Part shown: positions 1-64,000 of the stretch, piece by piece | Layout: each line of letters begins with the position of its first letter | Position numbering within the stretch: the stretch's first letter is position 1 | Source: Setoptus koraiensis | Lineage: Eukaryota > Animalia > Arthropoda | NCBI GenBank assembly: GCA_048013815.1 | Contig: CM106585.1 | Location: forward strand, 4,216,001-4,280,000 | Length of the DNA stretch: 64,000 nucleotides | Direction of reading: 5' to 3' | The notes under the pieces: model-generated | Databases searched by the model: none | What the model was told of the DNA's origin: nothing | The model's input: only the letters and a program-made list of their open reading frames with translations | Program-made: the position numbers and the translations under genes

Positions 1-24
1 ACCTGTCCGCCTGTTCACCTGAGT

Positions 25-74
25 TGTGGTCACTCTGGCTGCTGTGGTCACTCTGGCTGCTGTGGTCACTCTGG
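25..74. repeat. 18-bp tandem repeat (TGTGGTCACTCTGGCTGC), about 2.8 copies
   Basis: Units start at 25, 43 and 61, read directly from the sequence. Confidence 0.9.
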
Positions 75-832
75 TGGTTGCAGTGGTGGTTGCAGTGGCC
101 GTGTTGTGGCGACACTGCTAAACTGATGCCACAACAACTGACGGCCGAGTAACGGCTCAACTGGCCGCTCGGCCGACGGCTGACCGCTGGACGCACGGCA
201 GCTGGCTCAATTGGCCGCTGCTGTGCGCAAATATCTTACTTATATCCATGAGCTCATACACAACGTCGGCGTTACGTAATGTCGGCGTTACGTAACGTTA
301 TGCATACGCCAACGTTATGTGACGACGACGTTGTGCTCAGGCCGACATTGCGCATGCATTGCACAGTAAATATTACATAAGTGGCGACAATATATAATAA
401 TAATATGGTTATCATTAGTATAACGCATGTATAACCAAATAACTGTCACCTGTCCCTTGGCTTGGCCCTAGCGGACAGGTGAGCCAGCGCAGTGCATGAG
501 CAGTGGCCAGCGCATGACAGCAATGGCACATTGAGCGGCGGTTGACAGCGGCAACTGTGACAGTTGACAGTGACAGCAAATAATAATCCGCATCCATAAT
601 GGCGAAATTATTCAACGTTGAGCGCGCCATTGTCGACCTCTCATTACTCTTGCATAATTATCCTTTGTTTAACCTTGTCTGCGACAACTGGCCGCTGGAT
701 GCTGCCAGCCATACGCATACTCGCCGCTGAGAGGCCGCCAGTGTGTACGCGAAGTGTCAGTTGGTCACTTGCAAAATTTGCCCAGTTTCTTGTGCGAAAT
801 CTCTCAATTCTCGCACTGGGCAAACTTTACAT

Positions 833-910
833 TTTTATTTTTATTTGCATTTATATTTGTATTTATATTTGTGTCTATATTTGTGTCTATATTTGTGTTT
901 ATATTTACAT
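833..910. repeat. Degenerate AT-rich 6/12-bp tandem repeat (TATATTTGTGTC-like)
   Basis: Seen directly; it produces the spurious (IYIC/LYLC)n ORF tails at 618-949. Confidence 0.8.
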
Positions 911-1814
911 CTAAGCGAGCGCAACACAGCAGGCCAACGGGCAGCATAACTGGACAAGTGGGCGCCTCTCAACATACGCTGCTGTTATTATTTTTATTAA
1001 TATTATTAATATTTTTCAAACCGGCCGGCCGTCACAATGTTGTCCGGTTGCGTTGTGCTGTCCGGTTGCGCTCGGTCGTAATCGCTGTTGGGCGCACTGT
1101 CTGGCGTGCCAGAGATGGCCTCATTGCGAGCTCATTGCACAGCAGCGGCAGCAGCAATCAACAACAAACAATAATCATACAATAATAAAAAGACAACAAG
1201 TGGGTGAGCTTAATTATTGCGTAATATCACGATACATTCGTTGCATCATGTGTCAGGCATGATGGATGCGTTGCGTCGGATGCTCCCAATTAGCGCCGGC
1301 TAATACACACACACATGGCGCATTTGGAGGCTCATTTTTGAGCATTCTCGGCCATTTTCGGGCATTTTTGAGCGTTTTTGAGCGCTTCTCGGATGCCTCT
1401 GACAGTGTCTTGTGAGTGTCTCTCACTCGAACACTTTGAGCGGCCGCAAACGTCGCCCGCTCGACACTCCGAGGCGACTAGTAACCCTTACGTAATGACC
1501 AGTAACCCTTACGTAACGCTGTCGCATGACAATCATGAGCAGCAGTCATGAAATGCACAGTTATTGCGGGCGCAACTGGAGTTATGAATGAGCTCATAAA
1601 CAAAATAGTATCGCCTGTCACGTGAAAAGTGTTTGCTGTGTCGCAGGCCGGCCATTGTTGGTGTCGCTAGTGTCGTCTGGGCCACTTCCGCTCGCCCGTC
1701 CGCTGGCCCGTCAAAAGAGTGTTGCGTCAGAGGCTGCCAGCGACAAACAACCGATGACGCATTTATTTATGTGTGATATTTATCACAGTGGCGCTCATTG
1801 TCGTTGCGATGCGA

Positions 1815-1890
1815 CCGCAACAACAACAGCCACAACAACAGCCACAACAACAGCGACAACAACAGCCACAACAACAGCGACATCAACAGC
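1815..1890. repeat. ACAACAGCC 9-bp / (ACA)n microsatellite
   Basis: Seen directly. Confidence 0.85.
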
Positions 1891-2500
1891 AATCTCGAAA
1901 AACGTTTTTACACTTTTGCATTTGGACTTTTTATTTGGATTTTTGGATTTTGAGGCCAAGTGATGACGAGGACAGTGTGTGCGAGTATCAAGGTAGCGGG
2001 CGCAATTAAATTGCGCATCGCGATCGCCATTGGTTGTTGGCCGCTGTCATTGATGCTAACGGGCAACTTGTAACCGATATAAGCGAGCACAAGCGAACAT
2101 AAGCAGATTAGCAAACAATAATGGGGCTTAGCGTGCGTAATAATGCGGCCAACAGCAGCCGGCCACAAAAGCAGTAGCAGCGACACAAACAAACACAGCC
2201 GGCGAGACAGAGATTTACAGTTATCTTGTTTATCTCTGGCATTGTGGCCTTGGTCTTGCCAGCGAACGGGCCGGCGAGTCGGCCGGCCGGTCGGTCGGCG
2301 AGTCGGCCCGATGGTCGGTCAGCGCATCGGCCAGCCCGGCAGAAGCCAGCGGACGGCCCGAGGAGAAGCCGGCGCTGAGCGTGGCGGCCACAATGCGTGT
2401 GCGGATAACAGTGAGCGGCTATTATGAGTAATATGATTAATCATATCATGGCAGCCTGTCAGCACAATGAATCACAATATCAACACGGCTCGTACGGCTC

Positions 2501-2552
2501 ACATATCTCGCATATCTCACAAGTCTCGCATATCTCACAAGTCTCGCATATC
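2501..2552. repeat. 18-bp tandem repeat (CATATCTCACAAGTCTCG-like), about 3 copies
   Basis: Seen directly. Confidence 0.8.
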
Positions 2553-5500
2553 GCATATATATTCATATCGGCCGGCTCACGAGACCCACGAGACTCGCCA
2601 GACTGGCCAGAGTCGCGAGACGCCAAGCGACGAGACGAGGCGCAATGAGACGAGATGCGACGAGGCGCCAAGCGATGAGACGAGCGACTATAATTGCGAA
2701 CAGATTGTTGCGTAACAGTGAGCACCAACTGAATAACTGGTCAAGTGGAGTGAATTACCGTTGCTCGACGGCGCTCAATGGTGCTGTGTGGCGTTCAATG
2801 GCGCTCTGTGCCGCTCAATGGTGGACAACAACAAACAACTTGTTCCAATGATTATCCCATTTTTATATTTATATTTCTTTCTTTGCCTCTTAACGATTTT
2901 ATGCTCTTTATTATTATTATTATGGTCTCGTTCGTTTGCAACAACAACAGCAACAACAACAGCAACAACGACAACATAACAGCTGCAGGCGATCATTGCA
3001 TATACTCACACAATTTATCTCTCAACACTGTGCTGGCATGGTATAGATAACGGCGGATAATGGCGAGTAATGTGTGCGTAGACTATTTATTTGTAGCCCA
3101 TTGGCGTCGATGAATGAATGGTCCGTGAATAGGCTGACCATGATACGCTCATGACGCAACATGGTGAATTTTCATGAGTGTTGGCCGGTTGGTGAATAGC
3201 GTCAGACAACGACGACGCCAACACAACAGTAACGGCCAACACAACAGTAACGGTCAACGGGTAACATATGGCCAAACGATGATGATTAAACGAGCATTAA
3301 TCAGGTGAGATATGATTCGCATCATGAGCAGCGGCGGCAACAACTTGCCAGCAACTGCTATAATATCAGCTGACCGACTGACCAATTGGCAGCAGTTAAT
3401 CACTCAAACTATTAACTTGATCATTTGCTAACCTATTATCGCCTGCTCATCGTCGTCATGATGCCATCATCTGACCGTTTGCTGCCGCTCGCTTGTTGGC
3501 AGCAACTTGGTGCTCACAAGCAACTTGTTGCCTCTGCATGTTGCCGTTGGTGGCGTCGTTGGTGCCGTCGTTGGCGCCGTCGGTGTTGCCGGCAACTCGT
3601 GATGACCGAGCCATACGTTGCACGGTTACGTAATGCCGGCCTGTGCCACACCGATGCCGGCATGCATGTCCAGTCAATAGCGAGCGACTGGATTGGGCGC
3701 TGCAGCCGACGGACGCCGTTACGTAATTTGTTGGCCGCTGTTGTTGTTGTTGTTGGACAGAGTAAATGTGAGCTAATATAAACAGTCTTGTGACTGGCAG
3801 TTGTAACAGGTGGCTGTTGCGGCTGTCACAGCGATGGGAGACACACAAACAAGGCGAGCAAGGGCGACAGGCGACGATATGCGCCAAATAATTTATATCT
3901 CGCATTTATATCTAACTAAGTGCTTACGTAAGATTGTCCCTGTTGCTGAGTCAGCGTGCACTGTCAGCGTAGACGCGCCGAGATAGCGTCACCTTGATTA
4001 AAAAAGGTGATGCTACCTGGCCCAGCTACGGCCGTCAGCTGACCATTATGAGCTGATGATTCGCCTGTGTGAGATGGTGCAAGATTCGGCATGAGCACAG
4101 GTGAATATTTGCAAAATTTATGCAACCTGTTGCTGCTGCTGCCGACGTTGCTGCTGTTGTTTTGGTGCCAACATGGCTCTGTCAGAGCTCTGTCTGTTGG
4201 CCAGCCCTGACAGTGTCAGGCTGACACTGGCAACGATGGCCGCCGCGCCAGTGATAGCAGCTCAGAGATATAGTTGGCTGGCAACTGATGAATTTAGATG
4301 CTAACAGGTTGTTGTTGGTTGTTAGTGACCACTGATTATACGCACAAACAAAATTTCGGCGCTTCATCACATGGCCGGTCGCTGGCGTTGCGCTGGCCAA
4401 AGTTGCGCTGGCCAAAGTTGCGCAACTTGCGCAACTTGGAAGCCAACGATGGACAGAGAATTTTAAGAAGAAACTTCTTTCTTTCTTTTAAATAGTCGCT
4501 GTGTGTTGCTCATGGGCGAACTTCAAATTCTCTCGGCGCATCCACGCAGTTACACACACAGTTACAGGTGAAGAATCAACAACGGCAACAGGTTGTCGTT
4601 GTTGATTCTGTTTAAGTTGCCGTGGCAGCTCCGCCAGAATCGGCTCACATCCAGCTCATCAGACGACTCAGGCTCACGGCGCGCAGCTCACAGCTCACGG
4701 CGAGCTCACGGCGGAGAGAGAGAGAGAAATTTAAATTATAACTAATATAACTCGCTCATTATTCGCCCGGCCCGGCCCACCGCTGCCCGTCGTTGGCGGG
4801 CCGGGTATCGCCAGGGATGCCCGTCGTCGGCCGGGTATCTTATCGTGTGTTTAGGTATATCGTTGTGCCAGCTAACGGTCCTGACAAGCTTCTGACAAGC
4901 TTGTGTCGCGCGCAATCCGAGGCGACCGGGTAGCTTTGTTAGCGGCGCTCTGTTGGCTTTGCGGGCAAGCGGGCGAGCTAGCCGGGTTCGTGCGTCAGTT
5001 GGAGTTGTTGTTGCAACTGAAGACTTTCTCGCCAACGAGTTACCTCAACAGGTTACTGCCGCTAACAACGAACCAAATGAATAATATAAAGATGATGAAG
5101 AAAAAGAAGATGCTCATCATGATCGTGCCGCTGCCACTAGTTGAGTTTGGTGTGCCCTAAATTGCAAAGTTCACAGTTTCACCTGAGTCACCTCTATCTC
5201 AAGGCGTCCACATTTGCTATTTACCGCTGCCACTACCGCCACCAGCACTCGCTCCAAAGAAGCTGGCGCTAATCTCTCGTCGAAGCTTCGCTCGAAGCTC
5301 GGCCGGCTCGCTGGCTGGCTGGCTGGCTTGCCTCTATCGCTTCTCAGCCGGCCGAGACTCGGCGAGCTGTGCGCCGGCGACTCTCGGCCGGCTGAGCCGA
5401 CCATGATGCTCGCCGATTTACATTATATTGTTCATGTTAGCGGATGATGCAAGCTGCAACTGAAGCTGCTTCGCTCAATGAGCGAACGCCGACAGAATGA

Positions 5501-7341
5501 ATGAATGGCTAACAACAACAACAACAACAACGACAGCAACGGCAACTGCCTCGGCCAGCAACAAGAAAAAATAAATGTTTGCTTATTACGTAATATTAAC
5601 CTAAATCGTGACTTGATCGTAACTTTTAATGCACTCATTTTATAGAAAAGAGCACTTGCAGTAACAGTTATAGCGGCGCCAACAACAACATGGCCATAAT
5701 AAGCGAAGGGCTCTCTCTCTCTCTCTCTCGCGCGCTCTGTATCTCGTCTCGTCTCGTTTCTGGGGAAATCTTGTCCGCTGCTTGTTTGCCGCTAATTCAA
5801 CAACAGCAACAACAGCAACAACGACAACGACAACAGCGGCAACGTCGGCCGATAGTCAACTGTCATTGGGACTGGTGGCATTGGCCAAAAGTGTGCGCCC
5901 AAATATGAGCCGCCGATATGCGTAAATAAATGAGCGTCATCATTGTCATCGACCGGTGCCATACCTGCCGCACCCGGCACATGACGGCCGTGATGTCGCT
6001 GGCGCGGGCCCACCGGTCAGCTGTGGCCCGCCGGTCAGCTGTGGCCGGCGACAGCGTCACAATCAGCTGCTTTGCGATCAGCTGGTGAGCAGCAGCAAAC
6101 TGTCAGTGGTTGCCAACTGTCATGACAGTTGATCTTGCCATGAGACACTTGACTCATTCGGCGTGCCATAGTGCACACAGGGCAACACGACGGTATACGC
6201 TAGACGGCGCAACTTGTTTTAAATTGTTCGTTGCGCAACTGGTCTGTTGATTAGTGTGTCGCAACAGATTGTTATCTTTGCAGTGCCGGGTCGCGCAATG
6301 TCAATTCGATAGGAGCCACCAATCAACTAACAAAACTAACTGTGCAATAAGATCTGACTGACAGACTTGATACACACTTGCTAGCTGCAAATCAACTAAA
6401 TCAATTGCCAACCTGGATAAATAGCGTTCCAAGCCACACACCAGAAACAAACAACAAGCTCTTTAGCGTGCCTAATGAGCCCAATTGAAACACTTAATGG
6501 CGACTGGTGGTGCAATCAATGCCATTCTCACCGACAACCCACGACGGACGAGCGACGACCGACAACCGCTGACCGTGCTGCCTTGCCAACTGCAGCGCCG
6601 CCAGCACTAACCAACTTTATTAAGCTCGCTAACTAATTAACTTAAACTCTCTCAACACAATTCAATGATAATAATATAATTTGTTTGATTGACGCCAGTT
6701 GCCGGGATCATATCAGCTAACCGCTGGCTGGTCTTGTTTAGATAATTCCGTTTTTGTTGTTATTGTTGTTGTTTCTTTTGGTGGTGGCTCGTTTTATTTG
6801 ATCACACACTTGCACTGTTGTCGATATAATTGATACTACCAACTGATAGTGGCTGAATCACAAATACGATTGGCGCATTATCGCGCCAAATTGTATTTTG
6901 CACTAGCACAAGTGTTGCCAGTCACTTTGTCCGGCTGCCGGGCTCGCCAGGCTGACCGATTGTGCGGTTTGGGGCCAATGTAGAGCCGAGCAACAAACAA
7001 ATTATGGCAAATGAAGGCAGACGGGCAAACAAGGAAATTGCGCCTGTCGTCTTACCCTGTCCGACACACAAACAAAAGCCCTATGACAGTGGCACTAAGT
7101 GAAATTAAAATTACACCATTAGTGCATTATTGCATTTGATTATCGACAAGATAGACAGCAGAAACTATCTGATCTCTTCTCTAGGTCGTTCTAGGTTGCT
7201 ACTTGGGATTAGCAACAATTATACAGGCTAATGATGGCCTGAGTGATTTCCAACAATATCTATACTGCGCAACTGGCAACTGCAACCACATCTAATGTAT
7301 ATTTGGGTGCAAATGAGATAGACACTGGTGCGATAAACCCA

Positions 7342-8564
7342 ATACCGTTGGTAGATGCGGCATTCACAGACCTAAGAGACGTCAACTGTACAGATAATCT
7401 GCATGACTTCGCAGTTGAAGTTGTGGTCACCTTATCTCAATTATGTGAGGAGACATCAAAACATCAGAAGCACCTCATGGATTACTTAGTCGATCAAGTT
7501 TTCACCCTTGAGGAAGCTTACCTCCGATCTGTTGCTAACGAGGAGAGCGCCAAATCAAGTAATTATACCAAAGTATTTACAGATGTTGCCGAAACAGCAT
7601 GTCCATCTCTAGTTTCCACTGATGATATATTGATGCACAAAAACTTCAAGCTCGTGGAGTTATTGTTGAAATGCCTAGAACATTACGATTTTGAAGTAGT
7701 GGAGGTAACTTTCGGATTCTGGTGGAGATTTGTTGAAGAAATACAGAGTAGTAGTAACAGTTCCAAGAATCCACAATTTGAAGATGCGATCAATAAATTA
7801 ATAATGGCTCTCATCAAGTTGTGCCAATGCGATCCAGATTCAGATACGGTCATAACAACAGAATTAGATCTGGACAGTTTTAGATGTAAAACTATGAATT
7901 TAATCAAGCATGCTCTATTTCTGAGATCTTTGGAGATGAAGAAGCCGCTAGAGAATCTTTGAGGTGTTGTGCAGCTATATCTCAATCAATTGTTGATTCT
8001 AGCGTCAGAGATCAGTTTCTATGTCAAATCATCAGACCTAATCTGGCTGCACTGCTACAAACGCTTAATCTTCAGCCATCTGATAACATGAAATATGATG
8101 AAGAACTTCCATCCAAGTATCTCGATAGGTTAGCCAATTTGTTTAGAGAATTGGACCTCCCTCACCATGATGGAGTTGGGCTGTCAATGAAAAATTACCC
8201 AGAGACTATTGATGACATGATGCGGCTCTTCAACAGATTCATTGAGAAGTGCCCTGAAGAATTTGTAGCTTGTCAAGCAATCCAATCAATCATCGAATTG
8301 AGCATATCATCTATCAGACTAGATCACCGAGATGCTAATCAAACTCTGGTAAAATTTTTGGTCCATTTCATCGAGCTGGGGCTCCCAGATAAGAGTTTGG
8401 CTCAGATTCGTGATGCCATTACATCACATTTGGGAGCTCGACTAGTTGATGCTGTGATAAAGGCATGCCTGTTCGATTTACCAACTCATTTTATTACTGA
8501 TGAAGCTGATATTTTGTATTTATTATTGCAATACGATAGAAATCTCTTTATATCTTGGATCGAG
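7342..8564 (+). pseudogene. Inverted, internally deleted partial copy of the neighbouring transportin-3 gene (three fragments)
   Basis: 7342-7924 = reverse complement of 12988-12406 (583 bp); 7930-8171 = rc of 11889-11648 (242 bp); 8184-8564 = rc of 11278-10898 (381 bp). I counted 13 substitutions in 1206 bp. Junction 1 frameshifts, and there is no 5' part or ATG context. Confidence 0.9.
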
Positions 8565-8668
8565 ACGACGAAATTTTTAACTGATCGACTAAACTCTGAC
8601 TAACACTCTGACGAAACTTGGACGAAATTTGAAAATTGGTGCACGAACAGGTGGAGAAAAGCGCTTAC

Positions 8669-8882
8669 CTTCATTTGAGCTGATGTCGCGTTCAACTCGT
8701 CGCAAACTGTCCGACGTTGATGCTGACATCCTGTCACGCAAGGGCTGATAGTTGTTAATGTCGATGATGCGAACTGGTTGCTGTTGATCACATTTATACA
8801 ATTGAACTGTGTCACCCAATATCAATAATAGGGCTAATAGAAGGCATGCTGTTGAGCCGGTAGCCCAATGCCGGGCTGCCAT
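8669..8882 (-). CDS. Putative first coding exon of an unidentified secreted or membrane protein (or a neuropeptide-like precursor)
   Basis: ATG at 8882 gives MAARHWATGSTACLLLALLLILGD, a signal-peptide-like start. The frame stays open to a strong donor AAG|GTAAGC (exon end 8669, phase 1). No family was recognised. Confidence 0.45.
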
Positions 8883-9500
8883 TTGATATGATGATCTGAA
8901 CAAATTTATCATTCTGAATTGGTACGATGTTCTTCTTGACAACTTCATGATGGAGCTCTTGGTAGAGCTAGTTGAATATGATTTGAATTTATTTTTGATT
9001 GATTTTTATGTTGATTTCGATGAACGGTATGAGTGGACAAATAGGACAAACGAGTGCGTGTAAATGGTGATAGTGGCATAGAATCGATGATAAACATCTC
9101 CTCTTGATGCTGGTGGGCTCTATCTCTTTCTTCTTTTAGTTTCTTTCATTTTCATTATTATTATTAACTTTCATCAATATTGATTGGTTGATTGTTATAG
9201 TTGATTGATTGCACTGGCTATAGTTGCTTCACCGAACTGATTGACCGCTAATTATTTCCGGCGCTACTGGTCACATTTGTTGGTTGGTAACTTTCTTTCG
9301 GTTAGGTGTATTTATTGATTTATTGGTGACAGATATTTCTCTCGTTCCTTGAAATGAAATGAAATTGCATTACATTTCATATATGTGCACACTCTAACCA
9401 AGACAAACCACAAATGACGCTAAGACGGCCAAACAACAAGACGATGAGAAAAGAACACACTCAAGAAGAACTTCTCGCCACTTACAGTTAGCCAGCAATG

Positions 9501-9512
9501 TGCGCATGCGCA
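9501..9512. promoter_or_regulatory. NRF1/Erect-wing consensus palindrome TGCGCATGCGCA upstream of MRPS24
   Basis: Exact match to YGCGCAYGCGCR in the divergent intergenic region 8949-10016. NRF1 is a known regulator of nuclear-encoded mitochondrial genes. Confidence 0.4.
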
Positions 9513-10016
9513 GTGTCTTAGTAACAGGTGTATTAGGTAACTGTCACTGGCGAGCTTGTCGGTCGGTGTGTTTGACGGCTCACAGATGGGGCCACTAACG
9601 CCATCTTCAAAATGCCCTCGCTTACTCGATGGGTAGGCCACTGTGTATAGCACAGACATGTGGACATGTGCATTTTATGCAATTTTGTAATCACGGTGTT
9701 CCCATTAGAAAATGGTACCATGGACGCATTAATTATGAAAACATGTGGGAGAAAGCGAACATGTGTTTACACTAAATTGTTAAATTAGTGCGCTGGAGAA
9801 GGTTCAGTTTAAATGGGATCTCGTGCGCTCTTTATGAAATATGTCCCGTTGCTCATTGTTTGTAGCATGAGCAGTTTAGTTTTGGCGATTCAAAACAATA
9901 AACATCTCGAGAAGCAAATGATTACTCTTGTTTAACTAGCCTCTCGAGACACTGTCAAACATTTAGTTCTTCAATCATTAGTGGTCATTTGGGCCTGATC
10001 GCTTGTTTGACCAACA

Positions 10017-10511
10017 ATGATTTTCACAAATATCCTAAGTTCAACATTGACCTCGAGGTGTTTGTTGAACGCCAGAAGGATACACACCACCGCAACTCTG
10101 TATAAGAAGAGGGCAGGTAGAAATAAACCAACTCGCAAGCATGACAAACCTCTTACCTATGAGCAAGCCAATCAGCCCTTCTATATTGGTGTGAGAAAAT
10201 CGTGGAATTCTTGGAATACAAGCGGATTCCCGGGAAGCTTGTGGGCAGCCGAAACAACTCACGAAGATATTCTAATCAGGAAATTTATCCACGGAACATG
10301 GATCAATATGCTAGAATCGGAAGTTATCATTAAACGACGGGCCAATTGTATATTCTTGAGCTATATCATTTGTAGAAACATAAATATACACCAGATCAAT
10401 TTTCTCATAGGCTACACAGAAGAAATTCTCAGTTATTTATTGAAGAGTAACGTTAAAGTTGAACTGCAAACTATTGATAATAAGAAGGAGCTTATTTATA
10501 AATACATATAG
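10017..10511 (+). CDS. MRPS24: Mitochondrial 28S ribosomal protein S24
   Basis: Presequence-like N-terminus (RRIHTTATLYKKRAGR), then PLTYEQANQPFYIGVRKSWNSWNTS and EDILIRKFIHGTW, typical of uS3m/MRPS24. Single exon; AATAAA near 10548. Confidence 0.9.
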   Translation: MIFTNILSSTLTSRCLLNARRIHTTATLYKKRAGRNKPTRKHDKPLTYEQANQPFYIGVRKSWNSWNTSGFPGSLWAAETTHEDILIRKFIHGTWINMLESEVIIKRRANCIFLSYIICRNINIHQINFLIGYTEEILSYLLKSNVKVELQTIDNKKELIYKYI

Positions 10512-10744
10512 AAACAGCGAATGGTGATTAAGATTTCGATATTCACAGAATAAATTAAGCCAACAAATACACTTGTGCATCTTTGGCATTGGTCATGAGC
10601 AAAACTGTGATAGGACATAATCAGTAGTTAGTGTGGAAGTAGTTGGTTCTATATCTGAGTGATTTCAAACGATTTTCTTGGCATGCTTATCTTCTAAGTT
10701 TTTATAATTATGTACAAGTAACAAAGATGATCCATTAAGACACA

Positions 10745-13700
10745 CTATTGATATAAACGAGCTAGGAAACGTACTCCAGTTACTATTTGCTTTACACTTT
10801 TTGCGCTTGACATTGTCTTTTTGAAATCTTCGAATTGCTCATTGGTTACTGAGACTATGCCTTGGATATTTGTTGATGGAAGCGTGGACACAGTGGCCTC
10901 GATCCAAGATATAAAGAGATTTCTATCGTATTGCAATAATAAATACAAAATATCAGCTTCATCGGTAATAAAATGAGTTGGTAAATCGAACAGGCATGCC
11001 TTTATCACAGCATCAACTAGTCGAGCTCCCAAATGTGATGTAATGGCATCACGAATCTGAGCCAAACTTTTATCTGGGAGCCCCAGCTCGATGAAATGGA
11101 CCAAAAATTTTACCAGAGTTTGATTAGCATCTCGGTGATCTAGTCTGATAGATGATATGCTCAACTCGATGATTGATTGGATTGCTTGACAAGCTACAAA
11201 TTCTTCAGGGCACTTCTCAATAAATCTGTTGAAGAGTCGCATCATGTCATCAATAGTCTCTGGGTAATTTTTCATTGATAATAGACTCTGGGCGGAGGTG
11301 CCTTCCATCTTGAGGAGGGTAAATGTGAGCGCACAAAACGCGTCTAGCATCTTGAATAACACTGTCTTCATTTCGGGCGATTTATTTACAAACTCATCCA
11401 CTAATATCGAAGCCACATAAAGGGGGCTAGAATTCTGTGGGTAACTTCGATAGAGATCAACCATAGTTTCTGCAATCCTTGGTGCCATCCACACTGGCTT
11501 GACGGATCGTAATAAATATCTTATTGTTCTACATGATCTTTCGATCGCATAACCATTCGCGGAGGCATACTTCTGCAATGTTTTTAAAAGTGTTGGCCAT
11601 AGTTCAGTTTCAATCAAGCTGATCAAATTTGGATACAGATTAGTAATATCATGGTGAGGGAGGTCCAATTCTCTAAACAAATTGGCTAACCTATCGAGAT
11701 ACTTGGATGGAAGTTCTTCATCGTATTTCATGTTATCAGAGGGCTGAAGATTAAGCGTATTTAGCAGTGCAGCCAGATTAGGTCTGATGATTTGACATAG
11801 AAACTGATCTCTGACGCTAGAATCAACAATTGATTGAGATATAGCTGCACAACACCTCAAGGATTCTCTAGCGGCTTCTTCATCTCCAAGATGGTCCAAA
11901 TTAGCGCAAAGATCTGTTAAAATGGCCACTAAACCGGGGCTATTTGTCAGATGTCTCGAAGCATTCGCATGGATAATTTTAGCTAATGATGAGGCTGACT
12001 CCCGGGCAAGCTGAGTTCTGTAAGCTGGATTACTTATTGCCGATAGCAAATATTTGATTGAAAGTTCTAGGAATGTAGGGTGTCGCTGAAAGTATTCATG
12101 TAGCTGACCGAGTATCTTTGACGTCGTGCTTATAATCTGTGGATGTACTTCACCAGAGGCAGATCCTATTTTGAGGACTAATTCACGTTTATTCTCAAGG
12201 AGTTCCATTATGTTTGGTGTAAACGTCTGAGAAGATAGAATGATGATCAGAAGTTCCCTTCTAATTGAAGTTTCCTCGTCCTTCAGTCCATCTATTATGC
12301 ATGACACCAAAAATAATATTGCCTCAATCTTTTCCCATGATGTTTTGAGGTCAGGGTTTAGTAAAGCCATGATATTGTTTTTCGCTATAAAGTCTGATAC
12401 GTTAGTCAGAAATAGCGCATGCTTGATTAAATTCATAGTTTTACATCTAAAACTGTCCAGATCTAATTCTGTTGTTATGACCGTATCTGAATCTGGATCG
12501 CATTGGCACAACTTGATGAGAGCCATTATTAATTTATTGATCGCATCTTCAAATTGTGGATTCTTGGAACTGTTACTACTACTCTGTATTTCTTCAACAA
12601 ATCTCCACCAGAATCCGAAAGTTACCTCCACTACTTCAAAATCGTAATGTTCTAGGCATTTCAACAATAACTCCACGAGTTTGAAGTTTTTGTGCATCAA
12701 TATATCATCAGTGGAAACTAGAGATGGACATGCTGTTTCGGCAACATCTGTAAATACTTTGGTATAATTACTTGATTTGGCGCTCTCCTCGTTAGCAACA
12801 GATCGGAGGTAAGCTTCCTCAAGGGTGAAAACTTGATCGACTAAGTAATCCATGAGGTGCTTCTGATGTTTTGATGTCTCCTCACATAATTGAGATAAGG
12901 TGACCACAACTTCAACTGCGAAGTCATGCAGATTATCTGTACAGTTGACGTCTCTTAGGTCTGTGAATGCCGCATCTACCAATGGTATGCATTTATCTAG
13001 ATCATCGGCTCTCATAATTTTCGTCCAGGAAGGGTAACACTGATATATTTTACCAACAAGCTTATCAATAAGACTGAGGTTTTTCAATATGTTCTTTTTA
13101 ACGTCTGCATCACATATTGAAGGGTCAAGTGCAAGGCTGTTAGTGATCTCTCGTTTCAGATCCTTAGATTCTCTTATAGTGCTCAGCCACCAATCTATAA
13201 CTTGACTGCACTTTGTTGTAAGGTAATCTTCAAACTCTTCTCTCCTATTAGCGCCGATCCTAACACCGCCACTACAAAAATGGTCAAGTGGTATTGTAAT
13301 TTGTTCTAAAATATCAGCAAATATATATCTATTTGTTAATGCCCTATTCAGTGTAGCTTGATCCTGTCGAGAATCAGCAAGATTGTAATTTAAATTTAAT
13401 TTCTGAGCTATGTCTTCTATAGGATTAATCCACTGACTCAATAGAATGGTTAATTTAACTGTGGCCTCAGCTAATTGTCCTTGTACTGGTGTATCTTGTA
13501 TCCTTTGTATATGATTTAATATTGAGTCCTTGAGTGAACTGTAACAATCTAAGGGTAATTCATTGAATTGACGATCAATTTTATGTTTCAACATATTTGC
13601 TGCGACATAACAACATTCGGGACTTTGATTAGCTATGAGTAATTCATCACAGATTTTCCAAGCGAAAATAGAGTTTCTCAGGCTCTCAAGCCATTTGGTA

Positions 13701-13831
13701 GCTGGATTTTTGTCTATACTAGGATCACCTGATAGTACAGTATTGATGGCCGTTACAACTGTTTTCATATCAGGCAATTGCGTCAATGGGGGCTCACTGA
13801 TACCCATACTTCCAGTGTCTCCGTGGATCAT
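10745..13831 (-). CDS. TNPO3: Transportin-3 (TRN-SR, importin-beta family), intronless
   Basis: N-terminal KWLESLRNSIFAWKICDELL...CCYVAANMLKHKI...FNELP matches TNPO3. Also VVEVTFGFW, IERSCRTIRY and YPETIDDMMRL. ATG at 13831; about 1028 aa. Confidence 0.9.
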   Translation of the reverse strand: MIHGDTGSMGISEPPLTQLPDMKTVVTAINTVLSGDPSIDKNPATKWLESLRNSIFAWKICDELLIANQSPECCYVAANMLKHKIDRQFNELPLDCYSSLKDSILNHIQRIQDTPVQGQLAEATVKLTILLSQWINPIEDIAQKLNLNYNLADSRQDQATLNRALTNRYIFADILEQITIPLDHFCSGGVRIGANRREEFEDYLTTKCSQVIDWWLSTIRESKDLKREITNSLALDPSICDADVKKNILKNLSLIDKLVGKIYQCYPSWTKIMRADDLDKCIPLVDAAFTDLRDVNCTDNLHDFAVEVVVTLSQLCEETSKHQKHLMDYLVDQVFTLEEAYLRSVANEESAKSSNYTKVFTDVAETACPSLVSTDDILMHKNFKLVELLLKCLEHYDFEVVEVTFGFWWRFVEEIQSSSNSSKNPQFEDAINKLIMALIKLCQCDPDSDTVITTELDLDSFRCKTMNLIKHALFLTNVSDFIAKNNIMALLNPDLKTSWEKIEAILFLVSCIIDGLKDEETSIRRELLIIILSSQTFTPNIMELLENKRELVLKIGSASGEVHPQIISTTSKILGQLHEYFQRHPTFLELSIKYLLSAISNPAYRTQLARESASSLAKIIHANASRHLTNSPGLVAILTDLCANLDHLGDEEAARESLRCCAAISQSIVDSSVRDQFLCQIIRPNLAALLNTLNLQPSDNMKYDEELPSKYLDRLANLFRELDLPHHDITNLYPNLISLIETELWPTLLKTLQKYASANGYAIERSCRTIRYLLRSVKPVWMAPRIAETMVDLYRSYPQNSSPLYVASILVDEFVNKSPEMKTVLFKMLDAFCALTFTLLKMEGTSAQSLLSMKNYPETIDDMMRLFNRFIEKCPEEFVACQAIQSIIELSISSIRLDHRDANQTLVKFLVHFIELGLPDKSLAQIRDAITSHLGARLVDAVIKACLFDLPTHFITDEADILYLLLQYDRNLFISWIEATVSTLPSTNIQGIVSVTNEQFEDFKKTMSSAKSVKQIVTGVRFLARLYQ

Positions 13832-14949
13832 CACTGATTGAAAATGTTAATGTAAAGAAAATATGCAATCTATATGAAATATTATATTATTATAATTAAT
13901 TTAGAGGACGTCTATGATTGGTGCAAATAGAGTGTTGTCTTGGTCACATATGAAGCGATATTGATTGTACGAGATGCAGTGTGAAATGAAGATGATACGA
14001 TAGGAATTGTTGAATTGCCCTTTTTGATTTTGCATCTGTTGCAAAATGTCTGCGCGCAAATGTGAGCGAACACACATTCAGTTGTGCATATTGCTAGAAT
14101 GTGCCCAAAATTCAAGAATGCACCTTCGAATTTGTGGCAGCCTCATAGGGCTTTTCTGCGTTGCACAAGGGTGGAACTTTGGAGCAGCGTGATCCGATGC
14201 GCGTTAATTCAGGCATTTTCCCAACTCTAGATAGAATTGAGCAAAGAGCGAATGCGAACATACTGCCCATATTGGTGAATTTCCTCGCACAAAAGCCCAA
14301 AATGAGCACCATTCGTTTTAGTTGGCTGGCCATCGATGCGGCACATGAATTTTTTTTCCTGGTCGGCAGCAAAACTCACGTGTTTCTGCAAACGCATTAC
14401 ACCAATACTGGGTGTAATATCACTTGTTAGAGAATTTTTGTGCACTCGCACATTGGTCTTTCTCTGAGTGTTCACTCTGCACAACTACAGCACATTACAA
14501 CTAAATTGAACATTCATTTAGCGCCGCAAAGTTCGCGCAGGGGGTAATAATCCTTGAATTATCACTGACTTCTATGCGTTTGTATCCCCCTTCACATGTG
14601 GATATTATCCCACTATTCATGGTATAAATAGTGCATTTTTTAAATTCTCGCGCGATGTGTATGAAGGTTTCCATCCCGGTGCCTTCCACACTGCATTTTG
14701 AGCACACACGCACAACCCGAAAAGCAGATCGCACAAGACCGTCCGGAATACGCACACCCGCGATTCTCAGCTTTGTGTGTACAAAGTCTCGCACAGAAAG
14801 TCTCTGAGAAGTGAGTTTACACCCGGTACAAGGCTAGCCACCACATTGCGTGCTCTTATCGGAATCCGAAACATTCATTCTACAAATATACTGTTGCTCT
14901 TATTATTATCGACATTCTAACATTATCTATCTAAAATTGGACATTCATA

Positions 14950-15330
14950 ATGAGCGGGGTTCACCCTAAAGCCTACCCGTTGGCCGATGCCAACATGACG
15001 ACCAAGATATTGAATCTAATTCAACAAGCCAACAATTACAAACAAGTTAGGCGAGGAGCCAATGAGGCCACGAAAACTCTAAATAGGAACCTCTCAGAGT
15101 TGATCGTCATGTCAGCAGATGCTGAACCAATTGAAATACTTTTGCATCTGCCATTGTTATGCGAAGACAAAAATGTTCCTTACGTATTCGTGGAATCAAA
15201 ACAGGCACTGGGAAGGGCTTGTGGGGTTCAACGTTCCGTTGTGGCTTGCTCTATTCTCCAGAGCGAGGGCTCGCAGTTGAAACCTCAAATTCAAAGCCTT
15301 CATCATGAAATAGAAAAGTTGCTTATTTGA
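14950..15330 (+). CDS. SNU13: SNU13/NHP2L1 (15.5K) k-turn RNA-binding protein
   Basis: HPKAYPLAD...[16 protein letters not shown]...[38 protein letters not shown]; 126 aa. Confidence 0.97.
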
Positions 15331-15766
15331 ATAAATATACTGAAAACTTATCTACATATCCATTAATAAATGACTATGATTAACTAATTAACAATCCCCC
15401 GACCGACAATTGATGATACAAGTATAGAAAAAAAAATCACAAATCCATTCAATTCTCGCGCCATAGCAATCACAGTCTCGAGAATCGCCTTTATTTGTTT
15501 TTTTTTGTGTTTACATTAATAGTGCACGTGTTGAAAAAAAATAAATTCAAGTTATTTTTATTCCATTATCAATCATGCATATTTCAAAAATCTTCTATTA
15601 TGACATTATAAGGGGAACTGTATTGTTGTAAATATGTTCCTAACCAATTGAATGTATGACACTTCGACATAAACATACCGTTAAGATCTACTTCCATGAA
15701 AGGAACTGATAAATATTGTACAAATAATTATTTCAGGTTACTAAGAAGACACCATCCTAATCCAAA

Positions 15767-18700
15767 ATGTCATCTTCCGGTGAAGTTTACGGGATGCACC
15801 TTATGCCTGACTGTTTCAATACTGACGTCTTGCTGCCAAATGGGCTCATTCTTACGGTGCCATGCAAACGAGAGGACACCCTGGAGCACGTAAAAAAACA
15901 ATTATGGAAGATGATTGACGAATCATTTGCTAGATATTTTGGTTTCGGCGACCAATCATCCTTTATTTTTGTTGCTGTAACATTGGATGCTAAGCTCGAA
16001 GAATTCTATGAGGAATCTAGAAGATTGTGCGATCTTAGGTTGTTTGACCTAACATTGAAACTGGTTGAACCTGCTGGTAACAAAGAAGAGAAACGACTCA
16101 GTAGCATGATTGACTTAGCTATCGGCAAAAAAATCAATGATCTTTATTTGGAGTTACCAAGAGAAATAAAGGAAGAGGTTCACGACTTTAGACAACGGCA
16201 CTCCGATCGCAGGGACTCATTTACACAGCAAATCGACCAAGGAGTTTTTTACTCTTCATACAGCAACATGGTTGACATAGAATATAAAATTAAGATCATA
16301 TCGGCCACCTATGTCAATGTGAAACAAGTGGACGCCTTATTTGTAAAAGTTTCAGTGTACCATGGGACAGAGTGTATATGTCAGCGCGAATCTAATCATG
16401 TTGAACCAACGAATCCAAAATGGGATCAATGGATAACATTTGATTTTCGCTGTACTGACCTTCCAAGAAGTGCGAAATTGTGCCTTTCAATATGTGTTGT
16501 CAGTCGTAAACGAAGAAATGAGAAAGTGGCCATAGCCTGGGGAAATACAACCCTCTTCGACTATAGAGGTTTCTTAAAATCTGGTCGATGTCAATTAAGT
16601 CTTTGGCCTACCCCAAAAGATAGTGAGGAACTACTGTTTCCCCTCGGAACTTTAGGAAGCAATCCAAGCCATGATTCACCCTGCCTACTTTTTGAATTTT
16701 TAAGCTTTGATCGAAATGTGGTTTTTGCACCAGAGCGAGACATATACTTTTATGCTGCGCATTCACTTAAGCAGGAAAATCTCGCAAACTACTCCGATAT
16801 AGTCATGCCGCCTCACCTAAGTGTGGCCCCACACACTGTTGATGCTAGCAATGCGTGTAACAATTACTCTAGTATTCAACATGTAATACGTGAAAGAACA
16901 CCCAGTAATAGTTGTGCAGACACTAGAGCCTTTATTGAAAGAAGGCTTTCCGCTTCGTCAAGTAGAAGAGATTCGGTGAGCACGACCTATGTTGAACCTT
17001 CATTGCCCCATCCACGATCGCGGCCATCGTCGACCTCAGCTGAGAAATACTCCGCAACCTCATCGAGAACGTCATCCACATCATCCATGTTGAATAGAAT
17101 GGACAGCAAGGTGGACACATATTTGCGTAGGGGCTCCAACAGCGCTGCATTCTATACTAATACAGTTAATCAATCCTCGCCTATGATGCCAGTATCTCCA
17201 CCGATTGTTAATCAACAAACAAATGCTTCGCCATCACCATCCCACAATCAACTACCTGCAAGACAGCTAGACAGTGCAGATAGTTCTAATAATCCATGTC
17301 AAAACTTGAGTGATTCTGACGACACATCAATCGTTGATGAACTTATCTCTGGACCACCTTACATGACTCTGGAGCCTAAGCAACGTGATATCTTGTGGAG
17401 TATGCGTTTCTATTGTAAGAAACAGCCAACTTCATTGCCTAAACTGTTGGACTCAATTGATTGGAAAAGACGTGATCAGCTGAGTCAGTTATACGTCCTT
17501 CTAGACGAATGGCAGCCCGTCTCCTCAGAGACAGCTCTGAGGTTACTCGATGTCAAATATGAAGATATAGAAGTGAGGAAGCACGCCGTCAAATGGTTGG
17601 ATGCTGACCTCGACGAGGATCAACTTTCTTGTTATCTTCTGCAACTAGTTCAAGTTCTTAAAACAGAGCCACATCTTGACAATTCTTTATCTGACTTTTT
17701 AATCAATCGTGCGCTATTAAATCCTGCCATTGGTAATCTATTATTTTGGTATTTGAAATCAGAATGCGACGAGATGAATGACTTTTACAACACAATCCGA
17801 TTCCGTTATCTACTAGAGAGATATCTTCGTGGTTTGAGCGAACGTAGCCTGACTGTTTTGGTACGCCAAGTTCAAGGATTAGATAAGATAATGAATTTAG
17901 CCGAGCATCTAAAAGAGAGGAATAAAGATAAAGAAGCTGAACGTATAAAGTTTTTACAGACTCAAATACAAAGGGTGGATTTCGCTGACATGTTGCAAAA
18001 CATGCCTGATCCAACTAATCACAATCGTTTACTAGGCGAACTAGTTTATGAAGAATGTCGCATTATGGACTCAGCCAAACGACCGTTGTGGCTAGTTTGG
18101 ACCTTGCCTATTGTAGCGGATGGGAGCTATCCATTGAATCCTATGTCTGAAGATGATCTGATCAAATACAGAGCAAGTATAGGCAGAAGAAGTCATAGTC
18201 ATAGCTCTAGTAAAGAATATCCAATGATAAAGGATTTTAAGAATGCATCAAAAAGCATCCAGGAAGAGGATAAAGAGGTCAGTTCCACTTCGACAGATAC
18301 TAATATAAGTGGTGCAGTCAATCTTAATGACAATGATTCGTCACAGTTTTCAAGTTGTTCCTCTGAGATGAAGCTGACATCTGTTGGCTCACCTACAGAA
18401 GATAAAGAAAGTACTCAACGAAACAATACTTCATCACCATCTACTCCGGCGGCTCGTCCTTTGATAGCCACGAGTGCAATTATTTTCAAGAGTGGCGATG
18501 ATCTACGGCAAGACATGCTAACCTTACAAATTATCAGAATTGTAGACTCAATATGGCGCCAAGAGGGCTTAGATATGTGCATGTTGGTTTACACCTGTCT
18601 ATCAACAGGAAAGAATGTTGGTATTATCGAAGTTGTAAATAGAGCAGAGACAATTATGAGTATACAACGCTCTGGTGGAAGGATGGCAGCCATTCAGATA

Positions 18701-19276
18701 GATTCAACACAGCTACACCGTTGGATAAAAGAAAGAAATCAAGGTCATTATGCGGACGCCATTAGACGTTTCACGCACTCATGTGCAGGCTTTAGTGTAC
18801 TAACTTTTGTTTTAGGTATAGCCGACAGAAACCCAGACAATATTATGGTCAGCGAAGATGGACGAATATTCCATATTGATTTTGGGCATTTTTTGGGTCA
18901 TTACAAGAAGAAGTTTGGTATAAATCGTGAGAGGGTACCATTTGTTCTTACTGACGACTTTTTGCATGTCATAGCCCACGGAGAAGATTTCAGGAAGAGC
19001 GATGATTTTTTTAAGTTTCGTCAACTTTGTGGAGACGCTTATGTGACACTGCGAAAACATTCAAATCTACTTATAACTCTTTTCACTATGATGTTGAGAA
19101 CAGGTATACCTGAGCTGCGTACCTTGAATGACATATCCTATTTGAAGACCACTTTACAGGTAGGATTTTCGGAGCAAAAGGCTAGAGAATTTTTCCAGAC
19201 TCAGTTCTTTGAGGCCTACTGTGGTGCTTGGGCTACTAAAGTTGATTGGTTCTTTCATCACATGAAACGACATTGA
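15767..19276 (+). CDS. PIK3CA: Class I phosphoinositide 3-kinase catalytic subunit, p110alpha-like; lacks the RBD; intronless
   Basis: ABD (SGEVYGMHLMP...LLPNG...RRLCDLRLF), C2 (KIISATYVNV...DLPRSAKLCLSIC), helical domain (QLVQVLKTEP), kinase (MDSAKRPLWL, FKSGDDLRQDMLTLQ, HIDFGHFLG, RERVPF) and C-terminal WATKVDWFFH. Confidence 0.95.
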   Translation: MSSSGEVYGMHLMPDCFNTDVLLPNGLILTVPCKREDTLEHVKKQLWKMIDESFARYFGFGDQSSFIFVAVTLDAKLEEFYEESRRLCDLRLFDLTLKLVEPAGNKEEKRLSSMIDLAIGKKINDLYLELPREIKEEVHDFRQRHSDRRDSFTQQIDQGVFYSSYSNMVDIEYKIKIISATYVNVKQVDALFVKVSVYHGTECICQRESNHVEPTNPKWDQWITFDFRCTDLPRSAKLCLSICVVSRKRRNEKVAIAWGNTTLFDYRGFLKSGRCQLSLWPTPKDSEELLFPLGTLGSNPSHDSPCLLFEFLSFDRNVVFAPERDIYFYAAHSLKQENLANYSDIVMPPHLSVAPHTVDASNACNNYSSIQHVIRERTPSNSCADTRAFIERRLSASSSRRDSVSTTYVEPSLPHPRSRPSSTSAEKYSATSSRTSSTSSMLNRMDSKVDTYLRRGSNSAAFYTNTVNQSSPMMPVSPPIVNQQTNASPSPSHNQLPARQLDSADSSNNPCQNLSDSDDTSIVDELISGPPYMTLEPKQRDILWSMRFYCKKQPTSLPKLLDSIDWKRRDQLSQLYVLLDEWQPVSSETALRLLDVKYEDIEVRKHAVKWLDADLDEDQLSCYLLQLVQVLKTEPHLDNSLSDFLINRALLNPAIGNLLFWYLKSECDEMNDFYNTIRFRYLLERYLRGLSERSLTVLVRQVQGLDKIMNLAEHLKERNKDKEAERIKFLQTQIQRVDFADMLQNMPDPTNHNRLLGELVYEECRIMDSAKRPLWLVWTLPIVADGSYPLNPMSEDDLIKYRASIGRRSHSHSSSKEYPMIKDFKNASKSIQEEDKEVSSTSTDTNISGAVNLNDNDSSQFSSCSSEMKLTSVGSPTEDKESTQRNNTSSPSTPAARPLIATSAIIFKSGDDLRQDMLTLQIIRIVDSIWRQEGLDMCMLVYTCLSTGKNVGIIEVVNRAETIMSIQRSGGRMAAIQIDSTQLHRWIKERNQGHYADAIRRFTHSCAGFSVLTFVLGIADRNPDNIMVSEDGRIFHIDFGHFLGHYKKKFGINRERVPFVLTDDFLHVIAHGEDFRKSDDFFKFRQLCGDAYVTLRKHSNLLITLFTMMLRTGIPELRTLNDISYLKTTLQVGFSEQKAREFFQTQFFEAYCGAWATKVDWFFHHMKRH

Positions 19277-19572
19277 TTAATTAACGTTACAACCCATTTG
19301 TTACTGTTAGTGGTCGCAATCAACGATACATCATTTAAATTAAGACCAATTTAATCTAAATATAGGCAAAAAAAGAAAAGATTATATTCCATTTCATTGA
19401 AGATAGGTTGTCTCAACTAAATCTAGTTAACTTTAAATTGTGAAATAAAAAAGTCCACATCTTTTAAGTAGTTTTTCTGCTTTTACTCAATTCATACAAT
19501 TGATAAATTGATCATTGATGGGATCTATTTAATATCTATTAACAATAGCAGGGAAACATAAATTATACAATC

Positions 19573-20994
19573 TTATATAAGTTCACTCGAGGAATTTTCA
19601 TTCTTAATATCCTCGTTGCGCTTGTATTCTGTTACGATATCCCAAAGATCGATAATGAAATCTTTGCCAAAATCGAATATTTTTAGATCTGACTTTTTGA
19701 TTGAATCTATGAAGTCTTTTACGTTCTCGTTTCTCTTATCTTCCAACAATCGATAGATCTGTAATGCCAGTTCTGTATCTTTGATCCCCAAGAATGACTC
19801 CAGCTGAGATTCGATTCTATCAATAATAATTTTGTAGTGGTTTTCGAGTAAATAATGATGATCAGACTGACTAACGAGACCTTTGTGATTATTTGTAGAA
19901 AAATTACTTCGATTTGTTGATAGTAGTCTGTCTATAGGAAGTGACGATTTGGCTAAATCCTCGAACGATGACGATGAAGTTGTCGCAGATAGTATAGAAG
20001 ATGGCGTGGGTGTAGATGATGTGGAAGAAGAATTAATATTGATTGCTTGATTGATGTCGTGCAAAACATTTCTATTTTGGTTGTGGTTATTGTTGCTTGA
20101 ACTCATTATCTTGTAAACTGCATGTATGAATAGAGGGTGGGGTTTAAAAATTGTTTCAATCGTAATTGATCCAAGGCACAAAAAGAATGGATAAATCGAA
20201 GAAAAGATTAGTAACCTACAAGGAAGGTAGTAGTTATTGAAAAGATCAATAAAATGTTTGTGCTACTAACATGAAACTATATCATAGGCTGGTATTAATG
20301 GTTCAATGAGCTTGATAATGAGTACAGAATCTATTGCAATATCCTTGAGTGCCATTGCTACCTCGTGGTGCCTTAAGCCTACCATTGATCTGTTATTTAT
20401 CATTTCTATATGATCGCCAGGCTATAATTAGAAGGAATCAATTATAGGGAGCAAGTAGACTTAATATCAAACTTCTTCATGCATATCGCGGAGTCGTTCG
20501 GCTCGGATAGAAAATTATCAAATTATCTACAACTGACCTTGATTAGTTGTTCTATTGAACTGCCTGGTTTTATTTTCTTTACAAAGGCTCTTCCGTCGCC
20601 ATTATCAGTTATGGTCAATCCAAGAAATTCTTTGTCTTTTACTATCTCCAATTCTCTTCTCTCGCCGCATACATGGGCGATAATGAGGTCGCTCAGAGAT
20701 AGATGATTTCCAAGTATGTTGTCCATGTCAGAGAAATCATGACTATTCAAAGTACAAAACAAAATCTACACAATGCGAATAGACACGAAGTTGCAATGAG
20801 CATAAGTGCTTCTGTTCGTGATCAAACTGTGATTTAAGCAGAATTTTCAATTTGAATCTTGGAATTTTATCACTTACGTCGGATGAGGATATAGAGAAAG
20901 CTTGGCCTATCTTGATGTACAGTTCTCTGATGGAATTAAACGCAGAAATTTTTTCTATTCTATTAGAATGTGCAAGTTTGCAATCGAATTCCAT
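19573..20994 (-). CDS. GIPC: GIPC PDZ-domain protein (kermit-like), spliced, about 4 exons
   Basis: Exon 20994-20878 (EFDCKLAHSNR...IRELYIKIGQAF, GH1); GTAAGT..AG intron 20877-20766; exon 20765-20538 (ILFCTLNSH...LGLTITDNGDGRAFVKKIKPGS, PDZ); GTCAGT..AG intron 20537-20422; exon from 20421 (PGDHIEMINNRSMVGLRHHEVA); last exon with GH2 (LESFLGIKDTELA...DFIIDLWD). The boundaries of the third intron are uncertain. Confidence 0.88.
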
Positions 20995-21211
20995 AATGGG
21001 CTGTGTTATAGTGTTCAATAATGGGTTTTAATTAATTCTAATGTACACTTTTCTTGACTGTTATTCTTTCACTAATTCAGTTTCTAAGTTCACTGGCGTT
21101 CGAAGAATTGGAAATATGTTTTGTTGGTTGCATTAATACTTCTAACATTAACTGTAACTATAGATATTCGATCACTGACAGCATTTTCTTTCTTCTGAAT
21201 ATTCATCATTG

Positions 21212-21935
21212 ATGGTCATGATTGTTTGTTAGAATAACTTGATCTCAGAAGGCAATCTCATCGATTCAAATCCATCCGAGGCCTAACTTGCTTCTTTTAG
21301 ATTTTTTGTTGAGCTGTTACTCTCTCTTGTTCCCAGTTGCAAATCTGTCGCTAGCTGAGAGTTCCTTAACCTACATGGAAGTGAGTTTCTTAAGAAAGAC
21401 AGTTTGTGATATATGGACAGATAAAGAAACAAAGTAAGCCTCACTAGGATCAACTCCAGTTAATGTATCCAGCGTAGTTGCCTTTTGTCATTTAGCAGTA
21501 AATTCAACAGTAGCAACAGGTAGATACCGAAGAAACAACAAGCTGCTGTGTAGAGAAAAACAACTTTGAACAATCGTCGTATTGCTCGAATTCTTGTGCT
21601 CGATGTATCATAGCATTCAACTGTCTAAAAAGCTAGCTCATGAATCTGGCGAAATCTCATGCACCTCCCAGAAGTTATTTAAGTCAGTCCATGTTATATA
21701 TATATATGTGTGTATTGTGCGAAATTCTTTTATTATTTTGCTACCAGTTCTTTGCTCGATACCACAGTTTCATTCATTTATTTGCTGAGCTTGTCCATCT
21801 AGAGTAAAATAGTTGTACAGTTGTGTGAGTATGAGCTAAATAGAGATGATTACTAATTTCGTCAGGTGTTGTGCAGACCAATCTGTTGCAGTTGAAGTGG
21901 CAGTTACCGTTGATGCAATAGTGAATTTACAGTAG
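21212..21935 (+). CDS. Candidate unannotated small multi-exon gene (possibly a secreted Cys-rich peptide)
   Basis: Branch point CTAAC plus TTCTTTTAG acceptor at 21300; donors GTGAGT 21381, GTAAGC 21434 and GTCAGT 21683; acceptors at 21495, 21519 and 21865. Several phase-compatible models exist and no homolog was recognised. Confidence 0.3.
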
Positions 21936-23321
21936 TTGTAGTTTTTAGTGGTGGGATTTTCTACTAACAATATCATTGTGTTCGGTGTATATATATACAT
22001 ACATACATACATACATATAGAAGTACCTTGGAGAGCTGACAGAAGGGCGTAGATAATCACACACAAAAATTTACCATAAACTCATATCAAGTCATGTCAT
22101 ACAATTGTTGTGCACCTCACAAGTTGCCACCACATTATGAATGTATTTATCGAGCCAAAGGAGAATGGACGCTGCAAAAGTGACCAAAAACTAGTCGACC
22201 TGAGCTGGCAAGCCGACGTGATACTCAACAACCAAAGCGCAAATTTGTGTCTCGCTGCGGCTCCCATGGCTACTATGAGTGTCATAATAACTGTTCTGTC
22301 GCTTTAGCTCCAGTTTATTAAAAAACGGCTGGTATGATGTCGGCAAGTCCTAATAAACCGGTCAGTGTGATTAGCAACATTGGCCGCCGTTGATGTTGGC
22401 AGCAAAATTTCGTTTGTTACGATCATTTCCATGTCTCGCTGGCAACAAAAATGTGGCCAATTCAAGTTCGATCGCCGACGAAGTTGGAATTGAATTCAAA
22501 TGGGCCGATGCATGCGATTGCAACAATCAACAATTTGCAACGGAGTCGACCAATTGAAGCCGACATAATGACATTTTTTTTTCTATTGCCACCAGATAGC
22601 CACTGAATGGAAGGATAACAAGCGATCGGTACAAATGTGGTCAGCAAGAAACCATCGCTACACGGTCACTATGTCGGTGCACTACTGGTATTTGTTCTAG
22701 TGTAACAAATCAATCACAGGCAACGGATCAGTAGGTCTCCATTCATTGTGAGTCATACCGACCACACAAAGACTGCTCACCACCGAACATGATATGTGAT
22801 TTTTTATGATGATTGGTCAATAGTTTGCAACGTTATTATGGTCGCTTTACTCTGACTACCATCTAACAGCACAGCGACTCTGATCAGCGTCATGGAAGCA
22901 ATTCTACAAATCGTACTTTTCTATTCATCAGACATTACCAGTTGGTTAGCGATATAATCAAATGGTACCATTAATTTAATCCGGTCAATTTATCCTCAGA
23001 GTCTTCATCTCTTACGAGAAATAAATCCAATCTTCTTAATTGGAGAGGATCGCATCTCTCGGCGCCATTCGTGTATTTAACTGTGCTCATGCGCACTGGA
23101 TAGAAGATTCCAAATACAATCGAGTTTCTTCTATCACATGGTTTTGTTGGTTGATCATTAGGTAGTGAGGAGACTTCAAAATTTAGATCGGCTAAGCAAA
23201 TGTTTAGCTTTGTCTGATTAGTAACAAGCCATCCATTAGTTGATTTGTTAATTCCCAAAGTCGCTCTACATACCAGACATTTGGCCATTTTATACTCTAT
23301 CAATTAATAAATTACTTAGTA

Positions 23322-23729
23322 ATGGAGGACGATGAATTGGCAGCTTTGAGACAACAGAGACTCGCTCAATTGCAACAGCAACAGGGCCAACCGGAATCAG
23401 GCGGAGATGGCTCTGGCCAACAACAACAAAAGAGACAAGAACAACAAAAGGAACGCGAAGATGAGATGAGAAATAGTATTCTGAGCCAGGTCCTGACCCA
23501 AGAGGCTAGAGGTCGATTATCGACGCTTGGCGCAGCTAAACCAGATCGTGCCAGAATGGTAGAAAACATCATTATACAGAACGCTAGGATGGGTGCCATC
23601 AGAGGGAGAGTAGGGGAGGATCAATTGAAGGAGTTGCTTGAGAAAGTCACTGAACAGACAAAACGAGAAACTAAAGTCAGCTACGAACGGCGGAGGATTT
23701 TCGATGATGATAGCGATGAAGACGAGTAG
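23322..23729 (+). CDS. PDCD5: Programmed cell death protein 5
   Basis: MEDDELAALRQQRLAQLQ...RNSILSQVLTQEARGRLSTL...ENIIIQNARMG...EDQLKELLEKV...RRRIFDDD. Confidence 0.95.
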   Translation: MEDDELAALRQQRLAQLQQQQGQPESGGDGSGQQQQKRQEQQKEREDEMRNSILSQVLTQEARGRLSTLGAAKPDRARMVENIIIQNARMGAIRGRVGEDQLKELLEKVTEQTKRETKVSYERRRIFDDDSDEDE

Positions 23730-23780
23730 ACAACACAAATTGATTATATTAATTAATTAAAATTTTTATTTTCTTGATTC

Positions 23781-24995
23781 TCACATATTGCAGATAAGAT
23801 TGGCATTCCATAATTTAATTGATCGGTCATTGCCTGTTGTTAATAATAGTTGTTTTGTTTCATTTAAATCCATATAACTTATAATATGCTTTGCATTGTA
23901 AAAACTAGCTAAAGGCACTCTACTTGTGTCATTGAACAAGGGAAAACACTCATCACAAACTCTGACTGGAAATTCAAATCCCATCGCTGGTATGCTTGTT
24001 CTCTGTCTACTACAATCTGCACATACTGCCTTGCCACAATTACGACAATGATGCTGTCTAATACCTAACGTCTTCAATTCATACATAGCCTTCAAGTTCC
24101 AAAAGAATGGCTTTCTACATCTTTGGCAACAGTCGCTTTCGCCCCATTGTGGTGTCATGACACGTTTTGCTTTCATGTTCCATGCAACAACAATACAATC
24201 TTCACCGCCTGATATCAATGATTTGTTTAATCTGGAATAAATCAAAGAGGTCACTTTACTTTTGTGTCCTTGCAGCTCATACGCCGTGCCTTTCAGGCCT
24301 CCTATGTCCCAACAGATTATAACTTGATCTACGCCAGCTGAGAAGAGCATATTAGTCAGAGGGTCCCATTCGAGGAACCTTATTGATGCTTGATGACCAT
24401 GCAAATGTGTTACAGGCTTAAAGCCGTTTTCGTCCAATTTTAGCATTGTTATCTGGCCGCTTTGATCACCAATAAACACACACTTTGATTGTGAATCAAA
24501 TTGAATTGAAGTACATGGTGCCAAGCACTGGTAACAGCCCAAGCTGTAGGCTGTCTCAGAGCTAAACCAACTGAAACATTTGTCTCGACTTGCGCTAAGT
24601 AACCATTGACATGTTGATGAGTACAATAAAGAGGTTACCTTGCCCTGATGTGATGGGTAATAACGCGAATGAACTATACGATTATAGTCCTCTAGAACAG
24701 AAAACTCGGATATTGTTCCGTTCTCTGAACCAACAAATAGCCTTTTGGTGTCGTGATCGAACTCAAAGCACGTAGGTGAACTCGTTAGTACATGACAGAC
24801 ACTAGGCCAATAAGTGCCACGTTCAGCACGATGAAGCCAAATTCTAATAGTATTATCCTGACTGATACTGATGACGCCATCGTCGTCCCGCAATATTCGT
24901 GCCTGATTGATTACGTCCTCATGACCCTCCAGTTTTGCCACCAGTTCCAATGTTGAAATAGTATCCTTATGGCCCACTAATTCTAGTCGAGACAT
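23781..24995 (-). CDS. WDFY2: WD repeat and FYVE domain-containing protein (WDFY1/2), intronless
   Basis: WD40 repeats (LEGHEDVINQA...DNTIRIW) plus a FYVE domain (WGESDCCQRCRKPFFWN...RQHHCRNCGKAVC..CS...RVCDEC). Confidence 0.95.
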   Translation of the reverse strand: MSRLELVGHKDTISTLELVAKLEGHEDVINQARILRDDDGVISISQDNTIRIWLHRAERGTYWPSVCHVLTSSPTCFEFDHDTKRLFVGSENGTISEFSVLEDYNRIVHSRYYPSHQGKVTSLLYSSTCQWLLSASRDKCFSWFSSETAYSLGCYQCLAPCTSIQFDSQSKCVFIGDQSGQITMLKLDENGFKPVTHLHGHQASIRFLEWDPLTNMLFSAGVDQVIICWDIGGLKGTAYELQGHKSKVTSLIYSRLNKSLISGGEDCIVVAWNMKAKRVMTPQWGESDCCQRCRKPFFWNLKAMYELKTLGIRQHHCRNCGKAVCADCSRQRTSIPAMGFEFPVRVCDECFPLFNDTSRVPLASFYNAKHIISYMDLNETKQLLLTTGNDRSIKLWNANLICNM

Positions 24996-25708
24996 GTTAA
25001 TACTTGTTGTTGTATTTGTTGTTGTATTTTGTGTTGTATTTTATGTTGTATTAGTTGTTATTGTTGTTGTTGTTGTTATTTTATTTTATTTTATTTGTCA
25101 ATTAATTAATTCGTTGATTGTGTTCGAAATATTCATAAATAAATATATTGACTGTCATATGATTGGGCGGACCCCGCACATCCCGCACACCTCACGCAGC
25201 GCACACAATGAACTCTCTGTGCTTGTCCGCTGCGCAGGTGCTTTTGTGCCCTCGGCGCTGGCTCCTGCCGCCACGACCACTGCAATCTTTATTTGGTTTG
25301 TCAGATGTACGGTCCATCTCGGGCTAGTGGATATCATGATAACCCTCGGTCCGATCTATTTATTATTTCCATCGCTATTGTAGACTGGGTTGCATGATGA
25401 GAATTGAATTGTTATTATTATTATTCTTATTATTATTACACTATTTGAATTAGGACACATTCTTCAGTTACATCGATAAGAAAAAGACTAAATATCGGCA
25501 AGTGGATCACTTTGGCTCGATTAGTCGCCACACTGTACATCCATATCCAGAGGTATAACAGGATTATTACACATGTTACATAGTACACGGCATAATATTT
25601 GTATAAATGTGTAAATGTTTGTCTCGTTGTTATTATCAATTATTATCATCGACATACCCCAGCACATCAGCATTGGACGACATTATTCCTGTCCAGAAAT
25701 TCGCTTGA

Positions 25709-28700
25709 ATGATCACCATAACAGATTTAGCTGCTGTCACCCTTGCAGTGTTTTATGCATCCTTGCTGATCACCTTTAGATCTTTGTTATCATTAACAAT
25801 ATGTTTATCGATATTTTTTGTTATTTATAAACTGTCATTCCTATACTTTGAGCAACTACTCATTGATCACCCGGGTAGGAGGCGCCAAAAATTTTACATT
25901 CGAGCCCGCGATAGCCAAAATGACGACGAGCTACGTGATCAGATACGTGGCTCATCTCCAAAGCCCAACTCACTATTACCAGGGGAAGGATGGATGAATA
26001 CAGATGATCAATTGTCATCATTTGCCCCACCGACTCCCACGTCAGCAACACTAGAGACCATCTCACCTCAATCACAACATTCAAGTCAGTCTACTGGTCC
26101 GTCTAGTCAACTAATTGGACACTCTCAGATTGATGATCAAGCTAAACAAGATAAATATTCAAGCCATAATAATCAAAAGAATACATCTGATAAACGAGCG
26201 ACAACTTCTTGTTCAATGAACACAAAACTCGATTGTTGTTGTGTCAAATGTAAAGATTTATATACAAATCCATGGAAAGATCTCAAAATAGACAGAAAAG
26301 TTGATGATGCGTTGCAAGAATTTCTCGAATTAATAATCAATGATTACATTCAATCATGGTATGTTTGTCAGACAGAACAAGACGAACATTTCATTTATGA
26401 AGTAAAGCTAGCTATACAATATGTAATAGCTAATGTGATAAAACGATTCCGCGCTATTGAATCAATTGATATATTTATTGACTCCATTGGACCAATTGTT
26501 ACAAGTCACTTAGACGGTTTTATTAAAGCATTGGAGCCAAATGATATTGATTGCCCAATTGGCGAAACTATTGTTGAAAGATATATACGATTAAATCAAA
26601 TGCACGAAGCCTTGACAAGCCGAACGAAAGAAATCGAGTGGATAAGAACAATAGTGACCGAATGTATGCCCTATCTATTGCCACCGAGATATTTAACATG
26701 CAAGTTAGCTAGAACCTTACTTAGGGAGCTATTTGCTAGTGGAATAATATTGCCTGCCCTAGATTTAGCTTCGAAACCAGAATCCATTTATTCAATGTTA
26801 AGTTTTATATTGGCACCAAATGACGATAACCGATCTTATTCCGTTTTTCTCTACCCATTGCTTGGTTCAAACTTGATGAACTGGAACCAGCAGCAGCATT
26901 CTCGTGACATAATTAATGAAAACAATCAGAATGATGAAGTACAATTGCTAAGAAATTTTATCAAGAAACAACCACAGGAGAGACAAGCACATACCAAGGA
27001 AGAGAAGTCTGATAGCAAAAGTAATAGCGCAGAGAGTCTTCACGAAACCAATCAAAATACCGACGCAGGAAATGGCGAATCCGGATCCTCTACATTAACG
27101 AGTATAGGAGAACGATTAGTCAAAGATTTGAGTGCTTGGAGCGCAACAATATCGCGATTCGAATGTCGTCTAGACAAGGAAACAAACAGGAAATACTTTT
27201 GTTTCTTAATCAATGTACACAGACTTGTAGAGATGCCAAAGGCGCCAAGATCATACTCATCAGATTTAGATCAGCAAGAGTCTCCATCTCAATCGGATCT
27301 GGAGCATTATTCCACTGCGGTACAGAAGTGGCAAATCGAACGGAGATATAATGAGTTTTATGCATTGGAGTCACGTTTAAGAGAGTTTCATGGCGACATA
27401 TTGAATGATGTCATTCTACCAACTAGAAGAACTTTCCTAAAGAAGGGCCATGATTATATGCAGTCACGCCAAATGGAATTCGAACGTTTCCTACAATGCC
27501 TGTTGGCCATACCATCTTTGAGACGTAGCGAATCGGTGCGCAATTTCTTATCGAATCCCTCTGTGAGATTTACCGAGAGCATGTTGCCCGATTTGAACAT
27601 CAGCAAAATGATCAAAACTGTTCCAGCTAAACTGAGTCAAGAGCGCGGTCAGCACTTGGAAGATTTCCTCGTGGAATTTGTCGCCAGTACAGAGACCATA
27701 TCGACTTCAACACATCCCGAGATGAAACACAAGAGTGTATGGCATGATCAACAAGTGATGATGGGTGCTGTCGTTGATGATGGAACGGGATCTTGTAGAT
27801 CGTCTCTATTGAGGCAGAGCTCCACAGATGATAACGATGAAGATCACCAGGAGCAGAGAGGACAAATCCCAAACAATCCTAGAATTGTTGAACCATTTCA
27901 ACCGCTCAACCGCACCCCGGAGTCAAAATCTACTCAATACATGTGTCATCATCTATATGATTGTCTATTATACTTGCTGTTGCGTATATATAGACTTAAT
28001 AATTTGTTCACCAGCATACTGATATTATTTCAATTCCTAATGAGACGTTGGCTACAATCGTATTGCAAGAAGCTGCTGTTGTTCGCATTGACAAGGCCAA
28101 CAGCAACTAAACTATCGGTTGATAGTAGCGGACCGAATAGCGACAATCAGCATAACGATAATCACAGTGGGCCCATCCGCGTGGAGTCGCCCGTTTCAGT
28201 GTTGATGTTGCACGCGTTGAGAGACGCGTTATTTTCAAACAGGAATGAGCAGCAATTTGATGAGGACAATGATACAACAATCGTGTCTGGAGCAGCTGCT
28301 GGGGGCGGCTTGTTGGAGGAGTCATCGAGCAGTGTAAAACACTTTGGATCAAGGACAAATTTAAGCATGTCAGGTGATAATAATAATGAACAGCAACAGC
28401 TAGAAAAGTTAGAAAAGATTCCGGTAATAAATAATGATAATACCAACATTGTTGTTGATGTCACGTTAAACGGACGTCAAGATAAAATAAATATCAAGAC
28501 GACTCATGACTGCATTGTTAACAGAGCTAACAATCAATCATTGTTGTTATCTAGCAATGGAAGATCAACTCAACAGCAACGCCAACAGCAACAACAACAA
28601 CAACAACAGCAATTGGATGCTGCAACTAGATCATCAGAATACCTGAACATCGATCAGCATTTATGTGACGAATACTTTTGTCATTGCCGGAATAGTAGCA

Positions 28701-29344
28701 ATGTCAGGCAATTGTTGAGTGGTAATGGCGGTGGTAGTGGTAGTGGTAAAGGTGGTTGTTGTAATTGTGGTGATAGTGGTGATGATGATAATGATAATAT
28801 CAATCACACAACTGCAAACATTGTTAATGGCGACAGTGGAGCAAGTTGCGATGATAGTTGTAGCAGCACCAGCACCACTGCCAGCTCCTCTGATGGCAAT
28901 GAAATATGTGTCGGCGATATTGATGATGATATGATTCAGCGTCATGTTTGTTTCAAGCAACATCATTTAAGGCAACATCATTGCGGCCAGCAGCAGCTAC
29001 AACAACGTCAGCGGGCTATTTATGAGAAACAACAAACAGATAATTCATCATCGTGGGCAAACAATAACAACAATAACAAGGCTAACAAAAATAAAAATAG
29101 CGATGCCATTAGAGATAGTGGCAGTGGCGAGTCGAGTGAACAATATCGGTTATCTCTAAAGCGATTAATTGATGTTTTACCTAACTCGCTCATAAAACAG
29201 TTTCTTGGTGGCGAAAATAACCATGAAATGGCGTGTAAGCTAATATTGTCATCATTGAATTATAGTCGATTGAATAAGCAAATAATCTTCTTATTGTTAA
29301 ATGTTTACCTAAGAGAGCTATTCCCCGAGCTGATAATGAAATAA
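25709..29344 (+). CDS. SNX14: Sorting nexin-14-like (TM-PXA-PX-PXC), no RGS domain, intronless
   Basis: Two N-terminal hydrophobic helices; PXA (VDDALQEFLELIINDYIQSWY); PX (WQIERRYNEFYALESRLREFHG...FERFLQCLL); SNX14-type ERGQHLEDFL; C-terminal LNKQIIFLLLNVYLRELFPEL. Confidence 0.85.
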   Translation: MITITDLAAVTLAVFYASLLITFRSLLSLTICLSIFFVIYKLSFLYFEQLLIDHPGRRRQKFYIRARDSQNDDELRDQIRGSSPKPNSLLPGEGWMNTDDQLSSFAPPTPTSATLETISPQSQHSSQSTGPSSQLIGHSQIDDQAKQDKYSSHNNQKNTSDKRATTSCSMNTKLDCCCVKCKDLYTNPWKDLKIDRKVDDALQEFLELIINDYIQSWYVCQTEQDEHFIYEVKLAIQYVIANVIKRFRAIESIDIFIDSIGPIVTSHLDGFIKALEPNDIDCPIGETIVERYIRLNQMHEALTSRTKEIEWIRTIVTECMPYLLPPRYLTCKLARTLLRELFASGIILPALDLASKPESIYSMLSFILAPNDDNRSYSVFLYPLLGSNLMNWNQQQHSRDIINENNQNDEVQLLRNFIKKQPQERQAHTKEEKSDSKSNSAESLHETNQNTDAGNGESGSSTLTSIGERLVKDLSAWSATISRFECRLDKETNRKYFCFLINVHRLVEMPKAPRSYSSDLDQQESPSQSDLEHYSTAVQKWQIERRYNEFYALESRLREFHGDILNDVILPTRRTFLKKGHDYMQSRQMEFERFLQCLLAIPSLRRSESVRNFLSNPSVRFTESMLPDLNISKMIKTVPAKLSQERGQHLEDFLVEFVASTETISTSTHPEMKHKSVWHDQQVMMGAVVDDGTGSCRSSLLRQSSTDDNDEDHQEQRGQIPNNPRIVEPFQPLNRTPESKSTQYMCHHLYDCLLYLLLRIYRLNNLFTSILILFQFLMRRWLQSYCKKLLLFALTRPTATKLSVDSSGPNSDNQHNDNHSGPIRVESPVSVLMLHALRDALFSNRNEQQFDEDNDTTIVSGAAAGGGLLEESSSSVKHFGSRTNLSMSGDNNNEQQQLEKLEKIPVINNDNTNIVVDVTLNGRQDKINIKTTHDCIVNRANNQSLLLSSNGRSTQQQRQQQQQQQQQQLDAATRSSEYLNIDQHLCDEYFCHCRNSSNVRQLLSGNGGGSGSGKGGCCNCGDSGDDDNDNINHTTANIVNGDSGASCDDSCSSTSTTASSSDGNEICVGDIDDDMIQRHVCFKQHHLRQHHCGQQQLQQRQRAIYEKQQTDNSSSWANNNNNNKANKNKNSDAIRDSGSGESSEQYRLSLKRLIDVLPNSLIKQFLGGENNHEMACKLILSSLNYSRLNKQIIFLLLNVYLRELFPELIMK

Positions 29345-32300
29345 AAATATCACCACTCTAACTAACAATCGTGCAATTAATCGCAAATGAAATAACCGGC
29401 TCATATTTTCCTACGTCGCCCACTAACAACGACAACGACAGCAACAACAAAGCTGCCTATACCAACAAAGCTGCTATATAACGAGATATAAAATGAAATA
29501 AACAAACACACTCACACCAAACATATGATATCATATCGGCATTGCTAATTGTTGTTTAATTCTCGACTTTGTCGTCTTGATTGTGGCAGTTGGAGCGCAA
29601 TGTAGCCCGAGCTAGAGTGGGCAAAATATAGCAACAATTTTGCCGAAACAAGCAACCACTGGCTTATGGCGGCAGCGACGTTACGGCGTTAGGCGGCGGC
29701 TCATGTTGTGGCATGTTGTGGCCAGCAAACAACCTGTTGCGCTTAGTTGCCGGCCAACATGCCACAGTGATGGCAATGGGACAATAATGGCCCGATATAC
29801 GCCGAGTTTATATGACTGTCACATTTATCATGCGTCGCGCATCTTTTATTGGCAGCTCGAGGCGGCCAAAGATGCCGTAATTCATGCCGTTTGGTGTTGG
29901 TGGTATCAGTGCCATCGGCCAATAACTAGCCGCATTGGCGGCCGGCAGCGGACGGCAGCGGATAGCCGCGGATCGCAGCGGATAACAGCGGACAGAGAAA
30001 TTATACATCGACACGAGGCAGGCAGCGTTGCATCGAGCCAACTGGCCGGCTCACATTCGAGCATTCGAGCATTCGAGCATTTGGGCATGGGACGGCTGGC
30101 GAGCATTTGCCGGGGACGAAGCCCGAAAGTGCTGGCGTCACTAGTTGTGCCGGCGACATGGCCTATAGCTACGTAACGATAGTACCATGTAATAGCGCCT
30201 ATTTATAGGCACGCCGTTGTACGCCGTCCTGCGCTGTTACATGGTGTGATGGTCGAGAGTGACCATTGATGAGTTGTTGCGATGATGGCACCATTAGAAA
30301 GTTGTTGCACTTGTTGTGCTGTCAATGGTCAGCTCGTTTTGCGACGGGTTCAAGTTCAAGTTCGAGTTCGAGTTCATGCCAGCTTGGGCCGCTGGCGTGG
30401 TCGCCGAGTAACTGTACATCGTGCCGTTTCGCTTTAGGCTCTAGGCTGCTCCCTGTTCGGGTTCGCGTTCGCTTTGGCGCATCGCATCGCGTTCGGACGG
30501 CCGCGTCGCGTCCGAAGCCGAAGCATGTGCGGCCGATGTATGATAAAGCCGGCCAGGCGGACATAGAGCAAAATAATGGCAGCGACCAAACAAGTGCATT
30601 TGCTGCTAAAAAAGCAGCCATTTATGGCGGATTTGGATGTTTGGGCAGCAGAAGAATGCGCCGGCGCGTTTATTTACAAGGCCGGCCAGCCTTGTGAGAG
30701 CCGGCAAGTGCAGCAAGTGTTCGTACGAGAGTTAAATATAACGCCAGCAGTGGCCAGCAAACAGACAGCCAACAAAGAGTAACGGACAGCGTTGGCCAAA
30801 TTGCCTTTGTCCACGGTCGCTTGCTCGTAAATTGTTGCTTCGGCAGCTTTGTGGCGCTGCCATTCTTTTTGCGCCATGCGGAATGGTTCGCTCGAGCTTC
30901 TCCGGCTTCTCTGGCTTCTCTGAGACGGGGCAGACAAGTCGGAGAAGGCGCAGAGAAGGGGCAGAGAACGCGCGCAGGGCAGCGAACGATTCGCGCGATT
31001 TCGCCGCGTTGAGCCGCGCTGAGCCACGGTGGCCGGTAGTCGGTGCGGCGCGAGTAACGGGCCAACGCGGCCGACTCAGCCGAGAGAAGCGCCAGAGAGG
31101 GCGAGAGAGCGGGCAAAAGAGCGCCGGCCAAACGCGAAATTCCGAGCGAGAAGACGGACGCGCTGCTATAATTTAGTGCTGGCTGTATCATCATTATCGT
31201 AAAAAAGAGAGAGAGAGAGCAGCAAAATATTCAATCAACTGGGAGCGCCGGTTCGACGACCTCTGGCCGAGCACGCCGTCAAGTGGCCGCGTCCCCCCGG
31301 AGCGGCCATCTCTGGCTAGGCCAATTCATGCGCCGCTGTCCGACACATAACGGCGATGCCAGCGAGAGTGAAGCGTCAGTAAGTGAGAGTAACAGTTGAA
31401 TCGATCGCACCGGATCGCGCCGGATCACACCGGACCGGACCGAATTGCGCCGCGCTGCGCCGGACCGGCCGACCGAGCGTTACTATTATTGGCATATACA
31501 ATGTATACCGCGGTGTCGTCCGCGAGCGGAAACAACAAGTTTGCTCCAATGGCCACTATTATGCAAATAGCGTCAACATGTGAGAGCGCCGATGCGCCCG
31601 TGCTACCCGTTAACCGGCCCAAAATAGTGTTCCTGTTGGCCGCTTCCTATCGGCCCTTCCGTTCAGTTGCTATTTTTAACATTTTGCATTCGGGGTTTGG
31701 CCGCCGCTGGCCACTGTTTGCGTCTTGCGTCGACCGGCGCACTGCGCCCCATTGTTGCCGCTAGACCGGGCAGCGACCCGGCGGTTACAGCGGCAGCGAC
31801 ACCGGCAGCGACACCGGCAGCCACATCGGCAGTGACACTAGCGGGGCCGAGTCACCGTTAGCGCCGGCCCGGTCTCGACCGATCATCTCCTTCCGATGCG
31901 CGTCGCGCGACCGTTGCCCTCGGATGGCCGCTCGAACCCGTGCCGCACGGGCCGTGCGAGCCTTTCAACAAGTTCACCAGTTGAGCGGCTCATCTGCTTA
32001 GCATGTGTGCCGCCTGTGCGCCGGTCGACTGTTCGGCTGGGCGACGCGCCAACAGCAGAACCCAGTGACGGGGCCCGACGACGGAGCCCGATGACGGCGC
32101 CCGATGACGGAACCCGCCGGACTAGACGGGTACGTGGCGAATCGCAGCGAATTGCTGTCACAATTGTCGAATGTCAATTGCGACGGGCTCACGGGCCGGC
32201 CAATTGGTCAGCCGGGCGACGGGCGACTTTTGATTGCAGCCGCTGTGCCGGTGCCGTGCTCGTCGTGCTTGCCGACAAGATCCAGTCTATTTTTCGAATC

Positions 32301-35242
32301 ATTATTTTCACGAAATCGACTGAGATCCGCTGAAAAATCATCTGAAAAATCGTCGCGGCAAAAAAGCTCGCAGCGCGCCTATTTCTGGTGCATTGGCTAA
32401 AAATTACCATTGGCTGCATGGCTAAAAATTGCCATTGATCACGCTACCCGTTAACAGTTGTCGGCCCACTGGCTGTTTCCGATTTTCGGCTCTTCTGTTG
32501 GGGCCAGTGTTGGCCCCTTCCGCTTACCTTTGCTCACTCACTACATTGTGTTTGATTTAACAGACACAGGGCCCAGAGTGCGTGCGCTTGCGTGATACAA
32601 ACATATACATATTATATTTTTGTATATATTTTATATGTTGCATCGGCGGGTTTTGCGTAAGCCGTCGATACAATATACAAGATATAAGGCCGACAACGGC
32701 GCCGCCGTGACGCTGGAAAGTGCATAACTTTCTCCTGTCCGACAAACGCACTCGTTCCTATTTTTGTTTTGTATGCACGTCGCCACGAGATGTTTCGATG
32801 GTTTTATTTTATACGTTTCTCTGTCTCTGGCCGTTTCTGCGTCGCTGGGGCCATTACTGTCGCGGGCATTATGCAGTTGATGATGGTGGCGGCGAATTTC
32901 CACCGAAACAACTGCAGCGACTCCACAAAATACACGCACGTAAAAAAGCCAGCAGCGTGCAAGTCGCTTAGAGAGAGAGAGAGAGTTTTAGAGAGCAAAG
33001 AATTCGCTGCGTTCGGCGTTCTCGGCCGTTCGCCGTCGAACGCTCGCTCCGGCCGCCCTCCGACGCCGCGGCGCTCCGTGCGGCTCAGCGGCGCTGCGGC
33101 GCTGCGGCCGGCGATTTTATAGCTGGCAGACACGTCAGAGTCGCCACCAGCGCCACTTATAATGAGCCGGAGAATATGGCGTAACTCTCTCTTTCGCTAA
33201 TAGTGCCCGCCACGTACCGCGTGCCGCGGCGTTGCGCGTATGCACACGCGCGTATTGCGTCGCGCATACTACGTAGTACATTGTTCATGCCCGCGAACAT
33301 TGTTCGCTGTCGCAATCGCGCAAACAATCTATTCTAATTCCGAGCGCCAATCCTCTTTTTGCGCCGTTGCTGGCCCCTGTGGCCTGGCTCGTGCTGCCGG
33401 CCACTCGTTTTTTGGCCGAGCAGGCGCTCGAGTGACCGACGTGCAGCGCTGGCGCGCGCTGGTTCCGTTCCGGCCAACCGGCCCCGGCTTACGGGGGCCC
33501 ACAGAGCCCAGAACGCGGACCGGCCAGCGGCAAAGAACCCGAGCGTCGCAGAGCCTAGAACCCAAAGGGGCCCAAGAGGCGGACAGAAAGCGGGGCCAGC
33601 CTTGCGAGCGGCCAACGCAGGGCCCAAACCGAGAAGGGGCCAAAAAAGGGCCGAGCAGAAAAAATCGAATCGGTTGCCGCTGGACTGATTACGGAAACCG
33701 GTTATGTGTGACACAGTGGCGACAGTGGCGACATTGGCGACTGTGCCACAGGGCCGCAGTGGGCCCTTTGGGGGCCGCGATGGCGGCGTCGTTTCGCCGC
33801 GCTAACACCATTTGGCGTGTCGGCCGCGCTATTACCCTTGCCCGGCGCGCGCGGCCGCTAACCGTCCGGAGTCCGGACCGACCGGACCGCGGGCCTATAA
33901 TAACGTATATGATATGTAATGCGGCGCTGCCATGCAACACCGGGCAACGGCGCCGCGCCGGCAATCATATCTCGCGCTAACACAGCGATATGTTGCCAGA
34001 GAATGCGTTGTTAGCAGTTGTGCAGTTTGGCGTGGTCAGTTAAAAAGCAACACGACAAAAATGTGTGTCACATAACCAGTCCTGCCCACCGCTGTCGGCC
34101 ACTGCGCTCAACTGACCAAACCCGACTGGTCCGCTGTTGGCGAATCCGCTCAACTGACCGGACCAGTCGGGTTTGGTCAGTTGAGCGCCAATCGGTTAGT
34201 TGTTACGAACTATTACGGATGTGGCCGCTCCTCCGGCGCCATCTGTCCGCTCCTGTCCTGCTGGCCCCGTTCTGCTGGCCCGTCCGCACGGCTCGGCTCG
34301 ATTGGGTTCGGTGGGTCGGGCCGCTGACCAGTCCATCTGTTGGACTGGCCAGCGGTGGTGCGCAAAGGCCGCGGCTCGTTGCAACGACAGGACGCACCGT
34401 AATGGTGCGCCCGTCGTAATTTTGTGCCTCTTTATGCACGAAACAAGTAATGGCAAACACATTGTGTGTGTGTGTGTATTTGTGTACAATGATAAAAATT
34501 TGCATCATCGTTCTCACAGCAACGCCGACGACAACAATGCCACAACAGCGTCGCAATCAATTTGGCGCCCGCTCTGGCCAGCGCCGGCCCGACTAGCCTC
34601 TGGCCGGAGCTGACCAGAGTTACCTCTAGCCGCCCCCAGTTGCCGGCTCGAGACACGCTGGCCGCTGGCGAAGGTTGGGCGCAACAACAATGGCCACCTT
34701 ATGTGTGCCGTCGGCTCGTATGCGGTCGTAGTGGGTCGTATGTGGTTGCAGTTGGTTGTTGGTGTGCAAGCCAAAAACTTGTGTGCCGGTCACTGGTGCC
34801 AATCACGTTGCTTCGGCATGACACTTGGTGTGGGAGTTTTTTTCTCTCGGTTCGCCAGCGCCGCGCCACGCCGCACATTGTGTGTACATTTGATACACAT
34901 TGTTGGGCCGCTTGTTGTCGCTGTTACTGGCCGGTGCTGTTACCCAAGTTATCGCATCGCTTGCTTTCGTTGAACCCAACAATCGTTGGCGTTCCAATCA
35001 TTATTTACTTGTTAACTGTTGTCGTTGGTGTCGTTGTTGTCGTTGTTGGTGCCGCTGTGTCGCTAGCACACCGTTGCTAGGACACCAACTCCATGACCAC
35101 GCCAATCTGCACAAATTGCAATATCGCCAATATCGTCAAACTCACAACTGGCCTCGCAACAGCCTCGTCGGCCAGCTTATCCAGTCGATATCGTCCAACG
35201 ATAATCACACACAAGATATGGACATTCGAGTCCAATGATTGC

Positions 35243-35343
35243 TCGTTGTTGTCGTTGTCGTCGTCGTTGTTGTTGTTGCTGTTGTTGTTGCTGTTGTTGT
35301 TGCTGTTGTTGTTGCTGTTGTTGTTGTTGTTGTTGTTGTTGTT
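35243..35343. repeat. (GTT/GCT/GTC)n trinucleotide microsatellite
   Basis: Seen directly; source of the poly-C/V/L/Q ORFs. Confidence 0.95.
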
Positions 35344-36307
35344 TGCAATTACAATTGGTCGTCATTTGCAGCCTATTGCTCATTGACACGCATGAGGGGC
35401 AACTGCGCATGCGCGCAGCGCTCTAATTGTAGTAATTGTAATTGTTAGTTTGCGCGTTACCTAATCAACGATTATTATTAAATATTGATATTGTATTATG
35501 CGCATATATTAAACAGCTTGCGATTGAACTCGCTGGCCACTGGCCAGTCTGAACAACACAACACAACACAACTCAACACATACACTCATATTTGCATATA
35601 CGTAATATGCATAAATGTCCGAGCAACGAGAGAAACAAGCCGCTCACGTCACACTGTCAATGTGGGTGTGACAGTTGTGAGCTTTACCTTGTGAGCGGCA
35701 TGAGCGGCTCAGGAGGCTGCTGAGTGTAGCGGTCGCAAATTGTGACAAAGTCTGCTCGGCTGCTGAGGCTCAGCACGATGTCAGCACGACGGCAAAGGGT
35801 GAACAGATTGATTGACAGATTGATTGCGATTTGCAACAATCAACAATCAACAATCTACTTGCAAACCGTTGAACTGTTCAACAGAGCTGTTGTTAAACAA
35901 AACCGTGCGTCTCCATGTCCATCGGGTCTGTGTTGATCGCCCACGAGATTAATCAATGAGCCTGGTTGCTGTTGTTGTCGTCACAAGCGACTTTGAGCTG
36001 TTAATTATTTACTATCACCATTTATTATTTACTGTCGTGCTCGCTCACTTGCTGTAAATGTAACTGTAAATCGGCCTGCGACCAACTTACTTGTCAGAGT
36101 CACTTGTCAGAGTCACTCGTTAGACTCGCTCGTTGGCATTCCTTGCACTCGCAATTCGGACGCTTTGCCGGTGCCGCTGCTCGTTACTTGTTAGTTGAGT
36201 GCCGTTGTATTCGGCAAATTACAAGTGTCGAGTGTGCAATTATAGTTTTGCATACTTGTTTCGTACAAAATTCCGTCGTGTCTCTGTCGTGTCTCTATCG
36301 TGTCTCC

Positions 36308-36406
36308 AATAGAGACTCTCTGTCGTGCCTCTAATAGAGACTCTCTGTCGTGCCTCTAATAGAGACTCTCTGTCGTGCCTCTAATAGAGACTCTCTGTCG
36401 TGCCTC
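36308..36406. repeat. 25-bp minisatellite AATAGAGACTCTCTGTCGTGCCTCT x4
   Basis: Units start at 36308, 36333, 36358 and 36383, head-to-tail with no spacers. Confidence 0.95.
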
Positions 36407-39397
36407 GACGGTGTCCATAATCTATAATCTGGCGACGCAAATTGAGCAGTCAAGTGCCGCTCGAGCCCTTCAGCGGCTGGCTGGCACTCGATAGACTGCA
36501 CTTGTTGATGCTGCCGCTAACGGGTTGCCCGTTGCCCGGTACTCGTTACCCGTTAACCGTTACTCAGTCAGCTGTTTCTGGCAGCACAGTTATTGGGGCT
36601 GGTGTGCACATGTCGCGTTGTAGCTGGCCGGTGTGGTCAATGTGCGAGCAGTGTCGCGCACAATGTTCACACCGGCACAGCAATTCACTAATTAATTAAC
36701 CCGATAAAGGCGCGTGTGCGACTGCGCAGCTCGCCATTCACAATGAGCATTGAATTTGAATGGCACTAGGCACAACACATACGCGACATACGATAATTGT
36801 ATTACGATTCGCATGATACGACGACATAAAATGCGCAAAGTGCGTATATAATGATCATATTATGTTGTATTATGATCTGTTTGCGGTGCTGGCCGCCGAC
36901 TCATGTGTCGCCAGCGCAGCAACAGTGCAGCCAGATGACAGCCAGTGACAGTGCACTTGTCATACTATAGCCGCTATAGTATAGCGATACTCTAGTGATA
37001 GCATGGCAATGGCCCAGTGGTGGCGCAGCGATCGCTGCAGCGATAGTTGGCCTTGAATGGGCGACACAAGCTGGCCATCGATCACTTTGTCTAGGGCAGT
37101 TTGGCGAGCCATTTATTGCCATTACACACTGAACATTATCAACTACTGGTATCACGGTGACACATACGCCGCATCGACTGGCGACGGCATGGGCGACACA
37201 CACGCCACACAACGGCACCAGAAGCATGCGACTCTCGGCGGTTAGTCGCTCGCTCGGTTAGCTAGTTGGCCCGTTGGTTGGTTAGTTAGTGCTCAATTGA
37301 GCCGTGATAACTGAACGATAGCGCTCAAATGACGCCCGCTACAACCGGCGCACAATTGTCAATTTGAGTGCGTGGTGCGCAGTGTGCAGTCTTTCGCGCA
37401 CGATGACGCTTACGTAACGCTCACATAGAGCGCACAAACAAACCTCACCAGCCAGCTTGACAATTTTCACGGTCACGCCGCACACACACACACACACGCA
37501 CACACACACACACTCTGTGACACACAGTCTGTGACACGCAGCGCGCAGCGCACAGCGCACACGGCGAGCGCAGTGCGCGGGCACAGCAAGACCGGCCGCT
37601 CATCTATAATGGTCAACGCTATATAGATTTGCGCTAGATTTGCGCTAGATTTGTTTATCTCTTCATCATGGCGAGCGCGTCTTGTTTGGCCATTTGCAGC
37701 GCAACAGTGCCAATTTATCGCCTATCCATCGCGGTTACATATCCCCTGTTACACACCGTGTACACTGTGTGCCCAATGTTGTGTGTCCGCCGCTGCATAG
37801 GCGCTGTTAGGCGACGTTACGCGATGTTATGCGCTGTTGCGCCGACTAGACGCCACTCGGCTTGCTTATTTTTGGCACTATTGGCGCTGTTGGCTGCGAT
37901 TGGCGCTGCCAACGGCCGTCAACATCGGCCAACATTGGCTCTGGCGTCGCTACGAGCGGTTAGTTTTCGCCGCAGCCCGCCAGTGCAAACACACTTGGCT
38001 CAGCCAGCCAAATATCTGCTGCTCGTCGCGATCTCGGCTCCCCGAGGCCGCGTCTGCCATGTTGTTTGAGCCCTCTCCGGCGCTTCTCTGCCGATTCTCG
38101 GCCGCTCCTCGGCCGCTCATCTCTGCGGCGCTCGTCTGTGCGGCCCGGAGTGCTTGTGTGCGCACGCTGCGCCCGCGAACAGTCTACGCAACACAGGGCC
38201 CATATGTGCGATGTGTGCAGCATGCAATAGGCGGCCATTGTTGGCATTGAACTTGTGCACTTGTTCCCGAAAGTGCTCGCTCGGCCGGCCCTCGCGGCCG
38301 CCACGCCGCGCTCATGCAACAACAACAACAAGCTGCAACATCCACACCAACGTCCACAACAGCGGCAACGACAACAACAGCGGCAACGACAACAACAGCG
38401 ACAACGACAACAACAGCAGCAGCAACAACAGCGATAATGATCGCCAGAATGCGCTCATGGCCAACGCGACATTTTGGAGCGGCCCGCTCGGCATGCCCGC
38501 TCGGCCCGCTACTAGTTGTGCACACAAGCGTAGTCACTACTGGCTCTGACTACACTTGTGTGCTGGACAGTTGCGGCTGGTCGCCGCTAGTTGCGGTCGC
38601 CGGTGTCGCGGCGTTCGCGGCGCCCGCTCGGCCAATCAACTGATCGTGGCCAGATAGCGCCCGAGTAGCGGTCTCATGACGCCCGTGCCCGTGAGCCACT
38701 CGCTTGCACTCAAACTCGCACTCACTTGCGCTGGCGCTCACTCTCATGCGACGCGGTCGGTGCGATGCGAGCGCACACGATCCGCTATCGGCCGCCCTCG
38801 TCCGCCATCATGCGCCATCATGCGCCGTCATACGCCGTCATCCGCCGTCATACGCCGTCATGTAGCCGCCCGTTGAATCGTAGCGGGCCAAGATGGCGTA
38901 AATGGCGTAGATGGCCGACGATGGCCGACGAGAGCAGATGAGAGCAGATAAGAGCCAGCGAGAGTGAGAGAGAGAGAGCGCAACAAGCGCGTCGCGTCTT
39001 GCGCGCAAGCAACAGTGAATTGGCAGAGATTATGCGAGTATAGGAACAAAGAGATAACATTTGTTGCACAATATGTTGCTGTTGCGCACTCGGTCGCCGC
39101 TGCACTTGTGCCCGTTGGCCTATAAGCGGCCCGTTGCTCGCTGCACCGCCCAGTTGCCCGTTGCACCGGCCAGTTGCTCGGTGCACAGTTATGCCGGTCG
39201 CACACACACTGCTCGCAATCGCTTGTGCAACGCACCGCCGGCCCGATCGGCCATTAAATCTGGGCACTCGCATTTGCGGGCACTGGCGCGGCCGCGCGGC
39301 CGCGCGGGCGCTCGGTCGCAACGGGCTGCCGGCCGCCGCCGCTCCAATCGACCATTGCGACTGCATCGGCCTTTCTGGCCTCTCTGGCCTTTCTAGC

Positions 39398-39468
39398 GTT
39401 TATGCCGTTGCTGGCGTTTATGCCGTTGCTGGCGTTTATGCCGTTGCTGGCGTTTGTGGCGTTGCTGG
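39398..39468. repeat. 18-bp tandem repeat (GCGTTTATGCCGTTGCTG), about 4 copies
   Basis: Seen directly. Confidence 0.85.
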
Positions 39469-39948
39469 CGGCGCCAGCGGCGCTGCGGACGACACAAGTG
39501 CGCCGGCCGGTGCATAACTGCTGCTGCCGCCGCCGCCCCTGCCAACATAACCAGTGCGCGGCCGGTGCAACCGTGCGGGCAATATAACCGGTGCGGCCGA
39601 TATAACCGGCGCAGGCAACATAACTGTTGCTGCCACCGACGACGCTCAATGGCGAGCGCAGATTCGCTCGCCCGGAGCGGGCCGCCAGAAGGCACAGGGG
39701 GCAGCGAGCAGCAACGAGGAGCGACGATGAGCGGCGAGCGGCAACGGGCAGCAACGAGGAAGAGCGGACCGAACCGGCCGACGGGCGCATCGAGCGGGGG
39801 GCAGCGGGCAGAAAGTAAAATGGGGCAAAAAAGTCGCTGCTCGGTGAGAACGGCACCCGCCACTCGGCGCTGGCCGCCGTCAGCGGCCAGTGGGGGCCGG
39901 CAGCGGCCGAAATGCACCGGCCATGAGAGCCCGCGGACGGATTCACTT

Positions 39949-40022
39949 TGCGGACGAGACTCGGTTGCGGACGAGACTCGGTTGCGGACGAGACTCGGTG
40001 CGGACGAGACTCGGTGCGGACG
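39949..40022. repeat. 16/17-bp tandem repeat (GCGGACGAGACTCGGT[T]), about 4.5 copies
   Basis: Seen directly. Confidence 0.9.
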
Positions 40023-41481
40023 GGCGCCGCTGCACCAGTTGAGCCGGTCGGCGGTGTTGCGCTGATTGCAGCCTGTGCGCGCTGGTGCTGCCGGCGAGGT
40101 CATCGAACTTGGCCCGGCGAGAAGCCCGTGGCCCGCGCTGCAAAATAAATCGCTAAATCGAGGCTCTCGCTGTGTTGTCGTTGTTGATGTTGCTGTTGTT
40201 GCTGCTGTTGTTGCTGTTGCTGTTGGTGAGCTTTTTTGTTGGTGGCGCGCTGGTCAGTGCTGGTCAGTGCTGGTCGGTGCTGGTCAGCGGTGCAGCCACT
40301 ATACAACCGTGCAGCTATACAACCACCGCACCACAACTATGTGCGCTCATTTTACGATTGCTCATCGCCGCCGCTAACTGTTGAGATGATGTTGGCCTTG
40401 AAACGCGCACACACACACACACTCAGTCGCGGATTCCGTTAGTTGCTGACCAGCGCACACACACACACACACACACGCGCGGATCAATTGGGGGCCTTCG
40501 AAAGGCACGCAACGGAGCGAATAGCGGACGGCCGCCAACAGCCGAGCGGCCAATAGCGGCCAGCAGTGGGAACGGACACTCGCTGTTGTTGTTGCTGTCG
40601 TTGTTGGCGTCGTTGTTGCTGCTGCTGTTGCCGTTGTTGGCGTCGTTGCTGCTGTTGTTGCTGTTGTTGTTGCTGTTGCTGCTGTTGTTGCTGGTGGTTC
40701 GGTGCGGCGCGCTGATGCAGCCCAGCTCCGAGTGACTCGCTGCCGATTGGCGCTGATATGTGTGTGCTCTGGCGATGTGTGTGCGAACCGGCAACAGCTA
40801 GCGACCAGCAACAACAGGCTGACAGTGAAAGAAGTTGGCCGAATTCTTCGCTCCTTGGGCCAGTTCTCGCTGACCAGCACTGACCAGCGCCGGCCAGTGG
40901 ATGCCAGTGCCAGCATCGCTGCACCAGGCAACCGGCTCAGACCATCATCATTATCTCGAGCGCCAGGCAGGCGGGCCAAGTTCGATGACCGCTGCTCGAT
41001 GCTATCTCTCCCACAAACGGGCACACACAGAGGTACTGTGCTGGTGCAGTGATTAAACAGGCACTTCGGCCACTGGCCACCCCCGTGCGCAGAACCCAGC
41101 CACGGCGCAACCGGCCCATTGCGATAATCGGCCTGGCGCACACGCCAGCGGGGGCCCGCACTGTCCGAATGTTTGATCACACGATAGCAAATGAGTTGAG
41201 TTGACACACACACACACAAATAACTGTTTTTTACGTTGCTGGCCACTCGTCGTGCCTGGCCTCCTCCTCCGCATCCAGTTATACACGCAGTGTGGTGAAT
41301 GTTGCTGTCGTTGTTGCTGTTGGTTGCTGTTGTTGCTATTGGTCGTTGTTTGCTCGCTGTTGTGCAGCCTTTGCCATGACTGTGTGTCCTGTTACTTTGC
41401 TGCGCCACTCCGGTCAGTCTGCTATGCGCCGCTCTGCTCCGGAGTGCAACTTTGTACTCTATACTTTATGTTTTATACTTT

Positions 41482-41522
<41 letters not shown>

Positions 41523-41534
41523 CACACACACACA
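41482..41534. repeat. (CA)n microsatellite
   Basis: Seen directly. Confidence 0.95.
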
Positions 41535-41968
41535 CGCTGATGCATGAGAGGGCAAATGCAAAAAAGTGCACAAGTAGCAACGCCCTGAGGATCTGGTGCG
41601 CGCATGCGCAGCTCTCTAAATTAGTTGTCGATTGTCAGGGGTGGCTATTAGATCAAATTGAATTGAATTGGATTGGATCGGACTGAACCGGGCCGGAGCG
41701 TAGCGGATTGAATTGAATCGAGCGGCAGCAGCAGCGGCGGCGAATAGCAACTGGACCGATAACTGAACTGGATTGCAAGATTGCGGGATTGCGGGACCGA
41801 ATCGAGTCGAGCAGAGTCGAGTAGAGAAGAGTCGAGTAGAATTGAGTAGAGCAGAGTCGAGTTGAGTAGCAGACGACGACGCGACCATGCGATCCAGTCC
41901 AATCCGATCAGATCAGATATTATGATTATTACGATGGTACGACATGAAACGATACAACGGTGATCCAG

Positions 41969-43273
41969 ATGCTAAAGTATCGCAAACAACAACAACAACA
42001 GGCCCAATCAACAACAACGAGCACGCCAACCACAACAACCATCGCACCAAATGAAACAACGCAACAACAACAACAACAACAACAAACAGCAACCACGCCA
42101 ACAATAATGCGTCCGGACACCAGTTCCCATTCTAGCCCAAATTCAAATTCTAACACCACTAATAGCTCTTCAAATAAATCATCATCCAATGGCAAGCAAT
42201 TCAAGTGTGACATATGCAAACGATCGTTTGGCTACAAGCACGTACTACAAAATCATGCCAGAACTCATACAGGTGAAAAGCCTTTCCAATGTAGAGAATG
42301 TGACAAAAAGTTTACTAGAGATCATCATCTCAAGACCCATATGCGCCTTCATACTGGTGAGAAACCGTTCACGTGCGATCATTGCGACAAACGTTTCGTG
42401 CAAGTGGCCAATTTAAGACGACACACTAGGGTACATACCGGTGAAAGGCCCTATGAATGTGCATTTGTTGATGCTATTAAAAAAGAGAGATGCCTATCGA
42501 AATTTAGTGACTCAAATCAATTAAAGGCACATATGCTAATACATAATAACGAGAAACCATTTCATTGTGTTAAATGCCAAGGCAATTATAGAAGAAAACA
42601 TCATCTTATGTCACACAAATGTCCAGCACACAATTCAAATACCCGAAGAGGTAGAAGGCCAACAGCATATGACACGTTGCCTGCCATTGAGAGCGGCGAA
42701 CCGCCACCAAATTCTAATTCGACAACATCAACGCCAACCTCTGTAACGCCAACCAGCAATGCCAGTATTATTAATATAACAACCCAATCGCAACAACATC
42801 AGCAACAGCAACAACAACAACAACCAAAACGACCTAGACAGTTACATCCTCATCCACATCAACATGCGCATTCACATCCTCATTCACACCCTCATTCAAA
42901 TCACCAAAACAATCAAAATCAGCCTCATCTACATCAGCACCAAATAAAACACGAACACCAGATAAAACACGAGCACAAGCACCTACATCAACACCAATTA
43001 CAATTACAAATTCAACATCAGCATCAACTTCAACATCAGCACCTGCAACAACAACGACACATCCTAAATAGTCCGGTATCATCATATCAAATACCCATTC
43101 AACATCTTCATTCGCCCCAACAGCAACAACCACTCGAACTAACAATGCAATCACCAATATCAGATCAATCTGACGATGACGAAGACGACGATGATCATGA
43201 TAATGACCAACATGACGACGGCGATCATAACGTCGACAAGCATGGCGCGTTGGATCTGTCCATAAAGACATGA
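41969..43273 (+). CDS. Kr: Kruppel gap-gene C2H2 zinc-finger repressor
   Basis: The fingers carry Kruppel-diagnostic sequences: [64 protein letters not shown] and [13 protein letters not shown]-terminal ALDLS resembles the PxDLS CtBP motif. First ATG at 41969; an upstream exon is not excluded. Confidence 0.93.
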
Positions 43274-43467
43274 ACCCAAAGATGATTGTACATAGATCAA
43301 ACTATTTTATTATTACTATTATTATTTTATTACATTATTATTATTATTAGATGTAAATTTTTATTATTGATATATCAAATAAATATAGCATATAAGAGAA
43401 CAGCGTACGATATATGAGAATCAATCAAATAAATTGCTTGATGAGCTGTCTGTCACCCTCTTTCAAT

Positions 43468-46236
43468 CTACAAATAGAAAAGCTTGCTGGCTAAACGATC
43501 GTTTGGATCTTGTCTAATGTTTTGACCAACTAAATAGGCCAGTTTGTGAGCATATTGGCAAGGGGCCGGAACACGGACAGTTCCGCACCAATTGTAGTAC
43601 ATGTGTGTCATTTTGTAGGCAAGCTTCTGGTGATGCTCCACTTTCATTGCGGCAGTATCAGACAAAACTATATATTTAGTTGGAGATACCGTACCTTGCT
43701 CAACGTGTTGCGATATTAGATAAAAGTCATTATAATAGGGATGAGTGATAGTATGGTCCAAATAAGATCCCGGCAATGGATTTGACATTTGACCAGCTCT
43801 TTTCAAAATGAGCTTAGTGCTAATTCTCTTCTGAACTACCAGGTAGCTCAACTCAGGCGTATACGAGTTGATTTCGTTACTGTAAAATTTGATTCCGTCC
43901 ATGACTTGAGGAACTTCAACTTGAAGAACCGTGTCGAGTTGACTATCGCTTACACCGTCTCTATAAACAAATATTTTGGTTGGAACTTGGCCTCCATTGA
44001 CTTGTTGGAATTTCTTGATAGCGTCAACAAATGCATGTTTCAATCTAGCGCAAATTTCTTCGAAAGTATTCTGGAAGAACGTTCGCGAATACCATTGCGA
44101 TACGGTGTTATTTGTTGAGGCCACAAAGCCAATGCATGATTTTTTCTTGTCTAAAGTGTCGTGGTATACATCGATACCGACCACCATGAAAGTTTTCAGT
44201 GGAATCTTGATGCCCCATGGTTGGCCACCGACCTTACTCAATATTTGAATGGCCACCTTCACACAGACTGATCTTGCCTTGGCAGGATTGGACAGAGTGC
44301 CTGCCCGAATAAATTGTGATGGAACTGGCATGTCGCAAGACAACAGTCTCTTGCAAGCGTTGTAGCGATCTTCGCGTTGTCCTTTTCCTGGAGTAATTAA
44401 AACAACTAGTTGATCAGTCGATTTGACGGCGCCCCTCAAATTATTGACATATACCTGTGATTGATCGCTGTTCAACCTGATAATTCTTGGATTCTCAAAT
44501 TTGAAGCCCATTTTGATAGCGGTCTGTTGAAGGCACTGAGTAAGATTTTCGGCGGTTGTGACATCGCGGTCGGTGTAGACCAAAATCCAATCCTTTATGT
44601 GAACGCCAGCGAGGGCTTGTAAGTTTGAAGCGGGCCTTGTCCAATCTGCGTTGTCTGGCACGTCAACTGTTCTGCCTTGACCAAAGAGCAGTGTTTCATT
44701 TGGCAAACGTCTACCTATGACCTCGTCGGGCACTGGTGCAATAGACAGATTCCAATCGGCGAAAATATTTCTGGCCCTGGGATCATCGTAGATATTCTTG
44801 ATGAATTCGCATAGTTTTTGGTAGCGCATATCTGGTTTGACGCGAGTGTGATTGGCAATCTCTCTCATGATGGAGAAATCGGAGCGTATCTCGTCCGACA
44901 GTCCGGTGATTACGCATAGCTCCGGTATTAAGCTGAGCATTTTAACTTCTGTTTGTCCTTTCACTAATTTGGGCCTGTTGATTAGGAGCGGCTGTTGGCG
45001 GTCCTTGATGTCAATATTCCAGTGTTCCTTGAAATAGTCAATGTAAGATATCTCTCGTTGGCCGTTGTCCAAGACAAAAGTGCTAGAAGGATTGTGTACA
45101 AAATCTAAATCGTCCACCCGGTATGCCTTATTGTTGTATTTGGTCATAACAATGGCCCCAACGAGCTGCCGCTCGGCGTCCACCTTGAACTCTCTGGACC
45201 TGTTGCGTATCTCTATGAGGACCTCGAGGGCCGTTTGTGTTCGCAATATTCTGAATGATGCATCGCACGACAGCTTGACTCCACCGTCTAGCGTCTGAAT
45301 GGACGTGACCCAACCTGGCCAGATTTCAAGTTTGTGCTGAGGCACAAGCAGTTTGTCCTTTTGTGAATAATAGTGTCTGTTGATGAGCACCATCTTGAGG
45401 CTGTTCATAACCTTTCGCATGAGAACATTGTAAAACGGTATGAGCTCCTCCTGCGGGGGCGTCTTGACAAAGATGAGCTTCACGAGGACCTGTTCGCTTG
45501 GCAGCGTTGGATGTTGCGTGCTGAAGGTGGTGGTTCGCTGGGGCAACCTGAGTGGCAGAAACAGATTTGTGCCGGACCATTGCAGGGTGGTGCCTATGAT
45601 GCGTTGGGCCTCTTGCGAGCGCAGTACCTTGTATCTGAGCTGTATACTCTCGATATTTGGCTCGAATGTGACGTGATACTCCTGAACGTTTTGTCCGTTC
45701 TCAATGTCGAACTTGAGATAATTGAGTGCGAGTTGTATTTGTTGGCCCGCGGTGGACGGTTCCTTGACCAGTGGCGCCCTCGCTTGGTCGCCGTCGTCAA
45801 GAGCCCCGAAGGCGGCCGAGGCCACCGAGGCACTGGACAGGTCCGAGTTGGAGCGTGACACGCGTCCGTGGGCCGCTCCCTGGGCCTCGTTGCTTGGCGA
45901 GTCGCTTCTTGATGACGATTGCGGCGTCACGGTGGCCGGGTCCGCTGGCTGTTGCTGGGCGGGCGGCGCCGCCGCTGGTCTCCGGAATAGGGCCGCTCCT
46001 CGGCCGCGGACCGCTCTCGCCGGAGGAACCGCGGTCGGCGTGCGTCTTTCGGCCGGCGGCGACACCCTCGGCAGGCTGTCGTACTGGGCCGGCTCCGGCT
46101 GTTGCTGCTGCTGTTGTTGTTGTTGCTGCTGCTGCTGTTGCTGCTGCTGTCCGTCGTCTTGGCTGGGCGCTGGTCGCGACGACTGCGACAGGGCGGCCAG
46201 AATGCGGCCTCCGCGCCCCCTGGGTCGGGCACTCAT
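43468..46236 (-). CDS. piwi: Piwi/Aubergine-clade Argonaute, intronless, catalytic tetrad intact
   Basis: N-terminal RG motifs (RPRGRGGR, RGRG); N/L1 (LEIWPGW.TSI), PAZ (VMTKYNNKAYRVDD...QPLL), MID (REDRYNACKR..SCDMPVPSQ), PIWI (GIDVYHD, FEE, YRDGVS, CQYAHKLA); Piwi-type C-terminus LFYL. ATG at 46236. Confidence 0.95.
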   Translation of the reverse strand: MSARPRGRGGRILAALSQSSRPAPSQDDGQQQQQQQQQQQQQQQQQPEPAQYDSLPRVSPPAERRTPTAVPPARAVRGRGAALFRRPAAAPPAQQQPADPATVTPQSSSRSDSPSNEAQGAAHGRVSRSNSDLSSASVASAAFGALDDGDQARAPLVKEPSTAGQQIQLALNYLKFDIENGQNVQEYHVTFEPNIESIQLRYKVLRSQEAQRIIGTTLQWSGTNLFLPLRLPQRTTTFSTQHPTLPSEQVLVKLIFVKTPPQEELIPFYNVLMRKVMNSLKMVLINRHYYSQKDKLLVPQHKLEIWPGWVTSIQTLDGGVKLSCDASFRILRTQTALEVLIEIRNRSREFKVDAERQLVGAIVMTKYNNKAYRVDDLDFVHNPSSTFVLDNGQREISYIDYFKEHWNIDIKDRQQPLLINRPKLVKGQTEVKMLSLIPELCVITGLSDEIRSDFSIMREIANHTRVKPDMRYQKLCEFIKNIYDDPRARNIFADWNLSIAPVPDEVIGRRLPNETLLFGQGRTVDVPDNADWTRPASNLQALAGVHIKDWILVYTDRDVTTAENLTQCLQQTAIKMGFKFENPRIIRLNSDQSQVYVNNLRGAVKSTDQLVVLITPGKGQREDRYNACKRLLSCDMPVPSQFIRAGTLSNPAKARSVCVKVAIQILSKVGGQPWGIKIPLKTFMVVGIDVYHDTLDKKKSCIGFVASTNNTVSQWYSRTFFQNTFEEICARLKHAFVDAIKKFQQVNGGQVPTKIFVYRDGVSDSQLDTVLQVEVPQVMDGIKFYSNEINSYTPELSYLVVQKRISTKLILKRAGQMSNPLPGSYLDHTITHPYYNDFYLISQHVEQGTVSPTKYIVLSDTAAMKVEHHQKLAYKMTHMYYNWCGTVRVPAPCQYAHKLAYLVGQNIRQDPNDRLASKLFYL

Positions 46237-47236
46237 CACTGGTGGCTATTGGGTGTCGACGGGAATTGGCTGGATATCGGGCTACGTGGTGGCCGCGAAT
46301 GTCGCTGAGTGTCGCTGGAATTGGCTGAATTTTTCGCTGGGCTCGGCGTGAAATGGAGCGCTGACTAACAAGTGTGAGATTGACTGGTTGTGATACTATT
46401 ATTACTCGCTTGGCATATTACGGTATATTTCGGTTAATGGCTGAAGGGTTGATACGGTGGCATAGGGTGTCGGTAGTGGCGCTGGCGAGTCTATTTGGCT
46501 GGCGAGTCTGTTGGGCTGGCGAGTCTATTGAGCTTACAAATGTTAAAAATGTTAACAAATGGCGACTTGGCCCTAACTAACGAGGCTAACTGTGATTGTG
46601 CTGATGCATCATCGTGCACACAAGCAATAGCAATAATATCTGTCCTCGTGGGATGGCAACACGCGTGCGTGAGACAGCAGCCCTTTTGCTAGCACGATTG
46701 TCCCTAACGAACGCTAATCTCAGAGACTATTTCGTCGCTGGCTAGCAAAACTAATGCAATCCTGCGCTGCCCACTGTGCAACAACAACCAACACATATAA
46801 CAACAACAAAGGCAACAACAAATCAAATTAGCCAGCCTCCATTAATACATTTGAAAATATGAACATTTGTACGTTTGTTGGTTGCTGGCTGTGCAAATCG
46901 CGCAAACGCGCTCGCTCTCGCGCTACCGAGTGCTAACCCTATCCCACTCGCTCGCTCGTTACTATCAACAATATCATCATTTTCAAACCATTTTTCCAAC
47001 ATGGCGGTCAACATTTCAGCGCCAACAACAATTGCACTGACCAGGCCACTCAAAAACGCCACGACAACCTTACGTTTGCTGTAGTTGACTTGCGTTCGCC
47101 GTGGCTAACCTTGCGGCAAACAGCGCCTCTCCGGCAGAGAGTCTCCGCGCGTGACTATGCGACGCCTCACCGTGCACTGTTTCGAAAGAGGAACAAGTTA
47201 CAATGAGGCTCATTGAATGAGCATTCGATATGGCAC

Positions 47237-47246
47237 AAAATGGCGC
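47237..47246. promoter_or_regulatory. YY1/Pho-like AAAATGGCG motif in the probable Piwi promoter region
   Basis: Sequence AAAATGGCGC about 1 kb upstream of the Piwi ATG; assignment by consensus only. Confidence 0.25.
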
Positions 47247-47796
47247 GTTCTTTTCTTTTCGATTGGTATAGTTAGGTTATAGTACAACTTAATCAGAACT
47301 TAAACTGAGTTTTTATTTTTAATTTTTTTTTGTTTGTTTTGTTTCCAATTAAACTTGATGTACATGATGGTGATGGGTATATCTAGAAGAATGTGTGCTT
47401 GTGAGAGGCTATATCAAAGTGATGTCACAACAACTCCTAAACTGCGCCAGGAGCGTAGACAGTCACCTTTCTAGTGCTTAATTCTCTCTAAGAGATACAC
47501 AATACAATATACAATTGATAATCATAAAGTGTTATAGTGGTAATTAGGTATATAAAATTCAAACCATTATCAAGCTTTGTCGAGCTTCTTGCTGATAAAG
47601 CTTTGCCCGATTATTAATTACATAATATATATATATATCTTCTAAATTGGAGTTTGCGTCGACATTTATGTACATGATTCACATCGATACCCACTATCGT
47701 AAATTCATTCACTCAGATATACACAGTGATATAGACTTATTCACAATATTCCAATGCGCCAACAAATAGAGGGAGATGGGGAAGGGGTACATTTCT

Positions 47797-52068
<4,272 letters not shown>

Positions 52069-53775
52069 TTACACAAATTATCTCTTCTCCATAATAAAAC
52101 AGAAATTTGTTTGGGTGTGTTTTTGGTGGCGCTCACAGTAATAATAATAATATATAATGCCGTGGTGTTAATAAGTAATAATCCAAGTAGTTGAAATGAT
52201 GGCTTGTGATAGTAATGATAATAGTTATAATAATAATGGTAATTGCATAATGATCCAGGGAACCAAGATGTAGTGATTTAAATAAATTGATTTGATCGCC
52301 TCAATCTGGTTCGAGTTATTGTTGATATTTATAAATATTTATAGTATATATCTGACATATATATGTATATATGCAGCAATGAGGATCTGAATTGGTTAAT
52401 TGATTGATTGGAAACAACCTAATAAATATGGACACCACAAACACCAAAATGATAATAATCAATTTCGGTGCTGATCAAATTCAACTACTGATGTATTTTT
52501 GTTGATGTTTATGTGATAATGTTAATAATAACATTGATTGTTATTAATATTAACATATTTGATATTAATAATTATCTATCGATTCCTTGATAGCCACCGA
52601 ATTAGGATGGTGGCGATCAAAAATGACGACGACAAATACGACGCGGCCATTAGCGCATTAGTATGGCTGCTGCTGCTGCTGTTGCTGCCTATATTTGCGC
52701 TATTATTAATGCCTTTGCTGCCTGCTTAGTATACTGCAGTACTACTGCTCATTCTATGTGCACTCTTTAGTGCAGGCTCTGTATGTGTGTGTGTGCTCTT
52801 TCATTTATCGTTTGTAACACACAACCTGCGTGACGCACACACAGACAAACAAACATTACCATTGGAGTGGAAAATCTAACAAACGAACAAACAGACCAAC
52901 CTACGAATGAATTTTGCGATATATCGCATAGACAAGCGATCACTCATCCAATCAAGAGAGAGAGAGAGAGAGCGAACGAACGAAAAAGCAAGCGAGCGAA
53001 CTATAGAGAATAAATTGAAAATAAAGGGAGGGGGCAGCACTCGGGCTCAAAACCGTTGCCGCTCACGTCAGGCGCTGGGGGTCAAACACGACCGTCTGTC
53101 TGTTTGTCTGTTCGATTGTGTGTGTGTGTTTGCATTTGACACAAAGAGCAATGGTGGTACCATTGGCATAGTTGCTGCGTTTAGTGTTGTAAGGCATTTA
53201 AATGAACACTGTGAGTCGCACTATGACACACATACAGACATACGAACAACTAGATATGAGCTGTTCGCTGCGACGCACAAGCAGACACACACTCAACAAG
53301 AAAATCTCTCCCTGGCTACGCTAGTGATCTGAGCGAACACGACAACCAGCTGCTTCACACTGCATGCCATGTTCTCGTTAGCTAGGTACTACAGTACTAC
53401 AGTATAGTGCGAGTGCATTGTTTTTTATCTATGAACAGTGAGCGATAAGTTTATTATCGAAAGGAAACACTGTGCAACTTTTGCACACAGTCTAACTGAA
53501 ACAAGCTCCATTCTCACAAATACTAAAGTCTACAAAATGACCGGCACACCTGAGCCAAATGGCACACTTTATGCTCGGGCCATAACTGTGCGCTCAAAAA
53601 GTTTTTCCATGAGGGCCCAGCATCAGAATATGACTGCGTTGACGACAAGGATGAAGGATGTAAAAAAATGAAACAGTTGATTAGGGGGCCTTTTTATTAA
53701 CTAACGTTATGAATGTTTGCTATGAACTAGGAAGGTTCTGTCTGTCTCTCTGTACCACTCTCCCTCTCTCTCTCT

Positions 53776-54600
53776 CTACCAACCTTTTCGAGCGGGCATT
53801 TTGGCAGCTTGGGCCTTGAGTTCCTCAACTTTTCGTTGATTCTCTTTAAATTTCTCCAAGGGATCATCGAATTGAGAGTAATGCTTCAGAACCGGCCTGA
53901 CGTCCTCCACACCCATATTGGCTATTTCTCTTATAAAATCACTTAGTTCCACTAACGTTTTATCATCTGAATTGCCTTCCCATTTTTTCAGTAGGAAACA
54001 ATTATGTGGACTTGTCTCGCACGCCTTCTCGTTCCAATCCAAATGAATCACGCGCTTCATGTCACGCCCTAATTGATTTAGTTCCTTGATGTGAGTTCCT
54101 TTGGTATATTTAGTTGAATCCTTAAATAATCTATACGATATATATCCTTGTGGATCTAGGGCATCTATGACGGGAAACGCAGTGACACCCTGCTCTTGTG
54201 TATAAACAACTAGCTCAAATAAAGGTGGCCCGCATTGTTTGAGAAAATAGTCAATATAAGGGCGCTTCTTGAATCTCCAACCCGTTCTGTAGGTCCATTC
54301 TGGATGGACTAAAACACCTGTCAACTCGAGCACCAAGGTATATGGCGTCTGACCAAATGCAGCACCAATAGCTGGTGGCAGTAATACAGGTTGGCTAGGT
54401 TCCTCGAATGTTTCCCTAATATTGTTCCTGAGAGATTTCCATGCTCTTGAAAAATGTGAAACACCCCATGGCAAGGACGAGAATTCATCTGGTTTTCCAT
54501 CTATTTCTTGACCATACTCTACAGCCATTCCAGTAGCGGCTCCTCCAGTGATGACCAGACCCAGGCCGATGCCGAGTCCTAAGAATTTTCTACTCGCCAT
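53776..54600 (-). CDS. TIMM50: Mitochondrial import inner membrane translocase subunit TIM50
   Basis: TM helix then EEP...LLP...PYTLVLELTGVLVHPEWTYRTGWRFKKRP...LFKDSTKY...LGRDMKRVI, an NIF/HAD-like domain. Confidence 0.95.
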   Translation of the reverse strand: MASRKFLGLGIGLGLVITGGAATGMAVEYGQEIDGKPDEFSSLPWGVSHFSRAWKSLRNNIRETFEEPSQPVLLPPAIGAAFGQTPYTLVLELTGVLVHPEWTYRTGWRFKKRPYIDYFLKQCGPPLFELVVYTQEQGVTAFPVIDALDPQGYISYRLFKDSTKYTKGTHIKELNQLGRDMKRVIHLDWNEKACETSPHNCFLLKKWEGNSDDKTLVELSDFIREIANMGVEDVRPVLKHYSQFDDPLEKFKENQRKVEELKAQAAKMPARKGW

Positions 54601-55013
54601 AATTGTTAGATTAAAGGCTTTTAGTTTTGTGAAAAGATGCCTTCCACTGATGTTATGATTGAATAAATCGTTGGGGCCACATGGAGAGAGGAAAAATCAT
54701 GAAACCCACATGGTCTTACTTGAGCGTTATTAGAATTTGCGCGCCCATTTTAAATGGACAAAGCGTGCAAAAATTACGTGGCATAGCGAAATGATTTGGC
54801 TATGATATTTTTCATCGATACATGCCAATGAAGGAGAAAGTGGTAAGTGTTTATCACTTATGTTGATCCGTTTCTGATAATAAAGGCTCTTACAAAAAGG
54901 TTAATCAACAAATTGATTGATAATGGTCTCCAAGTAAATGGGACCCATTTGCGTCTATCATTACCAACAGTGGCTGCCTCGAAACCATCCTGCCTAGCTA
55001 CTGAGTAAAAATC
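54601..55013. promoter_or_regulatory. 413-bp bidirectional promoter between TIM50 and TGS1
   Basis: Head-to-head ATGs; contains the palindrome AAATGGG-A-CCCATTT (54936-54950). Confidence 0.6.
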
Positions 55014-55766
55014 ATGGACAAATCATTGATTTATGCTGGTAAAAATAATAAATATTATCATCAACGTTACAATATATTCTCTAAATATGATGAAGGAATA
55101 CTTATCAATGAGGAGGCCTGGTATTCTGTTACACCCGAACAGATTGCCATACATATAGCATCTCGATACAAGAATATGCTACATGATCAACATGCCACAA
55201 TTTTGGACGGATTCTGTGGTGTCGGTGGCAACCTAATTCAATTCGCCCGCATGTCCCCACATGTGACAGCAATAGGATGTGATATAAATATTGAGATGAT
55301 TAAGATGGCAAAAATTAATGCAAAAATCTATGGTGTCGAGAAACAGTGCCAGTTTATTCAAGGTGACTTTATGAAAATAGTCAAGTCTATAAATCGACAG
55401 CACATAGACGCTGTATTCCTGAGTCCACCTTGGGGCGGTGAAGGTTACCTTAATGAAGAGAAGTATTCTTTATCTATGATGACGCCAAACGGATTTGAAA
55501 TTATGAAATTGTGTAGGCAGCATCTTAATAACAATATTGGATTTTTAATGCCACGCAATATTGATTTTGATGAGTTAAAAGAGAAACTGCTAACACACGA
55601 ACACCCCGTTTTTGAGTTTGAGAGAAATTTTGTAGGAAATAAAACAAAAACAATTACAGCTTACTTCGGAAATTTGGTCAACGAATGCGCGGAAACGGAC
55701 GAAGAGGAAGAAAAGGAAGAGTATGAGGATGAAATATTGAATGGATACGGTGACTTAGTTTACTAG
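55014..55766 (+). CDS. TGS1: Trimethylguanosine synthase (RNA cap methyltransferase), catalytic domain only
   Basis: KYYHQRYNIFSKYDEGI..NEEAWYSVTPEQIA.HIA, ILDGFCGVGGN.IQFA, DAVFLSPPWGG. Confidence 0.95.
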   Translation: MDKSLIYAGKNNKYYHQRYNIFSKYDEGILINEEAWYSVTPEQIAIHIASRYKNMLHDQHATILDGFCGVGGNLIQFARMSPHVTAIGCDINIEMIKMAKINAKIYGVEKQCQFIQGDFMKIVKSINRQHIDAVFLSPPWGGEGYLNEEKYSLSMMTPNGFEIMKLCRQHLNNNIGFLMPRNIDFDELKEKLLTHEHPVFEFERNFVGNKTKTITAYFGNLVNECAETDEEEEKEEYEDEILNGYGDLVY

Positions 55767-56354
55767 CTCAAGCCTTGAACTTCGGAGAGCTATTGGTTCA
55801 ATTTAATATCGGACATTCTTTTATACAGTATAGAACCACAACACACACAGTATTTTTTTTTTATATCCTTACTGCACCAACATGCATGACAATCTGATAT
55901 GCCTTATCATGAGATTGACCGAGAAAATTCACTTACTTCCCAATATCATCGCTCTCTTGAGTTGGTGTTATTGAAATTGACAACAGACAATTGGATGGTG
56001 TCAAACAATATATTATATAGTGTAATTATGATCACCAGCGACATATCGATTCATGATGTTAGTGCAGGAATTCACTGTGGGTCATCATGACTCATAAATC
56101 ATGTTCCTCATAGTGGAATTCTTTTGTTGTTCACTGCCGCTCAAACTGCGTATACATGACACTTACTTTGTAATAATAATAATATTAATAAAAGCTTCAC
56201 ATTTACCACTATCTCGCTCGACAAACTCCTACTCGGGAATTCTTTCTGCCAACTGCACCCATATCTTGGAGTGTCATTTCAAAGCTCTCCCTCGTACAAG
56301 CGTCTACCTCGGTGTCTTCTTTGCACAGCTTCAATTAAAATCAAAAGAATAATC

Positions 56355-58886
56355 ATGAGAATCACACTCTTTATCGTTACTTTCATCGCAGTTGCCTTGA
56401 TTAATCAAGAGCATTCGAGGCATCATATGTCGGGCGTTTCTGGCGATCAGATGAGCCAGGCAAGTGAGTTCTGGAATAATGTTATTCCGAAGCAATATGG
56501 AAATGTTGAATATTCGAAAACTAAAAGCAACTCAGACAAATCTACACTAGATGAAATTATTTCGGAGTTTGAAGAACTTCCCAAAACTAATAGCGAGCAC
56601 AATGTGAACTACAACTATGAAGAACAAGTTGAAAAATCGTCACCAAGCAAGAAATTTGATTCCACTGTCGACGACTTAGTTAGATTGATTGAAAATTTAG
56701 CGCTCATCAAGGCAGATTATAACGTCAACAGCTTCGTTATAAACGAAACTGATGATAGCATCAGTGTTGAACAACATCACAAGGGATTAGTCGAGTATCC
56801 GAGCAATAGTGAAGTGTACTGGCGATTGGAATTAGACGACCAATCCTTTTATCTGTTGTACTGGAATTACAACTATGCAGAAAATTACATAACAATAGAG
56901 CTGAAATTGAGTTTAGACAGCTTTAGAATTGGCTTAGATCTGTTTGCGTTGGGCCTATCGAACAATGAAAAACCAATAAATGCCGATTGGTGTGTCTTAT
57001 GGTTCGACAATGCAACAACTACCATGCGACTACGATCAGGTTACACCAATGCGCTTGGTGAAATGTTGTGGGACACGTCGGACAGGTCGCCAAACGGCAG
57101 TGAATCTTCTGACAATAAATGTAAGCTTATAGCATCGGCAGTCAATGAAAACAGACTGACCATCTTGTACCAGAGGCCTTTAGATACATGTGAGCAGTCG
57201 GGATACAAAATAGACGTAAGTAGAGGTAGCTTGGGAGTCAAGTCTGGCAAACAATCACATCACTTGTACAACTGTCACTCATTAATTTATCACCACTGAT
57301 TAATTGTTATTGTTCTGAAAACTTTTGACGATTTGCACAATTTTAAAACCCAGAACGGAACCAGTCACGTTGTTTGGTTCAAAGTAAGAGGCCCCGTGGG
57401 CGACATAGACAATTTGAGAATAGACAGCTCGGCAGCACAACATAAAACAACAATCGAGCAAGACTTCAGAAGGGTTCAATTGTTGAGCTCAATATCGACT
57501 AGTGTGCCTGCGAGCAAAAAGGAAGCAAAGTCACTCAGTAAGTCGGTAAATCCTCGAGCAAACACTGGTTCATATTACAGAAGATATTTAAACATCACTA
57601 ACGACAAGTTAGCGGTGCCCTCGAGCGAAACAACTTATTGGTGCAAGATGTTCAAGTTACCTAAAGACATTTCGCATAGTAAACACCACATAACACGCTA
57701 TGAGGCCATCATAGAGAAAGGTAACGAGCATCTAGTTCATCATATGGAACTGTTTCATTGCGAATTTAATGAGCATGACACGATGGATTGGCAGTTAGCA
57801 AATTGGTCTGGCTTATGTTCTGGCGATAAGAGGCCCAAACAGACAGACTCATGCAAACGAGTAATTCTGGCCTGGGCCATGGGCGCTACCCCGTTGCATT
57901 ATCCGAGAGAGGTGGGCCAACCGCTGGGCGGCAAACATTATAATCCCTATCTAATGTTGGAGGTGCATTACAACAATGTTAACAAACGTTCTGATATCAT
58001 TGATAGTTCGGGATTGCGTCTATATTACACTAACCAGTTGAGGCAATTCGATGCCGGCGTAATTGAAGTTGGACTAGAATACACCGACAAAAACTCTATT
58101 CCGCCAAATGTGATAGCTCCACTAATGGGCTATTGCGTATCAGAATGTACGCGAGTTGGTTTGTCCGCCACTAACGACGGTGATGTTGATGGTGGTGGTG
58201 GTGGTGGTGGTATTAATATATTTGCTGCACAACTGCACACTCATCTGGCCGGCATCGGCTCTTGGACACAAATAATGAGAGGCAATAAGATCATTGGCGA
58301 ACTCAACAGAGATAATCACTATTCGCCCCATTTTCAGGAGATTCGCCTGCTGCCAGAGCCAGTGAAATTGTTGCCTGGCGACGCATTGATTCATTATTGT
58401 TTATATAATACCAAAAACAGAGTTAACATTACGTTGGGCGGTTACGCAATTACAGATGAGATGTGTGTCACCTATTTGCACTATTATCCCAAAGTTCAAT
58501 TGGAGGTGTGCAAGAGCTCTATTGACACAAACGCACTCACAGACTATTTTAGACTGCTGGCCAAACACGAATACCAGAATGTTGACAGTTGGCAAAATAA
58601 TAGTGTGACACAAAATTATCTGTCGATTGAGTGGACCCCGTTGAGAGCTGCAAAATTGTTGTCCCTGTACAGAGACAGTCCGTTGTCAGTGCAATGCAAC
58701 AAATCAGACGGACACAGATTTCCCGGCGATTGGAATGGAATTTGGCCCCCACGCTTACAGGCTGCCGATCAATTGAATTCCGTCGATCTGGCCCAAGATC
58801 AATCGCAATTCATCGAGTCTAGCATCGCGCAAACGACGGGGCCCGTTGTGGCGCACCCGAAATGCAACAAGAGCGCAAACGATTAG
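56355..58886 (+). CDS. Tbh: Tyramine/dopamine beta-hydroxylase (copper type II monooxygenase), 2 exons
   Basis: Signal peptide MRITLFIVTFIAVALIN; DOMON domain; phase-0 intron 57216-57353 (GTAAGT..CAG, 138 bp) joins KID|NGTSHVVW; copper ligands VHHM, LHTHL and DEMC; TTYWC, AWAMG and EVHYNN motifs. Confidence 0.92.
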
Positions 58887-59860
58887 TTTGCCCTATGTAA
58901 TCTGTATGTGTCAGGCATTATCTCAATAAATCGCCCATACGAACAGATAAGATTTCGGCGTTTCCCTGGCAAGCTTACCATTACTTTGTGGCTCGTTGGT
59001 TGGCATTGTGGGCATGTGTGATCGGACTGGCAAATACATGATTTGCTGCAAACATTTCACCGTGATCATCTTGAGATATGATGCTCAGTGTTCGGTCAGC
59101 AGGATTGGCGGAGATTCAGGGCTTTCGAGTGCCACTGATTCAGAGCTCGAGGGGCGCATATTTAACGGGCGGCTCGCCCCAAGACGAGCCAGTGCGCAAT
59201 TGATAAGCGGTTCATGCGATTGTCGCTGGCTGTTGTTTGCGGAGATCGACAGTGGATAAAACGAGGTTAGACGGCGACCACTTGCATTGTGTACTCTAGT
59301 TATTACTGTTTGCAAACAATGCCCATTCGCGCTGCGCTCAACAAACCATTGTTTGAATTAATTTATTTACGGCAAATTGCGACAAACCGAAAGCCCGTGA
59401 GTTGCACCTAAAAACTCAGTACGATTAATTGGCGTGTGTTGGTGGTATTAAATGGTCGGAGCGACTATCGGCAAAATGTCGCTGGCGCGATTGCACAGTC
59501 TTGCGGATACGATTTGCGCAATCTCGCCGCCGGGGCCCCCGGTCTTGGAGCGCTGCCATCGTGTCAATCGGAATGCGTCGTGTCAATATTGAGCAGAGTC
59601 ACTTTCTTTCATTCGTCGTTCGCTCAGTTCGCCAGTCGATGCTACCTGAGCAACATCAACGCGTCAACATATAGTTGTCGAATGTGCACTTGGGATAATG
59701 AGCAAATAACCCGATAAATTGACTACAATGCGACCAACGGAAGCGACACACACACACACACACACACTTACACAAGCAACTAGCAAGTGAATAAAATTTG
59801 AGAAGAGTAAACAACTCCAACTGACAACTGACCGGAACAACATTGAATGGATAGCTATTT

Positions 59861-59960
59861 ATGGACAAGATGACGCATCATGCAAAGTGTCTTACAGCAA
59901 TAGTGGGCCTCGCGTTGGCCTCCATAATCAACATTATCTGGTTGCCGCGCCAGTTCGCCG
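59861..59960 (+). CDS. Possible first exon of a secreted or membrane protein
   Basis: ATG...KCLTAIVGLALASIINIIWLPRQFA followed by CCG|GTGAGT (donor at 59961). No downstream exon was confidently identified. Confidence 0.25.
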
Positions 59961-60524
59961 GTGAGTACAATTGCGACAATCAGTCGCAATCTCTTTGCCC
60001 TTTTAGATCGAGCTTCCGTGGGCCCAGTGATCACGCAGATAACAAGAGCCAGTTGTCGTTTCGAGGTCAGCGAGGACAGCGACAAAGGGGCCGCTTTTTT
60101 TATTGGCCACAACATGGACAAAGCGGGCTATATTTAGCAGTCGGATGCAGTGGGCCCCATTGTCAAATCTCGTCAATATTTCGTATGCACGGTCACGTGA
60201 CGAGCAGCCACTTTCGCACTCGCGGCCAGGCCGAAAAGCGCCGGGCCCCAATGACAGGCTAGCTCTGTTTTTGTCAAATCTCACACCAACTCTCGAATGG
60301 TGACGCGGTTACGTGGGCGCATACGGCGCCCCGATTTGCATAGTTAGTGCAGCGCGCATCCGTCAACGGAAAGTGTGTTTAATCGATTAATAATAACCGA
60401 TTAATAATAAAACAACGACTGGCGGCGGGCAGGCGCACATAGCTAGCGATATTTTGAGTTGGGCGCTCGCATTAAGGGTGCCCGCGAAAAATGACATGTT
60501 TCGTTGTTTCGTCGGGCCCCAGCG

Positions 60525-60525
60525 T

Positions 60526-60567
<42 letters not shown>
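60525..60567. repeat. (GT)n microsatellite
   Basis: Seen directly. Confidence 0.95.
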
Positions 60568-60570
<3 letters not shown>

Positions 60571-61880
60571 TCATTGCGTCAATGTGTTGGGAGCGTCATT
60601 TGGGGCGATTTCGGTCGGACGACAAACACAATTGGAGTGGGCAGATATTTCGCAATCCGTGGGCGCTTCTCGGATATCGGCGTGGGCCAAATATGCGAAG
60701 GGCGCCCGGCAATGGATTGCAAAATGGTGCGCGCCTCAACTGGAGTTCATCGGAACATGATGGCGGTGGGTGCATTAGACAGGGCAAACAATGGCGAGCT
60801 AGGTGAGCTTTAGTTTTTGTCCTGTCGTCAAGTGCACATGGTTGTTGTTGTTGTTGTTGTTGTTGTCGATTAAATAGATCGAGAGCGCTGGCAGTCGATG
60901 GATGGGCCACTTCACAATACCTGGATATAAACAGGCCTTCCACAACAACAACAACAACAACAACAACGGCACATTCCGACACAGCAACATTTCCACACAA
61001 ACAATTTATTCCGCCTCTCTCGCCCACTCGCTCTCAAATACAATAATCCGCCTACCAACGCAGACTTACCAATAGATTTGGCTGGCAACCAACTGGAGCT
61101 TTACAAGGGCCTCACTCGGGCGCCATTTGACTAAATCCCACCCGAGGGAAACATGTGCGGCCGGCTCACAGCAGTGTAGTGCCGCCGCCGGTAATAGTAT
61201 CATACATTTGAGTGGTTGAGATGATGAGCAATTTAACATTTTCGAGTCTCGTTCGAACTGCTGCGGCTGCTACTGGCTCACCGATCAAGTGTGCTAAGGC
61301 AGCCACTTGTTTCGGGGCCCCCGTCAGCGACAACTCTGCGCCTATATCCATCTGTGGGGCCCACGCATCTTGGCCAGTTGTTACCTGCTGCAAATGGATG
61401 CGGCGTTTTGTGCAAGCTCTGCCGTAATTGATGTAATAGATGCTCTCTCGCGCCACTCCAACGGCGGGACAAACGGGCCCACGCTTGGCTGCGAGCAACT
61501 GTTTTGCGCGACGTGCACAAATTTAATTTTGTTGCCTGTCGAAATTACTTCGTGTTGCCCATTTCAAGTGGGGCCCCATTATCGCTTCGTTTCGCACAAC
61601 TTTATATTATATTTGCACGCCGGCCACCTAATTCGATTTGTCAACTTTTAACTACTCCTGGCGGCGATAATTGAATGGACGAACGATTCGTTCGCTGGGC
61701 AGCGCAAATGTATTGCCCGACGACCACAAGCAGTAAAGTGTAGCTGTAAAATAATATTATGAAGCCGCCGTGACACACAATTGAATTTTGAATGGACGCC
61801 GGTGATGACGCGCATCGCTGACAAGATTTTCCCGCGCCAAGATTGATCACTGTCGGGCCTCTTATCTCGCCTTAGTGTAT

Positions 61881-61941
61881 GAAGCCTTAGTTATCCGCCT
61901 TAGTTATCCGCCTTAGTTGGCCTCTTGTCCGCCTTAGTTAG
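61881..61941. repeat. 13-bp tandem repeat (GCCTTAGTTATCC-like), about 4 copies
   Basis: Seen directly. Confidence 0.75.
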
Positions 61942-62709
61942 CCGCCCATCTAAATGCCAAATTGTGTCTCGTGTGGCGGTCATCGAAAATTAATTTAGGG
62001 GCCGCGCAAGCGAGACACTGGCTGCTGTCGTCGATAGACAGGCGCCGTCACAGGGTTTATTTAGTGGAGTTTTGTTGCCGGCGCCCACTACTCGCAAGTT
62101 TAGCAGTTCTACTTGACACACAATCGACGTTGGAAAGTTCAACAAGGGCTTCAATCAACATTATTTGCATATTATCTTATCTCCATTTTCGAACCGGCAG
62201 CTCCATTTCGACGAGAGGCAGGCACGGCAAGCACCAACGAAGCCAGCGATACAACGATATGGCCATGCAACGATATGGCCATATAACGGTATAGCCAGCG
62301 AAAGAGAGATCCCTCTGAGATGGGGCCTTTTGTGGCCACTGTCACTGGCACACAATTGTCGACCTGTGCTATTGGCTGCCGAGGCCCGGATTGCCCTTTG
62401 GGCCTCGGCAAGAAATATCCGACAGTCTCAGGCTGAGACTCTCAGGCTAAGATAGTCGGAGGGCTGGCCTAATTTATTCCATCCATTTGTATTGCCCCCC
62501 CCCCCCACCGCCCCAATTCACCGACAACCGAGCAAACAGCTGACAAACCAGACAAATCTGTCGGTCTGGCCAGCATAATACTTATACAATACTTGTCAAG
62601 CGCGCCACCGACACAACACTGATTTTATACGACATAAATGATAATAACCTGGTTCAATTCTCGATTCGATGTTCATTCGTTGGCAAGCTTCCAGTCGTGA
62701 ATGTTACGC

Positions 62710-62760
62710 CGTCTCCAATGATTGGATACTCCAACGATTGGAGTCAAATGATTGGAGACG
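62710..62760. repeat. Nested inverted repeat of CCAAT/ATTGG units (51 bp)
   Basis: Outer arms CGTCTCCAAT/ATTGGAGACG (10-bp perfect); inner arms ACTCCAA/TTGGAGT (7-bp perfect). Confidence 0.7.
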
Positions 62761-64000
62761 ACACAGGTAGAATTGCGTGTCGGTAGGTTGCCATTTAACC
62801 GTCGACGAGCCTGTCACAGCAGCCAAACAACTTGTTTTTGTTGATTGCAACGACGGCTTTTTGCAACATTTTCATGTTATTCAATACGTTGTCTGGCAGT
62901 TGTTTGTTTATGTTCATTCATTCATAGTTGCCTGTTGGTTTCTAATGATTTGCACACCATCAATTAATAATAAATAAAAAATAATCGTCGACTCCAAAAC
63001 TGAAACTACAACTAATTTGCAGTGCACCCCTGCCACAACCATTTGATTTACGGTGAGCGAGCTCGAAGGGCGACAAAAACTTTGTTAGTCGATCCAAATT
63101 GAAGATTGTGTTTGATGAACACTGTAACTCACAGACTGTGAGCGGCCGGTTAAAAAACGCATTGACGTCACCCACTGAATTGCGACAAGACAACTGCTGC
63201 CGCTAGCAAGTCATTCAAAACTTACTGCTGGTTAGCTCAATCGGTTGGCTCGTTGTCGACGATGTTACATAATTGAGACGAGACTAGCTCAACTAGAACA
63301 GGCATTTGTGCTCGCTATTGGCTGACTGGCTGGCTGGCTGCGTTTCTTATTGGGTATGAGTCGTAGTCGTTGTCGGCTGCCAATAATTAACAAGTGAAAC
63401 GGGCGAGAATTTCGTTGTCACGTAACATGTTAAAGAAGATGGATTTTGACACGCAGCAATATTTCACTTGATTATCGCCCTGAGATGGGGGATCTCTCGT
63501 CGTTAGATCAGCAATGAAGCGATCATCCATCAATCGAGGCATAGAGCGACGCAGAGAGAGACGCAGAGAGAAAGAGATAATTTACGCTTGCTCGGCTGGC
63601 ATTAGGTGAGCGCCAGTCTCGCTCGCCTTGAGACGGCTCAGCCAGATAGACTTAATATGGCAGTTAATTGAATTGGTGGCAGGACGTGCCAGGCCCCCGG
63701 CTCGGCATTGACGATGCTCTGGGTGCTTGCAAACAGAAGAAAGAGACACAACCTCACTGGGGCCCGCTCAAATTAATATGAGCCAACGCGCCAGCCTGTG
63801 CAGCGGCATGGGCGGCCCACTGGCCCACTGGCCCACTGGCCCCCTGGCCCCTTGGCCCGCATACGTAGTGTAGCGTGAGCCAGCATATGGACCAGCGTGT
63901 GAGTGTAAATAGCGCAAAGTGGCTCCAATTACAATCAATGGCAAACTGACAAGATGAAGAAGAATAGGGAGGAAAAGATTATATCGAGAGGCCGGCTAAA

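Follow-up and report, generated by a model that had tools for sequence, protein, structure and literature searches.

An inverted three-piece copy of transportin-3 in the gall mite Setoptus koraiensis: a probable by-product of DNA repair

In the window analysed here, a stretch of 64,000 nucleotides of the Setoptus koraiensis genome, fragments of the transportin-3 gene (TNPO3) recur in opposite orientation a few kilobases from the gene itself. The question raised by this locus is whether the copy works as a source of antisense or hairpin RNA, as a first-pass annotation had proposed, or whether it is a relic of the way in which the DNA was repaired. We therefore examined how the copy is built, what its junctions and its differences from the parent gene say about its origin, and whether the surrounding sequence would allow it to be transcribed.

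Structure of the copy and its parent gene

The parent TNPO3 gene (10745..13834, minus strand) is intronless and consists of one uninterrupted ORF of 1029 codons. Its product matched the Pfam families PF24138, PF24139 and PF24140 (transportin-3/importin-13) and PF03810 (importin-beta N-terminal domain), and its named relatives were the transportin-3 proteins of Aceria tosichella and Tetranychus urticae. Identity reached 92% with protein P0001 and about 48% with other eriophyoid transportin-3 proteins. The space between the gene and the copy is occupied by MRPS24 (10017..10511, plus strand; PF14955, E = 6.5e-54), which is convergent with TNPO3.

A repeat search and our own alignment both confirmed the inverted copy, which spans 7342-8569 on the plus strand and comprises three collinear pieces of 583, 242 and 381-386 bp. 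In total, 1206 bp of the TNPO3 CDS are matched in inverted orientation with 98.9% identity, at a distance between the copy and parent arms of 2323-5646 bp. Chance cannot account for 1.2 kb of about 99% identity, and the whole-genome search found two TNPO3-matching copies only, the parent and the inverted copy. Piece A (7342..7924, plus strand) corresponds to TNPO3 codons 283-477 (parent 12988-12406), with the TNPO3 sense on the plus strand, and its 583 bp contain 3 mismatches to the parent, all three of them silent. A weaker blastn extension of this match reached position 7332. At junction 1 the filler GATCT (7925..7929, plus strand) shifts the frame, which meets a stop at 7960-7962. Piece B (7930..8171, plus strand) corresponds to codons 649-729 (parent 11889-11648) and presents 5 mismatches in 242 bp, three silent and two in codon 692 (AAT to CAA, N to Q); this last change was assigned to the copy because P0001 has N at the same place. 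The 12-nt filler of junction 2, GGAGTTGGGCTG (8172..8183, plus strand), keeps the frame and reads GVGL. Piece C (8184..8569, plus strand) corresponds to codons 853 to about 980 (parent 11278-10893) and carries 5 mismatches in 381 bp, all silent; the match runs over 8184-8564/8569 versus 11278-10898/10893, its final 5 nt being doubtful. The parent blocks skipped by the copy measure 516 bp (12405-11890) and 369 bp (11647-11279). Our alignment thus reproduced the skips and both fillers that had been described from the sequence.

The fragment is unable to make transportin. It holds only codons 283-477, 649-729 and 853-980, it is frameshifted at junction 1, it has neither a start codon nor the Ran-binding N-terminal end, and the second TPR domain was the only one detected by Pfam. 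Both copy frames are open (ORF 7243-7962 and ORF 7959-8603) and neither is headed by an ATG.

Junctions, flanks and the origin of the copy

The filler of junction 1 looks templated, since AGATCTTTG, found at this junction, recurs in the parent ~19 nt upstream of where piece B starts, and a TTG microhomology at junction 1 fits the next hop. For the filler of junction 2 no source was found in the window, even when up to 3 mismatches were allowed. Inspection of the copy edges revealed neither a target-site duplication (TSD), in agreement with the first-pass annotation, nor a terminal inverted repeat (TIR). GT..AG signals were present at neither of the skipped blocks, no poly(A) was found at the copy, and both 1.3-1.4-kb flanks proved to be single-copy in the genome. 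Several other histories were discarded. An old copy with eroded edges was ruled out by a search of the flanks, which found no diverged TNPO3 homology, and skips derived from splicing were ruled out by the missing GT..AG. After an inversion by staggered breaks each duplicate should keep one ancestral neighbour, whereas here the parent keeps both ancestral junctions, as its ORF is intact from 10745 to 13834, and the copy keeps neither. Rfam returned no match within 5000-15000.

The locus thus combines a nearby template, four junctions in cis, microhomology, templated and untemplated filler and the lack of a TSD. This, like the single-copy flanks that lack terminal repeats, splice signals and poly(A), fits a local template-switch or break repair and not a transposon or a retrocopy. 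The template switching or end joining suggested earlier therefore holds, and it is strengthened by the templated 9-nt insert, the single-copy flanks and the lack of splice, poly(A) and transposon marks. The capture of TNPO3 by a transposon of the Pack-MULE or Helitron type would typically leave ordered gene fragments with gaps, and a retrocopy of the TNPO3 message would show no mark of intron loss because the parent has no introns. Both are nevertheless extremely unlikely, given that the flanks are single-copy, that TIRs and a TSD are absent, that the copy has no poly(A) and breaks off at about codon 980 of 1029, 49 codons short of the stop, that GT..AG is missing at the skipped blocks and that the source is just 2.3 kb away.

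The scars point to a mechanism of the MMBIR, SDSA or TMEJ class, which are indistinguishable here. A break at the site that is now split between 7341 and 8570 may have been filled by copying from TNPO3, which lies on the opposite strand at a distance of 2.3-5.6 kb. The polymerase would have made at least four hops (entry, two skips and exit), plus a 9-nt mini-hop at junction 1. What resulted would be an inverted, internally deleted gene fragment, left behind by DNA repair or replication and devoid of function.

Silent differences and older copies in the same genome

The copy and the parent differ at 13 positions, 11 silent and 2 replacement (both in one codon), which corresponds to a pN/pS of about 0.05. 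This silent bias is significant (P = 3e-4) relative to a pN/pS of 0.5, the value to be expected when a copy decays while the gene next to it stays constrained, and it is present in all three pieces, on both sides of the frameshift. Transitions outnumber transversions 9:4 among the 13 substitutions, and the divergence between copy and parent is 1.08% overall and about 4.5% at silent sites. As the bias extends to all pieces, even behind the frameshift, we read the copy as carrying the sequence of another TNPO3 allele; near-identity with almost solely silent differences would be the consequence of such an origin. Two routes could lead to it. The insertion may be very young and perhaps still segregating, in an assembly of a pooled population that mixes haplotypes, or the parent may repeatedly overwrite the copy via gene conversion. 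The S. koraiensis assembly was built from a pool of over 100,000 wild mites, using unamplified DNA and about 496x PacBio CLR (PMC11920263), and the k-mer heterozygosity is 1.13% (PMC11920263), to be compared with the overall copy-parent divergence of 1.08%, which speaks for the allelic reading. Against the allelic reading, the silent divergence of ~4.5% is several times this heterozygosity, so that either the source allele is unusually divergent or the estimate is too low for the pool; moreover, purifying selection on the copy would also give a strong silent bias.

Other copies in the same genome served as controls. Plexin-B has a 5-block inverted mosaic with 80-93% identity and a pN/pS of 0.56, and TDRD5 has a 3-block inverted copy with 83-95% identity and a pN/pS of 0.41; these ratios are those expected of decaying copies. 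At the nicastrin locus a 99.85% block adjoins an 83.6% block, a gene-conversion signature. The nicastrin copy was dropped as a second young control, its single mismatch making it uninformative on silent bias. Like the TNPO3 copy, these three are inverted, lie a few kb from their source and consist of several collinear blocks with skips. They are 80-95% identical and either decay neutrally (pN/pS 0.4-0.6) or carry a conversion patch, whereas the TNPO3 copy looks the youngest and differs almost only at silent positions. Such events recur in this genome, and an unbiased 274-kb sample contained two local inverted duplications.

The same observations bear on the possibility of an artefact of assembly, in which a long-read path, chimeric or misjoined, would have produced a copy that no mite chromosome carries. 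Noisy CLR reads of a pooled population seem to be the source of the sequence and the copy is very similar to its parent. However, read errors do not explain 13 substitutions biased towards transitions (9:4) and silent positions, the four junctions are clean with unique flanks on both sides, coverage is about 496x with no amplification step described, and older eroded copies with the same architecture exist in the genome, indicating that the process is biological. An artefact is therefore improbable, and the earlier concern about a whole-genome-amplification chimera is probably moot for DNA that was pooled and unamplified.

A pN/pS of about 0.05, unlike that of the decaying controls, would also be expected if selection kept one or two truncated transportin fragments, starting at ATGs inside ORF 7243-7962 and ORF 7959-8603, for example as cargo-binding decoys without the Ran-binding domain. 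Both frames are open and piece A includes a complete second TPR domain. On the other hand, junction 1 introduces a frameshift, no ATG heads either frame, two separate ORFs would need to be under selection at once, and open frames are uninformative at 1% divergence. In addition, a word search of 5.8 billion proteins found no such short protein for the junction-bearing 214-aa ORF, which also counts against this alternative, and we consider it very unlikely. A search of metagenome contigs for the exact junction 2 returned nothing. More generally, we give little credence to the view that the silent-only differences reflect real constraint on a young fragment that has already been put to use, whether as an emerging source of endo-siRNA or antisense RNA or as a transportin decoy, truncated and independent of Ran. 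If it were correct, the locus would represent the birth of a nuclear-transport regulator or cheater in an animal whose genome is very small, its target being an essential nuclear-import receptor.

Altogether, we consider it rather probable that the copy is a repair by-product with the sequence of another TNPO3 allele, acquired through young insertion or gene conversion. Taken alone, it is an ordinary young duplication of a gene fragment. Its value is that of the freshest example of a recurring process by which, in the streamlined genome of this gall mite, coding DNA is copied locally, in inverted orientation and in several blocks; the older products of this process decay or receive gene-conversion patches. 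It also carries a methodological warning, namely that a dead copy in a pooled-population consensus assembly can mimic purifying selection, since what separates it from its parent is allelic variation in a constrained gene.

Antisense transcription and comparison with known systems

The copy could still function by giving antisense or hairpin RNA, through a minus-strand transcript starting near 8882 or through TNPO3 read-through, with diced siRNAs tuning transportin-3. Its minus strand offers 1.2 kb of extended antisense complementarity, about 99%, to the TNPO3 mRNA, as found in hairpin RNAs (hpRNAs), and the genome has RNAi genes, including at least 10 ORFs with a Piwi domain and 3 Dicer ORFs. 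On the minus strand, an ORF stops 20 nt short of the copy, and a donor-like AAG|GTAAGC is located at about 8669. That Drosophila hpRNAs are thought to derive from their own targets (PMC10317233) also counts in favour of this reading. Should RNA data reveal small RNAs from it, the copy would offer a rare view of how a hairpin or antisense locus is born.

The minus-strand ORF (8589..8882, 97 codons) is the putative first exon of the proposed host gene. It had no Pfam match and no relatives in the protein word search, and its atlas scores, all below 0.9, were to small secreted peptide precursors. Its codon-usage score was not distinct from the null, in a measure that failed to separate real small genes from random ORFs. 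The tail of this ORF is made of short DNA repeats. The host pre-mRNA from 8882 that had been postulated therefore comes down to an ORF without family or relatives, with no further exons within 17 kb downstream, and a single-exon message would reach only 45-75 nt into the copy before minus-strand AATAAA signals, located at 8524 and 8495, brought it to an end. The proposed fold-back of a TNPO3 read-through fares no better, as AATAAA signals at about 10441, 9324, 9316 and 8993 and an antisense passage through MRPS24 stand in its way. Arms that lie 2.3 kb apart, with the convergent MRPS24 and four minus-strand AATAAA between them, speak against one transcription unit, and only one arm is outside the target gene, unlike in known hpRNA loci. 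A search of the genome for RdRP found none. Furthermore, selection for pairing does not predict silent-only differences, and older copies of the same kind simply decay. We thus regard a working RNA source as unlikely. The putative role of the copy as a gene-silencing device is unsupported by the sequence, and so is the natural RNAi circuit tuning SR-protein import.

These points also define how the locus relates to known systems. It resembles Drosophila hpRNA loci in being an inverted partial gene copy with long near-perfect mRNA complementarity in a genome with Dicer and Argonaute (PMC10317233, PMC10292708). Drosophila hpRNAs, however, come from a dedicated transcript that contains both arms and is encoded apart from the target (PMC10317233, PMC10292708). 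At the TNPO3 locus the target gene would itself supply the second arm, and the two arms of this putative hairpin are kept apart by a convergent gene and several poly(A) signals. In mouse oocytes, endo-siRNAs, a class defined by sequenced small RNAs, arise where the parent mRNA pairs with pseudogene transcripts that are antisense or inverted. The TNPO3 copy is likewise broken, and a transcript of its antisense strand could pair with TNPO3 mRNA, but as a source of antisense RNA it is putative. The closest likeness in structure is to the complex local rearrangements produced by FoSTeS/MMBIR templated insertions and polymerase-theta end joining (PMC8421209, PMC11293582). Shared features are junctions in cis, a nearby template, an inverted copy, 1-3 nt microhomology, no TSD and short fillers, one of them templated from 19 nt away. 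The TNPO3 copy differs in being a germline, kilobase-scale, arthropod event, represented by one finished product whose mechanism is read from its scars, and it looks like a recent repair accident of a kind common in this genome.

Structure of the inverted copy and its genomic setting

A repeat search of the window tied 7342-8569 to 10893-12988 by three inverted-repeat pairs. The source is an uninterrupted 1029-codon minus-strand ORF (10745-13834) of the transportin-3 gene TNPO3, carrying the transportin-3/importin-13 TPR and importin-beta N-terminal Pfam domains; its relatives include P0001, the closest protein (92% identity), eriophyoid transportin-3 (~48%) and Tetranychus urticae transportin-3 (32%). 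Between the arms lies MRPS24 (10017-10511, plus strand), convergent with TNPO3. The copy reads on the plus strand in three aligned pieces: A (7342-7924 versus 12988-12406; 583 bp, 3 mismatches), B (7930-8171 versus 11889-11648; 242 bp, 5 mismatches) and C (8184-8564/8569 versus 11278-10898/10893; 381-386 bp, 5 mismatches). Parental blocks of 516 and 369 bp are missing between them, and the junctions are filled by GATCT (junction 1) and GGAGTTGGGCTG (junction 2). The repeat search and our own alignment agreed with every figure that the first-pass annotation had given for this structure, and a genome-wide search found no third TNPO3 copy. Only codons 283-477, 649-729 and 853-980 are present, the Ran-binding N-terminus is absent, and a frameshift at junction 1 leads to a stop at 7960-7962. 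Both open frames of the copy (7243-7962 and 7959-8603) start without an ATG, and a word search of the protein collection returned no protein similar to the second. As judged from its sequence, the copy is broken as a transportin-3 gene.

The host is an intron-poor gall mite with a genome of 48,755,295 bp in two pieces (24,221,962 and 24,533,333 bp); the published Setoptus koraiensis assembly has two chromosomes and an N50 of 24.53 Mb (PMC11920263). Its source was a pool of over 100,000 wild mites, sequenced as PacBio CLR and assembled with Flye and NextPolish; the 24.25 Gb of reads, given as ~496x, imply ~48.9 Mb, and the paper mentions no amplification step (PMC11920263). Such pooling means that haplotype-mosaic effects should be borne in mind for every near-identical duplicate of this genome. 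It is improbable that the copy is an assembly artefact: the coverage is very deep and the DNA unamplified, all four junctions are clean with unique flanks on either side, the differences from the parent show a 9:4 transition bias as well as a silent bias, and eroded copies with the same architecture occur elsewhere in the genome. Local inverted duplications recur, with two in a 274-kb unbiased sample around the window; the TNPO3 copy is thus no singular device but one of a recurring class, of which it looks the youngest. The other duplication in that sample (G000:C1, 179475-180401 versus 190536-191456 on the window's scale) is 945 bp long and 89% identical, with arms 10 kb apart.

Around the copy, the ~17 kb to its left (window positions 1-7341 and the adjoining DNA, L011) is gene-poor, with GC-rich patches, trinucleotide (poly-Q-like) runs and no convincing exons, which is out of the ordinary in a genome this small and dense. 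Long GTT/GCT-type trinucleotide arrays are common to 35205-35381, 40554-40727 and 48743-49048, where they probably encode homopolymeric amino-acid runs in coding regions.

Origin of the copy

Several routes to such a copy were excluded by the flanks and ends. Transposon capture was rejected because the sequence on each side (6000-7341 and 8570-10016) occurs only once in the genome and neither terminal inverted repeats nor a target-site duplication was found at the copy. Nor is it a retrocopy of the TNPO3 message, as it has no poly(A), lacks the target-site duplication and ends 49 codons before the parental stop codon. Splicing does not account for the skipped blocks, which, read in the mRNA sense, have no GT at their start and no AG at their end, and an old full-length duplicate was discarded because the flanks hold no diverged TNPO3 homology. 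Staggered-break inversion is excluded by topology, both ancestral junctions being kept by the parent and neither by the copy.

At junction 1, AGATCTTTG has a second occurrence in the parent, ~19 nt upstream of where piece B begins, and a TTG microhomology is compatible with the next hop; on this sequence match the junction 1 insert is read as a templated mini-insertion. For the 12-nt filler of junction 2 no source was found within the window. Together with the exclusions, these scars fit serial template switching in break repair or replication, of the MMBIR, SDSA or TMEJ type (compare PMC8421209 and PMC11293582), routes that are indistinguishable here. Break repair or replication that switched serially onto the nearby TNPO3 template would yield an inverted, multi-piece copy. 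The suggestion, made on first reading, that ordered pieces with filler reflect template switching or end joining is strengthened by the templated insert, by the single-copy flanks and by the absence of poly(A), splicing and transposon traces.

Silent bias of the copy-parent differences

Among the 13 secure differences, counted unpolarised as copy versus parent, 11 are silent and at third positions; the remaining two share codon 692 (AAT to CAA), where P0001 carries the parental Asn. This gives pS ~0.045 and pN ~0.002, while a copy decaying beside a constrained gene is expected to have a pN/pS near 0.5. The silent split departs from that expectation with P = 3e-4, or 7e-5 when codon 692 is taken as one event. 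Two inverted copies in the same genome served as controls, a five-block mosaic of a Plexin-B exon (80-93% identity, pN/pS 0.56) and a three-block copy of TDRD5 (83-95% identity, pN/pS 0.41); as both lie near the expectation, the TNPO3 copy truly stands apart from its older counterparts.

The bias is present in all three pieces and on both sides of the frameshift. Were it due to selection on the copy, two ORFs lacking a start would have to be constrained simultaneously. A simpler reading is that the copy represents another TNPO3 allele, whose differences would be those that selection on the functional gene had let through. This could come about in two ways. The insertion may be very young and may still segregate, the parental allele of its own haplotype being hidden by the majority allele in the pooled consensus. 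Overall copy-parent divergence (1.08%) is near the reported k-mer heterozygosity of 1.13% (PMC11920263), with the caveat for the allelic reading that silent divergence is several times that value. Alternatively, gene conversion that recurrently carried parental sequence into the copy would, if it outpaced drift, keep the copy always resembling a recent parental allele. An inverted nicastrin copy (G000:C2:9555001-9575000) combines a 666-bp block at 99.85% identity (8417-9082 versus 11603-12268) with an adjoining 354-bp block at 83.6% (7885-8235 versus 12278-12624), by its sequence a clear conversion patch in an older duplicate, indicating that conversion occurs in this genome. The piece edges show a mild surplus of differences and small indels (7347, 7914, 7332-7341 and 7926), compatible with either route.

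A proposed RNAi circuit

The first-pass annotation had proposed a working RNAi circuit, in which minus-strand RNA over the copy pairs with the TNPO3 message. Its antisense relation holds, as a minus-strand RNA spanning 7342-8569 would be antisense to TNPO3, and the genome encodes at least 10 Piwi-domain ORFs and three Dicer ORFs; no RdRP was found in the genome. The putative host exon (8882 to 8589, minus strand) belongs to no family and is without relatives, its atlas matches all lie below threshold, its tail consists of short DNA repeats, its codon-usage score is uninformative, and exon-like ORFs are absent from the 17 kb downstream. A single-exon host message would be stopped by AATAAA at 8524 and 8495, 45-75 nt into the copy. 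Read-through from TNPO3 would first encounter AATAAA at ~10441, 9324, 9316 and 8993, and on its way it would traverse MRPS24 in antisense. Moreover, a selective demand for pairing gives no reason to expect differences at silent sites only, and the older members of the class simply decay. As the evidence against the circuit is stronger than that in its favour, we consider it unlikely that one operates here.

The 97-codon ORF at 8589-8882 (minus strand) begins like a signal peptide and contains a GKR site; the proteins nearest to it in the atlas, all scoring under 0.9, are precursors of small peptide hormones. It could be a secreted peptide gene specific to the lineage, or nothing at all. The three Dicer ORFs are long, and an Argonaute-family ORF of 925 codons has its Piwi domain at 43516-44385 (minus strand).

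Known hairpin RNA loci hold both arms within one dedicated transcript (PMC10317233); in the present case the target gene, TNPO3, itself forms one of the arms, which also speaks against the circuit.

What the first reader, a model, noticed from the sequence alone, without database searches (positions are those of the whole stretch)
16175..16300. Class I PI3K p110 with the entire Ras-binding domain deleted in frame
Seen: the ABD-linker motif EVHDFRQR (16175-16198) is followed after only about 30 codons by the C2 start YKIKIISATYVNV (about 16283), in one continuous ORF with no intron. Known: in p110alpha roughly 190 residues, including the RBD, separate EVQDFRR from LRIKILCATYVNV. The RBD mediates Ras input in all class I PI3Ks, including Drosophila Dp110. 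Inference: a naturally Ras-uncoupled class I PI3K and rewired insulin/RTK growth signalling, which is of interest in a miniaturised animal.
Basis: partly seen in the sequence, partly recalled or inferred. Interest (0 to 1): 0.72.

Follow-up and report, generated by a model that had tools for sequence, protein, structure and literature searches.

The report
Mite PI3K lacking its Ras-binding domain
A growth-signalling enzyme (class IA PI3K p110) in this tiny mite, and in about 30 related species, has lost the domain through which Ras normally switches it on, yet the gene is intact and under strong purifying selection, so this looks like a natural case of PI3K signalling without direct Ras input.

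Summary
Window 15767-19276 (+) is one intronless 1169-codon ORF encoding a p110alpha-like class IA PI3K. It has the p85-binding, C2, helical and kinase domains. No Ras-binding domain (PF00794) appears even at E<=1.

Residues 3-143 align to human p110alpha 6-141 and residues 168-343 to 329-509. About 185 residues are therefore replaced by 24.

It is not an assembly artefact:
- Contigs from other runs cross the junction without a difference.
- 30 related proteins (62-98% identical) share the same fixed-length junction.
- They form one clade (support 100) inside acariform mites, and every sampled neighbour keeps the domain.

The gene is functional: dN/dS is 0.044 overall and 0.016 in the residual linker, and the catalytic residues are intact. 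AlphaFold2 models the linker confidently as a helix plus an extended segment, not a beta-grasp.

The same clade also:
- lost the helical-domain glutamates (human E542/E545) that dock the adaptor's nSH2;
- gained two disordered inserts, one carrying a conserved Arg/Ser-rich island.

Ras uncoupling itself is inferred. A second paralog in this genome was tested only indirectly. I found no paper describing this.

The parts
15767..19276 (+). Intronless gene for a class IA p110alpha-like PI3K catalytic subunit, 1169 aa plus stop
   Evidence: ORF. Pfam domains. Best PDB match is p110alpha, E 5e-229. Foldseek top hits are all p110alpha. dN/dS is 0.044 against the congener gene L006:6001-9507.
15854..16081 (+). 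Adaptor (p85)-binding domain, aa 30-105
   Evidence: PF02192 E 1e-16. pLDDT 82-94. dN/dS is 0.003 over aa 1-143.
16082..16195 (+). Retained proximal part of the ABD-RBD linker (helices, aa 106-143), ending in the EVxDFR motif
   Evidence: Aligns to p110alpha up to residue 141. Helices 105-119, 123-128 and 132-143 in the model.
16196..16279 (+). Residual 28-residue linker (aa 144-171) standing where about 185 residues, including the RBD, lie in other p110s. The clade motif is QIDQG..SSYS..VDVP.
   Evidence: Fixed length in 28 of 31 clade members, with S163, S164, Y165 and D170 invariant among the 16 aligned. pLDDT 75-97, one helix at 148-157 then extended, no beta-grasp. dN/dS 0.016. hhalign finds no counterpart of the RBD core.
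16280..16699 (+). C2 domain, aa 172-311
   Evidence: PF00792 E 1e-25. Eight strands in the model. Aligns to p110alpha 329-509.
16784..17308 (+). Clade-specific disordered insert 1 in the C2-helical linker, aa 340-514. It holds a conserved Arg/Ser-rich island at aa 362-450 (window 16850-17116).
   Evidence: 186 residues here (clade median 202) against about 19 in other p110s over the same columns. pLDDT below 50 apart from a weak helix at 383-396. The island is at least 70% conserved over 31 species and carries RxRxxS/T and RRxS motifs. dN/dS 0.14.
17312..17845 (+). Helical (PIK) domain, Pfam aa 516-693
   Evidence: PF00613 E 2e-48.
17354..17398 (+). Helical-domain site that docks the adaptor nSH2 in p110alpha (human DPLSEITEQEKDFLW). 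Here E542 is T534, E545 is P537, Q546 is K538 and E547 is Q539.
   Evidence: The motif with both Glu is kept in vertebrates, echinoderms, molluscs, annelids, crustaceans, myriapods, ticks, spiders, Limulus and the oribatid and astigmatid mites sampled. It reads TPPFTPLTxQQK in the clade consensus, and both Glu are lost in all 31 RBD-less proteins.
18116..18460 (+). Clade-specific disordered insert 2 in a kinase N-lobe loop, aa 784-898
   Evidence: 118 residues here (clade median 111) against 7 in other p110s. It is absent in P0002 and P0019 and short in P0025. pLDDT below 50 at 808-894. dN/dS 0.29.
18473..19120 (+). Lipid kinase domain, Pfam aa 903-1118. The catalytic loop DRN is at 18824-18832.
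   Evidence: PF00454 E 2.5e-58. K908, D1020, R1021, N1025 and D1038 are invariant in the 76-sequence alignment. DRN instead of DRH is shared with ticks, spiders, myriapods, Limulus, Daphnia, a copepod and a springtail.

Best explanation
This is the single-copy ortholog of the arthropod class IA PI3K catalytic subunit (p110alpha/Dp110 type). The host is an intron-poor acariform mite lineage, most likely Eriophyoidea. On the stem of that lineage the gene lost, in frame, the distal ABD-RBD linker, the whole Ras-binding domain and most of the RBD-C2 linker. A 28-residue conserved connector remains. The enzyme still has an intact adaptor-binding domain, C2, helical and kinase domains with all catalytic residues, so it most likely still pairs with a p85-type adaptor and makes PIP3 downstream of receptor tyrosine kinases. 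It cannot take the direct GTP-Ras (or Rac/Cdc42) input that the RBD delivers in other class I PI3Ks. The same stem lineage also replaced the helical-domain glutamates that form the inhibitory latch with the adaptor nSH2. It gained a conserved Arg/Ser-rich disordered module between C2 and helical domains, plus a second disordered insert in the kinase N-lobe. The likely working model is therefore an adaptor-dependent but Ras-independent p110, whose inhibition and release have moved from GTPase and nSH2 contacts to phosphorylation-type control of the new insert. Shown here: the deletion, its clade-wide inheritance, purifying selection, the fold, the loss of the nSH2 contact residues, and the inserts. 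Inferred: loss of Ras responsiveness, continued adaptor pairing, phospho-regulation, and the taxon name.
For: No RBD by Pfam at E<=1. The p110alpha alignment skips residues 142-328. All 30 relatives lack PF00794 and every other hit has it. The junction has a fixed length and conserved motif. The RBD-less set is one clade with support 100 and a long stem of 0.67-0.81, nested in Acariformes (100); Trombidiformes, Oppia, Euroglyphus, Dermatophagoides and a six-member unnamed mite group all retain the RBD. Independent contigs are identical across the junction. dS is 0.62 and dN/dS 0.044 overall, 0.003-0.02 in folded domains and 0.016 in the residual linker. The AF2 model has pTM 0.74 with a confident linker and no beta-grasp. 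Foldseek's top matches are all p110alpha. Catalytic residues are invariant. The nSH2-contact Glu pair is lost only in this clade. The inserts are clade-wide and one holds a conserved island. A kinase-domain search shows 31 clade members at 79-98% identity and then a drop to 71% or less, with no parallel set of RBD-bearing paralogs. Intron poverty is visible in five ORFs of 923-1420 aa in the window and long uninterrupted neighbours in relatives. That matches published eriophyoid genomes, where 75-84% of genes are intronless (PMC7738191; bioRxiv 10.64898/2026.08.24.746826).
Against: There is no biochemical evidence on Ras binding. No RNA run was available, so transcription of this gene is not shown here. 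The exact deletion boundaries are ambiguous: MAFFT pairs QIDQG with the KLDKG that precedes RBD strand 1, whereas hhalign pairs the segment with the RBD-C2 linker. The adaptor subunit was not examined here. The taxon name rests on exclusion and genome style, not on a named sequence.
Confidence: 0.85

Rival explanations
1. The organism is not Ras-uncoupled, because a second, RBD-bearing class I PI3K paralog elsewhere in the genome carries the Ras input. This gene would then be a specialised duplicate.
For: A six-member group of RBD-bearing mite p110s (P0083-85, P0090-92) sits in an unresolved three-way split with the RBD-less clade and Sarcoptiformes. Two of them come from the same study series as one RBD-less protein.
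Against: That group has 6 deeply diverged members against 31 for the RBD-less clade. In every look-up the two types came from different samples. Their contigs show split, intron-containing neighbour genes, unlike the intron-poor RBD-less contigs. No other note of a PI3K catalytic gene exists for this genome. From general knowledge, arthropods normally have one class I PI3K.
Confidence: 0.08
2. Ras or another small GTPase still regulates the enzyme through a new surface, for example the conserved island of insert 1 or the adaptor. The input would be relocated rather than lost.
For: Insert 1 contains an island conserved across 31 species despite predicted disorder. From general knowledge, the C2-helical linker is where p110beta takes G-beta-gamma input, so this position can host regulatory contacts.
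Against: Nothing in the inserts resembles a ubiquitin-like RBD/RA fold by Pfam or in the model. The conserved motifs look like basophilic kinase sites, not a GTPase-binding fold.
Confidence: 0.1
3. It is an assembly or annotation artefact: collapsed sequence, a missed exon, or a decaying pseudogene.
For: Only contig-level data, not raw reads, could be laid on the region, and runs X3 and X4 left 15634-17375 uncovered after filtering.
Against: The ORF is continuous. Contigs from two other runs match with zero differences. The same junction occurs in 30 other species assembled independently. dN/dS is 0.044 at dS 0.62. The model is confident across the junction.
Confidence: 0.02

Closest known systems
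Class IA PI3K catalytic subunit p110alpha (PIK3CA) and Drosophila Dp110
   Same: It shares the adaptor-binding domain, C2, helical and kinase domains in the same order. It is 45-53% identical overall to other animal p110alpha-type proteins and matches human p110alpha at E 5e-229. It nests phylogenetically among arthropod orthologs. Catalytic K, DRx..N and DFG are conserved.
   Different: It has no RBD: about 185 residues are replaced by 24-28. The E542/E545-equivalent glutamates are lost. It carries inserts of about 180 and 105 residues in the C2-helical linker and the kinase N-lobe.
Dp110 and p110alpha RBD point mutants (Orme et al. 2006, as cited in PMC3193374)
   Same: These mutants have a class I PI3K deprived of Ras input, and the animals are viable. 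[quoted passage not shown]
   Different: Those are engineered point mutations in an otherwise intact domain. Here the whole domain is deleted naturally, fixed in a whole clade, and accompanied by other regulatory changes.
Class III PI3K Vps34
   Same: It has a C2-helical-kinase core without an RBD (Philippon et al. 2015, PMC4617754).
   Different: Vps34 has no adaptor-binding domain and belongs to a different, ancient paralog group. The mite protein has PF02192 and is p110alpha-type by sequence and tree.

Membership tests
Class IA PI3K catalytic subunit (p110alpha/beta/delta, Dp110) | N-terminal adaptor (p85)-binding domain | tested here: met
   PF02192 at aa 30-105, 60.6 bits against a cutoff of 27. 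It aligns to p110alpha 6-141.
Class IA PI3K catalytic subunit (p110alpha/beta/delta, Dp110) | Ras-binding domain (PF00794) between ABD and C2 | tested here: not met
   No hit at E<=1. Only 24-28 residues are available. The model shows a helix plus extended chain. hhalign finds no RBD-core match. The protein is therefore an ortholog by descent that departs from the canonical five-domain architecture.
Class IA PI3K catalytic subunit (p110alpha/beta/delta, Dp110) | C2, helical (PIK) and PI3/4-kinase domains with catalytic Lys, DRx..N loop and DFG | tested here: met
   PF00792, PF00613 and PF00454 all score above their cutoffs. K908, D1020, R1021, N1025 and D1038 are invariant. The His of DRH is Asn, as in other arthropods.
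Class IA PI3K catalytic subunit (p110alpha/beta/delta, Dp110) | Orthology: nests within animal p110alpha-type sequences | tested here: met
   It lies inside Acariformes (support 100), within arthropods, in two trees that exclude the RBD columns or keep only well-filled columns.
Class IA PI3K catalytic subunit (p110alpha/beta/delta, Dp110) | Helical-domain acidic contact for the adaptor nSH2 (E542/E545 in human) | tested here: not met
   T534 and P537 in the window protein. Both Glu are absent in all 31 clade members and present in nearly all other Bilateria sampled.
Class IA PI3K catalytic subunit (p110alpha/beta/delta, Dp110) | Heterodimer with a p85-type adaptor; PIP2 to PIP3 activity; stimulation by Ras-GTP | not testable with these tools
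   This needs biochemistry. An unchecked note (s1-303189) reports an adaptor with iSH2 and cSH2 but no nSH2 elsewhere in this genome.

The most novel reading that the evidence does not exclude
A whole superfamily of minute plant-feeding mites runs insulin/RTK-PI3K signalling with a p110 that has neither Ras input nor the nSH2 latch, and this changed together with an adaptor that lost its nSH2. Control has passed to a new, conserved, phosphorylatable disordered module. Because removing Ras input from Dp110 lowers maximal PI3K output in flies, this permanent loss may be one of the genetic changes behind extreme body-size reduction. The in-frame excision may have arisen during the cDNA-mediated intron purge of this lineage.
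Probability: 0.3. Interest if true: 0.78.

Novelty: new variant of a known kind. Interest (0 to 1): 0.62.

Why it matters
The RBD is treated as a constant of class I and class II PI3Ks; Philippon et al. 2015 (PMC4617754) list it in all of them. Ras-to-PI3K coupling is a central theme in growth control and cancer. A lineage of many species has lived for a long time without the domain, with the enzyme under strong constraint. That makes it a natural experiment on what the RBD is needed for, structurally and in signalling, and on how a p110 can be kept inhibited and then activated without the RBD and without the nSH2-helical latch. It also gives a compact, naturally stable RBD-less p110 scaffold for structural work. 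It offers a testable candidate for growth-pathway changes in one of the smallest arthropods. Neither of the two eriophyoid genome papers I read mentions PI3K or Ras.

Tried and rejected
- **Metagenome scan for a paralog.** I scanned with the full alignment hoping to recover every PI3K gene of the metagenome that holds relative P0003.
- **Accession look-ups in papers.** I searched the run, sample and assembly accessions to name the organisms and found nothing.
- **RNA evidence.** No listed run holding the stretch is on record as RNA.
- **Rfam.** The window has no hits, so there is no rRNA to help with taxonomy.
- **Other RBD-less candidates.** P0087 and P0088 lack both ABD and RBD in Pfam, but they are fragments that begin in the tail of an RBD.
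- **DRH to DRN as a sign of a dead kinase.** Rejected, because DRN is arthropod-wide.
- **Inserts as unspliced introns.** Rejected. They stay in frame in about 30 species, show no length difference from the congener at dS of about 0.5, have dN/dS of 0.14 and 0.29, and one holds a conserved island.
- **Sarcoptiformes as the host clade.** Rejected, because Oppia, Euroglyphus and Dermatophagoides p110s keep the RBD and fall outside the clade.
- **The large exhaustive protein search.** Independent RBD losses in other phyla are therefore not excluded beyond the roughly 140 non-clade p110s seen.

Full report
**What is in the sequence.** Window 15767-19276 (+) is one uninterrupted ORF of 1169 codons. 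Pfam finds PI3K_p85B (aa 30-105), PI3K_C2 (190-286), PI3Ka (516-693) and PI3_PI4_kinase (903-1118), all well above their curated cutoffs. It finds no PI3K_rbd even at E<=1. phmmer against all PDB chains gives human p110alpha as best match (E 5e-229) in four blocks: query 3-143 to p110alpha 6-141, 168-343 to 329-509, 525-783 to 533-788, and 899-1169 to 793-1065. So p110alpha 142-328, which contains the RBD, has no counterpart. The protein also carries two large extra segments, about aa 340-514 and 784-898.

**Is it an artefact?** It is not. Logan contigs from other runs were laid on 15500-19500. A 9065-nt contig of run X2 covers the whole stretch with no difference. A 346-nt contig of run X7 (a different organism label and study) covers 16185-16530 with no difference. 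Runs X3 and X4 left part of the gene uncovered, and the tool warns that a filter removes some records, so that gap says nothing either way. All data laid were contigs, not raw reads, and X2 may be the source of this DNA.

The comparative evidence is much stronger. A word-based search with residues 1-340 returned 30 proteins, 62-98% identical, whose precomputed Pfam lists all lack PF00794. Every other full-length hit has it, including ticks, spiders, myriapods, trombidiform mites, molluscs, annelids, echinoderms and fish. The spacing from DFR to ATYV is the same 40 residues in all but one of the clade members that keep both motifs exactly. In the 76-sequence alignment the segment is 30 residues in 28 of the 31 clade members, against a median of 192 in the others. 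The relatives' genes were called as single ORFs on independently assembled contigs from several studies.

**Is the gene alive?** The gene of P0001 (L006:6001-9507) has the same length and dS of 0.62, so it belongs to a different species. Overall dN/dS is 0.044. By region it is:
- ABD and proximal linker: 0.003
- residual linker (aa 144-171): 0.016
- C2: 0.021
- helical: 0.022
- kinase: 0.012
- the two inserts: 0.14 and 0.29

Catalytic K908, D1020, R1021, N1025 and D1038 are invariant in the alignment. But DRN is shared by ticks, spiders, sea spider, myriapods, Limulus, Daphnia, a copepod, a springtail and all mites sampled, so it is an ordinary arthropod trait.

**Is a degenerate RBD hiding?** AlphaFold2 with the 76-sequence alignment gave pTM 0.74 and mean pLDDT 75. 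ABD, C2, helical and kinase domains are confident. Residues 141-170 have pLDDT 75-95 and form a helix at 148-157 followed by an extended segment that leads into C2 strand 1 at 172, so there is no beta-grasp fold. The inserts are disordered (340-381, 397-514 and 808-894 below pLDDT 50) and Pfam sees nothing in them. Foldseek's top PDB matches are all p110alpha. A profile-profile comparison of the clade's residues 100-200 with the ABD-to-C2 region of 18 RBD-bearing p110s aligns only the tail of the RBD-C2 linker and the C2 start; nothing matches the RBD core. MAFFT instead places the clade's conserved QIDQG against the KLDKG that immediately precedes RBD strand 1, and SSYS..VD against SLW.VD before C2. 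The residual linker therefore looks like stitched remnants of the flanks, but the exact boundaries are ambiguous.

**Where did the loss happen?** Two maximum-likelihood trees were built, one excluding the RBD columns and one keeping only columns filled in at least 70% of rows. Both recover the 31 RBD-less proteins as one clade (SH-aLRT 100) on a long stem of 0.67-0.81 substitutions per site, inside Acariformes (99-100). The neighbours all keep the RBD: Trombidiformes (Dinothrombium, Leptotrombidium, Tetranychus, Brevipalpus), Sarcoptiformes (Oppia, Euroglyphus, Dermatophagoides) and an unnamed six-member mite group. One loss on the stem suffices.

The host genome is intron-poor. There are five ORFs of 923-1420 aa in this window and long uninterrupted neighbours in relatives. 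The scan index places this genome's notes on two pieces, one extending more than 15 Mb beyond the window, and another agent calls it a tiny mite genome. With Sarcoptiformes and Trombidiformes excluded, this fits Eriophyoidea, whose published genomes have 75-84% intronless genes (PMC7738191; bioRxiv 10.64898/2026.08.24.746826). The taxon name remains an inference.

**Is there a second, RBD-bearing class I gene?** I could not search the whole genome. The indirect evidence argues against one:
- A kinase-domain search lists the 31 clade proteins at 79-98% identity, then drops to 71% or less. No parallel family of RBD-bearing sequences of similar multiplicity appears.
- The only unnamed mite-like RBD-bearing group has six deeply diverged members. 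It was never found in the same sample as an RBD-less protein.
- That group sits on contigs whose neighbouring genes are split, so those genomes keep introns.
- The scan's notes for this genome list no other PI3K catalytic gene.

**Further rewiring found here.**
- **Helical-domain latch.** The helical-domain motif DPLSE(I/L)(S/T)EQEK contains human E542 and E545. From established knowledge of p110alpha, these are the contact for the inhibitory nSH2 of p85 and the site of hotspot activating mutations. The motif is kept from vertebrates to ticks and in oribatid and astigmatid mites. In the RBD-less clade it reads TPPFTPLTxQQK in the consensus, and both Glu are gone in all 31 members; in the window protein they are T534 and P537.
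- **Adaptor lead.** An unchecked first-reader note (s1-303189) reports that this genome's adaptor has iSH2 and cSH2 but no nSH2. I did not test that, but it would fit.
- **Inserts.** Both inserts are clade-wide. Over the counted columns the C2-helical segment has a median of 202 residues against 19 in other p110s, and the kinase N-lobe loop 111 against 7 (the window protein has 186 and 118). Two sister species lack insert 2 and a third has a short one.
- **Conserved island.** Insert 1 holds an island (aa 362-450) at least 70% conserved across 31 species, rich in RxRxxS/T and RRxS motifs. This suggests regulation by basophilic kinases or 14-3-3 proteins, which is inference.

**Comparison with what is known.** A survey of PI3K evolution lists the RBD in all class I and II catalytic subunits (PMC4617754). 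Text searches for RBD-less PI3Ks in mites found nothing relevant, and the two eriophyoid genome papers do not mention PI3K or Ras. [quoted passage not shown] 2006, as cited in PMC3193374). Ras input therefore tunes the enzyme rather than being essential, which makes a viable natural loss plausible.

The protein is an ortholog of class IA p110 by descent. It fails two regulatory features of the canonical family, the RBD and the nSH2-contact site. I class it as a new variant of a known kind.

**Verdict.** Ras uncoupling, continued adaptor pairing, phospho-control of the insert, the link to miniaturisation and the taxon name are inferences that need the tests listed.

Noticed in passing
window 18824-18832: The catalytic-loop DRH reads DRN (separate first-reader note s1-338198). 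The same DRNPDN is found in ticks, spiders, sea spider, myriapods, Limulus, Daphnia, a copepod, a springtail and all mites sampled, so it is an ordinary arthropod state and not a sign of a dead kinase.
   Followed up: yes
window 17354-17398: The nSH2-docking glutamates of the helical domain (human E542/E545) are replaced in all 31 RBD-less proteins. This fits an unchecked note that this genome's p85-type adaptor lacks its nSH2 (s1-303189, another piece).
   Followed up: partly
window 16850-17116: A conserved Arg/Ser-rich island (RxRxxS/T and RRxS motifs) lies inside an otherwise disordered, clade-specific insert between the C2 and helical domains. It is a candidate new regulatory module.
   Followed up: partly
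window 30000-42000: A GC-rich block (0.51-0.64, against about 0.39 around the PI3K gene) has many short tandem repeats (periods 3-36) and no ORF over 350 aa. Its nature was not examined.
   Followed up: no
L001, L090, L091 versus window and L006: Gene order around the PI3K gene differs within the clade. In three relatives it is LIM_bind, PI3K, then Piwi on the opposite strand. In the window and its congener it is TNPO3, Snu13, PI3K, GIPC1. This is consistent with the poor synteny reported for eriophyoid genomes.
   Followed up: no
P0002, P0019, P0025: Two sister species of the clade lack the kinase N-lobe insert entirely (5-7 residues, as in canonical p110), and a third has only 35 residues. 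That insert is therefore dispensable or was secondarily lost.
   Followed up: no
P0124, P0125 (Dermatophagoides): Dust-mite p110-type proteins are annotated at 1794-1865 aa without a Pfam p85B hit. This may reflect fused gene models or a real N-terminal change. It was not examined.
   Followed up: no
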